A stretch of 64,000 nucleotides of DNA, taken from Marsupella aquatica (taxonomy: Eukaryota > Plantae > Marchantiophyta). The DNA lies in assembly GCA_973895155.1 (NCBI GenBank), contig OZ316894.1, positions 14,007,580 through 14,071,579 on the forward strand. The letters are read 5' to 3'. A model generated the notes under the pieces. That model did not search any database and was not told the origin of the DNA. It saw only the letters and a list, made by a program, of their open reading frames with translations. Below are positions 1 to 64,000 of the stretch, in pieces (position 1 is the first letter of the stretch; every line of letters starts with the position of its first letter). Both the position numbers and the translations under genes were made by a program.

Positions 1-812
1 TGCAAAAGACAAACAGTGAAAGAAAGGCATTGTGCCTTAAAGTAAGGAAAAAATTGGAATGAAAAGCAACAATCACCTCTCCCGGCTTAGAGTTTCCTTA
101 CAAATAGACGCTTCCTTTCACGCATAGTGTTGCGCGTCGGGATTTCAAAGTCACCCTCCTTAGTAAGTTATTCCTTTTGTTAAGGCTAAGGCCCCCTTAG
201 ACCCAATTGAGCCCTGCAATAGGGGCTCGGGCCCAGATTTCATCCCTTTGGCCTTATACCTGCCGATTCAAAGTTCCTGAAAGGAGGGAGCATTGATGAC
301 TCCCCCTTCGCTCCTTATAGCATTCACACCGGGTTAAATCAACACCACATTAAGGCTTCCCAGCCTTCTTGGGGCCCCGTATCCTGCCCGTCACTAATCC
401 CAATGCCGCTGCCCGCAAGCCCGCGCGTCCGTCAATCACCGTTCTGGCGCACTTGAAACATATTAGCCCCGATCGTCGACAGACAGAAAATTCCGTCCAT
501 TTCAAATTCCATGGCCTTTAGGGCGCGGGACACGCCTAGCCTCCAACGTCGCCCACTCCAGTGCCCATTTGCAAGTTCTTCCTACTTTCATTCAATTTTT
601 GGTCATCGTAGCAATCTTGCACTGTGGAGAGAGCGTTCTGCCTTGCACTTCTCTGTCTCCAAAGTCTTTGTCAGGTCATGGTGAGGAGTATAGCAGTCGA
701 TCCGCTTGCCTGTGGACCCACATTCTTCACGGTTCCGCATGTGGACACATCGTCAATGTTGGGGATCTTTTTTACTTTTCTAATCGTTTCTTGAGTGCCT
801 GCTGTGGTTTGA

Positions 813-1320
813 CGATCGTGCAGTTGGGAAGTGACGATTGGTGCAACCCTGCCCCTTGCAACGATAATGATGGTGTGTTTCTTATGCAATGCTGACTTGC
901 ATTTTGTGGCGTGGGGCATAAGGTCCCCTGTTTGAGCTTGCAACTTGCGCTATGCAATCGTCGTTCGCGCGTCATGAACCTAAACTCTAAACTCTCTATT
1001 TGTGTTACTATTCTAGGTTTGTGATATTAACTTCCTCAATTTGCCATAGAATTCAGCTCTTTTGGGTTTCGACAATTGTGCAGCTGGGAAGCAGAGATTG
1101 GCGCAACACTGCCCCTTGCAATGACAATGACTGTGTGTTTCTTTGAGATAACCGTCCCCATGCTCTTCTCAATTAGATTTTTGTGGCGGAAGCGGGGCCG
1201 GAAGGTCCCCCGCTGAGCTTGCAACTTGCGCCATGTTATCATCATTTTTCATAAAAGCTAAACTCTAAACTCTTTGTTTGTGTTACCGTTCTGGATTTAT
1301 GACAGTAAGTTGCTCATTCT
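813..1320 (+). repeat. Diverged direct duplication (~260-bp period) inside the MULE left arm
   Basis: gtgcag(t/c)tgggaag..ctgccccttgcaa..gagcttgcaacttgcgc..ctaaactctaaactct occurs twice (~813-1040 and ~1071-1320). Confidence 0.8.
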
Positions 1321-1360
1321 GTAGTGAGTGTGATCTCGACAATTTTATAGTGTTGTGACC

Positions 1361-4300
1361 ATGCCTCGGTCATTTTCAAGTCAGGCTAGGAAAAGCAAGT
1401 TGCCTGTCCCACCACCTGAAACATGGGCACAGTTTCTTGAGGCACAAGAGAATGTGCATTGGGTCTGGCAGAAAAACCCTTCCTTTCTCAGAACTTCAGG
1501 ATCTGGTTACGTTTGCAAGGTGATGACTGATGATAGTTGTACACATTTCATCCAAAGAACCCCCTTCCTGAATCACATGTGATCCTTACATCACATGAAC
1601 CCAGGAGAATGTAAGAAAGGTCGTCCAAAGACCTCAGCCCGACAAAGGTGTGTAACTTTATTTGCATTATATGTGACTGTTCTGCCATGACAGCATTTAT
1701 GTGATGTTTTGTGTCATCTTCACTGTTCTGGCATGCAAATGTTCAGGAATCCACCAAGTACAGCAATGATTGAACATAATAGAGAATCAACACTTGGGTC
1801 ATTTAGTGGACAGGTGTGGAAGCAAAAGAGGCAGAAGTTGACATGGTGGTTACGCTGGGCACATAATTTGAAGATCAACCATGAGGGGGATGAAATTGAA
1901 TGGATAGTTTAGAAGGCAATAGAAAGATACCAACACTGGAGGCGATCGGCTGCCTTCACGAGCACATTGTCTAGTGTTAGGGACAACACAGTGGCATTTT
2001 GGAATAAGCATAGTCCTGACATTGATCCCGAGGAGATGCGTGCTAAGGTTTGTTGCTTACCAAATTGCTCTGCCTCGTACATAAATAATTGTTTGTTTGT
2101 GTCTCTATTTTGCCATAACTTTCTTGTGATCTGAATTTTCAAATGATTGGATGTGTAAACATAGGCCTGTTTGCCGGAATGTGAACTCAAAGATTGGAGC
2201 AGCGATGATGGAATGCCTGAATGCAACTTGCAGCAAACCAATTTTCAAACTGAGAAGGATGTCTTCCACTCACAAAAGGTAATAGAAAAACCCATACAAA
2301 AGCCAAAAAAGAAACAAAACCAGAAGGCTAAGGGGAAGCCATCTCGTGAAATAGAAAACCCCTCAAAAAAGCCTACATCCAGGAGCAAGAAAAAAACAAT
2401 GCATGCAAAGGAGCAGCAGGCAGAAGTTCAACCTGATCGAGAAGAAAGAGCAAAAAGAAGGGAAGCTCGTAACAATGACAAACCCACCCAAAGGGAAGCA
2501 ACAAAAGAAGATGGTTGTTACTGAGGTACAATTTCACAAGCTTTCTCTTTTGACAATTTGTACTTGTTTGTTTTTATTGTTCTTCTGGTTTGCAAACTTT
2601 CTCTTTTGAAAATTCATACTTGTTTGTTTTTATTGCTGTTCTGGTTTGCAAGACTATTCATACTTGTTTGTTTCTATTGTTGTTCTGGTTCGCAAGCTTC
2701 CTCTTCCGACAATTCATACTTGTTTGTTTCTATTGCTGTTTTGGTTCGCAAGCTTTCCCTTCCAACAATTCATACTTGTTTGTTTTTATTGTTGTTCTGG
2801 TCGGTAGGAAGTGGCGGACAAGGAAGTCTTGGAAGCTGTGGAAGAAGACCCCGACACTATCAGCCATGGAATAGAGCCTTCACATGAAGATAGTCATGAA
2901 GGAGAGAAACACTCAGGTACTGGTGATGAAGAAGAACAAGAAGTCCTGCAGGAAAGAATATGCCAAAAATCAAGCCAACAATGAAGAATCCGCCTTTGAA
3001 CATGAAGGCAACGAAGCAAGAGACCAAGGCACTGAATCAGGCTCCAAACAAGCCATTGAACAAGCACACTACATTGAAAATGAAACTAGATTCCCAGATG
3101 ATCAAGAATCCTACGAAAATGAAGGTGGAGGCACAAAAGAGCAAGAACCAGACGGAGGCAGTGAAACCTCTGGAGTACACACTAGTACAGAGCATTCAGA
3201 GGATATTGAAAACACAAAAGCCACAAATGTGTCGTCTACTACTAAGGTATGGGCACTTGCTAGCACTGTACAATTTATTTCAATTCTGTTTGGTAACACT
3301 CTTTATTTCAATTCAATTTCTTATGTGTAGTAAGCTGGTTATGTGTAGTTCAGTGTGCTAACACCCTAAGTTAATTGCAGTTCAGTCGCTTTGACTTGTA
3401 ATATCATTGAAATTTAGGGACATTGTGAGTTTTAATTTTGTTTGCTCCTGTTCATACACATGATAGGCAATTTTGACTCTTTATGGATTATTGTTATGTG
3501 TTGCAGGGTACTCATTCCGTAGAGAAAAAAGGGCTCAAGAAGAAGCCAACAACCAGGAAAAAGATTTCAAGGACAAAAATCCCAGAGAAGTTCAAGGTTC
3601 TTGCCACTATTGGAGGTAAGATAAGAGGACTTCAGGGAGGACTGATGGTCGTCTCACTTTTACTTACTACATTTTGTGTGGATTTGTGGAATGAATTCAA
3701 CTTACTATTGTTCTCGTCAGTGTTCTGGTAGGATTGCTCCCGACCATCACACTGCCAAGTTCCGATGAGTCATGGGGTATGATCAGGTGGAAGGCTGAAT
3801 TAGGCCTCCTACTAACCCATGCAGCAGAAAATTTACTGCGTGTTGTCCCTGCTTTGCCCAATTCTGTAGTTGGTCTTGATGGGCAGGTCATCCCCTTCAT
3901 TGAAAGCTACAATATATCAGCCAATGCAAAAATGGCAAGCAAGTCTGGCTACCACTACACGCAAAGAGGCGGAAGTCCTACACACAACTCCAAGTTTTCC
4001 TATGGGTTTACCACACAAGGTAATAGTGCCTTGCCAACCATTCTCTCCCTCTGAATATAGGTATGATGTAGGCAAGAGGACTTTGCTAATTACACTTTCT
4101 GTTATGCTCTGCAGGAAGATAGTGGTACCTTTTCCAGAAATTGACAATGCTCATCCATAGCCACCATCTCTATATTGCTGGGTTGGACCAGATGGCATCC
4201 CCATTGCCCCTCGCCATTGGGACTTGTTAACAACCACCACAATTCAGCTTAGAGCCCTTCAGCTTCACTCAGACAAGAATGTCACAGTTGAGGACATTGG

Positions 4301-4430
4301 ACCCATGACTGACTGCCAAAAATTCCCACCCCTGGGATTGGATTCTTTGCCTGTTCAGGCAGGGAAGTATAGAGCCCACTAGACATAGACATCAATGGAA
4401 ATGTCATGGTTGAACCATGTCCAATGTAAC
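1361..4430 (+). pseudogene. Accessory multi-exon gene of the MULE, convergent with the transposase; C2H2-like finger, K-rich and E-rich segments; in-frame stops
   Basis: ORFs 1355-1582 (YVCKVMTDDSC..F....LNHM*SLHH), 2171-2524, 2884-3330 and 3734-4160 are joinable by GT-AG introns (e.g. 2526-2807). Several premature stops. Confidence 0.5.
2536..2800 (+). repeat. Intronic tandem repeat, ~55-bp unit, about 5 copies
   Basis: Repeated attcatacttgtttgttt(t/c)tattg(c/t)tgttctggtt(t/c)gcaa inside GT..AG intron 2526-2807. Confidence 0.85.
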
Positions 4431-4629
4431 TATATATGCCTGCCTCTTGGCAACTATCTATATAATAGCAAATGAAGTTATTTACACATCAAAAGAAACC
4501 AAATAGTGTGAAAGCACTCTGCTCTTTGTACATTCACTCTCCAGCTTGCAATGAATTGCCGTGATACATCGCCAAATTTGTGTGACTATTCTGCCAATTG
4601 TTCTTTTGCACCGCTACATTTTATACATT

Positions 4630-4985
4630 TGTGTGCTGTTCTGGCAGCCCTGCAATTGTCCACATATAAGGGCTGCCATCTTCATGTGACTGTTCTGGCA
4701 GCCTCGTGTTTGCCTAGCTACAAGGGTTTTTGTGTTCGTGTGACTGTTCTGGCAGCCCTGCGATTGCCCAGATATAAGGGCTGCCATCTTCATGTGACTG
4801 GTCTGGCAGCCTCGTGTTTGCCTAGCTACAAGGGTTTTTGTGTTCGTGTGACTGTTTTGGCAGCCCTGTGATTGCCCAAATATAAGGGCTGCCATCTTCA
4901 TGTGACTATTCTGGCAACCCCATGTTTGCGCAAGTATAAGGGTACTGTTGCACTTGCTTTAGTGTCCTGGCAGCCCCGCGTTTGT
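4630..4985 (+). repeat. 54-bp tandem array with alternating A/B units (108-bp higher-order period)
   Basis: tgtgact..tctggcagcc at 4685, 4739, 4793, 4847 and 4901, with alternating tails. Confidence 0.9.
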
Positions 4986-5255
4986 GACCTATGATTGTTT
5001 CTCATGTTTGTGTGATTGTTCTGGCATATGAGAATTCTTTGCAAACTTTGACAGTCATTATCCTCCTCACATTCAACTAATGAGAAATACACTTGCATTT
5101 ATGTGACTATTCTAATGTCCACTCATTTGCACACACAAGATGTGAAGTATGCCTAAGATCGATGAGTTAGTCAATAGCTAGGTAACTTATAGTTACTTTT
5201 AAAAGGGTCTTAATAAGCACTGTTGTGTGTAGTCACTGAGCACCAAATTTCATTA

Positions 5256-8200
5256 TCATGAAGCCTCCTCGTGAAGGGATACATTGAGGTCAATATTGGT
5301 GTTTATGTCTACATCCCTAGCACCACCTCCAAGGTGCATGACACGAGCAGGAAGTGGTGGAGTGAACTGATTTGCTGTCCTACGTCGCCGCCTACCGTCC
5401 TTAAATTCCTTGCCTAACCTACTCAGATGCTGCCTGATAGATTCCCGAACCACTTTGCGCTTGGATGGTAGTTTACATGGTGTTGTGCCATCCTCCTCCT
5501 GCCATTCAAGAAAGTTGCTAAGTTACCGCTCTTCAATTATTTGGTTTTTCATACAGGATAGAACAGAAATTGGAACAAACAAAAAAATATAGAACTTACC
5601 ATATTAGTAATTATTTGAGACGCAGCTGCTTGTTCTCTTGTTTGTGTTGTCCTCAAAGCCATAGTCCTCCTTCCTCTCTTCCCGCCGTGGTAAATGTCCA
5701 CAACACCTAGACGTCGCTTGGATGTAAGACCCATAGGCCTGATAAAAGCATCCATAGGACCTATATTGTCTTTCACTGAGAGGTGTTTAGTTTGTTCTTG
5801 GCTCTTCACTTTGTTCAAAGTAAGTTGTGTTGCCAGGAATACTTGCTCTATTAGACGGGCATCCCCTTCCACAATGAGCAAAATCTCGTCAAACATCTGT
5901 TGCACAGATTGTCTGAGGGACCGCTCTGGGTTCTTTTTAGGCAGAACAGAAACATGAAGGCTAGATTCCATTGTTTCACAAACCGCATGAGGCTCGACTT
6001 GGCCTTCTACTTCTACATGTTCAGGTGGTGTCAGGATGTTCTCATCCGCATTCAAATGTGAGATGCCACCCATGAGGCTACCAAACCTGGTACCTAGTTT
6101 TTGAACCAAGACAACACCTTGACAACCTCTCACTAGCAATGCCTTCAATTGGTGCTTGCACATGTTCCCTTCATCAGCCCACTTACAACAGCATGAAGGA
6201 AAGTTTGAATATATATTGTGCACAATATACTCTCTCCCATGAGGTTTTAAAATTTTCACAATTGCCTGATTGGGCAATGTTGGATCAGGAAAACAGACCT
6301 GATGGTCTTTCATTCGATGCTCTGCCTTGTGGAGACTATTCAAGACTATTTCCTCTTTCTTGTAGTTGATGACTCTTCCCCTTGCTTTGCACCAAATTTT
6401 GTACCAAAAGAATGGAAGCATCACTTGAAAAAGTGCATTCACAATCCGATCAAGGCGACGTGCTCCAATGGCCCCTATTACTCTCCTTATCATCTTTTTC
6501 AAAGTGCAATGCCAAGCTTCAATTGCACCATTTGTATTCTGGTTGGCACGGGGCATTGATCAAACAGCCCTCATCCACTTTGCTGGAATATAAGACATGC
6601 CACAACATTTAGTACCAGAGATCCAGGCGGAGTTATGAAGTATTCCACAACTACAAAGACACAGGATATTATGCAATATAGAACAGCTACAAAGGCACAC
6701 AAACTTGTGCAGTAAAGAACAACTACAAAAACATTGCAAAAATAAAATACATGGCAAGATATAAATACAATACAAAAACCTTAGACCAAATGGACATGTT
6801 GACAACAAAGAATTTACTAAAATGGCCAGGCATACCCCAAATAGCAAACCACATACCTGTTCTGTACATCCAAGTGTCCTCAAAATACTGCAGAAATAGC
6901 TTTTCAAAGTTGTATTTAATTTTGAAGGCATGCCACAAGGCTTGCATGTCTTCCTCAGTCTCAGCATACATTAAATCTCCAAGATCATCATTCATGTTTA
7001 GGAGCTTGGCTCTATTGGGAACCTTCTTGATCAGATTCTCCTTCCAAGCCCTGTATGGAAGTACCTGTGAGTGAAACGGGTAGAACAGTAACTGAAAGAC
7101 TCTATAAGTGATGATGATAACTAAACATGAGAATGGTGGTATGTGGTTTCAAACATACCTTCTGACATGCCAACTATAGAAGTATATTGGGATGTTAGGA
7201 AACACTGCTTGTAAGGCACTAACTTTAGCCTGAGCGCAGTCGATGATGAAACAACTTGGACTCCAATCAGGTTTGGTCAACAAGGCTCTATCTTTCACAG
7301 CTTGTAAAAACGACCCAATATGTTCTGCTGACTCTGATTGTTGTATACACCACGCTATGGGTAGTCCCATTTGGTGTTCACCAAATGCAACAAGAGTAAA
7401 GAAAGGAAACTGCCATCATAACAAATGTAATTAAGGTTACATGCTAGAACAGTAATGTCAGTCAATACAGAAATAAACCAAAAATCAATCTATTCATTAA
7501 AAGTGAATTATTATTCAATTTATGAACATTTGGGCAATAGAAAGTGTACATTTGGCCTTCAAAAAGTGTACAATTGGGCAAGAAATTAAGTTGATGGCCA
7601 TCAAATATACCACCATGTTCATCCTTTGTAAATGAACTAGGATGAGACTCCTTATAGTCAAGATCATTTTTGCCCCCTCAAGTTTACAATTGATCATTTA
7701 GGTGTAGAGTATTGTACCTTAGTGTACCTTTTGGGTTTAAAAAGTGTACATTTAGAGACCAAAAAGTGAATCTTTAGAGGCCTAAAAGTGAACAAAATAA
7801 AATACACTTTTAATGAATAGTGTGATAAAACAGTAATGTCATTCAACACAGAAATCAACCAGAACGGTAATTCAAACACACGATAACATCACAAAAATGA
7901 ATAAAACATAATGTAGGAAAGGGACCAAGAGAACTGACCCCATATTTGTTTATTGCAAATGTGGAGTCCAGAGCCAAGACCGACCCATGAGACAACTTTG
8001 TCATTTGAGCAAGCTGCCAAGGTGATTGGAGTCCAAGCATGAACTCCTGCTCTGGAGGTCCCTCCAAGTACTCATGGGAAAGAAAAACTCTTTCAAGGTA
8101 AAGGCATTTCCATTTCCGCATTGAGGCTTGGTCATTGTCATCCCATAACCACAACTCTTTGTCAATTTTCCTCTTCAGGTTTCGCAGGTCCTGTTTTGAC

Positions 8201-9125
8201 AAAAGGTCGTCTCTACCGTCAAAGCTTAGTGTGACTTCCATGTCAGTGACATTATGGCCATGATCATCACCATCCCTCTCAAATTGTGACTGGCAGTGTA
8301 GGTCATATATGTCAAGGACAGACCACTTTGCCCTCAACAAGTCTTCTAGGTGTTTTTGCAACTCGTTGGTCAGCCATGGAGCAACACTACACTTTGGCCC
8401 CCATGTTGGCGGCCCCATTTCATGCTCCCAAGAACCATGCACTATGTCGCCTCTGAGGTTGCAATGGATTCTGCAACCAGAATAGTAATAACCACACACA
8501 GTTTCAGTGATGTTTGATGACAGAACAGTAACAACATCACATAGTTTCAGTGAAGTTTGATGCCAGAACACACACTATATCACAAATAACTTACTGTGAT
8601 GTGAAGAGTACATGGTGGCAGAACAATAAGGAAAAATCAAACTGGAATGCAAGAATAGAGTCATAGAAGTTCATTCTGAGTCAAAAGGTAGTTTGTACCT
8701 ATTACTATAGGTGATTTGACCAGCGCCAGGGATCATCTTGAATCTCTTTGCAATGAAGTGGCATTGACAATTCCTTTTTGCGTGATTGTTGAAGTTCTTT
8801 TTGCATAGACGTGGCCTGCTCCCAATTCCTGAATTTGGATGTGTTCCTTGGAGAGGAGGAACACATAGATTGACGTTGTCTTCTTGCGGGCCATAAGAAC
8901 ACCAAATATCTTATACTCTACCCAATCTGTGTTCTCAGAATCTGATTTCTTTGAAGTCCTAATGTAAAAAGATGTCTCAAATTTAGGATCTCTTTTGCCC
9001 TCCCCATCCCTAAAGTCTGTCAGGCGTTCCCAAGGAATGACAGCTTGATTAAGAGTCCAAACAAGTGACAATGCGGAGAACTTCCCAAGAGGTGGGTCCT
9101 GAATCACACCCCTTGTCATGTCCAT
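5256..9125 (-). pseudogene. MULE-type DDE transposase with SWIM zinc finger (plant At1g60560/At4g13970-like family), multi-exon, frameshifted
   Basis: Exonic ORF pieces: QDPPLGKFSALSLVW..IPWERLTDF; WCSYGPQED (other frame); DDLLSKQDLRN..FMLGLQSPWQLAQM..LALDSTF; LPIAW..PDWSPSCFIIDCAQ..WHVRR; NTNGAIEAWHCTLK..RRLD; SWIM CCCKW....MCKH. Frameshift near 8.9 kb; start and exon limits approximate. Confidence 0.8.
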
Positions 9126-9909
9126 TGCAACTAGGGTACGTCACATCCAATAACTGTGTGGGACTGGTAGAACGACTACACAAACACCATTGTTCTAACA
9201 TGTTTACATGGAAAGAGATGACGGAGGCAATCTGTCCCATGATCAATGCTCCTCAATAGTGATAGGGTCCACACATGCAAAAAGTGCACTGCAACGTTGC
9301 CAGTAACCTGATCTTGATCTTCTCTTGCTTGGGGCAGAGGCGCCAGGTACAGAACGCTGAACACTACTAAGGTGCTTAGTGAAACAAATTAGAACCTAAT
9401 ACGGATCGACATTGTTAACATAATCCGTGGTGAAGAAAAAGTAAAAACAGATATGCATAGTGGAAAAACACAATCTTAACTGAAAAGGCCAAATCGCATT
9501 TATTAGCGCGCGTGGGAGACAAGAAACAAGAGCTCAAGACTCTACAAACTTCGGGCAGAACGCTCGCGCGCTAGAAAATGGGATGACAACAGAACGCACA
9601 ACGCTGCACATCGAGTATTTCCAGCAGCGGGACCACAATGATAACAACTGAGAATGAGCACATGTGACAAAAACAGAGGGGGCCTGGAGGCCGGGTAAGC
9701 GTGTCCCGCGCCCTAAAGGCCGTGAAATTTGAAATGGACGGAAATTTTCTGTCCGTCGACGATTGGGGCTAATACGTTTCAAGTGCGCCAGAATGGTGAT
9801 TGACAGACGCGCGAGCTTGCGGACAACGGCATTGGGATTAGTGACGGGCAGGGTACGGGGCCCCAAGAAGGCTGGGGAGCCTTAATGCGGTGTTGATTTA
9901 ACCCGGTGT

Positions 9910-11639
9910 CATTTTTGTGTCGCACTTCAGTTAGGCCAGCCCCATTTTTGGGTCCCGGTTCAGTTTTGAGGAGGGCACATATTTTTGAGGAGTTTATAAT
10001 GCTTGACGCTTTTAACTTATTCAAAAATAATGTAAACTATAATATCAATTTTAAAAGTATCAATATATTTTTTAATAAAAAATAAAAAATAGTTATCAAG
10101 GGTTAAATGGTAATGAGCATGGAGAATTGATGCACAAAAGTAGTGTGTGACCTAGTGGTATTGGAGCTCAGTTGAGACTACAAGGTGGCGTGTTCAAGGC
10201 ACACGATGGGCATCTTTTCTTTTCTTTTCTTTAATTGAGGGCATGGAAAGTCATGAACGTTAGAGGGGGCGAGGGTGTCTAATTGTATTTGAAAATGGAA
10301 ATGGTAAATGAGATAGATATGGGGGGTTCAACTAATTTGGAGATAGAAAAAATAACAAAGGATACACCCATCAGAGCCAGGGATAAAAATTAAAATAATG
10401 TCCAAAAAAATTGGACTTGGGGACATGAAATGAGGATGCTCCATATAGGAGCAGCAGAAAATTTGAGGAGACACGATCACATAATAAAACCATTTATCTC
10501 CTAAACCATTCATGGTAAGCACACATCTTATTGTATAAGAAGCAAAACTTTATTCATGAAATTTGTTTTCAAATCAAAAAAGATATGATAGGATGCTAGG
10601 CATGCCAATGGCAGTCTACCACCTTACAATTGATCACTCAATCACATATCTTTTCTACATACAAGGTTGGAAATAGTCTAAGTTGGCTACCCTGGAAAAC
10701 AACAGAGTCTACCAGAGGTGCTGTGCTTGACACATTTGTCAAGACACTCAAAGAATTAGGACCCATGCTTGTACCAATTCCTTGCAAACTTTCAGAACCC
10801 TGTCAATTGGAGCACACTTCCCAATCCTGGCCCTGTTGTCTTCCCTACCACATACTTTTGGACCTGCTTCATAGGGGCCTTCTGCTGGGTTGGTTTTTGT
10901 GCCCTTTTCATAGGGGCTTTCTTTTGTCTTACTGGTTTCTCAGCTTGTTGCACAAGGCATTTCTTCTCCTGTCTCTGCTCAACACGTACCACCTCTAATA
11001 TTGTTGTCTTTTGACTACTAACCTCTTTTGTTGGCTTCTTGTACTAACCTCTTTTGTTGGATTCTTCCTAAAACTGAAAGCAGCTACCCACCAAGGAACA
11101 TGATTGGCACCAGTCCTCACAACAATGGGCAGGTACAAGAAACTAACAAAAGAGGTTAATTTATCTCCCTGGCTCTGATGGATGTTTAGTTTGTTATTTT
11201 TTCTATCTCCACATTACTTGAACCCCCATATATATTTCATTTACCATTTCCATTTCAAATACAATTAGATAACCTGCCCTTTCTAAGGTTCATTCCTTTC
11301 CATGCCCTCAATCAAAGAAAAGAAAAGTTGCCCGTCGTGTGCCTTGAACATGCCACCTCATAGTCTCAACTGAGCTCCAATACCACTACATTACTTCTGT
11401 GCATCAATTCTCCATGCTCATTACCATTTAATCGTTTATAATTATTTTATATTTAATATTAAAAAATATATTGATATTTGTAAAATTGATATTATAGTTT
11501 TACATTATTTTTGAATAAGTTATAAGCGTCAAACATTAGAACTCAAAAATCTGTGCCCTCCTCAAAACTGAACCGGGACCCAAAAATGGGGCTGGCCTGA
11601 AACTGAAGCGAGACACAAAAATGGAGAGAGCATTCCGGT
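9910..11639. mobile_element. Foldback/MULE-like non-autonomous element with ~480-bp inverted arms
   Basis: 9910-~10393 is the reverse complement of ~11156-11623. The right end reads ...agcattccggt (ACCG-type terminus); the left arm lacks the outer ~16 bp. Confidence 0.8.
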
Positions 11640-11880
11640 GGGCTGTGGGGGAGAATCGAGGTGCATTGAATGACAATGCAGGGACTTGTCTCCCTGAATC
11701 CCCTAAGTGTATTGGGCCTCGCTCCCCCTCCTTAGTACTTGAATGTACCATGCAGGTACAGTCATACCTGCTAAAGGCCCGTCCTTCTTAATGCACCATA
11801 GGGCCTCATGCCCCTGTCAATGGCTCAAGCCCTGCATAGGGCCTTGTGCATGACTTAATGTAACCAAGCCAGGGGCTAGA

Positions 11881-12713
11881 ACCGCGCGTTAAATCTACAC
11901 CACGTCAATGCTCCCGGATCGTCTTGAGGCCCCGTACACTGCCCGTCCCAGTTCCCAATGTTGTTGCCCGCTCTTGCGCGAGTTTTCCAGAACATAAACT
12001 AAGACTCTTTCATTTTGTCACCCGCTCCGGCCCGATTAATATTGTGCCATCAACTTTAGGTTTATGTTTTGGCACCCTTCACTTTTTGTCACTCGCTCCG
12101 GCCTGATCAACTTTGCACCATCAACTTCTTCCTTGTGAAGTTGTGGTTTATGTTTTGGCAACATTTTTGTCCAACAAAGTCATGCCCTGGCTAGGGAGTC
12201 ATGCTTGCTTTGTAAGAGAGTCTAAGTGTTCAAGTACAACCTAGTACTTTGGTTAAGAATCATGATTGATAGAGTCTTGGTTGTTCTGCCAAATGCCTCT
12301 TTTCTATGGAGTTGTGGTTCATGTTTTGGCAACACTTCTTTCCAATGGAGTCATCTTTGTTTCATAATAGAGTGTAAGTGTTCAGGCAAAGCCTGGTACT
12401 TTGGATGAGAGTCATGATAAATGATAGAGTATTGGTTTATGTTGTGGCAAACTTGGGCCGGAGTAGGCAACGGCAATGGGGACTTGGGCTGGAGCGGGCA
12501 AAAGCAAGATAGTGAAGGGTGCCAGAACATAAACTGAAAGTTGACAGCACAAAGTTGATCGAGCCGGGGCATGTGACAATATGGTAGAATTTTGGTTTAT
12601 GTTCTGGAAAACTCGGGCTGGAGCGGGCAGCAACATTGGGGACTAGGATGGGCAGTGTACGGGGTCCCAAGAAGATCAGGGAGCATGAACGCGGTGTAGA
12701 CTTAACTCGCGGT
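11881..12713. mobile_element. MITE related to the MULE TIR family, 8-bp TSD GGGCTAGA
   Basis: TIRs accgcgcgttaaatctacacc.. / ..ggtgtagacttaactcgcggt. gggctaga at 11873-11880 and 12714-12721. TIRs resemble those of 328-9907. Confidence 0.9.
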
Positions 12714-12721
12714 GGGCTAGA

Positions 12722-13594
12722 CACATGCCCTCGCTGTCTTTGTACGCACTAGGAAATACTGTCTATCGTACAACAAGCCGTATACAATTGCAATGCGGCA
12801 GCAATAAATAAGGAACAAACGCAACTTCAGGCAAGCAAAGGATCGATGTTTCCCTGAGGGGAAACTCACATTGACATCCCCAAAATTGATAACTCAAGGA
12901 TTAAGAAGACATAGCAAAGAGCTTAAGGAGCTTAAGGCTATGACCAACAACATAGAAAATGACATTGTTACACACTCGAATGGCAAAAAAATAATGAAAC
13001 CTATGCTATAACGTAGTGCTTACCGACATGCATGAGAGATCGCTGGATTGTTCACCCGACAGATCTATAGAGGACAAAGACACATCCGACACTCTGATTT
13101 GAAGTCTCAATCAGGAAACTGTCACCTCTTCCAACCATGAAACCTCCAACTCTCAACAATTAGTGAAATGATCATGCAATAGTCAACAACAATTTAATCT
13201 CTCATCACGATCCAACACAACAAATGCCTCACCACTGCCCAGGCAACCAAACGTCAATTGAAACACAAAGCTCTGATACCGCTTGTAAGAAATTGTCAGC
13301 TCCAGATTAGACAGCAATGCAAAACATTATAACACTCAATCTCACACTACACCAACAAGACACCACGATGGAGAAACTCCTGAAGGATCCATAGCCCATG
13401 AGACACTACATGTGAAGAATGAGGGAGAGAATGCTCTCCCTCCAACCTATACCCCCAAGGGGGGGCCAAGATGTGTGGGCCTAAATTAACTAAGCGGATA
13501 TTATCCTAATGTAATCCCCGATGTAATCCAAGGTTAACCAAACCTAGTAAGGCCAAACTAACTAGAAGCTGGAAACTCGAGTCAATTCCTAACA
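12722..13594 (-). mobile_element. Truncated LTR retrotransposon remnant (LTR ~13284-13594 plus PBS)
   Basis: gctctgatacc at 13270-13280 (reverse complement of the tRNA-iMet PBS) abuts a TG..CA segment 13284-13594. Copia-protease-like GDVNVSFPSG..LPEVAFVPYL near 12.8 kb. A related LTR-like sequence recurs at ~23375-23492. Confidence 0.55.
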
Positions 13595-13649
13595 GATCTT
13601 ATCCTAAATTAATCTAGTGTTACTAATCCTGGTTCCAAACTAACTACAA

Positions 13650-15500
13650 TTAAGAGCACATGGCCAATTCCTGATAAAGCTCTCATTAGGATGCCTTACT
13701 TACCATGATGCACACAATGGTGCCCCCAATGACACTTGAATACTTAGTATATTGGAGGATGAGTTGTGGACCTCCACATGAAACGCCCTTGTAAAGCTTG
13801 CTCCCTCTTCTGAGATACAGCTCACCCCTTACTATGAATAAGCTACTACCAATGACCTCCTTCACTAGGTGCAACAACTCCCATACAAACCGACACTTAT
13901 CCCTCCAAGCTATAAGGCTTCAACTCCACCTCAACAATGGCCCGCAAATGCATATGGATCCCAAAGGTAAATACCCTACTCAAGGTACCAAGGGACAACT
14001 GAACCATTGATTTTTTTCAAACTCAACACTGTTAGTAAGCTGGTTAGGGAATTTCTCCTCCCAGAGTGTAATAGTCTTGCCATAAGTAGCGGGATAAGTA
14101 GAAACAAAGGGTTGACACTCATTGCTCATCCAAAGCAACTCTACCAAGCCTTCCCTTGTTTCCCCACTTTCTATTTGCCAGTGGCTGATTGTCTTGCCTC
14201 TAGAATACGCTCATGGCCCTAAGAAACTAGCTTGTCCCAAGGCGTCAGTTCCCAACTCTAGAGTCCATCCCAATGGGTCCAACTGAAACCGGATCACTAG
14301 GGCGTGACAACTCAACAACACCTTGTCTACTTGCATTGGCCTCTCCAATTTGGAGCCCCCTTGGAGACTCAACAAAGCCTGGCTGCTATTTCAACAGGAT
14401 CAGCAAGAGGATTCAAATTCCCTGGAAACCGTGAGGACCAAAGTCACCCCAGGGCCCAACGTACTGAGATCATGAGAGGTCTTATTCTTGAGAGCTTTCC
14501 AACAAGCCCAAAAAGTACCCCAATGGACTTTTGGTGGATAATTATTGGGCCATTTCTATATGGTCTTTTCCTTTGTTAGCGCAATTGCTGCACCCTATGC
14601 CTTGGGCTTGCCCCTTAGTCACTAGAGGGGACATGACTCCCCTCATATATGCTTCTGTATACATGTCACCTTTGGACTAACTTTGGTCCCTTATTTTTGG
14701 CCTCCAACCTTATGCCCAAACGTCCAACCAAAAGGCTCCGATGAATGCAACAGTAGCCCGGGTGCACTTGTGGTCTTGGTTCGTCCAATAACATCTGTGC
14801 TAAAAATTATGCCCACGACACCATTCTGGTCCATGCGTGCCGATCTGTGCGCCAGTCAATGCATAGACCTCCCACCTTTGTACTTCAATCTTGCTCCAAT
14901 CATAACTTGATATCTATGTCTGTTGAGGACGTGCCTCATATGGTTGTGGCCGGGCTTAACTTGTACAGTACTGCTATGGGGCTTGCGTTCCTGATACTTT
15001 CCTTTTCCAATGTGTACACGTGCTCCGATGATACCAATATGCAAACATATGCTTCCTTTAGCAAATTCAAGCTTTCGCATTGTCTTGATGGTCTGAACAC
15101 AACCATGTGCTCAAAATCAAATTTTGAGCTCCCTAGGTTTAGTGAATCCCTTACTTTGGATTCTAATAAGGGTCTTGCCACAAGCCTATGCCTATGCTAA
15201 ACCCAACAGCCCTGCTTGTCCCATTTATTCTCATCATGGCCTCCTCATCCTCAGCCGAATCTCGGACAGCCAATCCAATAGCAAACCTTAGAGGGACCCA
15301 AGCCGGAGTGGATATGAGTAGGTGCAGTCATGTCTGCAACTAAATGTAATTATTTGCACTAATCTAACTAGTAAAGTGTTGGCAGATCCATGCTTCATGC
15401 ATGGAGTCTAAAGTGAGCCTCTAGATAATAATCCTGGGTGAGGAAATGAGGAAGGGGGTGAGGGCTGTTAACGGGTGTTGTAGAGAGGTTTATTCCAACT
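13650..15500 (-). mobile_element. Degenerate Gypsy-like pol remnant
   Basis: LFIVRGELYLRRG....ILQYTKYSSVIGG resembles the region preceding the Gypsy integrase HHCC domain; heavily decayed. Confidence 0.35.
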
Positions 15501-16579
15501 ATTAACATGCAAAGACATGGCCCGTCGGGCTAGTTTGATGGATCACAGTTCACCATAAACTTAAAGTTTCTAATGATAAAATGTATTCACCAAGTTCACA
15601 TGGATCTATGATGGAATATTCTTTAATTTTTCTTTTGTTTTCTAGTCCCCACTTTATAATTTGTCCCTCAGATAATTCATAAATCATTTCTTTTGTCATA
15701 AAGATTGAAATGTCTAGACCATGTCACTAGTAGAGGAGCAATCTTTTTGCTTGGAAGGCAGTGAGTTCAAATTGAAGGAATTCAACCTTGAGTAAATGAA
15801 CCATGACCGAAATCATGTACATTTGGGTTTGGAAGAAGGCTAATTAAGATGTTTGGGAAGCAAAATTTGGAGCAAAGCTTGAAGACGAGAACAGAGAATT
15901 GGAAAGGAATTTGGGAAAGTGAATACTTAATAGGTTTAGAGGCGATTGATTCAGGACTAAGTACCCAAAGCTTGGGGAATAAATAATATTGCCCCCTTAA
16001 GAATAATAGCCCTAATACCAGTGCACAGGAAGGGCTCCCCATACTCATTCTTTCCATGCCTTCTCTGCTCATAGGCATAACCTAAATTTAAAAATTAGTT
16101 TGAGTACCACTTGGTTGTATAAGTTTGATGTTCTTCAACAAGTTAGAACCTGAAAAATCCATTTGGGGTGAAACTTAACATCACATTGAACTTTACCATG
16201 TGACAATGCTGGCTGGGGCCTGTTTTCAGGCCCCATCACTAAAATAGTTCAGCCAATGATTCAAATTGGGAAGTAACCATGTGTCACCTAAAGGACAGTT
16301 AGGGTGAAACTTGAATGAGACATACAGGGTATAATGGAGGTAGTAAGAACTTTATGGCTCACTACCGATACACATTCCCATGTACCCTAACCTCTCTAAC
16401 GTGACTGTAGGTACCTTCAAATTTCATTGGTAATAGGCTCTTCATCTGACATGCCAAAGGATATGGAAATAGGCTAAATTATCACAGCAAGTTCCTCAAC
16501 GTTTTGTCTTCAAATATTGATGATCGCGTTTTTAAGTTTAACTCACAAGGCAGAAGCCTTCTGTACAATTGCAAAGGTT

Positions 16580-18943
16580 CTACAACGAAAAAGTAGGATT
16601 CGGTATCATGGACCGCCTCCAAGCCCAGTACTGAGCTCTAATAACATCCATCTCCTCCAGGCGTGTGCATACGAGTCTTGCAAGTTCACCAGGTGATGAC
16701 CACGAACCAAGAACATTGTCTAGGGCACTACAATCAATTTGAGAGGGTTCCAAGCCAAAACCCAAGAGATCTAGGAGGAGATTCAGCGCATGGACACTAC
16801 CCTTGTCATCCGCAATCTGTTGCAAACAGAAATTGAGGACATCTACCCGGGCTGCAAGCACTTCTTTCTTGTCTTGAAAAAGTCCTCTCAAATATCTCCA
16901 AGGGCTTTCATTTGATGGGGCAGGTCCAATGGCCTTCAAGCAATAGGTCACTTCGGATTCCAACATATGTTTCAGCCCTCCACGTGAAGGATCTCTTGTT
17001 ATGACAAAATATCTCTGCAATTTAAACCAAAAAGGTTAAATCAAATGCTTGAGGGATCCCAGACACTAGCGAACAACTCTACCTCAACTAGATGCTGACA
17101 GCCCCTGTAAGATGTCAGTCATGCTAATTCGACAAGGGACCTGACCGTAATACATTCTAGAGGTCAATTTTCATAGAAGATCACACCAACAAACTTCATT
17201 GTATGGCTGAACCGTAGCGTCTCAATGAGGTAACAGAATTGCTCCATAAGTACGTTATCATAGCATTTCCATTTCTAACAGGCACAACTTCTACTGTTAC
17301 CACCTTCTCATGTCCATGATGCATAATTCTAAACTTGACTGCCGCATGTCAGGGGCCGGTGAAGGGTTCTACAATAGTATGCCTTTCCCTTGGATCTGTG
17401 ACTTAGAAACTACAGAAACACTAGTTATGAGTAAAATTCAATTCAAGCATTGCATGTTTGAAGTTATGGCATCCAAAAGGATCAGATTACGCAATCCATG
17501 AAAGAGGCAATTCAAAAGATGAGGTACACGGCATCGCTCCAACGACACACCTGATTCCAGGCTGAATTATTTAAAGGGTCGACCTCAATAAGTTGGGTAC
17601 AGTAATTCAGCTCCCCTTCCCAACCTCCCAAGGATAACAGAACCCACTGCAAAATGAGCAGGTAAGGCAAACGAATCCATGCTTTGTGAGTGTATGTATC
17701 GAGGGGGAAATTGAAATCACAATTTCCATGTTTGTTTCCTTCAGCTACAAAAGGCTCCAGTGTGTTCTGTGCTGAGAACGTTGCTACTCCGCTTCCCATT
17801 TCTTAGGAAAACAGTGACAGTAATTTGAAAAAACAAACTAGTCCATTGTCATTAAAGAACCACCAGTTCAGTGATCCTCGATACGGCAGGCCTCTTAACA
17901 ATAGCATCGTCAAGACTGTTGCCATTGATTTGAGACTAGCGTCTGGACAAAACAGGGTCAGATCAAACTGCATCAAAGAGAAGATTCGATGTCAGAAGTT
18001 TTTGCTTCACCTGTCGATGTGACCATGCATGATAGTTCTTAGCATCATCTTTCAGAACCACTTCTGTGAAGAGTAATTCATCCGATACCGCTATAAAACC
18101 TCGCCTCTGTGCAACCCATCGCCTGTGCTGCCTACAGCATACACATGGTCTGTAAGCTTCACATCCTTTGAAGGATAGATTTTTGGCCTTACAAGCCCCA
18201 CGTTGAGCATATATGGTGAACGGTCAAATGAAGGCATTCAAATTATTGAAACTACAGCATAAAACCAAGATCAACAGCACATCAAGCTCATGTCTGGTGC
18301 ACCAAAGCCAGCAAAAAGTCAAGGCCACATGACACAGCGCGCTATACCAGAACTGATAGTTTTTGTAGTTTAAATCAGCAATCTTTTTCAAAAATGCCAA
18401 CTCCTCCTCTACGTCCACGTCGAGTGCCTCAAGAATAAGTCTCCTGAAATGCCAGACCTAGACAAATTGCACAACTTTAAAATGTTATCATTTTCAGACC
18501 ACTATTACGTCTATGAAAAGACGAGAATCCACCCTCAACGCTACAAGTAGAAAGAAAAGTAAGCTGACTTGGGGAAAACATATTGGTGAAAATTGGAATT
18601 GAACAAAGAACGCACAACAGAGTTCGCCATGACGATGCTTGTTACAAAATACAAACAAGCTCCAGAGCAAGCACACATTCATATGCAAATTCGCAAGCAC
18701 GCACTTCGAGGACAGTACCGTGTAATTTGCAGAATTGAGGCCGATGACTTCGGATGTAAGGTCCAAGGCACGAGGACTACGCTCATCCACTGCGAGTACC
18801 GCTCGAAAGTAATCCATGGAATCTCGAAACTGCTTTGTATAAGAGATGGGCACGACTGGATGCGGCCCATCATCTTGTGGAAGGGGCATAACATCGCTCC
18901 ACTCGGGCCTTTCGCTGAAGGCCAACCATTCGCCTTTCACCAT
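16580..18943 (-). CDS. FTA: Protein farnesyltransferase/geranylgeranyltransferase-I alpha subunit (PLURIPETALA-like), 328 aa
   Basis: Exons 18943-18719, 18457-18348, 18131-18011, 17646-17551 and 17014-16580, all GT-AG, 987 nt in frame. Motifs [76 protein letters not shown] (PPTA repeats). Confidence 0.96.
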
Positions 18944-19079
18944 TTTCGCTAGAAACTAAAACAATCAATCAATTCTCTCAACTCAACCATGCCCTAATCA
19001 CGTGGACGTCGTAGATGATAAGCTCGACAAAATCACGGATGAAGCACACTAAAATTTCAACTGACCATACTTCCTGTCT

Positions 19080-19617
19080 CTACGAAATGTCAGATCGCCG
19101 AGAACGAGGCGCTGCAAATTTCCAGGCATCAGCATCTAGCAATTTCTCCTCTTTGCGCAGAGCGGCAATCACATCTTCCATCAATGCTGCAAGAGTTATG
19201 CCACAAGGGATGAGCAAAATTTTCATAAGCAAGCTCTAAAAATGCAATTTCTTTATGAAAAGAGTAGGGATAAGAGACTTTCACTGGTGCAAAACATCGA
19301 ATGATTGGCCCAGCGACGACGAGAAGAGAAAAAGCCATGACACAAGGACTTCGAAACGAGTGTCGCGAGAACGACGCCCTTCCCACAAATTCCCGCCAAT
19401 ATCTCTACCGGTAAGATCTATGGACACGTTACATACCTTGTTCCGTTTCGGCCTTTTTGTCAGCACAGAAAGTCAACTCGTCTGCCAACTGCGGGAAATG
19501 AGAGTCGTCAAAGACTTGCGATGAAGGAGAAACTTGCTGCCCACCCTGGCTGGCGACACTGCTCGAGGACACTGCGCCAGATGCTCTTGGTGGCGCCCAT
19601 GGGCCCGAGGATTGCAT
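19080..19617 (-). CDS. SAMBA: SAMBA-like plant-specific APC/C regulator, 95 aa, 2 exons
   Basis: Exon1 19617-19437 (accATG context) + GT-AG intron + exon2 19186-19080 gives MQSSGPW..SSSSVASQGG..FDDSHFPQLADELTFCADKKAETEQALMEDVIAALRKEEKLLDADAWKFAAPRSRRSDIS*. This matches the recalled SAMBA pattern DDFHFP...RKDEAM..LK.DLM.EL.KEVKSL.EDSWMFEGPRSRI.LIS. Confidence 0.85.
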
Positions 19618-22352
19618 GGTTCACGTTCCGCCTTCCGCTTTCGCTACTTTCCTCGGGGTTTATGTTACCATACGTATCCTTCTTACTGGGGCTCCAACCA
19701 CGGCGAGAGCATACTTCGTGCACAAAAACGAGGATTGTCGGCGCAAAGCCCCACCGAGGCATGACAGCAGAACTCATCGATCGTCTTAGTCACGCCGTTC
19801 ATTTCAACCCTCTTTGATCGACCCGGTATTAGTACAAAATCATTGCTAAAACCCTTGCCTAACTTACTAAATCCGTATTAGCCAGGATTATTCGTGAAGA
19901 TCAACAGGTTTCATCCTCGCCTCTGTATAGGCACTAACATGCTTTCCTTCATATCCAGGAGGTACAGCAAAATCTAAAGTGAGAATAACACAGGTAGCCC
20001 ATGTTTCATCCCTCAATTGTATATCTTTACTAGAGTGGTATAATTGCCTTCCATAGCAAAGAAAAACTAAACAATGAGAACACAAAAGGTTACTCTATGC
20101 TCTACTGGCAAATATCAAGAAAACCTACTACAACAGTAATCACACCAATTTGCATGAAACAAGCTTCATTTTGAACCATACTTCATTGCATGGTGCACCA
20201 TCCTCCATCACGTACCTTATTTAAGATAATGTTTGATGGCTTCCAATAATCCACTAGACAATCTTGAATTGGGCCTTAGTGTCAATACCTATCACCTATG
20301 TCTTTGCAAATTGCAGCCCAATCACCTTTCTCCCTACAGTTGAACTATGCAATGCTCACAGAACCAACAAAACCCCACCTCTATCTTCCAAGAGGTTGGA
20401 GAACTTTCTCCACTTCAAAACAATAGACTACAACAACAAAACAACCTAACTCTCCACAAGGACTCCCTCCCTATGAGAGTGCAACTTTTACTAATATGCT
20501 TCAAATAGGGTAGTTAAGAAAAACCTGCAAGCAAGCCCCTACTAAAAGCTCACAACTAGAGGCACCAAGGCTTCATAAGGAACCGTCAATATGATGCCAA
20601 GGTGTACTGCCCGGACCAGGGAGAACCTGAAGTCACACCACAAATTCTAGTTGATCTTATATTCCGACAACAAACCAATAGGTCACTGAGAAAACCCTAT
20701 TGGGTACCCCATAAGTTCTGTTATTGTTATACTGCTATTCTTACCATCAATTGGTTTGTAGAATGGAACTAGGGGCTGAGCCCATAGGTCCCAACTACAA
20801 CACGATCTCAAGCATAAGACTTTAGCAGCTCCCCTAGTCAAAAATCACTTCCCAGCTCTAGAAATTAGAGTGTCACTCCCAAGGGTAACTCTGGCCAATA
20901 GAACACCAAAGATGAATAGCAAAACACACCACAGAAAGCATATCAAACATCCAGGAAATCAACCGGCTTGAGCACAAGGTAACATCCAGGTACTCGATCC
21001 CTCTAAAGCTCAGTTCTCATGCCAACTACAAATTAAATTGAATTCATAGCAAAGAATGATGTAAGAAGAAGATACTTTATGTAACATCATAAATTTCCTG
21101 GTACAAATGGAACCTTTGTCCAAGGTCTTCTCCTCACTTCTCTACAACTATCCAACTCTAGGATCATATGCTTGTTGATCTTAGTTTCCACTCCATGCGG
21201 GTAAAGTTTTTGCTAAGCAACAAGGCATCTGTCCCTAACCACAAGAAACTACAATCCTTAAATACTTTTCAGCCACTCCAATCCATTCCAATCCAAACCT
21301 CACCATGGGCTGAGTGCTTCCCTCTCAATGTAGCTCCTAATCAAGCCTCTCACCTCCATTCAAACTTTGGTCCAGTAATTCAAATCAATTGTCCACTACA
21401 ATCTAGTTGATGATTGCTCTTGGTCTACTACTGTACATCAATTGCAAAAATTTCATCCCCCCCATCCTCCAAGGATCAACAGTAGCTCACCTTCTTTCAC
21501 AATCAATCAACATAATTCACCTTGAAGGTTTTCTTCACACAAGAGAAGTCTTCCTCCACCATAACACTCTCCACGTGTTTCAAGAACTTCAAACAAACTC
21601 GTAGCAATTTGCGTAGAAAAATCACTAATAGACCCCCTCCCAACATCTAATTTTTCTCTCATCAATTGGACCTTGGTTGGTGCTCATACTTTGCCAGAAT
21701 GTGCGCCTACTTTCCTTATACCTTCATGCCAAATTTCAGCCAATTTGGTCAAGCAAATGTTACTCTAGAAAATATTTACCGATGTTGATTTTCTCTATTT
21801 ATCATTTCTACGATTTTCAGTTTCGGCGACTTGCGATTGGAACCCCTAACTTCATGTCGATCTTCCTTCCAAAATACCACCTTCTTCCTCATGTGCTTCA
21901 CAATTCCAACTAATCACAATCAACATCTTTCCACCAATCAATGGATCATAGCCACATTCATGTGATTGAATGTGTGGAATAAGACTTGCAACAAAAGATA
22001 AAAAGTTACATACCCCCCTTTATCATCTTATTTTTCTCTCACCAACCAAACTTTAGTTGGTGCTTATACTTTGCCAAAAGGTGCGCCTACTTCCCCCCTA
22101 ACTCCACAAAAAATTTCAGCCAAAACGATCAAGCGAATGTGGCACTAGAAAATATTTGGTGTTGCTGAGTTTTCCTACCATTCATTTTTCATGAATTTCA
22201 ACTTTGACAACTTGTAATTTGACGTTATCTCTCCAATTTGACTTATTTTTCCAGGCCACGATTGCTTCACTTTGTTTCGTGCAACTGATGACCACCTAAT
22301 CCACTATATTTCATCAATCAATTGTTGATGGAGTTTTCATTCCTACCTAATT

Positions 22353-22639
22353 CTCGGGGGGTTGACTATCAACAATCTTAGGAACCACATGTGATCCAAA
22401 ATATGTATTTTTCATATAAATTAGCTAAATTTTTAAAAAGCGTAAGAAGCAAAAGAAGATATTATAAACCTATATTTATAGAATATTCTCTAATATATAC
22501 CTTTTATAAAGTAAAATAGGTCATTAGTATTGAAAATAGAGAATATTTTTAGAATATTCCCATTATAAAATAGGTGTGTTTATATTAGGCTAGGATCGCA
22601 CGTGGTACCCCAAAATATACACTAAGTTAACCCCCCGAG
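22353..22639. mobile_element. 287-bp MITE with 8-bp TSD ACCTAATT
   Basis: TIRs ctcggggggttgact / agttaaccccccgag; acctaatt at 22345-22352 and 22640-22647; AT-rich core with internal inverted agaatattc motifs. Confidence 0.85.
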
Positions 22640-23999
22640 ACCTAATTCCATGCCTCAATCAGGTTGATCACCGACTAGGGCCTAAAGCTTTGAGTTTTCT
22701 GGTGAAAAATGTTGAAAAGTAGTCTTGGCTGTCTAAAGTCATCAGGATGTTGACGTCCCTAGTTGGGGCCGTCCAAGCCATCCAGTCGGGAATTGACGTC
22801 CAAGTTGTCAAAACTCTCAAAGTGTCTCCCAAAACTATTTTTAACTCTTTGAAAGTGCTGAAATTTTTCCAGCTCCTTCTACTACATATAATCTCCACTC
22901 TGGCAAATTTTCAGACTTTTTTGACTAATCCAAGTCTACCAATAAAATACTGGAAAATGTCAATTTAGTCTAAAGTTGCAAAAACAAAAAACTATTCTAA
23001 GTGTCAAAGAGCCAAAGTGTTAAAATGCAAAATAAAAATGACCTAACTTCCTAACGACATGTCCGTTTTTCCTGACATTTTTTTGGGTAGATTTCTCTAT
23101 CTAAAATCTATCTACTCACCAAAAATTCAGAGTTTTTCATGACCTACAAAGATTTGATTAAAATATCACAAAAGGCTACTCTACCTTAAAACTATCACTA
23201 TTAACTTCTCACTCAATCTTCTATGTTCAAAGTTGACCAAGGCTAACTACACTGAAATTACACACAAAGAGGTAACTATAAGTCTTAATAAGCTCAAAAA
23301 GTAACTAGCAGCCCTGTGTGACACATTTAAGGGGGCGCACAATAAGAGAGTAGACGTGAACAATGAGGAACATAATGTTCTCCCTCCAACCTATACCCCC
23401 TAGGGGGTCTGAGATGTGTGGAATCTAAGCGCATCTTATCTAAATATATATAACCAAGGGTTAACTAACCCTAGTAAGGTCAAACTAACTATATTTGTCT
23501 TCACCTTGACTCAGTTCACACAATGAGTTAGGGTATACACAATATGTAGCTAAGTGACATATTTACATAGTCTTTGATTTGGCCATAACATTAATCAAAT
23601 TCACACAATGTGTAAAGCTACCAGTACTAGGTAAAACTTTGGTAAACATGTTTGTTGCATTGTCCTCTGAAGCCACCTTCTCCAAAAACATTAAGGTATA
23701 ATATCCAGAATAAGTGTCTGGATGGCATCCAAAAAATAATAATGTCGAGCACTACTCAAAACTCAAAACTAGAAGCGATCATAGTTTACAAAACTCATGG
23801 AGAAAACATTTTCATTTACTCAAAACTTGAACATTTTGTCTACATGCTTTCCAATCCTAGTACAATAGAAAATTGTAGTCAACCTCATCCTAATCGAGGA
23901 ATCCTCACTAAAAGTATCCCTTCAAAACCCTAACCTAACCCAAAAACAAAACGCCAAAAGTTTGCCTCCTTTGATTCAAAATTACTTAGCAAAGCTCAG

Positions 24000-26509
24000 A
24001 TTGCATCCGTGAACTGAGTAGTGTTGGGCGCTACCCAAGAGTATGACCACAATGATATCCTAGGATCTCGGATCAAACAAAGATCCACATTCATCGTTGA
24101 GCCCTATCTTCTTGTGTTTCGCATTCTGTTGAAAGCCAAATGTTTGAGTTACATCATATCGCGCACTTGGAAGCCTTTGCAAGGATGCGACAAGGACTCT
24201 GGCACGTTTGTATCATGAAAATCTACACATTCGAGGAACTCAGCAGACCACATTTCAACCTCCCAGTAGATATTCTTTGAAGGATCTTTGGGAGTTGGAT
24301 AATGAACTGAGAATCGATCCTGACATGGCCTCGGCAGAGAATCAGGACGCCATGGAATGTTTTGGTCACCCGGGCTCATCCCCTCGTCCGCGGCCAAGAA
24401 AAGACAATTTAGAATATTAGACGTCTCGGTCACATGACTCTCGGTGACCACAATCGATGTCGATGATGCATAGGAAATTGTCTGCTTGACCATCACTAGA
24501 ACTTCTCTTTGGGCCACTCAACATTGTTGACATTGATCGACACCATGACACTCCATATCTTTTCACTGTGTTTGACTTCAATTGAACCACTCAACGCATA
24601 CGCGCACAACACAACCTTCAAGCGTAGGGTGGACTCTCCAAAACTCCACCAAAATGGAACAATTAGAATAAAACTCCTCTCGAAATCTCACTTGTATGTA
24701 TGCCTCATTCAAAGGATCATCACCGTTGGGTTTGAACAGTCGAACAACCACGCTTCACCTCACGGATGCAAACGGTCTAACGGGGACTCAAAGACCCGAC
24801 GGGTGCTAACGGTCACTTAATGGTAGTATTGGATGCTCTGCAAGGACAACAGGACCAGGTCAACCGCTATCAACATAACTGACAAAACTCCAATGGTAAC
24901 AACCATGCTCTCAGGACAAAACATTGGCTCACGCCCGACGCTATCAAAAACGTCAAAACAATCCATGAAATGTCATATTCCTTGAATGAAAAACTCCAAA
25001 ATACAAGTTATTTGGATAACGCCTGGCACTATCCAAAATATTGTCACCCAACAGAGGTCCCAAAAAGCAAAGAACCATTTAATCCACGTCTTGAAACGTC
25101 TTAGACACATTCATATTTGGCTAACACCTGGCGCTATTCAAATATCCAACATTCAAGAGAACTTCAAACTCACTTTTGAACCAAATAAACCGAAAAGATG
25201 GTTCTTTATTTATGTGTGGATTCTCAAAATTGCCACACAATGGAAATGAGAAGCAAATGGGGATTCTGATAACTGATCTATTCGGATGACTCTGTCTCAA
25301 CTCTTGGATCTATCGGTAGACTCCGCCTCGTTGTCCACAATTCACTTCAGCAAATGTCATCCACAAACTCGTTCACCAAAAACTTCCTATCAGAACCTCT
25401 CTTGAGTCATAGGCCTTTTGTTTCCCAAGACAATGTTCGACACCTCTATACTTTTCTGGCAGCTTTTTTAGCATAGGATGGTAGAATAAATGGTTGTTTG
25501 GGTGTCATCTCCATAGCTGTAGCAATTGTTTTCCAAAGGTCAAACCTTCTCCACATATTCCACTCCAACCTTAAAGTTTTCATAGATATTAAAAAAAATG
25601 CTAAAATAAAAATATCTTATTGAAAACAGCCATGGATTTGGAGTGAGCTTACGAGCATTACTCAGAAGACTCCTCATCCTCGGATTCAGATTCTGATCCC
25701 AAAGAATTTATTTTTTCTTCCTAGTTGTCTCCAAGATTGACGATTGAAACAACTTCCTTATCAGATGCCCCAACAACATCCAGCTCGCTTCCTTTAGAAT
25801 CAAAGTTTTAAATGGATCTAACTCTGTCCAATTTCTTTTTCCCTTTCCTTGACACTGTCTTCTCCAGAGTCAAAGCTGACTTTGGCTCCAGAAGGTCAAC
25901 TAGCGTACTTCTTGCAGCAGCGACAAACTCTCACCGCCCTTTGACCCCAATAACAAATCTACCACAATAGTCTCCAGCTACAAATGAACTTCCCGAACAA
26001 GTGGTCCAATCAATGACAATATCCCCTCGACAAGAGATGAGCTCTATAATAGACCACAAGGTCTGGCATTGGATCCGTTTTTAAAGACATAAGTCCTATC
26101 AAATTTGTAACCAAAGGATCTTTGCAGGGTGACAATGGACAAAGCTTGGGATCTTTTGGGATTGAAGTTTTGCTCAACACCTGACCAAATATATCCAACC
26201 GCGGCGTGAAGATCTACAAATAAAACAATAGTGAGGTCGTGGAAAACAATCTAAAGATACATATGGATAAATAATATTAGCGCTTGGTGCAGGCCAAAAT
26301 GGACATCAATTCTTACTTGAATATAAGACTTAGGTTTGTACATAGCAAAGCCCATGACCACTGTATGCAAAGCAATACAGTCAAAATTTTAACTTCAGAA
26401 CTGGCAAATTCCATTTGGGCACTTTTTTGTCCAAAAGAGATGGCCTCAATCTAGTTTGCAAATATAGAAAGCTGGCATCAACACCAAATGCCCCTCACTT
26501 TACCCCCTC
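24000..26509 (-). pseudogene. 3' half of decayed element gene: N6/N4 DNA-methyltransferase-like C-terminal motifs
   Basis: Minus frame ~26070-25880 reads IIELISCRGDIVIDWTTCSGSSFVAGDYCGRFVIGVKGR*EFVAAARSTL, resembling motif X-I (GD.VLDPF.GSGTT..AA...GR..IG.E) of beta-class amino-MTases. It would join 49155+ once the Copia is removed. Confidence 0.5.
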
Positions 26510-26514
26510 TAATT

Positions 26515-26953
26515 TGTTGGATATTTACTCTTATGTCTAGGTTAGGTATGACATGGTTGGTACAACAACGTGGGTTGGTACAACAACATGGTTTGGTACA
26601 ACTACATGGTTAGGTACAACTACATGATTAGGTACAACAATGTGGTTAGGTACAACTACGTGATTAGGTACAACAATGTGGTTAGGTTAACTAAGTTGCA
26701 CACTATATCATAAGAGGCACGTGTGCTTGGAGATGTAGAACCAAGGCTCATTATTATGGAGCCACTTGAGAGATAGGGAGAGCTTACACTGTGGAGACTC
26801 GATATAGCCGACGGGCTTAGAGTTCAGTAAAGCTCTCTTGTGTGTTCTCGTGGACGTAGCCTGAAGGAGGTGAACCACGTATCTCTTGTGTCGACTACTT
26901 GCATGTTGGATATGTTATGTGCTTATCGTTGCGATTATCGTCTATACTCAATA
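26515..26953 (+). repeat. Copia 5' LTR (TG...TA, terminal CA mutated)
   Basis: Aligns ungapped to 48711-49149 with ~15 mismatches by manual count. Confidence 0.95.
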
Positions 26954-26955
26954 AT

Positions 26956-26967
26956 TGGTATCAGAGC
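26956..26967 (+). other. Primer binding site (tRNA-iMet)
   Basis: tggtatcagagc 2 nt after the 5' LTR. Confidence 0.92.
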
Positions 26968-27714
26968 ATGCCTGGGAGGTGACGTGTGTTCGTGACGGGA
27001 TTTCGTGACGGTTTTTTCCAGCGTTGAGTGTTGGTGGATTTCCCGGAGTTCCGTCGCATGAAACTTGGAGTTTATGGGCTCAACGGATAGATCAGGGCAA
27101 GGGCTTTCTAACGGTGTGAAGAAATCGCTGAACGAAGCTCGTGGTGCGGAGAGATCTAAGTTTTTATCGTTCTGGATTTTGTTAAGAAAGTCGGCAACAT
27201 TCGTGTTCGACGGTTTTTCGGAGGAGGGACCAGAGTTTGTTTTCTCGACGGTGTGAGCTCTACAGTGAAGAAAGCGTTGCATGTTATAGCTCCATTTGTA
27301 GATCGGGACGAGCTGATCATTTCGGTAGCTGGTTTGTTGCCGAGTGTGTAACGAGTACGTCACAACGAGCAAAAGAAGCGTTCTGACTTTTTAACCGGCT
27401 ATGGAGTCTTCTTTTGCCTGAGCGGGGTTTCTTGTTGTTGCAATCGACTCGGAGGGAGAAGCGTCAAGTGTTTTGACTCAACGGAGAGATTGAGGCAAGA
27501 CAATTGTTTTGAGTCCGGGATTGGCTCTTGATGCGAAGAGGAAGGCTAAGAAAAATCATTTACCTTGTTGGACTTGGTGACGGCACCGAGTGCAATTCAT
27601 CAACATTCGTTGTTGACAAGCATTGGAAAACTAGGCTCGTGGGCTACGTGGCAATGATAACCTTTGAGTTTTTTGAGAAGTTAAGAAAAACATCATTTTT
27701 TCTTGATTTCTCAC

Positions 27715-28692
27715 ATGAGTGACTTGGAGGAGGGTTCTATTGAGTCACCGGAGAGAACAGAGGAGGAAGCAGAAGATCTAGCGGAATTGTGGTCACCGGT
27801 ATTGCGGCGAGTGACAAGAAAAAGGATGGGGATAATCAAGCTTGGAGGTCCCAAGTTTGAGGTTACAAAATACGATGGCCGCATGGACTACTTGTTGTGG
27901 GAGCGACAAGTGAAGGGGGTACTCCGGGCGACCGGGCTTGGGAAATTGCTGAAGGACCAGCCAAATGATGTCGACAATGATGATTGGCAGGACATGCAGG
28001 AGCAAGCTGTGAGCACCGTGATGCTCTATCTTCAACCTAATGTCATCAAGCAATTGGCAGACCATGTCAATTGTGCATCATTGTTTGCCGCGTTGGAGCA
28101 AAAGTACCATCAAAAGGAGCTATCGAATCGGCTCTACACATCTTTGAAGCTTATGAGCTTCAAGATGAAGCAGGGAAGTGCAAAGATTCAGGATCATATC
28201 GATGGTTTCAACGACCTGGTCGTTGATTTGCAAAATCTGGGGGAGGATTTGAGTGATGAGCGGCAGGCTCTTCACTTGCTTAGCTCTTTATCCTTGTCGT
28301 ATCAGTCATTGTCACGAGTGCTGCTTCATCGTGATAGGAAGACTATCACTTACAATGAAGTTGTAAGTGCTCTGTTGACTGATGACTTGCAGCAGAAATT
28401 GACCATGCCCTCTCAGCCATCATCGTCGTCTGGTGCTGCCTTGAATGTGAATCGTGGGAGGTCACAGAAGCATCCAGAGCACCACACGAATGGCAGGGGA
28501 AGAAGTAAATCTATGACAAGATTTGCTTCAAGGGGGAAGTCCCAAGAGAGGAAGTCGGTGGTATGCTGGAAGTGTGGCAAGACTGGCCACATTAAGAGGG
28601 ATTGTAAGGGTAAGGCAGCTGAATCTCCATCAGCCAATGTGGCTAGTGTTGATGGAGAAGTTGATTTACTCAACGATGAGTATGTTTTATGA
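27715..28692 (+). CDS. Copia Gag (UBN2-like domain + CCHC zinc knuckle)
   Basis: KFEVTKYDGRMDYLLWERQVKGVL; LYTSLKLMSFKM...IQDHIDGFNDLVVDL; CWKCGKTGHIKRDC. The TGA stop is in frame with the protease region. Confidence 0.9.
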   Translation: MSDLEEGSIESPERTEEEAEDLAELWSPVLRRVTRKRMGIIKLGGPKFEVTKYDGRMDYLLWERQVKGVLRATGLGKLLKDQPNDVDNDDWQDMQEQAVSTVMLYLQPNVIKQLADHVNCASLFAALEQKYHQKELSNRLYTSLKLMSFKMKQGSAKIQDHIDGFNDLVVDLQNLGEDLSDERQALHLLSSLSLSYQSLSRVLLHRDRKTITYNEVVSALLTDDLQQKLTMPSQPSSSSGAALNVNRGRSQKHPEHHTNGRGRSKSMTRFASRGKSQERKSVVCWKCGKTGHIKRDCKGKAAESPSANVASVDGEVDLLNDEYVL

Positions 28693-28985
28693 AGTCAGGA
28701 GTATGCCCTGTGCACATCATCTAGGAGAGCAAATGATGTGTGGATTTTTGATTGTGCTTGCTCCTTTCACATTTGTTACATTCGCGAGTATTTCAATTCT
28801 TATTCTGTGTCAAACGGTTCAGTTTTGATGGGAAATGATCACTCTTGTCAAGTTGAGGGTATTGGGTCTGTAAAGATTTAAATGTTTGATGGCATTGTGC
28901 GCACAGTGTCCGGAGTCAGGTTCGTACCTGGCATGCGTAAGAATTTGATTTCACTCGGTGTGTTGGATACAAATGGTCATCAATG
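28693..28985 (+). pseudogene. Copia protease region (5' part of pol)
   Basis: VWIFDCACSFHIC...VLMGNDHSCQVEGIGSVKI*MFDGIVRTVSGVRFVPGMRKNLISLGVLD; cut by the CACTA insertion. Confidence 0.85.
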
Positions 28986-31900
28986 CACTAGTAGAAACCG
29001 GGGCAATTTAGACCATACCTTATAGGACTATGCCCACTAAGTCCTTTTTCCATACTTAAAACGACTCGCACCCATTGCACCGGTTTTGTTGAAGACTAGA
29101 AAAGACTATGAGAGTTTTATGGTTCACTAAAAGACTATGAGAAGTAACCTTGCTACTTTGTGAAGGGTGAATAGTCTAGCACATCATGGGTAATGTTCAC
29201 TCTATGTTGAGGAGGGGTAATTCTCCTTCATCTTTGAGCCGAAAGCACCGACGTCTATCGAGTGCCAAAGAACTGCTGGAGATCGAGCGAATTCACACTC
29301 TCAGATGTGGGTCGTGTCAAATTGTTTCCTCCATTGATGGCAGCCTTCTGTGAGATTGATTTATACTGTGTGGCTATCTGGGAGTTTTGTCGACTCATTT
29401 GACACCGATACTCCCGTGATTTCCTCATACATAGTGCCACTGCCCCCCCCGCATTGTGTTCAATCCCTATAGCTTATAGCTGCACCACTCTTGGTGGCCC
29501 TTGCTCATGCCTTGGTTTTTTTTTCTTTTTCCCATTACAGTATACACCCCCTTCTTACTAATCAGGTGGATTAATTTAGTACTAGACAATGCTTTGACAC
29601 TTTACACTTACACTATGCTGACCTACTGCGCCTTCTAGTGCTTATTCCCTAGTTGTTACTTGTTGCATGGACCACTAGAAGAACGGCTTCGCAATCTTTG
29701 CCTGATCTGATGACCCTGGTTGAGTAACTCTTTGTTATTGCCTCCTTTGGGTGTTGAGGTTTTATGATGCCATTTGGCCTACTGGTTCCCCCATCCGTGG
29801 GGTTCACGCGGAATAAATGTAAAATTTCAAACAAATAAATAAATCTATAAAGAGGGTGATAGCAAGGGGCATAACTCATTAAATGTCCTTATTTGTGACC
29901 AAAAAGGTTTTGGGTTTAATGAAGTGGGGTTCATGGAGGTTGGACCATGGAGGGATGGTCAAGATATTCTTGGCCATTACTAAATCCATCTATAAAAGGT
30001 CAAGATGCACAAAGGTAGATTTGTACCGGTCCTTTTTCATACATTAGAGCTAGGTCACATTCTTGCACCGGGAATATTGCATTTTAGGACCGGATATAAT
30101 GTTGGGCAACCTTAATCCTGATTACGTCGTGCAATAAAATGTCACTACCGACCATGTATGTGCAAATATGACCATTCATTGCCTAAGTTGGCCATGCAGT
30201 AACACTTTGTAGCTTTGTCCCACTTTGGGTGACACTCAACGGCTCACTCAAACGGTAAGGCTGAGTGGCTTCCCCTAATTCGGTTTCAGGCACTAAACTT
30301 CACTTTGGGAGTCTCTTTGGAGTTTTCGCCATTGTCATTGAACTTAGAACGTGAGGGGTGGAGTGTTCGGGGTTTTACGTAGGGTTTTCCTTTCAGTGTT
30401 GCCCACTTTTTGCGACCATTGCGGAGTGAACTTCCCGCGCGTTATGTGCTTGTTTATGCTCTCGAGGAGCAGTGTTCAGGCAGTTGCAGTGATCTAACCT
30501 TGCGCTTGCAGTCTACTCATAGACCTGCATTCCTGCTCGATCTCCTTTAGGGACATTTAGTTTTTGGCTGGTAGGGCGAAGAAGGTTGTGGCTGTTGCAA
30601 CGTTCGTGAGGAGCTTGTCGGAGTTTGAGGAGTCGGAGGTTGGGGTTTCTTCAAGGTTTTGGGTGACAATCTCGGTCACAGTTGTGGTATAGACCCTTTT
30701 GCTGCACCCATAACGAGCATCGGGAGGCCGTGAGGCTCATTGGGAGGTCCTTCAGTTGTCAAGCTGCCGTTGAGCTGGTGAAGTTGCATGCGGGTTGCAT
30801 CTATTCTGCGTACACAGTCAATGTGGGAATCCATATTTTCATAGTGCTTGTTCTTGCAAACTGGGAGCCGAGAGTTTGGAGTCGGGAGCTAAGAAGGGTA
30901 TTGTTAGGCTTCAATTACTCTGTGGTTTTCTCCAGCTCCATGGTACAGTTTCAATGTTAATGCTTTGTCCTTGTGCTGGTCTAGGTAGCGCGAGCTTCTA
31001 CCTATTGCGCCCTCTTGCTGTAAGCGTATTGAGCTGCCAACTGAGTGATTCATACCTATAGCTGCTTACGCGTGATCAAGAGATTGAACAAATGCCTAGT
31101 GCTGTCCAGCAGGAGAAAACTCTTTTTGGTCACGATCGGGTGTTGGAATATAACTAAGTGCGGCAGAGCAACACGGGGAGCTGTAGAGTTGCAGACAAGA
31201 TGCAACTACAGAGGAGGCATTGGGAAGGACACAACGGTGTGGTGAAGGTACAAGGACCGTGGACCCTAACTTGTTTGCTGCCTTGGGAGGATCCGGAGAG
31301 CCCGAGGCGACATGCTTCATTGAGCCTGAGCTAGCTGAATCCAATCCAGGAGTTGTTGCGCTAAGGTGAGACTTTGAGTTTAGGGTTGCTTCAGTGTCCG
31401 AGTAGGTTTTCTCTTTGCGTCGGCAGCTAGAAGGTAAGCTCGGGGGCTTTACAAAGGGTTAGTGTTGCGGACTTTCCCTCCTGGACGTTGTGTGTCTTCA
31501 TTTGCAACTTGTTTGTGGACCTGTGATCCTGAGACTGTCAAAATTGTTGTGGCCGCACTGACAACTTGATGACGCGTTTTGTGGATGCACCGTTAGTAAT
31601 CGCGAGTACAGCTCTCCAACAATTGCACTTACCATTTTTGACCACCTTGCATGATGTCCATCCGTGGGCTGGACCCCAAGAAGTAGATTTCGGTAGATTT
31701 CGGTAGATTTTGTCTCTGCCCCCGGTCCTCATTTTGTGCAATGTCCGCCTGGCACTTGGTTCTTGATCCCTACATTATCGTCTGTCGCTCGGCTGCTTGC
31801 GGAAGGGATCAAACAGATTGGAGGTGCTTGGTCTTTTCATTTTGAGTGTCAGAGTTTAGGAGGACAGCTTGCACCATCGCCGACAAGAATGACCTGCTTG

Positions 31901-33381
31901 CAGAACAAGAGGGACGAGCGTGAGCTGCTTGCAGAATAGGAGATTGACCGCGAGCACAAGCTGCTTGAAAAATAGGAGACTGAGGGCAACCTGCTTCTTT
32001 GTTGCTACTCTGGTTGCGCTGCTACATTGGTTGTTGATCTTCACCCACCCACTTGCCTACTCAATTGACAGAGTACAGCTTTGTCTCTGCGTGTGTTATT
32101 GCTGTCTTTGTCCCTCCCCTTGACATTGTGGGCCTTAAAAGGTCAGTAAGTTGGCTTATGTAGTTTTTATGTCCCTCCGCTATGTCAATGCGTGTTTCAT
32201 TGCATCAGGGCATCAGTCGCTGTTTGCCTATAACCGGACTGTTCATTCTCTGTCCACTCATTTGATGTAATTCTTCCCATTGCCGCCCAATGCTATGGCG
32301 CCCATGCTACAATTTGTGGTTTTTGTCTAAGCACAAATCCTCTCTGTGCCTGGTCTCTGTGTCCCGTCATTTGGATTGATTGTGTAGACGTTTCCTCTTC
32401 TCCCAGTCCTTGTCATCCACCAGCCAAAGCACATTGGATTGTTTTCAAAGGAGGGCTGTGTAGTTTGGAGGGTTTGATCTATGCAGCGGATTTGAGCAGA
32501 TTGGCGGTTGTTAGTTTCTTCTTGTAAAACCTGTCTGTCTTTTCTGCTTTTGGCCATGCTCCTTCACTTCTTGCTGCAAGCTCAATGTGCTTCAGCTATG
32601 GCAATATTCACTTACCCTATCCCAACGGCACTACCGTGAGCTGTAGGACAGCCAACAGAAGCAGATTGTATCGATTGCATGTAAGTCAGGGTATTTTATG
32701 TATTGCGGAACAACTGTCCAAGTTTGCTGCAATGGCCGGTCTTGCGCAGCTGAATGAGCCAATTTCATTTTCCCTGTGCACTTCTATTTCTCAAAGAATT
32801 CCCTGGTCATGCTCATTTCCCCCAGAGTTAGAAAACAAAGAAGAAGAGCTGACTAATTGTAATTCCAATCCATATCCTGATCGGTCAAGGATTGTTCACT
32901 ACATTGGCCTTGTCATTGGCCGAGGTCACCAAATTTTGCTTGGTTTCATTCCTGTGGAGCACTGCTGTGATGGATTTGTCGTAGCATTCTGCAAACTCTC
33001 ACGGTTTGCTTATGGCCATTATTTGCAATTTGCTGCTACTAATATGTCTTCTTCTGAGCAGCATACACCAGAAGTAAGCAATAGTGGAGGTTTAACTGCA
33101 CATCAACACATCTAGTGAACTACCTCTCTGCTGCTCACTGGAGGGTGAGACTTTCACTCTTTCTGGATATTGTAGTTTGTAAGCAAGTTGATTAGGAGTG
33201 TTTCATGCTATGTTTACACTGTGACCCCTAGCTGGAACCAATGGAATGACACAGTGAGTGGGAACTGATAATTTAAGGTTGGTTGCTGTTGGTGAGGCAA
33301 GTACAGCTCCTGCTCACCTTGCTGATCGAAGGTGCTTATCAGAGGACGTGAACACACGACATCTCCACAAAAGCAACACTT

Positions 33382-33831
33382 ATGGTGAGGACCCGCAACG
33401 CTGAACATGTGCGGCTTGCACGCAAGGCAGAGATGTTGCGCCTTGAGTATGTCAGACTTGGGATCCTTCCAGCCCAGTCTGCATGGTACTTTGAGTACCC
33501 AGTTGTTGCCAGGAACAACTACAGCCGGCCTGTACCTGCTTCTCCACCCTTCCCAACATCCTTGGTATTTCTGTCTCTCATACATGACCCACCACAAATT
33601 AGGGCCCAAGGGTGTGTGCACAGTTGCCAATATGACTGTCCTGCCTGTAGGGCTTCTGGCCTAGAGTTGGATGACCGTTCTCTTGGATGTCGGTTTTTTC
33701 ACAGAGCACGATGTATCATCTGGAACCACTCGCCATCCTGCAGTGTGCCTGGCGATGTCACTTGTCCTGCCCTCCCAGACCCCACCACCGGTCACTTTGG
33801 TGTCTACACATGTTTGGATCACACGCTCTAG
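33382..33831 (+). CDS. Small Cys/His-rich zinc-finger-like protein (CACTA cargo)
   Basis: Intact ATG ORF of 149 aa with CVHSC..DCPAC...GCRFFHRARC...YTCLDH pattern. Confidence 0.45.
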   Translation: MVRTRNAEHVRLARKAEMLRLEYVRLGILPAQSAWYFEYPVVARNNYSRPVPASPPFPTSLVFLSLIHDPPQIRAQGCVHSCQYDCPACRASGLELDDRSLGCRFFHRARCIIWNHSPSCSVPGDVTCPALPDPTTGHFGVYTCLDHTL

Positions 33832-34500
33832 AGGACCACTTGTCACACCGCATGCACAAACCAGAGACCATTGACCTATAACTTAACACTTTGACTTGAA
33901 CAGAGAGGATATTTACTTAAGATTTTGAATTATGACCAATTTTGGGTCCAGGGTTTAGGGTCAACAGTACATAACTTATCCTATTATGGCTGCACTAAGT
34001 ACAATATCCTAATTTAAGAGGCTAGCAAGCTCACTTAAAAGTCTCCTTTCAAAGACTGGAATTAATGGGCCATGTGATAACCTGGAAAAAGTGATTTATG
34101 CCTAACTTATTTGTCTCATTCACTATCATAGCCTATTTAGGATGTATAAATTACAACCCTGATCACAGTGCTTGATACCAATCCTGTTCAAAAAATGCCT
34201 GTTTTACATGTCACGATTGTTATATGTGATTCAAATGCATTAAATCTTGTTGCAGATCTCCTTTGGTGAATCATAGCCACAAAATTGAGGTGTAGGTGGA
34301 GCTATTGTACGAGGGGATCAGTTTTTAGTGTGGGCTCAACAAACCAAAAAGTATGTCTACTCTGCACATGTGTGTGAACATTTCATTGCAGTAGCAATTG
34401 CCACTCTAGTCTATATGCTACATTGTACTTTTTGTACACTGCACTAAATTGTATTGTCCGTGCACTCTGCTAAATTGTACTATCTGTCTCATGCGTAGGC

Positions 34501-35181
34501 ATGGCACGCCCTAAAATCCGAGCCAAGAAGCGGGGGACAGAGGTGAGCAACACAGGTGTAGTTGGGCCAGATGGTAGTAACTTCTCCGCAAGTCAGATTT
34601 TCCAGAAGGCAGCTCATTGTTGTGCCATTTGTGACGATGGTGGTGGCTTAGCCATATGTGAGGGCCCTTGCATGAGGCATTTCCACCTCAACCCAGAGTC
34701 TGACCTTGCTGCAGAAAACAACTGTCCAGGGGTGGGCCTCCCGTCAGTACACCAGGGAGGCTGGATGTGCACTGATTGTTTGGAGAAGCAGGCTAAGTGT
34801 GCACAGTGTGGGAAGTTGGGGTCTTATGAGGGCTCTGTTGATGCTCCACCACTTGTTAGGAAATGCCCTGACAGATATTGTGTGAGGTTCTTTTGTTTTT
34901 CATGTTTGCCCGATCTTGCCACAGCTTGCCCACTTCATAAGTGCAAGGCATGTGGTCAGCACGATGAAGATTTCTGGGTGGACATAGTCCACTGTGTTAG
35001 GTGTCCCACCATGTGGCACTTTCATTGTTTGAAGGAGCGTCAAGCAGAAGGCTATGCTTGTGACAGACACATCTATCATCACTCTGCACATGGTGTTGAT
35101 CGATGGATCTTCTATTGTCATCGCCATGCCATAGATCCTACTTTGCACACTCCCATGAGAGATCACATTTCTTGGCTTTGA
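34501..35181 (+). CDS. Stand-alone EDM2-type tandem PHD-finger protein (CACTA cargo)
   Basis: CAICDDGG.L.ICEGPCMRHFH...C..C..K..KC..CGKLGS...C...C.RFF...ACPLHKC..C....CVRCPT.WH..CL...IFYC.RH.ID..L.TP.RDHI follows the recalled EDM2 PHD region. N-terminal basic NLS-like RPKIRAKKR; intronless. Confidence 0.85.
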   Translation: MARPKIRAKKRGTEVSNTGVVGPDGSNFSASQIFQKAAHCCAICDDGGGLAICEGPCMRHFHLNPESDLAAENNCPGVGLPSVHQGGWMCTDCLEKQAKCAQCGKLGSYEGSVDAPPLVRKCPDRYCVRFFCFSCLPDLATACPLHKCKACGQHDEDFWVDIVHCVRCPTMWHFHCLKERQAEGYACDRHIYHHSAHGVDRWIFYCHRHAIDPTLHTPMRDHISWL

Positions 35182-35781
35182 ACCTGAATAATATACATGC
35201 ATAGTGCACCTGATGTGGATACCTTGGAGATTGCAGACATTCCAATTTTGAGAAGAAGGACCTCTGTAGGAGAGGATGCTTAGGCAACAAGTACCCTAAG
35301 TTCATTACTTGTTCCTGGGTACATGCCTTCAAAAACTGCCCTTAAAAGCCTTCTAGGAACTTTTTTAACTCTGCAATCATTTTGATCACGACTTACATGA
35401 CACTGCTTAAATTAAATCAGGACTTCTCATTATGAGCATATAAGTTACAAGGCTATTTAATTTGCGAGAATTCCCTTAAAGTGTACCAACATTTTGTATT
35501 CTCATTGAATGTCTGCCCATTTACAACATCTGTATGTGGCATCACAAAACAATTGCACTTGTCACCTTCAATATTGTGAAGGCACATATTCAAACTATGA
35601 GGTGCATGCTTGCAAGTGTCTAGTACGTTTGTCCCAATATTTCTCCCGTTTGGAATCGGAGCAGAGACTCACCAGACGACTGGACTGGACCAAGTTATAA
35701 ACGCAGCATTTTAAGGGCCCTCCGATTATCAGGTGAACGCATTATCTTCCGGTCTGCAGTGATTAGGTGGCCCGTGTGTAC

Positions 35782-36630
35782 ATGGCCTCTAGGAAACGTA
35801 CAAAGGTTGACCACCCGCCTCTGTTGGCTGGAATCAAAGCCATTTTGATTCCTGGCCACTATGGGTTCACCCAAGTGAGTTGGCCAATCGTACAAAAACG
35901 ATTCTCAGAGTTCCATGGGACTGAAGTCAAGGACATCACTCCACAGACTACACATGTTGTTGCGGGGACATGGCTGGATGTGATGAACAAGTGGTCATGG
36001 TCCTTCATTGATTCTGCCATTACCAACCAAGGTCTAAAAGTAGTTGAAGTCTCTTGGCTGACCGATTCTGTTAAACATAGGTGTGTACAGAGTACTGAGC
36101 AATATGAGTTGTGGGAGAGTGAGGAGGCCACTGCAGAGGCTTTGGCTGAAAAGGAAGCCTATGAAGCAGCGGCAGAGAAACCCAACTTTGCTTCTGTCCA
36201 ATATGGACCTGTTGTCAACATAGGACACCATCCTATGCGTGCAGATGCTATATTGAATGAGCATGGCAAGGAGAGAAATACCATTATGAAGGGGTTCAGT
36301 GTGGTATTTGCAGAAGAAGGAATTGGGGAGACTAAGTGCAGACTGTACAAGTCTATAGTTGTTGAGCTAGGTGGGACAGTGGAGGAGAGTCTAACAGAAA
36401 CCTCCACTCATGTTGTAGGTCTGTCATACATGAAAATATGCAGAAAATTCTTTAAGACAACAGTGCGTGATTTTGTCATGAACAACAATCTTTGGGTGCT
36501 TTCCCCTGATTGGCTTCTGGAATCAGCAGCTAGAGGGAAGCGACAAAATGCTTGGGACTTTGATATTTTTGAGGCCTGGCCCTCCAAGATTCAGCGGAGA
36601 TGTATGCTTAGCAAAGGTGGGAGAGAGTGA
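35782..36630 (+). CDS. Tandem two-BRCT-domain protein (Pol lambda BRCT-like) (CACTA cargo)
   Basis: Two repeats with GT.V..ITPQTTHVV / GGTVEESLTETSTHVV and VSWLTDS / SPDWLLES, typical BRCT signatures; N-terminal basic RKRTK. Confidence 0.8.
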   Translation: MASRKRTKVDHPPLLAGIKAILIPGHYGFTQVSWPIVQKRFSEFHGTEVKDITPQTTHVVAGTWLDVMNKWSWSFIDSAITNQGLKVVEVSWLTDSVKHRCVQSTEQYELWESEEATAEALAEKEAYEAAAEKPNFASVQYGPVVNIGHHPMRADAILNEHGKERNTIMKGFSVVFAEEGIGETKCRLYKSIVVELGGTVEESLTETSTHVVGLSYMKICRKFFKTTVRDFVMNNNLWVLSPDWLLESAARGKRQNAWDFDIFEAWPSKIQRRCMLSKGGRE

Positions 36631-36806
36631 GGAGTAGGAGTCCCTCATATTTTTGTATAAAACACAATTTTGTAATAAATGTGATCCTTGAACTAACTCA
36701 TCTTGTCATGGTTGGTCGTAGTTGAAGTGATTATTGTTTCCTGCTGCGTGGGGTGTGACTGTGAATCTACTTGCTGGGCTCTGTTTGGCTGAAGACTTTG
36801 GTGGGT

Positions 36807-37340
36807 ATGCTGCCTCTTCCAGACCGTCAGGCCCTATGTAGGGTCCTCCTATGGGTTGCATCGTGCATGGCTACTGCTTGGGCTTACTTGTGTGGATTGG
36901 TAACCAGACAGAGTGTAGCTCCATCCGAGATAATGCCTGCAGACCTTGGATGTGTTGTGAATGCTGTGGTGAATGAGGATGCACAGTCGGAAGAGGACAT
37001 TTACTTTTCAGTAGATGAGTTAGACAAGCACGATGCTGTAGGTGGTTCCTTGTTGCCTGATTTGGCAGATGATATAGTTCTTACACATGTCTGGCCGAGG
37101 GTTCTTGTGGTGTCTGGCGCACAAGATATCTGCAAATATAGACTAATTAGTACCCAGTGGAGGGACTTGGTAGCAACATGTGCACCATGGAGGGCACTGC
37201 TGCCACTGCTTGTAGGCACGGATCGAAGACCACCATGGCATGAGCAGGGTTTAGACCTTGATGACTTAATATACATGCCTGAGTACCTCAGGGCTGAGTG
37301 GCATCGACAACAGGATTGGTATCCGTATTTGATGTGGTAG
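36807..37340 (+). CDS. Small F-box-motif protein (CACTA cargo)
   Basis: SLLPDLADDIVLTHVWPRV......ICKYRLISTQWRDLV matches the plant F-box consensus; start codon uncertain. Confidence 0.65.
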   Translation: MLPLPDRQALCRVLLWVASCMATAWAYLCGLVTRQSVAPSEIMPADLGCVVNAVVNEDAQSEEDIYFSVDELDKHDAVGGSLLPDLADDIVLTHVWPRVLVVSGAQDICKYRLISTQWRDLVATCAPWRALLPLLVGTDRRPPWHEQGLDLDDLIYMPEYLRAEWHRQQDWYPYLMW

Positions 37341-37666
37341 TAAGATGAGGACATCTCACACCGGTCTCGCACCTGGCACCTGTGTCTATGACTATACATG
37401 ATTGGACTCTGATATGGTCATGGATGTACGTGCAGAGGCAGTACATGTGAGGACAGCGGAGGAGTTGACACCCTCAAACATTTAGGAATTTTGTCTCATT
37501 CACTTGAGAATAGGTACATGACTCAGGCACCTATATTTTTTGTTTTTTTGTTTTTTTGGAACGTTACGTATTTTGGCAAGTACAGTCGGGGGTGAAATCC
37601 TTAACAGGAAGTGTATTTTTCACTTGCATAATAAAATGACAGGGTGCTGAGTGCGTGTGTATAGTG

Positions 37667-40600
37667 ATGGCTCCAAGGTTGCCTCTTCACAACCCATTTA
37701 GGATTAGGCATCATGATTCTAAATTGTGGATGCGTGAACAAGCCCGGGCCGCCCAAGGTAGGAGTAGGAGGATGAGATGCCCATGCACACAATGCCAAGG
37801 ATTCAAGTCGTTGAGTTTGAACACTGTGCACCTTCACCTGCTGCGGCATGAAAGGCACCCTCGGTGGAGGGTTTGGAATGTACCAGCAGAAGAAGACTCC
37901 TCTGATGAAGAGTGGAGAGCTGACTTTGTGGATTCTAATACAGCTAGGCGTAGAGCCTACGTAGAGCAGGACATAGACTGTGTAGAGGATGGTCCTGGGG
38001 TCCAACATGAGAACGTGGATGACCAAGATGGAGATGCAGAGGCAGTCACTGAGGACGGTGGGATGGATGTCCCAAGAATGGTTCAAGAGATTTTTGAAGA
38101 CCTTGATGCTTTTTACGACACAGTGGAATCAGAAGAGGACAATGAACCGCAGCCACACATTGGCGACGGCCAAGCTCAACCTGACTTTGACATTGGGGAA
38201 GGTGCAGCAGAGAGGGAGTGGGTGTTTGGGGGCCCAAAACACATCAAAGAAGCTTGCATTCCTATCTACGAGGGGTCGAACTGCTCCAAGCTGGGTTTTG
38301 TCGTGTTGTTGTTGAACATCTGTGGCAATCACAATGTTCCCAATATATTTGTGACAGAGTTGTTGACCTTCCTGCGCCGAAATGTGTTACCAGATGGTAA
38401 TTCAATTCCAAAAAATATGTACGAGGCTAGGAAATTGATGTCTAACCTTGGGCTGAACTATGTGTCTATTGACGCATGCCCTGATGGGTGTGTTCTCTTT
38501 CGCAAAGAGCATGCAGATAAATTGACATGCCCTCATTGTGGTAAGGACAGGTACAAGAATGTAGGGAAATGTACACACCCTGCCAAGGTTCTTCGTCATT
38601 TTCCTCTCATTCCTAGACTACAACGTCTGTTTAGATGCCCTGCCATTTCCAAGCTGATGACATGGACTCCTGATAACAAGAGCAGTGATGGCCTGCAGTG
38701 TCACATTGGAGATTCCAACCATTGGAAATTTGTTGATGAGAGGTGGCCACAGTTTGCTACAAAGAAGCGGAACTTTCGATTTGGTCTATCACTGGATGGA
38801 ATAAACCCATTTGGAGACAAAAACAACCGTTATTCATGTTGGCCGGTTACGCTGCTAAATTACAACCTTCCCCCATGGATGACTACAAAGAGGTTTTTTG
38901 TCATGATGGTGCTGTTAATCCCTGGACCAGCTTCTGTGACCGAGCAATTCATAGATATCATGTTGGCTCCAGCAGTGGAAGAGTGGAAGACTTTGTGGAT
39001 AGAAGGGGTGTTAACCCATGATGTTCTGAAGGGGCTTCTTCGACCCAGCCCCTTTAGACTGCATGCAATTTGTTTGCTGGATATAGCAGATTACCCAGGC
39101 CATGGCATCATATCTGGACGAGTGACAAAGGGCTATGTGGGGTGCACACCATGTGGGAAAAATGTGACAAGTGAGTGGTCGCATGCCCTGCACAGTATGA
39201 AATTTCAGGGGCATAGAAGGTATCTGCCTGTTGATCATCCTTACAGGCACACACGGTCTCAAATTGCACACTTCAACAACAAAACAGAGCTTCGTGGCCC
39301 ACCACAGAGGGTCACCAGAGAGCAAGTCCTGAGGTGGGCAGCCAGGAAGGCTGATTGGGACAAGAGAAGTGCCACTGATCGAGAACCTGAGGATCCAGTG
39401 GTGAAACACGGTGTGAAAAGACAGACCTTGATGGACTTGGAGTTGGAGTACTGGAGGGTAATGTACTTAGCCTCCAGCCCCTGTATGATTGCAATTTTAG
39501 ATTGGAGCAATGGTGGATTGATGTTGGTTACAATCCTCCTATGTGGTTAATTAGTGTTTCTGTTGTTGAATTCTTTGCTTTGTGGAGTGCAGGAATTCGA
39601 GCCCAGCAAACACAATGTGGACGTCATGCACATTGAGAAAAATATTTGTGAGAGCTTGCTGAAGTTCTTGTCGGGTGAGAAAGATACAGGAGCAGTTCGA
39701 GCTGATATGCAACAGAAGGGGATTCGCCCTCACCTTTGGTTGAAGCCCCATGCAAGCAATCCCAATGTACTTCTCAAGTTCCAAGCTCCCTATGTGTGCA
39801 CACAGGATGAATGGAAGACATTCTTGTATAGATTGAGCTGTCTGAAAGTGCCCTCTGGCTATGCTGGTGCCTTCAAGAAGCATATTACAAAGAATAAACT
39901 TGGCAGTATGAAAACACATGACTACCATGTGTTGATGCAGCACATTCTGCCCCTATGCCTCAGAGGTCTCATGCAGAAACCAGTCCGTAATGTCATTCTT
40001 CGACTGTGCAATGTATTTCGCCGTATATGTGTGAAAGTGTGGGATCCCCAAGGATTGGAGCAGTTGAAGCAGGATGCTGCTTATGTCCTCTGTGACTTGG
40101 AGATATACTTCCCCCCTGCTTTCTTTGATGTTATGACTCATCTCCTAATCCATGTGGTAGAAGAGCTAGGGCAGTATGGGCCAGTCAGTACCAGAGGATG
40201 TACCCTATGGAGCGATACATGAAGTTGTTGAAAGGTCATGTGAGAACATACTACAGGCCAGAGGCTTCCATGGCATTGGGGTACATTAAGGATGAGACGT
40301 TGGGATTCCTAACAGAGTACATGGCTGGGTCTGGTGAAGCTATGACAAGAGTTTGGAAATCTGGTGAAGATGATGGAGTGAGTGGCGAGGTTGTTGAAGG
40401 TGTGGGACGTGCTGTTCAGCTGCCTGTTGCGATTCGAGACAAGGCTCATTCATATGTGCTGGCAAACACAGAGCCTATGCAACCATGGTGGAGGTGAGTG
40501 ATTGAATTGACTTGCCTTTGTTGTGATGCTTCTTGTCTGTTCCAAGGGTGATCTTAGGTTGTCATGTGTTGTTTAGACCTAACTATGCCTGTACCTCATA

Positions 40601-41366
40601 ATGCAGGGAATATGATATGCAAAAAGCTGCACACTCTGGGCAGCAGGATCCCTTCCCATAGTTCGAGCAGTGGATTCGGGTGACAATTCGAGAGCATAGT
40701 AGACATCACCCAGATATGGAGAAGGATTTGTATCTTCTATCTGTGCCACCACGATTGTCTATTCTGACCTACAAACGGATGAGAGCTTATGGAAATCATT
40801 ATCGAGTGAGGGATGAGCAGGGTGACCATTGTGTATCATATGATTGTGGTTTGATTTATGTGTTTGAGCAGAGAACCTCTGAAGAACAGAGGGGGTGGAT
40901 GAAGATGGGTTACGTGGGGGAGTTGACCGACATTTGGGTGTTGAATTATGGTAACACAAGTGTCCCAGTGATATTGATGAAGGGATCATGGGTGAAATCA
41001 GAGTGGCAGAGACCAAGGGCCACCATGAAGCGTGATCATGATGGGTTCTTGTTGGCCAATTTTAGGTCCAGAGTACCAGAATGGTCTGAGCCTTTTGTTT
41101 TCCCTAGCCAAGTTGAACAGGCTTTCTTTGCAGATGTGGAGGAGTCACATGGCTGGAGGGTGGTATGCCATAGCCAAGCACGGAACAGGCGGATGGATGG
41201 AAGTAAAGTAGAGTTCAGTTTGGATGACCATGCTGCATTCGAGCATCCTAGTCATGAGACTGTACTTCCAACTCGGGCAGGGACTGACTACATCCCCTTA
41301 ACATTGAGAGAGACATATGATGAACCTGGGCAAATGGAATATGATGAGGTTGATGATTTGCAATAG
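37667..41366 (+). pseudogene. CACTA TnpD/Tnp2 transposase (Transposase_21, DUF4218, DUF4216-like)
   Basis: CPCTQC; IDACPDGCVLF; LIPRLQRLF; FGLSLDGINPF; LDIADYPG; DVMHIEKNI; MKTHDYHVLMQ; FPPAFFDVMTHL; YPMERYM; EPFVFPSQVEQAFF. Introns 39458-39592 and ~40494-40606; 1-nt frameshift ~40196; premature TAG ~40658. Confidence 0.93.
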
Positions 41367-41543
41367 GCAACAGCTGGCGATTGGCAAGTATGAGGTTGAG
41401 GATGACTACCTGCACAGAGTCACATAACGGGAATTGCTGCCTGGAATGATGTTTAGGATAGTTGGATATGCATGAAATTGATTGATACTTTGAATTTAGT
41501 GTGCTGATTCTCCCTGTTTGGTTGTGGGTGCTGTGCAGAAGCT

Positions 41544-44500
41544 ATGGGGGAAGAGGGTGATGACATGGAGACAGACATGGGGCTTGGAGAGTGGGGTGAA
41601 GAGGAAAGATTGGATATGGATGGAGACCCAGATGCAGGGGGCTCACAGAAAAATGCACCTGTGCAAGATGCACAGGGCCCTCATCAAGTCCCAGGTAGGT
41701 GGGCAGCTAGAGAGAAATCACATAATCCATACCCTAGAAGGAGCCAGAGTTATTGGCAAGGGACGCCTGATAATTATGATGATGACTATGATGGAGCAGA
41801 AGATGGATGGGATGAATATGAACACCCAGAGCGTGGTAGAGACGGGTACAGAGGGCAATGGAAAGGTGAGGAGGATGATTGGACAAGTAAGTGCCTTGTG
41901 CTAGTGATTTTGTGATGGTAGTAGAGATTTAGCTCAATATGCACTTATCTGATGTGTAGCTAGGGCAAAGAGTTTATCTTACAGGTCCATGAGTGTGGCA
42001 TGTACCTGTTGGTATGCAGACTCTGATTGGGACAATCACGAAAACAACAAAGGCCATCCACATTCAGATAGGAGGCAATCATTCACAGGCGGGAGAAACG
42101 CCCCTAATTCATCAAGACAAAGCAATAGGACAGGTGGTCCAGAACCATCTATGCGCCAAGGGAGAGGTAACTTGGTCATTGCAGAATTGCTCTGAAGTCC
42201 ACTGTATATTTGGCAGCGGGATTTATGATTCATACTTACCTAATGTAAGTGACTGTAAATGGATCCTGTAAATGTGCAGGGACTCCAGGGAGGTTTGGAC
42301 AATGCAATCCAGGCCGTGGGGGGAGATCAGGCCGTGGAGGGACCCCAGGCCGTGGGGGGACACCAGGCCGTGGAGGGACACCTAGTAGCGCTTCAGGGAG
42401 TACCAAGGCAGGAGACAGTAACAAATTTGGTAAAGTAGAAGTGAATTCCGAAGGTTGGATAACTCCCACATGTGATGGTAAGAACCGTTGGCATTCTGAC
42501 CTAAGAGGAGAAGTATTGCGTTGGTTAGATTTGAGCATTATAGAGTTTAGGAGTCAGAACAAAGCTGATTGGGCTGCTATCTGCAAGGACATTCTTGAAC
42601 GGTGGGAGTATGTTGGTAATGATGGTAAGGGCCCAGTTGAAGATTGCATATCAGATTATGCAATGAGGATTTTGAAACAAGAGAGGCATAGGTTGAAAAG
42701 GATGTGGATAGACAATGGTTCTAACAGGAGAATGCCACCACCCCCATCATTGGAACTGGATCAATGGACACGGTTAATCAAAGGGTTCATGTCGGAGGCT
42801 GGACAGAGCAAGAGTGAACTGATGTCAAATGCTCGAGGCAAAGTGAAACACCTTTCACAGGTTGGGAGAGGAAGTTATGCTCCAGTGAAAGAACAATTGG
42901 TAAGGCAGTGACATGCCTGATAGTAAGCCTCAAACTTATCATCTTGCTACCATTATTACATTTTCATTGACAATCAACACTTGGTTTCATTCATATGTAT
43001 GTTGATGTGGACTGCAGAAGAAATTGACAGGTGAAGAACCATCAGCACAAGAAGTGAGAGAGGAGTTCATGAAACAAAGGAGTGAGGTGACAAGTGTAAC
43101 TTCCAAACAGGTGATTATGTTGTAATTCTGTATGTTCTGTGACTATTTGGCCTTGAGCATCAGAAAGAAATGTAGTAGGAAGTAAGCAACCAGTTCTTGG
43201 GGACAGTTATCTGAGATATGTAAGCTGTGTTATGACAGGGAACTGTTACAACTCTCACAGAGATGTGTGAACGGTTGAAGTCATTAGAGTGTGGACTCCC
43301 TCGAGTGGAAAGTAAATTGGCTGATCGTTTGGATATTGTGGAGGCATCTATAGCGAACCTTCTTGCATCAGTGGAATCTAATTTCAAGCTTGTGATTGAA
43401 AAATTGGGTGGTTCCCAACCAAACAATGAGGGCAACATTGTACAAAGTGTGCCCTTGTTAACAAAAAAGGGAATTGGCAAATCTGACACAGGTATGGAAA
43501 TGACACCGGCCCATTGTTCATTGTGTCCTATGTTCAAATGTCAGAAGTAAGTTTTCATGAATTGAGTGAATGGTTTGAATGCAGGAAGAGTGGAGGCAGA
43601 GAAGGACCCTGTAATCAGTAAGCAGAAGGGCAAGAAGGTTGCTGAGACAGGTAACCTGCTATGATCCAATACATTACATTTGAAAAGTGCATGGAGTTTT
43701 GTGAAGCTTAAGCCGGTTGGAGGTAATCTTTTCTGTAAGAACTGGTTGGATGAACTGGGATCTGAAGTGACATCATGATTGATGTATCAGGTGATTCAAA
43801 GAGCAATAATGAAGAAGATGTGCCCAGTGCCTCAGTGACCATAGCCAAGGAGGTATCAGGTAAGCTGATGCTTTAAATTCCTCTATATGAATGTTGAGCA
43901 ACAATTCAGTGGTTAATAGATTCAACCTGAATATTGTGGTGTGTTTATTGATCAACAGAAGCAGACATGGAGCATATGGCAATGGCAAAGAAGGGGAAGA
44001 AGGCTGTTCATAATGGTAAGGAGATAGTGACAACTTTGTGGTTGGTGACATGTACATTTAGCACATGTGATGAGTGATTGACTTATGTTGGACATGACAC
44101 TGAATTGTAGTTGATGCAGAGTTGACAGACTCTCAACCAAGTGGGAGTAGGGTGAAGCGACATCGAAACTTGGGAGCAACATTGGATGCAAGTAAGATTG
44201 TAGATGCTTCAATTGAAGCAAGTACAATGTTGGCAGATACTGAGATGATGTCGCAGGGAAATCCTGCTACACAATCAGAAGTGTCAAATATGGATGCAGA
44301 TTCTTTGAAGAAGAGTGTAGCCAATTCTTGATCACCAGCACAAAACACTCGTGCCAAAGTCATGACTCGCAACCAAGGTATGAATAATGTCATGTATAAG
44401 CCACCCAGGAAAGCCAAGAAAAACAGCCAGGGTAAGGTGGAGGTGATAGCCACAGCAGAGCCAGTCCATAATCTTCTATCATGGGAGGATGACTCGCAGG

Positions 44501-44715
44501 TATGTGTGGGTACAGGCATTTTGCGACCGGATCATGCAAAATTCCATGGCAAAGTGGTCCCGGATGACCATGTAGTAGTGTTGTTGACTACAGTGATTGT
44601 ATCTGATTGTAATTTGCCATTTCCGAATAGAGACGATGATCCACCTCAGGAAATAATTGCAGATGCAGTAGGATCTCTTATGCTCTGGCCATCAGAGTGT
44701 GTTAGTCTGCAGTGA
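41544..44715 (+). pseudogene. CACTA second gene (TnpA/Ptta-like, Tnp1-type C-terminus), multi-exon, with RGG repeats
   Basis: PPPSLELDQWTRLIKGFMSE..KS..MSNARGKV...VGRGSY (Ptta/Transposase_24-like); C-terminal VGTG...FHG..VP....V....V....LPFP.DD....I.DAVG..MLWP; GRGGTP repeats at ~42311-42382; in-frame stop at 44331. Confidence 0.75.
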
Positions 44716-45544
44716 CTGAATGCAAGTGTAGATAGCATCATGTGAATTGTGTCACATTTTGACATTGCCTTGGAAATATCCAAGAAATATTTGTACCAAT
44801 TTTTCCATTTGGTAAAGAGGATGAAGGAGACGTTGTGTGTGACATTGATATTTCTGAATTCTGTATGTATGAAACAAGTGATTGATGTCAAACTATGGCT
44901 CTATGGTGATTGTCTATGATACTTAAATCTATTTTATCATTTCAGTATTAGTGTGTATGGTATAGAGGAATACGTTGTGACCTTCTTTGTAGTCTATGAA
45001 GTTTGAATCTGTGAATTCATATTAGTGTACATGGTATAGAAGATGGATTTCTGAAACTATGTATTCTAATGTTAACATGATGAATGGTGAACTTATAGAG
45101 TGAGTTCATTCCAAGTACACAATAAAACATGAATGCAATATGTTATTTGTGCACAAGAGTGGGTTCATTCCAAGTAGTATAGTGGGGTCTTCATCACTCA
45201 TATCCAGTTGACATAAAAGACTTATACATACCCCACAAAGTATATTTAAAGACTACCCTCCATAACCTTTTTAGTCGTTCCCAACGACTCATCATCGCAG
45301 CCCATAAAAGACTAAAAACGACTCACCAAAGCTACCCACACAAAGACTAAAATAGACTGAAAATCCAGTCTATTAAACGACTTATAAACCAGTTCTATAA
45401 AGGACTCAGTTGATTATAGTAACAAAACATACGACTCGCAGTCCTATAAAGGACTAGAGTCCTTCCCAGTCGTTTCCAAGTCCTATACGGTACTGAATAG
45501 TCGTTTAATGGGGTCTAAATACCCCCCGGTTTCTACTAGTGATG

Positions 45545-48496
45545 GCAAGTAATTGATGGTGAACTTCAAGTCATGTCGGGAGAGATAGTGATTTTGAAGG
45601 GGCGCAGACAGAAGAATTTGTATGTGTTGCAGGGCAATACAGTATGTGGAGAGGCCAATGTGACCAAGTCTCACGAGGAAATGACTCAACTGTGACATTC
45701 ACGGCTAGGCCACATGAGTGAGAAGGGTTTGGCTATCTTGTAGAAGAATGGGCTCATTTCTGATTTGCAATCTTGTAAATTGGATTTCTGTGAGCATTGC
45801 ATTTTTGGAAAGCAGCATTGTCGTGCTTTCGGTGTTGGAACTCATCATTCCAAAGCGGTTCTTGAGTACATATGTGACGTGTGGGGACCATCCCCGACTC
45901 CCTCACATTCTGGAAAATTGTACTATGTATCCTTTATTGACGATTACTCAAGATTTGTATGGATTTATTTCATGACGCATAAATCTGATGTCTTGTCCAT
46001 TTTTACAAAGTGGAAGACCCAAGTAGAGAATCAGACAGGAAACACGGTTAAGTGTTTGGATACAAGGGTGAAGAGTCTAAGGTCAGACAACGGCGGGGAG
46101 TACACTTCAATAAAATTTGAAGAGTACTGTGCAGAACAGGGGATAACTCGTCATCTCACCACAGTTTATACTCCACAGCAGAATGGTGTAGCTGAGAGGC
46201 TCAATCGAACACTATTGGAGCGGTCACGGAGTATGCTGAGCCAATCAGGTTTACCACAGGAATTTTGGGCAGAAGCTGTCAATACTGCAGTTTATTTGGT
46301 AAATCTTTCTCCTTCTAGTGCAATCAATTTTAAAATGCCGTTTGAAATGCGTTATAAGCGGCAAGCAGACTATCATGGCTTGGTAGTTTTTGGAAGTGAT
46401 GCATATGCTCTCACACCAAAGCAGAATAGGACCATGTTGGATCCTACGTCCAAGAAATGTATTTTTCTTGGGTATCAGAGTGGTGTGAAGGCCTACAGGT
46501 TATGGGATCCTATTGCTTGTAAGCTCATTGTTAGTAGGGATGTTTCTTTCAATGAATCCAGATTATTGAAGGAGGGGGAGAATACTCAAGTCTCCCGTAC
46601 TGACAAAGGAAAATCTCCTATCCTGGATCTCGTTGAGGGGGAGATTGATCATGAAGTGCATGATCGGAGAGAAGGAGGTGCTCCAAGCATGGAGCTGGTT
46701 CTTGTGCTAGAGGAACAAAAGGAGTTTATTGATGCTGATGAGCAGCAAATGGATGTTGCTGAGCTTCAAATTGTACCAGTAGACGCAATTCAACCGGAGT
46801 CATCGTCTAGAAGAACATTTGGTCGTACTGTACGCGCTCCTCCTAGGTATGGACAGTGGGTTGATTCATCTCAACTGCAAGAGGATGATTTTGCAGCTGA
46901 TGATGAGGGTGATGCGTTAATTTTGGAAGAAGGGGAACCTTCTTCATTTCATGAGGCCAGTGCTTCAAAGGAGAAGCAGAAGTGGACTGCAGCAATGCAA
47001 ACGGAGATGCAGTCACTAAAGGACAACAAAACTTGGGAGCTTGTTAAGCTGCCTAAGGGTCAGCAAGTGGTGGACAACAAGTGGATTTACAAGCTGAAGA
47101 ATAATTCCACAGGAGGTGGATCAAAGGTCTACAAGGCTAGGTTGGTAGCAAAGGGATTCACACAAGAGAAAGGTGTGGATTACAATGAGGTCTTCTCACC
47201 AGTTGCTAAGTACTCTACAATACGACTATTGTGTGTACTTGTTGTAATGTTTGGTCTGTTGCTAGATTAGATGGATGTTGTCACAGCTTTCCTCTATGGC
47301 ACATTGGAAGAGGTGATCTTCATGAGACAACTGCTAGGTTTTGTGTAGAGAGGACAGGAGGAATTGGTTTGCAGATTGCTGAAATCCTTGTATGGGTTGA
47401 AGCAGTCATCAAGACAGTGGAACAAGCGGTTTGACGATTGGATTCGATCACAAGGTTTTCACAAAAGTGTATTTGACCCTTGTGTGTATTTGAAACCGGT
47501 GAAGAATATTGTCTTTGGGTTCATTGTTTTAGTACTTTATGTGGATGACATGCTTATTGCGGCCAATGATAGGTCTGAGATTGTTAAGCTTAAGGCACTG
47601 CTCAATGCAGAGTTTAAGATGAAGGACCTAGGGCCAACTAAGAGGATTTTGGGTATGGAGATCACTAGGGACTTGGAGGCTAGTAAGCTATGGTTGACAC
47701 ACAGCAGTTATGCGAGGAAGGTAATTGCTAGGTTCAACATGGGGGATAGCAAGCCAGTAAGTACCCTTTGGCTACACACTTCAAATTATCATCAGCTTTC
47801 TGTCCCACAGATGCGATAGAGAAGGGGCTGATGTCAAAGGTTCCTTATGATAAGGCAGTGGGAAGTCTCATGTATTTGATGACTTGCACTAGACCTGATC
47901 TTGCCATGGCTATGGGCAAGGTGAGTAGGTACATGTCAAATCCAAGGAAGGTACATTGGGAAGCAGTGAAGTGGATTATCAGGTACTTGAAGGGTACCGT
48001 GGATCATGGTCTTTTATTTGATGCGAATGCAAAGAATGCTAGATCATTGATTGGCTATGTAGATTCTGACTATGGACAAGATTTGGACCGAAGGAGATCA
48101 ACAACAGGATACGTGTTCACACTTGGCGGTGGATGCATAAGTTGGAGGTCTACTTTGCAGAAGTGTATTGCTCAGTCTACTACAGAAGCGGAGTATGTTG
48201 CAGCTGCGGAAGCAGCAAAGGAAGCAATTTGGTTGGATAGACTTATCACTGAAATGGGATTGCCATAGGGGAATGTGAAGCTCCATTGTGATAGTCAAAG
48301 TGCGCTCCACCTTGCTGTGAACCAGGTGATGGACAGCAGAGTGAAGCACATTGACGTCAGGGACCATTTTATCAGGCAGGGTGTGTCTGATAATTTGTTT
48401 GAGCTAGTCAAGATTGATGGTAAACTCAACCCGGCTGACGCATTTACCAAAGTGATTCCTTTGGAGAGTTTCTCTAGACATCGTGACGTATTGTAG
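45545..48496 (+). pseudogene. Copia pol: GAG-pre-integrase, integrase, RT, RNase H
   Basis: H.RLGHMS; CEHCIFGKQH; FIDDYSR; LRSDNGGEY; TPQQNGVAER; YKARLVAKGF; SLYGLKQ; LYVDDML; YVDSDYGQD; STTEAEY; KHIDVR. Several TAG/TGA stops and a frameshift near 47768. Confidence 0.95.
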
Positions 48497-48710
48497 GTTT
48501 TGCAATTGCATCACAAGTAGAGTTTTCTTAACATTCATTGTAATTACTGATATATGCTCTTCCTCATTCCTATGTATAAGGCTACGGCTTAGTTCTGGTT
48601 TGCTCTAGTTAGAGAGGGAAACCGGTTTGGTTTTTGTCCAGAACTTCCCGCTGAGGGATCATATACATTGGCAGTATTACTCTCCCCTAGACCAGAGTCA
48701 AGGGGAAGAT

Positions 48711-49149
48711 TGTTGGGTATTTACTCTTATGTCTAGGTTAGGTATGACGTGATTGGTACAACAACGTGGGTTGGTACAACAACATGGGTTGGTATAACTA
48801 CATGGTTAGGTACAACTACGTGATTAGGTACAACAATGTGGTTAGGTACAACTACGTGATTAGGTACAACAATATGGTTAGGTTAACTAAGTTACACACT
48901 ATATCATAAGAGGCACGTGTGCTTGGAGATGTAGAACCAAGGCTCATTGTTATGGAGCCACTTGAGAGATAGGGAGAGCTTACACTGTGGAGACTCGATA
49001 TAGCCGACGGGTTTAGAGTTCAGTAAAGCTCTCTTGTGTGTTCCCGTGGACGTAGCCTCAAGGAGGTGAACCACGTATCTCTTGTGTCGACTACTTGCAT
49101 GTTGGATATGTCATGTGCTTACCGTTGCGATTATCGTCTATACTCAACA
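48711..49149 (+). repeat. Copia 3' LTR (TG...CA), preceded by polypurine tract aaggggaaga
   Basis: Direct repeat of 26515-26953. Confidence 0.95.
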
Positions 49150-49154
49150 TAATT

Positions 49155-52100
49155 ATCCCCTTCGCACGAGAACCCAATTTTACAAGATTTTTTTCCTAGG
49201 CCTCAACCCGACCAACCCATGATGGCTTCTCTTCCTGCTTAATAACACACTATCGTAGAACTCTGCCAAGGTAGACTCCACAAATGTATGCCTGAATTTA
49301 TTCCCCTTGAAGTCTCCCACATTTAGTTGTAAACCAGTCGCTGCAAGTGTTTCTTAGTGAGACCCCCCGGAAGTAGAAACGCAATGTTTCTTCTTCTTCC
49401 TAATGCTCATGGCGTCCATGGGTGGAGCACTCACATCCTTTGGCGTTGCCAACCCTTCGGGTGGCTCCTCATCCTTTCCACCACTAATTTCACGAGAGGG
49501 CTCTGGTGTTGCAGTCCCAACATTACCCAAAACCAATCTCGCGTTTGATTTCTGAGACCCTGCTAGAGACACAATGTGGTCAATAATAGCGTTGGGCGCT
49601 AGCCAAAATAAACAATGGAAAAATACGCAGAAATGAACAAACAAACATAGGGACTCACTCTTTTTGGTCTCTTTTTGAGATCCACTTGGGGTTGTTTCTT
49701 GCTTGGCTTTTGCTCTTGGTTTTTGGCTCCTCGCAACTTGGACGACTTGTGTCTCATAAATCTGTTGAAGTTCTATTGCCAACCGATCAATCTCCAAATC
49801 GATCCCCTGCTTCATCTCCGACAAAATATTTTTTGGATCTATATTTTGGGATAACTTGTGGAAAGCATCTTTCTCTGTATCATTGAATGGAATCAACAAT
49901 GCAAAACCTCCCACCTTGCCATCTTTCTTGGGGGAACCTTGCCTTTTGCTGGGTACATAGAGTACCCAAGAAAGTCTCTAGACGCTTCAAGACCTCGAAT
50001 TGACAACGGCCCACTTTTGGAAGGCACCAGGATAGGCCCAAAAGTAGGTCGGGTCACTCCTCTCCATTTTCATATAATATTGATACAGATATTTCTTTGC
50101 TCTCTTATGGTTGACTTCACTCAAATCCTCAGTGTTAGCATACTTGGATTCCCAAATATTGTTGAAGAACTTGGCCCTTATGGAATCACTGTACTTTCTA
50201 AAATCCTCTAAAATCACAGCCCTCAACCCCCTCAACTTCTCAAAAGTAATGACCTCTCCAACCTGTGTTGTAAGACGTTGTTCTGTACACGAAGCCATAA
50301 CTTCACTCAAACACGCCTCTAAGAGAGTAGTGGCTATGCCCTCAATTGTATTCCAAACATGCCAAGTGTGGCACCACTGCTTCATGGGGTCATCTGATAC
50401 TCCAAAGGGATGGAAAAAATGTTTCCTTAACTTGGGAGTACAATGCGCAACAAGCAGCATCCCGGGGTCCTCACTTCTTTTCTTCTGACCCATCATGCGC
50501 GAATAAGTATAGGGTTTTTTTATTGAGTTTAGGGAAATACTTTTAAATTTTTGTTGAAAAACATTTGGGTTATTTTAATCCAATTTTGAGAATTATAAGA
50601 ATCATAGGGCTTTCCAAAATCAGATTTGGAAATATTCTTAGAATATTCTATTAAGTTAGGGGTAAAAAAATTTCATGAAAAAATGTTATTGACTTAAGTT
50701 TTAGGGTGCTTATTCCCCCAAAACTTTGTGCGTGATATGGGACACCTCTTGAATTGAGGCCCCCTAGAGTAGCATACTTTGGAATTTTGGATCTAATGCT
50801 GAATTGGCAGTGAACAAGCAAGCTCTATCCATCGTGCAGAATACAACGTCGGGGGCCTTCTCTGGTTTGAGTCAATCAAAAAGACTACATTTTGGCGCAA
50901 GTGTCCATGAAATCTTCAAACTCTGGGCTCAGCAAGGAAGTGAGCTTCGGAGTTTCCACGGTCCACTCCTTAGCTCGCTCCTTAGTTGCTTCCTTCATCA
51001 TCTGATTGTGACGAAGACCCGTCTCTTTGACAGACCATGGCGCACCGGAACTGTTGGCCTGGGTCTTCATCACCTGAAATTGTTGCGAGTACGACTTGAT
51101 CTTATTTTCACACAAGATATAGACAAAGGCCTCCATCGGCATTTTTTTAGTAAACCACAAACCCTTTCGAGTTCCTTTCTGCGTCTTCTCAAATTTAGCA
51201 TAATTTGTCTCGTCAATGATGGGTTTGTAATACTCAAGATCATGTGCCAAAATCCTCCTGATTCTGTCCACATCAAGAATCCAAGAAGACTCTACTATTG
51301 CTTGCCCCGTCCTGTGAAATTCAACACATTATAGCGCCTGGCGCTAACGTAAACACTACAACTTGAAAGAAAGGAGAATTTGTTCAAGGAAACCAAGGAA
51401 CTTGTGCGTATCAGTCATTTGTGAAGGAGAACTCACTGGTTCACAATATGCATTGCTACTTCAATCTCGATGATAGATTCTTTCTCTCCTTTGAAAATTG
51501 TGCATTGCACTCAAGGATGATACTTTGGATTTTCTGGACTCTCGTTTGTAACTTGCGTCCACGAAAACGGTTGATGATTTCCATAAAAAACCGAGAACAT
51601 TTTGTCCTTAAGGACCAGGAATGCGGGGTCTGCTTCACATTCGGCTTCGAACAATTGGTTCTCCATAACCCAAATCGGATCCCAGTAACATTAGTTAACT
51701 AGACTCTTCATGAAGAGATAACCCTCTTTGTATCCCATGAAGATAGTGCACTTAGTTGAGAACTTGGTGTGTGTGTGTGAGAGAGAGAATGAGAGCTTGG
51801 ACCATAAAGGTATGGTGATGTACAATTTTGTGTTTCTTTGAAGCTTTTGGTGCGGCCGTGGACGTAACCCGGAAGGGGTGAATCAATGTATCTTTGTGTC
51901 GGTGTACTCATGTGCTATGTGTTGCAAGTCTTGGAGATGTCATGTTGTCCGTTTTGATCCTACAAGGCTGGTGCCTACAATGATGATTGTTAAATTGTCT
52001 ATCTGATCTAGTGCTTAAAGGATAGGAAGAGATCCTCTTGCCAAGAGTGGGGGGCCTTCTACAACTCAAATTCCCTACAAATAGTAACATTCATCAAGTA
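49155..52100 (-). pseudogene. 5' half of decayed element gene with ParB/Srx-like motif, multi-exon
   Basis: ~51690-51437 reads YWDPIWVMENQLFE....DPAFLVLKDKMFSVFYGNHQPFSW...HP*VQC.I....IEVAMHIVN (degenerate DGNHR motif), followed by ORF pieces 51271-50885, 50496-49987 and 49914-49354. Confidence 0.45.
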
Positions 52101-52385
52101 TAGTTAGGCCCAAATAACACTAACTCTTTTTATGGAAAAAACATCTACCTCATCTTTTACTTGAACAAACAGCAAAAATTTAACAAGAGAGACTACCTGG
52201 ATGAAGCACTCTGTGCACCATGGTTGCAGAGGGTTAGTCTGTAGTTTGCAGGACATGTGAGCCTTAGCCTTATCTTGAATATCCATCTACAAATGCGCAC
52301 GACAACCTGTCACTCCATTATCTTCTGCAGATGGCCAATTTCTTGTCATAACCTGGCTAAACCAGCCATGAACTTTGGTAGGAAC

Positions 52386-53211
52386 CAGTGTTGGGTGGGT
52401 ATAGAGTTTTCCTTCTACCATCCAGGTAAAGGTCTAGTGGACATCCCTGGCAGGCAAGGTATGCTATTACATTGGTATATAAAATCCCCCCAAAATTTCA
52501 AAATTTAGAGGTTTATTACAAAAAATTCTCAGATTGTAGACTGGGTATAGGTATAGAATTTAGGATGGGCTATACTAGGGTAATAAGGGTATAGGTAAAG
52601 GTAAGTAGATTAATAGCAATGTCCAACGCAAAATTTGAACATGAACACAAATATGTTATCAAGAAAAGTATCAGAAATTCTTAGCCGAATTACTAGGAGA
52701 AATTGGACAGAAATTTGATCAGAAACTTGTAGACAGAAATCCAACCGAAATCATACATTTTAACTCTCACTTTGTGCAAAAGCCATCAACCTGCTGTCAG
52801 CCTCCCCTTGCCAAGTCAAATTAATTTCTACAAGACCACATGAAGGCTCTTCAAACCCTTAATACACCTAAATTCTATGAGTTTTTGTATTTTTGTGATA
52901 GAGTGATTGAGAGAAAGGCGCCTCCCCTATTCATTCCCTAACCCATTACACCTACCTTTTTTTTTCTTCTTCATAAATCAAATCTGTTGTATACCTCCCT
53001 CTCTATATGGGAGGTATAGGTATTAAAACATGTATAGCAAAATCTGTTGTATCTGTTGTCAGGCCAGGTATAGAGGCCGCTATAAGAAGAGCAAATACCT
53101 GTCAGGTAAGGTATTGCACACCAAATTAAATACCTGCCAAGTAAGGTATTGTAATACCTTATGCTATACTGGATGCTATACCTTGCCGCAATAATATACT
53201 CGCCAACACTG
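52386..53211. mobile_element. hAT-like MITE, 826 bp, 8-bp TSD GTAGGAAC
   Basis: TIR cagtgttgg..tata / tata..ccaacactg; gtaggaac at 52378-52385 and 53212-53219; many ggtat/atacc subterminal motifs. Confidence 0.9.
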
Positions 53212-54346
53212 GTAGGAACCCCAAAGGCCCCTCTTCCCCCTGGGAGTTTTCCTTTTTCTGTTGTTGCGGTGCTTGCTTATCTATAAGGTTTTTGCAGAAT
53301 TCTTAAGAAACACTCAAAAAAATTCCAAAGGATTTTCTTGTCTAACTTTCTCAAGGATTTAGAGTCAAGCATGACATCCAGGGCATTATAGGCATGAGGC
53401 CAGCATGGTGATTTCGTGAAGGAACTAGAACCTTTCTGAGCAGCCACGACCTTGGTAAACAAATTGACACAGACAAGGCCGATATGCGAGCCACATGTGA
53501 TGTGATAACAAATAAACTACATCCAATTAGTCAAAAGTCGTTTATAACTAGCAGGGAAATAGATCTCATCCTTGGTGAACAAGTCAACAAAACAAGGGCG
53601 CCATATGAAGACGCTTCAACCATTTTGTGCTGCACCCTTGCAGGGGATTTACCCAAATTACACTTCCTTTACACCCGTCAAAGAAGCTAGTAGCTTACTG
53701 AAGTCCATCAGACGCAATAGAGTCCAGAATTTTTTTTTAATTGAAAATTTTCAGAAATATGAAGCTTAGTTCCCAAGCCTATTTCGCTTGGCCCTGCAGT
53801 AAGTAACGCATGTCACTAAGACTGCCAGGAAGTCTAGAATTTTATTTTCTTTTTCTGAAAAAAATTAATTCATACAAAACAAGGGAAGTACAATCCTTGT
53901 TTACAGCCGAATTGTCAGGGAGGTACTAGGACAGCAAAAAAAACAAATCTTCAGATTCAGGAGAAGTTGCCATTCATAGGCCCAAGATGCTTCACCTGGA
54001 GGTATCACAAGGCAGTAGATATTTTCAATCGTCGTTTATCCAACCACTATTTCTAACAGGAACAACCTGTCTGTGTCAGCTGCCAATCCAGGGAGGGAGG
54101 CTCAAAATTTATGGACTTTGGCTAGAGGTGAGGGGCGGATATACAACTAACGACGCTTGATCAGGCATTTTGTCTTGCTTGCCACATGATATAATCTGTC
54201 AGCAAAACCCCGATGCAGAAGGAAGGTCAAAGAGCTTCGCAGAAGCACCAGGGCGGTCGGAGACTACTCACAACATCCAGAACTTAAGAATGAGGGATGA
54301 TACCAAACCTGTCACCCAGATCCTGAAGGAAGTAGGCAGGACGAAG

Positions 54347-57300
54347 TTATGTGGTCAAGTTATCGGGCAACTGGGTATCGGTACCCATAATCTTGCCTCC
54401 AACATCAGGAAAATATTCATGGCCATCTAGATGTGTGACTTGGCCTTCTAAAGTGACATGATATGGATATAGCAGAAGATGGCCTCTCAGATCTGTGACT
54501 TCATCTGCTACATATTGTTCCCAGTACTTTTCTGCTTCTTCATTAACCTTGTGCACACACTCCAAGCTTGAAGGGTCCTCGAATGATTGATCAAGAAATG
54601 CCAAATGCTCCGCCCACAATCCCATCCGGTATCCATATATCTGGGTAACACAATAGCACATTTTAGGATCAGCGAGAACCACAAAAGTCGAGCTAACTTC
54701 ATGCCACTTTGTTCACAACTTATTAGGCAAGACAGCAATATCCTGTCCTGTTGTTAAGCTATTATATAGGCATTGCGGGGATAATTACTTTACGCTGGAA
54801 ACAGCCAAACACATCAACCGAGCAAACCTGGCCCCGTGGATGCTTCAATGATTGTGCCCAAGAGTGGTGAGGTTGATATGCTCCCATTGCTATCTCAGTA
54901 TCACGTGACCCGTCCATGGATCGCTGATTGATGTTTGCCGATCCTAGAATAACATATTCATCATCGACGATCATACCTTTTGAATGAATGTAAATCATAA
55001 AGCGTCTTGTCTTATGCACTATACCCTGCAAAATCAGGGGTATCCATTGGCTTGAGTATGTGTTCAGCCACCAGTATGTCAAGGAAACACACATCTATTT
55101 ACCCCCCTTTTGCTAGGGCAGAGATGCAATATCAAAAATCACAATCCATTTAAAGTGCGTAAATTCTCCAGCATACCTTTTCAAGAGACAGGACGTACAA
55201 AGCAGGAAGTAACAAAAAGGGGAAAAAGGACACAGATGAGTAGAGAAAGCTTGTAGTAGCGCGATCACCTGCTTGGAATTTGGATCGGGTGGCTTTGCCG
55301 GAGATGGATCTGAGTCACTTTTTGTCTCACGATTGGCCAGGCAGTAAAAGTTAAGATAGTCCCTCGGATGGCTGCCTTCCAAACCTTTGTCACGTATGGC
55401 ATCAGCAATTATTGTGTACATCATCTGAACGGTCTGGGCCTGTACATGGAAGACACGAAACAAAAAAATTGGAAACCTAGACAGTGATATGGGTCAACTT
55501 CTGAGCTCCGCTTCATAATGTTCATCCAACAATAAAATGCTATCCATGTACTTCTATCGATGATAAAGTTTTATCATCGACTTCAGCCAAAACCTCTTGA
55601 ACAACAGTTGCACTTGGCTTTAGGCTCCTCCAAACAGATTCTTTCTTCAGAAGAACCATCCAAGACACGTCCATCGCATCCACGCAAGAGAAAGGATCGA
55701 ATAGGCCCTCACCTGAAAGTACAGAATCTCTTGCACAGACGAGCTGTCGGGAGGACCTTCTGGCCACATAGGGATTAGAATGTATGCAGCAAATCTTTCA
55801 CCAGCTTTGATCTTCTTTGCGATCTTGAGAGCAATCTCCATGGGTATCAAATGATCTGCACCTGCAAGAGCCATGGCCAGCACACAGTACGAATTGTGCT
55901 GATATGAGACACCTCCATACAAAGGACACAGTAAAACAGAAAGAAAAAGGAATAAAGGTGCATCCTTCACCAGAACAAAGATTCCAAAAAGACCGTTCGA
56001 ATCACACTTCAAATTTAAACAATTCACAACAGAAGCAGGAAAGAAAAAGTGGGGGCAGTAATGACACTGGAAAATTCTGTGGATGATGTTAGAGAAAAGT
56101 ATCCAATATAAAAGTTTGAAAATTACCAGCATTTTTATAGTCAGGCCATCCATATGATGAGCCAAGAAAGTACTGGTTTTCAATGTAAATGAAATGCTGG
56201 GCTCCTCGAATAGCTTTGATGTAGGCTGTCTGTATACTCACATCAACAGCAATGTTTTTCCTCCAAACTAGATTCTGAAAGAAGTCAAACCAAATTTATT
56301 TGTCAGTCTTTGTACGAAGCTACTCTCCAGCAAAGTACTTACAGACAATCCATTCACATCAGATCCATTTACAATACTAGAATGAACGACTTAGCGATCA
56401 ACTTAGAAGTTCCCCAAATAACATTTGAAATACTGAAGTAGTAAGTAATAAAGGAGCCATCTATAGAGCTGGAACCTCGAGGAGCGCTCTTTTGTTCAGA
56501 AATACAAATGGTGCTGCGAGAACATCAGTGGTTTCTTCAGGCATTCCGAGAGCTCCGGATGGCAACCGGAATACTAAAAATATTTAATTACAGAGAACGG
56601 ATGACAATTCATTGAGAGCATGTACCTGCTTCTCTGCATCCTGCACTGTTTTTGGAAAACCCTTTGCAGACCCAGAGTCAATCGAACGAAAAACCTGAAA
56701 GCACCATGAAATATTTACTTTGAGTGACATCACAGTCATAAGCGGCACTTTATTATCATGCAACTTTAGTATAACACAGATCACTTTAGGTCCTCCAACT
56801 CTCCCTCTGCAGCCCCTCGATCTCTAAGATATATGACACAAAAGCACATCCATTTGCTAAGAGGTGCCATAAACCTCGCCCGTTATTTGAGAAGAAGTTT
56901 GCCTTAAATATCACTCCAAGCAACATCTAACTCCGGTTTAGTGACCTTGTGTATCGAGATTTCAATAGTAGGAGGTTATCCCTACACCACCTTACTTTTA
57001 ACTCTGTGGTCTCACTCTTAACCATTATGTACAAGGACGAACATTTGCGTCCCGACCATTCCGCATCTTAAAGCCACTTGTCTTGGAAAATAAGAAAATA
57101 CCTGTACATGCCACGTTTCCGGATCGTCATCTTCTGTGACCATAAGATGGCCATCACCCTGGGGTGGGGAATCCTTTGAAGGCCCAAGAATCCAGGAGAT
57201 TCGTCCGATTTCTATCAGCTCGTCATCATGCCATCTCGTTGCTTTCTTCCACCGTTGTTCGAAGTTTGTGAGAACATCATATGCAGCAGGGCCATCGATC

Positions 57301-60075
57301 TTGCAATGAAGATCATGCCAAGGTTGCCTTGGACCCCCGCTGTCTTCAGCCGTCTACAACATGAAGTAGAAGTGTGAGTTGTATAAGAGTCTAAATCTTC
57401 ATGAATTACTACACAACTGATGGCCTGCATGAAGTGGCGGCTGCACAGCACATACACCTATTCTCTCCAGAACATCGAAGCAAAACCTTGCACTCTCCAG
57501 AAACTTTCTCTCAGTTATAATGCCTACCGAAAAAGTCGGTTGGTGATAGTCACCCTTGTAAGTTGTCTCCATATCTTTAAATAGAGGATGACCTGGAGTA
57601 TCATAGCGTCCGTCACATAGATCCAATCCACCGAGAAATGAAGTCAGCTTCCGAGTATTCCCAGGCCCTTGAGAATCAACAATGCAAATCTTTTGATGGT
57701 GTGTATATAGTGTCCCAACTACCTGCGAAAGCGGTAACAGTTGCACTTTAAGATACTCAAACGTCATGTATTTCCTAGACTTTGCCGCTGGGTGACACGA
57801 TTTGGGACCAAGCTTGTCCCAGGTTCCATTCAGTTCTGCCTAAGCAGCTGTTGCAGAGTTAGTAGGTTCATAACAATTCATACTGAACTTACGGATAACC
57901 TACTGACTTGTGGCCGTCCAACTGTTATCAGCACGCAAACTACCTAATAATAATCTGTTTGTGGCCAAAACTAATACTTCTGGACGGCACCAAACGAAAT
58001 GACAACGAATCTATTCCACAATTCTGACAAAGATTCCATAAGACGAATTGCTTCATTCCATCATTAACACCCAAAGGCCCGTTCCAAGCATGCCTCGCCT
58101 ACTCCGGCGTTACTACAGCTAACTAGAGCAACCTAGACACAAAAAAGTGGTCTGATTGAGTTCATGTAAACTTCCAGCATAAGCAAACTCACATACGCAA
58201 ACCGATACAGCTCGTTTTCTCAGACCACGAATTTGTTTTGCCCCACAGCATGCTACGAAGTGTAACCTAAGCAAAGTCGAGACACAGGGCAAGGCGCATC
58301 AGAAGGACGAACCTGCTGACGAAACCAGCTTAGCTTACTGTCACCGTACCTCGGAGCCAGAACACACCTCACAGCTGAATGTCTGAAGTATTTTTTTGTC
58401 TCTTCATCGTGAGTTCCCATCACACCCTCCTGTGTCCCACGATGAACAATTTTAAGAGCATTCCATTCCCGCTAAACGTCGGGAGGTACATAAATTGGAG
58501 CAATTTCATCTCTTAAGACACTTCTGAGCTGTGGGACTTATTAATGCAATTTGGACCCATGATCATATCTATGAGTCTTGATTTCTTAGCTTGGCCTTCA
58601 TGACCAGATCATTTGTGATTCGCACCCTCAACCTTCAGAAATCATTTCTCCCCAAACAGGCGTCGCAGCTTGGATAGGAGGCATCGTTCTCCATGTGTAA
58701 TGATGCGTGCCGTGTGGCTAATTTATCTTGACACAACTGTTTCTCAAACAAAGCTCTGAAAAGACTCATGCGACTCAAATCTACCTGTACAACTAAATGG
58801 ACAGCCTACATTCCATACTGCCAATGCTAACACCGCGACCGTGCATAACAAGAGTTCACCTACTACTGGTTTAACTCATGGGGACCTTCTGCGGGTAACT
58901 TGAAATTGAAATCGCAACCCAGTCACGTTCCATGTCACAGTCCGTCTTCAACTGCAATCTGGTCGATGCATTCACATATGATTGGAAACTCCCCAAACAG
59001 CCTATTCAACAATGGCTACTGTCCGAGAACTGTTCAAACACTGTAAACGAAATAGAGAGGGAAGATCGAGAAAAACCGTCTTAATCAAAGCTTTGTTGTG
59101 TGAAGTCTTGTCATCCCACACCAAAAGCAGCACTCGAACTCCCTCTTTGGACTTCCTTTTCAAAAGCTCGCCCAGGGTCAGATCCCCCCCATCGGGAATT
59201 TTCTTGCTGTAGGTGTCACGCATCAATGAGATCTGGGTATAAATGGACCAGCCCGCAATATATACTAAGTGGTGTGCTTCCAATATTGCCGTACAGATGT
59301 CTTCCCAGCATTTGCGGTGTTGAAATATTTTGCCATTATCAAGAGTGAAGTTCGGAAGAGTTCCATCTTCGACATGCGCATCGTGGTACAACTCAATTTT
59401 GCCTCCTTTCCTAAGAGGAAAATAAGTATTAGGAGTACCATAGTAGTCCGGTCCAGCACTCACGACGTTTCTGTATAAGGGATTTAGGTCGACTGGAACG
59501 TACGCAACCTTAAGTCTCAGTTGGGCACCAGGACGAACAACCTTTCCATTTAATACAACATCATACCATCCCTCCACGGGATCCCCTCTGACGACATTCT
59601 CGGCCGGTAATTCCACATTTCCAATGAGCTGAGCTCCCATGAGATCATTGTCCTTAATGCTAAAGACAATTTCCGAAACGAAGTGTGCCACAGGTATGAC
59701 AAAGTGCTCATTCCAGACTGGATCCTGATTGTTCGTAATGACACGAGTCCTCGCTAACCTGGCTCCAGCGAGGATCACAGAGGCATACGGGTCGCTCGTG
59801 ATAACTTTGCTCCGATGGTGTGACCTCGCGTCTTGGCTGTTGTCGGCCTTCCGAAAAGGTGCTTTGCACACATCGAATACTGAGAACACCTGCCGCAGTT
59901 TTTCCGAGAAGAGGTCCATGTTTGGCAAGCATTTGGCCTGATAGAGCCACACATCGAGGGATCCATGTAGTAGAATTTTTTCTTGCGACCTCAATATCGA
60001 TGGCCTCTCCTCGAGTGGCACATCTTGCAGCTGCGGAGCGCCGTTCGCGTCATGTTGGTAATTACGATCTTCCAT
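54347..60075 (-). CDS. PLDdelta: Phospholipase D delta-like (C2 domain + two HKD motifs), 863 aa
   Basis: 10 GT-AG exons: 60075-59077, 58429-58313, 57722-57528, 57353-57102, 56694-56626, 56274-56127, 55861-55713, 55439-55269, 55025-54828, 54640-54347 (2592 nt). Motifs [51 protein letters not shown]. Confidence 0.95.
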
Positions 60076-60439
60076 TTCTGGTTCCCGATCCGATCGAGAT
60101 CGGGAATTCGGGATCGACAGCCGTTTGGCTAGCTCGTCGCGCCGCTAGACGCAGCGAGAGAAGTACTGCGGATGAAACTAGCCACTTGCTCGGGAAGTGC
60201 ATGTGCTTGAATTAAGGTTCGGTCGGCTGGAATACACTACTATGCTCCAAATGGATCGTCGATTGCCTGACGGAAATGACCAGGAAGGACTAAACAGACT
60301 GTAAAGGCACTATTTCTCCCACACCTTATTGACAGCTCCATTCCAGCTAGCCCCATCGTGCCTTCCCCATAGCCTACGAGAATGTTCCCCGAAAACTCTA
60401 CTTGACTATATATACTCCACAGCACCGCAAAAACTCCAA

Positions 60440-62200
60440 TGTATGCGATGTGCTAACCCTCCCTTAGTGCTGGCAAGATGATAGAAAAGTGTACCCACAT
60501 TTGTTGTGTAGGACTAGCTCAATAGTTACCTGTGCATAGCACAAAAGATGTGGTATAATCACTCTCTCCTAGTGCTGGGCAAGATGATAAAAAAGTTTAC
60601 CCACTTTTGTTATGTAGGACATGCTATTGCACACAAAATGTTGTTACATAAAAGACTAGCTCAATACCCGTGCATTGCACAAAAGATGTCGTGACGGCCA
60701 AGATGTTTTTGAGAACAAAAGATGTCATGTCGGTCAAGAGGTTGTTGAGAAGAAAGATGACGTGTCGGCCAAGAGGTCATTGAGAAGAAAGATGTTGTGT
60801 CGCCCAAGATGTCGGTGAGAACAAAAGATGTCGTGTCGCCCAAGATGTCGTTGAAAACAAAATATGTCGGTGAGAACAAAAGATGTCGTGTCGGCCAAGA
60901 AGTTGATTGATGAGAACAAAAGATGTCGTGTCGGCCAAGAGATTGTTGAGAAGAAAGATGTCATCTCGGCCAAGAGGTTGTGGAAGAAATAGAGGTGGTG
61001 TTGCCAATGATGTCGTAACGCGTTATGCCAAAGGTTTTGTTAAGTATAACAATGTTGTTAAGTACAAAATAGCTCAATACCTATACGTTGCACAAAAGAT
61101 ATCGTGTCGCCCAAGATGTCGTGGAGTACAACCATGTTGTTAAGAACAATGAAATTGTTTTGCCAGTTCAAAGATGTAGTTATGTGAAAGACGTTGTCAA
61201 GCCCGTTGTCAAGTAAAAGACGCAGTTAAGAAAAAAGAAGTCATTTTGCCAAACATGTCGTTAAGTAAATAGTTGTCGTCAAGTAAAAAATTGGCATAAC
61301 TAACAAAAAAGAAGTCGTTTTGTCAAAGATGTTGTTATGTGAAAGATGTCATGAATAAAAAGATGATGTGGTGCCAAATGATTTGTTATGTGAAAGATAT
61401 TGTGAAGTAAAAAGATGTTGTCAAGTAAAAGTGTGCCCTTCGCCAGACACCTTGCCATCAACGTCAGTGCCATGATCTTTACTATGTCTTTAGACCTTAT
61501 CATTGTTTATTTTTTGGCAGTGAAAATGGCACAAAAAATGAATGTAAAAAATCATCCTAAATATTGGGAGAATTATTGTTTTATTTGATTAGTGTATGCA
61601 GTCCCTTATTGATTAAAATAGTATCTGAAATTTAACTCCTACCAATATTACACTAAACTATGCACTATCTCACTCTATTGAGTATCTACACCTTATTGAG
61701 TATGTACAATATTTTCTCCTTATCCTTCATGTTGTGCATTGTGTTAGTGACGCCCCATTTGATTCCTCCTACTTGGACATTGGCGTGACTCTTTTTCATT
61801 CATACTAAACTAAAATGTATTTATTTATATTCCTTCCTTCTACCAGATTTTCTTATTTTTTGTGCCCTGCAAATTTGAATGGCGACCACGGCAGAAAAGG
61901 TGCAACCTTGTATTATAGAAGTTAATAGCTCGATACCTGTGTGTAAACTTTTCCATAAAAGATGTTGTTAAGTAAACATATGTAGTGGCATCAGAGATGT
62001 CGTTAAATAAAAATATGTCATTGTGTAAAAGATGTCATGGCGTAAAAGATGTTGTTAATAGGTAAAATACTGTGGCATAAAAGATGTTGTTAAGTATTAA
62101 AAAGATGACATTATGTCAAAGATGTGATTAGGCCAATTGAAATATGTGGGTAAGTAATGAGACATCCTTAGTAAAAGGTGTTGTCAAGTAAAATAAGAAA
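60440..62200. repeat. Degenerate minisatellite (aaagatgtcgtgtcggccaaga core) with repeated Helitron-3'-end-like motifs
   Basis: ~30-35-bp units, densest at 60680-61000. ctagctcaatacccgtgcattgcac at ~60657 with variants at ~60515, ~61070 and ~61926. Confidence 0.6.
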
Positions 62201-63549
62201 ATTCCAATAATTTTGGAGATGAGTTAGGGCAGAGGATTGTTGCATTTTGTCAGGCCGGCCTCCATGCGCAAGGACAAAAAAAAACCCAGTAGGAACCCGG
62301 TTCTTGGTCTAGGCATGAGTCTGAGTCTGAAACGCAAGACAGAGTCCAAGGGCGAGACTGAGTCCAGGCAAGGGCAAGACCAAGTCCAGGCAAGGGCGAG
62401 GGCGGGGATCGGGTGGGTCATCGAGGCAGGGTTTTAGGGTTGAGTGGGGGAGGGCGAGGAGGGAGAGTCAGGGCAAAAGGGGAGAGCGGGGTTAGAGAGG
62501 CAAGAGGGCGAGAGGCCGGGGGAGCGGGGTTTGGAGGCAGGAGGGGCAGAGGGAGTCGGGAGGAGGGGCCGCAAGGTGGGAAGGCAAAAGGGGGCTGGGA
62601 GGCAGAGGGCGGAGCCAGCCAGCCCTGCCCCAAGCCAGCCAGCCAGTCAGCGTGGGCGGCCGCGAGCTGGGCAGGGCTGGCCGGCGACGGGGGGGTGAGG
62701 ATCACAACTTGCAGCGGCTTGGTGCTGACTTTGCGGCACTGCAATCCAAGTGACAGCTTGAGTTTCCACTTGAGTTTTTTTGTCTTATTGGTTTAATTTT
62801 TTCCAGTTTTGATTTTTTTCACCCAAAACGGCCGGGCAATTTTGAAAGACGACCATGGTATAAATTGGTGCCATAGGGTGTTATAGTTTTTGATAGTTAT
62901 CACAAAAATTATGGAAGATAAATATTACATTTTTGACTTGCATTGAAAACAACATCTTGTTCTCACTTATGCATTGATGGAAAGTAGAGGGATCTATATT
63001 GATCCTTGTGCTTGCATGGGCTTATTTACTAATCATTTCCCTTTTTAGTCGTCTCATTTCACTGTTTCCTTTTTGCAGAGTGTTCCTTCCCCTTTCATTC
63101 ACACTAAACTTTATTATCTTTTATTTATTCCTTCCTCTTTTGCTGGAATCTTTTTTTGGACACTCTATATTTGAATGACGACCACGGTATAAAAGGGCGC
63201 AACCTTGTATTATAGTTTAGGATGTCAATACTCAAAAGATATAATTGCATAGAAAATGATATTTATGCAAAAGATCTCATTGTGCAAAAAAATATAGTGA
63301 AAAAACACTATTATTTGAAAGAATATATTGTGCAAAGATTTAGTTGCATAAAGAGGTAGTTCCACTAAAGAAATTGTTCTGTTTAGTGTTTAATTGCATA
63401 AACTATGTTGTGCAAAAGATGTAGTTGAGTAAATAATCATTGAGCATAATAAATTGGATGACAATTTACAAAGTGAAAGAAAAACATAATAAAAATTGAA
63501 AAGTGAAGAGAATACATATGATGAAGTCTTTATTCATTTCAGTAAAGAC

Positions 63550-63708
63550 GAGGGATTTGCTTGGTGGGACCCCAAATGAAAATGTTTTACTTGATAGGAC
63601 CCCTGAGTGATCCACACCGTTGATTTACCTTGAATAGACGGACCTAAACTTTCAAGGGTCCAATTAAGTAAAACATTTTCATTTGGGGTCCCACCAAGCA
63701 AATCTCTC
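63550..63708. repeat. ~160-bp hairpin/MITE with ~55-bp near-perfect inverted arms
   Basis: gatttgcttggtgggaccccaaatgaaaatgttttactt ... aagtaaaacattttcatttggggtcccaccaagcaaatc. Confidence 0.85.
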
Positions 63709-64000
63709 TTGTCCTACCATACTTGCTTGTACTTGAGAGGCAAAAGGGGAGATGGCCCACCTGAGCTTGTTGAGCGACAATGACCAGCCATATTACAAGA
63801 ATTGTAACAGTGTATGGTCAATTCTGTCCTGTGTATCTTTCATTTTGTCCTGGAGCCATCAATCAGATTTTGAGAAAACAGTGGATCCAATGGAAGGAGA
63901 GTCCAAATTTCAGTGATTTAAGTACATACTTGCATTGTCCAAGATAATGAGCTAACCCATATTCTACAGTGAGCTCAACTGGCCATCTTCTATCTAGGAA

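Follow-up and report, generated by a model that had tools for sequence, protein, structure and literature searches.

A SAMBA-FTA gene pair in a liverwort genome, probably expressed from one mRNA and likely shared with green algae

The close spacing of two unrelated genes in a liverwort genome raises the question of whether both proteins are made from a single mRNA and, if so, what such an arrangement serves. In the stretch of DNA analysed here, 64,000 nucleotides from Marsupella aquatica (hereafter the window), a 288-nt ORF resembling SAMBA, a regulator of the APC/C, is followed on the minus strand by a 987-nt ORF resembling the alpha subunit of protein prenyltransferase (FTA), with a spacer of 136 nt between them. 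The initial annotation had described the upstream ORF as a two-exon reading frame of 95 aa with its stop at 19080 and had placed the FTA ATG at 18943, 136 nt later on the same strand. All of these coordinates hold: the positions, introns and spacer were re-derived from the sequence, and each was confirmed. The features are listed below.

19437..19617, minus strand: SAMBA exon 1, 181 nt, ATG at 19617 (context ACC-ATG-C), 60 codons plus 1 nt, donor AAG/GTATGT
19187..19436, minus strand: SAMBA intron 1, 250 nt, GT-AG, phase 1; same junction in the C. fissa model
19080..19186, minus strand: SAMBA exon 2, 107 nt, acceptor GCAG/, conserved C-terminal motif and TAG stop (19082-19080); 39.2 bits alone on the named-SAMBA profile
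18944..19079, minus strand: inter-ORF spacer, 136 nt, ATGs at 19068 and 18990, without AATAAA-like hexamer or unusual RNA fold (from sequence)
18949..19070, minus strand: predicted spacer intron, donor at 19070, acceptor at 18949 (122 nt) or 18956 (115 nt), branch-like TTGAT at 18972-18968 (from sequence and shuffle test)
18719..18943, minus strand: FTA exon 1, ATG at 18943 in the strong context AAA-ATG-G (from sequence)
18348..18457, minus strand: FTA exon 2, PPTA match, GT-AG boundaries
18011..18131, minus strand: FTA exon 3, PPTA match, 36 bits
17551..17646, minus strand: FTA exon 4, PPTA match
16580..17014, minus strand: FTA exon 5, TAG stop (from sequence); full protein 328 aa, 86% identity to C. 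fissa FTA
18600..19800, no strand: one CpG-rich block over the SAMBA 5' flank, SAMBA, the spacer and FTA exon 1; observed/expected 1.0-1.1, window median 0.42

The identity of the upstream ORF was addressed with a profile of 41 angiosperm proteins that carry the name SAMBA in their own sources, chosen among the best 120 of 303 matches listed. The spliced 95-aa product scores 60.7 bits against this profile (E 1.6e-17, residues 12-94), in a search that is partly non-independent, the named proteins having been retrieved with an alignment that holds the Calypogeia sequence. Among 2733 six-frame ORFs of the window, only the two SAMBA exons fall below E 0.01. The SAMBA likeness first read from the letters is thereby borne out, and on sequence grounds the ORF is assigned to the SAMBA family of APC/C regulators. 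A search with exon 1 returned a single match, a 90-aa protein of Calypogeia fissa, whose independent annotation places the exon junction identically, with 90-92% identity. The Marchantia protein OAE18772.1 has the same last residues as exon 2 of the window, and homologs also occur in Chara, a lycophyte, ferns and gymnosperms. The absence of a moss or hornwort SAMBA among the best 120 of 303 matches listed is not evidence of absence from those groups. Two of 23 homolog matches (P0034 and P0038) were dropped as low-complexity, and four more, fragments or fused models, were omitted from alignment A1; across 18 aligned sequences, the residues L, D, W, R and S are invariant.

Variation within SAMBA is lower in coding sequence than in the intron. 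Two sequencing runs of a closely related organism depart from the window at 2 of 288 coding sites and at 10 of 250 intron sites (p 0.016); exon 1 shows no difference in either run, and intron 1 carries 9 substitutions and 1 indel in a second haplotype. Contig pieces from the four runs that were aligned continue through intron sequence, as DNA would, with no joint at the predicted introns. The predicted structure of SAMBA is a single long helix (residues 38-79) without a Foldseek match. A likeness to APC16 (ANAPC16), with an Atlas feature score of 0.83 and the family named on 17% of members, is a lead only, and the comparison gave no Pfam, PDB-sequence or Foldseek match. In Arabidopsis and maize, SAMBA is described as binding the APC/C through APC3 and controlling cyclin turnover. 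A scan of prokaryote genomes left one of 11 matches, a 13-residue chance match, and scans of viral contigs left none of 26 and none of 3.

The downstream ORF comprises five exons encoding 328 aa, and all its introns are GT-AG. PF01239 (PPTA) matches lie in four of the five exons, one of them above the curated cut-off when exons are scored singly. The protein is 70% identical to a Marchantia protein named FTase/GGTase-I alpha, and in a tree it groups with liverwort FTAs at 100/99, adjoining Calypogeia. By these homologies, the ORF is identified as the FTase/GGTase-I alpha subunit. Like SAMBA, it is uninterrupted and conserved.

Conserved adjacency, which the initial annotation had proposed to look for, was found in other liverworts. 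Calypogeia fissa holds two copies of the pair, CAM6083553.1/CAM6083552.1 and CAM6115835.1/CAM6115837.1, the members of each sharing the same longest contig; CAM6115836.1 stands between the members of the second pair in accession order. In Marchantia polymorpha ssp. ruderalis, the 276 aa of model OAE18772.1 (AXG93_2396s1230) end with SAMBA exon 2, and the next consecutive accession, OAE18773.1 (s1240), is FTA. Adjacency in these two genera refers to accession order rather than DNA, and a shared strand is established for Riccia only. There, SAMBA exon 1 forms the beginning of the Riccia sorocarpa FTA model KAL3700051.1, which scores 19.9 bits against a profile free of liverworts; the remaining 23 of the 24 proteins in the FTA cluster reach at most 4.1 bits and 1000 shuffles at most 8.6 bits. 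This fusion places SAMBA upstream of FTA on the same strand. Hence, the pair is conserved in four liverwort genera, as judged from annotation order or gene model. The genera compared fall in Jungermanniopsida and Marchantiopsida, two classes of liverworts.

Outside liverworts, the link is not universal. SAMBA (AT1G32310) and FTA (At3g59380) lie on different chromosomes in Arabidopsis (PMC12392944, PMC13415981). A scan of metagenomes with an FTA alignment gave at least 586 pattern matches and at least 377 relatives; none of the best 80 relatives taken showed a match to the SAMBA profile (best E 1.1). Three of these 80 loci are plant-like (L001-L003), L002 with only 14 nt upstream, and no chlorophyte was recognised among the 19 loci inspected. 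A spliced plant FTA transcript from an unplaced lineage (L003) has a 283-nt leader and a seed-plant-like transcript (L001) a 190-nt leader, both without SAMBA, which argues against a general association.

A likely counterpart has been reported in green algae. In Chromochloris, an ORF1 of 339 nt (Cz07g19167; 112 aa, no description) precedes FTA (Cz07g19170) by 325 nt and is not in frame with it; Iso-Seq tables place the two in the sheet of "full" polycistronic loci, and ESTs from Dunaliella lend support (PMC7896298). In Auxenochlorella, an ORF1 of 234 nt (UTEX250_A01.01015; 77 aa, without InterPro match) lies 5 nt before FTA (A01.01010), and the two are colinear in Chlorella vulgaris (PMC11892635). 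The same source selected its Auxenochlorella loci by Iso-Seq as exclusively on one transcript and validated 20 of 21 colinear orthologous loci as bicistronic (PMC11892635). The published Kozak table gives five bases on each side of the only internal in-frame Met of the Auxenochlorella ORF1, 13 nt in all, and this context is the sole one with TGGNNNTTC among 221 NNN contexts in the supplement file of PMC11892635. The context decodes to [N/D/H/Y]-W-M-F-[D/E].

This pattern is characteristic of SAMBA. Among 142 SAMBA-family proteins, 141 carry W-[KM]-[FY], 59 carry WMF[DE] and 26 carry [NDHY]WMF[DE], whereas WM[FY] is absent from 1838 background Met contexts (FTA proteins plus long six-frame ORFs, not all of them real proteins), and the expected rate of WMF[DE] is 7e-5. 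By eye, the context is the sole one of W-M-F-[D/E] type among 30 in-frame Met contexts of the sheet. The 77 aa of ORF1 also approximate the length of Chara SAMBA (78-79 aa); the liverwort SAMBA of the window has W-K-F where the Auxenochlorella ORF1 has W-M-F. On these five residues, noticed post hoc, the Auxenochlorella ORF1 is very probably SAMBA, and the match concerns that ORF1 only, with no bearing on the one from Chromochloris. The liverwort pair and the algal FTA bicistron are likely the land-plant and algal forms of one arrangement, which likely goes back to an ancestor common to both groups. In the literature searched, with most subscription papers outside reach, no paper was found that ties SAMBA to FTA or names the algal ORF1.

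Taken with the conservation in liverworts, the algal loci point to one bicistronic mRNA as the probable source of both SAMBA and FTA in the window. The initial annotation had proposed one mRNA and, through it, a coupling of APC/C control to protein prenylation. The first part gains strong, if indirect, support from the four liverwort genera, the algal bicistrons and the ORF1 signature; the second finds none, as the genes are unlinked in Arabidopsis and other small APC/C ORFs are paired with unrelated second ORFs. The 1.2-kb CpG-rich block, which begins upstream of SAMBA and fades within FTA, likely marks the 5' end of the SAMBA-FTA unit.

The spacer itself contains a plausible intron, as the initial annotation had suggested, and its elements are present in the sequence. 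The predicted donor, GAA/GTATGG at 19070, can pair with acceptors ending at 18956 or 18949; splicing would leave 21 nt (18956) or 14 nt (18949) between the ORFs and delete both spacer ATGs. The same layout of donor, branch and acceptor occurs in 46 of 5000 dinucleotide shuffles and 16 of 7514 window tiles, by criteria chosen after the spacer had been inspected. One haplotype carries two base changes near the acceptors, with both AGs kept and TTGAT changed to CTGAT, and one contig of one run shows a cluster of mid-spacer changes within the predicted intron. With the acceptor at 18956, every upstream ORF terminates before the FTA start; with that at 18949, two out-of-frame ORFs from SAMBA exon 2 overlap it. 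An intron of 115-122 nt is predicted to be removed from the spacer.

Comparison with seed plants points to a possible origin for this intron. Maize SAMBA is described as a gene of three exons (bioRxiv 2021.04.22.440954), and the isoforms of seed-plant SAMBA part ways 7 nt past a conserved I-S, at a phase-1 junction that is likely intron 2. None of the liverwort, lycophyte and Chara proteins extends beyond this point; the predicted spacer donor is 12 nt past the same Ser, about 5 nt from the point of isoform divergence. The predicted spacer intron may therefore correspond to seed-plant SAMBA intron 2, the seed-plant tail having perhaps been gained when the stop was lost.

In the proposed mechanism, a single promoter upstream of SAMBA would drive one SAMBA-FTA transcript, from which the spacer intron (115-122 nt) would be spliced out, so that both spacer AUGs would be lost and 14-21 nt would remain from stop to start. 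The SAMBA AUG, with A at -3 and C at +4, would capture most scanning ribosomes for synthesis of the 95-aa APC/C regulator. Translation of FTA would be a separate event, chiefly due to ribosomes that scan beyond the SAMBA start and the five internal AUGs to the strong FTA AUG, while reinitiation across the short spacer would supply some of the FTA. The likely benefit would be translational: the long FTA ORF would hold the mRNA of a small protein on polysomes and shield it from nonsense-mediated decay. Such an effect has been described for CDC26-TTM3, where translation of the second ORF raises the level of the first protein and the mRNA is kept on polysomes against NMD (PMC11291117). Given that CDC26, APC15 and SAMBA each have an unrelated partner, a role of FTA as long carrier ORF for SAMBA is, by analogy, more likely than a functional link between APC/C control and prenylation.

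Given a shared mRNA, leaky scanning, the mechanism tested in algae (PMC11291117), is a slight favourite as the main route to FTA. The spliced leader of 302 nt, counted from the SAMBA start, contains 6 AUGs against 4.6 expected, so AUGs are not depleted ahead of the FTA ORF; of the five internal AUGs, one is an AUG-stop and the other four carry a pyrimidine at -3. The algal ORF1 has one internal AUG, and the lack of depletion in the liverwort leader weakens the case for leaky scanning. Reinitiation is a possible but less probable main route, and supply of FTA mainly from an exon-2-skipping isoform is unlikely. Two further candidates were rejected: an IRES or structured spacer (fold z -0.55, no Rfam match) and stop read-through, which is in frame only with the 18956 acceptor and out of frame in the algal spacers.

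Other readings of the locus were weighed against the bicistronic mRNA. Two overlapping monocistronic units could exist, with SAMBA polyadenylated inside FTA and the FTA start site in SAMBA intron 1, exon 2 or the spacer, and with the tight spacing as a relic of an old bicistron or a sign of shared regulatory DNA. The CpG-rich block, in reaching FTA exon 1, leaves room for a second promoter, a shared mRNA would confront scanning ribosomes with five internal AUGs as a hindrance, and both genes function unlinked in Arabidopsis. Against this stands the absence of an AATAAA-like hexamer from the 622 nt after the SAMBA stop, a weak point, as 79 of 1000 shuffles likewise lack one. Moreover, the published tables give the algal FTA loci bicistronic transcripts only (PMC7896298, PMC11892635), and independent units would have no need to remain adjacent in both liverwort classes sampled. 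We regard two separate units as unlikely. A chance neighbourhood without shared expression is very improbable: the genes adjoin in four liverwort genera although the other recognised coding DNA of the window is mostly transposon, and a matching bicistron occurs in algae (PMC7896298, PMC11892635).

A third possibility keeps one promoter but derives FTA from an isoform that skips exon 2, joining SAMBA exon 1 to the 18949 acceptor and adding an N-terminal extension of 62 residues, so that the mRNA with exon 2 would yield SAMBA only. Exon 1 joined directly to this acceptor (at 18948) is in frame with FTA and free of stops, the Riccia sorocarpa model is such a fusion of exon 1 and FTA, and the length of the FTA N-terminus varies among homologs. 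Yet the Leu at the Riccia junction is incompatible with the initial G of the phase-1 junction in the window, and that model may be a prediction artefact; it indicates that a gene predictor can splice the SAMBA and FTA ORFs together. In four further sets of liverwort FTA models (C. fissa, M. polymorpha, M. paleacea and R. fluitans) the protein begins at the same Met as in the window, a match of frame is expected by chance one time in three, and neither of the algal spacers (5 and 325 nt) preserves the frame. FTA production through exon skipping under one promoter is thus improbable, and the bicistronic mRNA remains the preferred reading.

The closest known system is CDC26-TTM3, a bicistron of plants and green algae that is retained in flowering plants and experimentally shown (PMC7943633, PMC11291117, PMC11892635). 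Both loci combine a small APC/C protein as first ORF with an unrelated enzyme as second, each with its own start and stop codons; occurrence in both algae and land plants is a further likely similarity. Unlike CDC26-TTM3, the SAMBA-FTA pair is split in Arabidopsis, and its bicistronic state in land plants is proposed from sequence. SAMBA (95 aa versus 65 aa for CDC26) also has an intron of its own besides the predicted spacer intron. The ORFs of 288 and 987 nt are separated by 136 nt, compared with algal medians of 183 nt for the first ORF and 40 nt for the spacer (PMC11291117). In the Chromochloris and Auxenochlorella loci, FTA is likewise the second ORF behind a small, out-of-frame first ORF, and the locus is likely orthologous; in their sources, however, that ORF1 is undescribed, without InterPro match and reported from chlorophytes only (PMC7896298, PMC11892635), and it is AUG-poor, which the liverwort ORF1 is not. 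The Chlamydomonas APC15-SNM1A locus (Cre12.g513245-Cre12.g513254) also joins a small APC/C subunit to an unrelated enzyme, through different genes. Angiosperm SAMBA (AT1G32310, maize and tomato) and FTA/PLURIPETALA (At3g59380) belong to the same protein families as the liverwort pair. Intron 1 lies directly before the Met that opens exon 2 in liverwort as in maize (bioRxiv 2021.04.22.440954), whereas the angiosperm gene has a third exon with a variable tail and the liverwort ORF stops in exon 2.

Considering these comparisons, we lean towards a broader proposal in which the undescribed ORF1 of the algal FTA bicistron encodes SAMBA. The pair would then form a bicistron common to chlorophytes and land plants, with an age of about a billion years, that liverworts continue to use. 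In flowering plants the two genes would have separated, and the third SAMBA exon would there have come from loss of the stop and reading through the former spacer intron. CDC26, APC15 and SAMBA would be three small APC/C first ORFs placed on unrelated long genes, a general way to express tiny APC/C parts. In the literature found, CDC26-TTM3 is the only bicistron described as common to algae and land plants. If the proposal is true, SAMBA-FTA would be the second led by a small APC/C protein, suggesting a rule; it would also name an orphan algal ORF, extend SAMBA to chlorophytes and offer a natural before-and-after of the splitting of a bicistron.

In practical terms, an insertion or a promoter edit made at either gene in liverworts may affect the other as well. 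Gene models at this locus are error-prone, being mis-joined in Marchantia ruderalis and fused in Riccia. The window around the pair is gene-poor and rich in transposons: Pfam matches among the 69 long ORFs scanned comprise Copia, CACTA, a PHD/BRCT pair and one phospholipase D. The PHD/BRCT pair adjoins the CACTA element, and the phospholipase D gene carries a CpG-rich block at its 5' end similar to that of the SAMBA-FTA locus.

A splice joining SAMBA exon 1 to the second acceptor of the SAMBA-FTA spacer (19437 to 18948) would keep the FTA frame. A similar fusion is found in the FTA gene model of Riccia sorocarpa. The metagenome scan yielded L003, a plant transcript for FTA that is spliced and whose lineage is unplaced. 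Its 283-nt leader (1-283) holds several AUGs, and no SAMBA match was found across those 283 nt.

In a closely related organism, sequencing runs X3 and X4 reveal two haplotypes of about equal depth over 18880-19700. Intron divergence between these haplotypes is several percent, as would be seen in an allopolyploid or a mixed sample. The SAMBA-FTA pair is annotated in two copies in C. fissa as well.

Language-model features retrieved an ANAPC16 cluster with both the Calypogeia and the Chara SAMBA proteins, at a score of 0.83 that lies under the 0.9 line. SAMBA may be a remote counterpart of APC16.

Elsewhere in the window, one gene served as the CpG control for the SAMBA-FTA comparison:

54350-60144, minus strand: phospholipase D gene; its domains are C2, PLDc (twice) and PLD_C

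The long-ORF Pfam scan of the window returned no match for the open frames of 336 aa (5552-6559, minus strand) and 239 aa (7858-8574, minus strand). Pfam matches define the following features:

27685-28689, plus strand: Copia gag
34474-35178, plus strand: PHD-finger ORF, ahead of the CACTA-like element
35767-36627, plus strand: BRCT ORF, ahead of the CACTA-like element
37640-39547, plus strand: Transposase_21 of the CACTA-like element
within 27685-47816, plus strand: DUF4218 and DUF4216 of the CACTA-like element
45744-47816, plus strand: Copia integrase/RT

The CACTA-like element is bracketed by Copia gag on one side and integrase/RT on the other (27685-47816, plus strand). This looks like a CACTA element that carries chromatin-reader and BRCT domains and is itself nested inside a Copia element.
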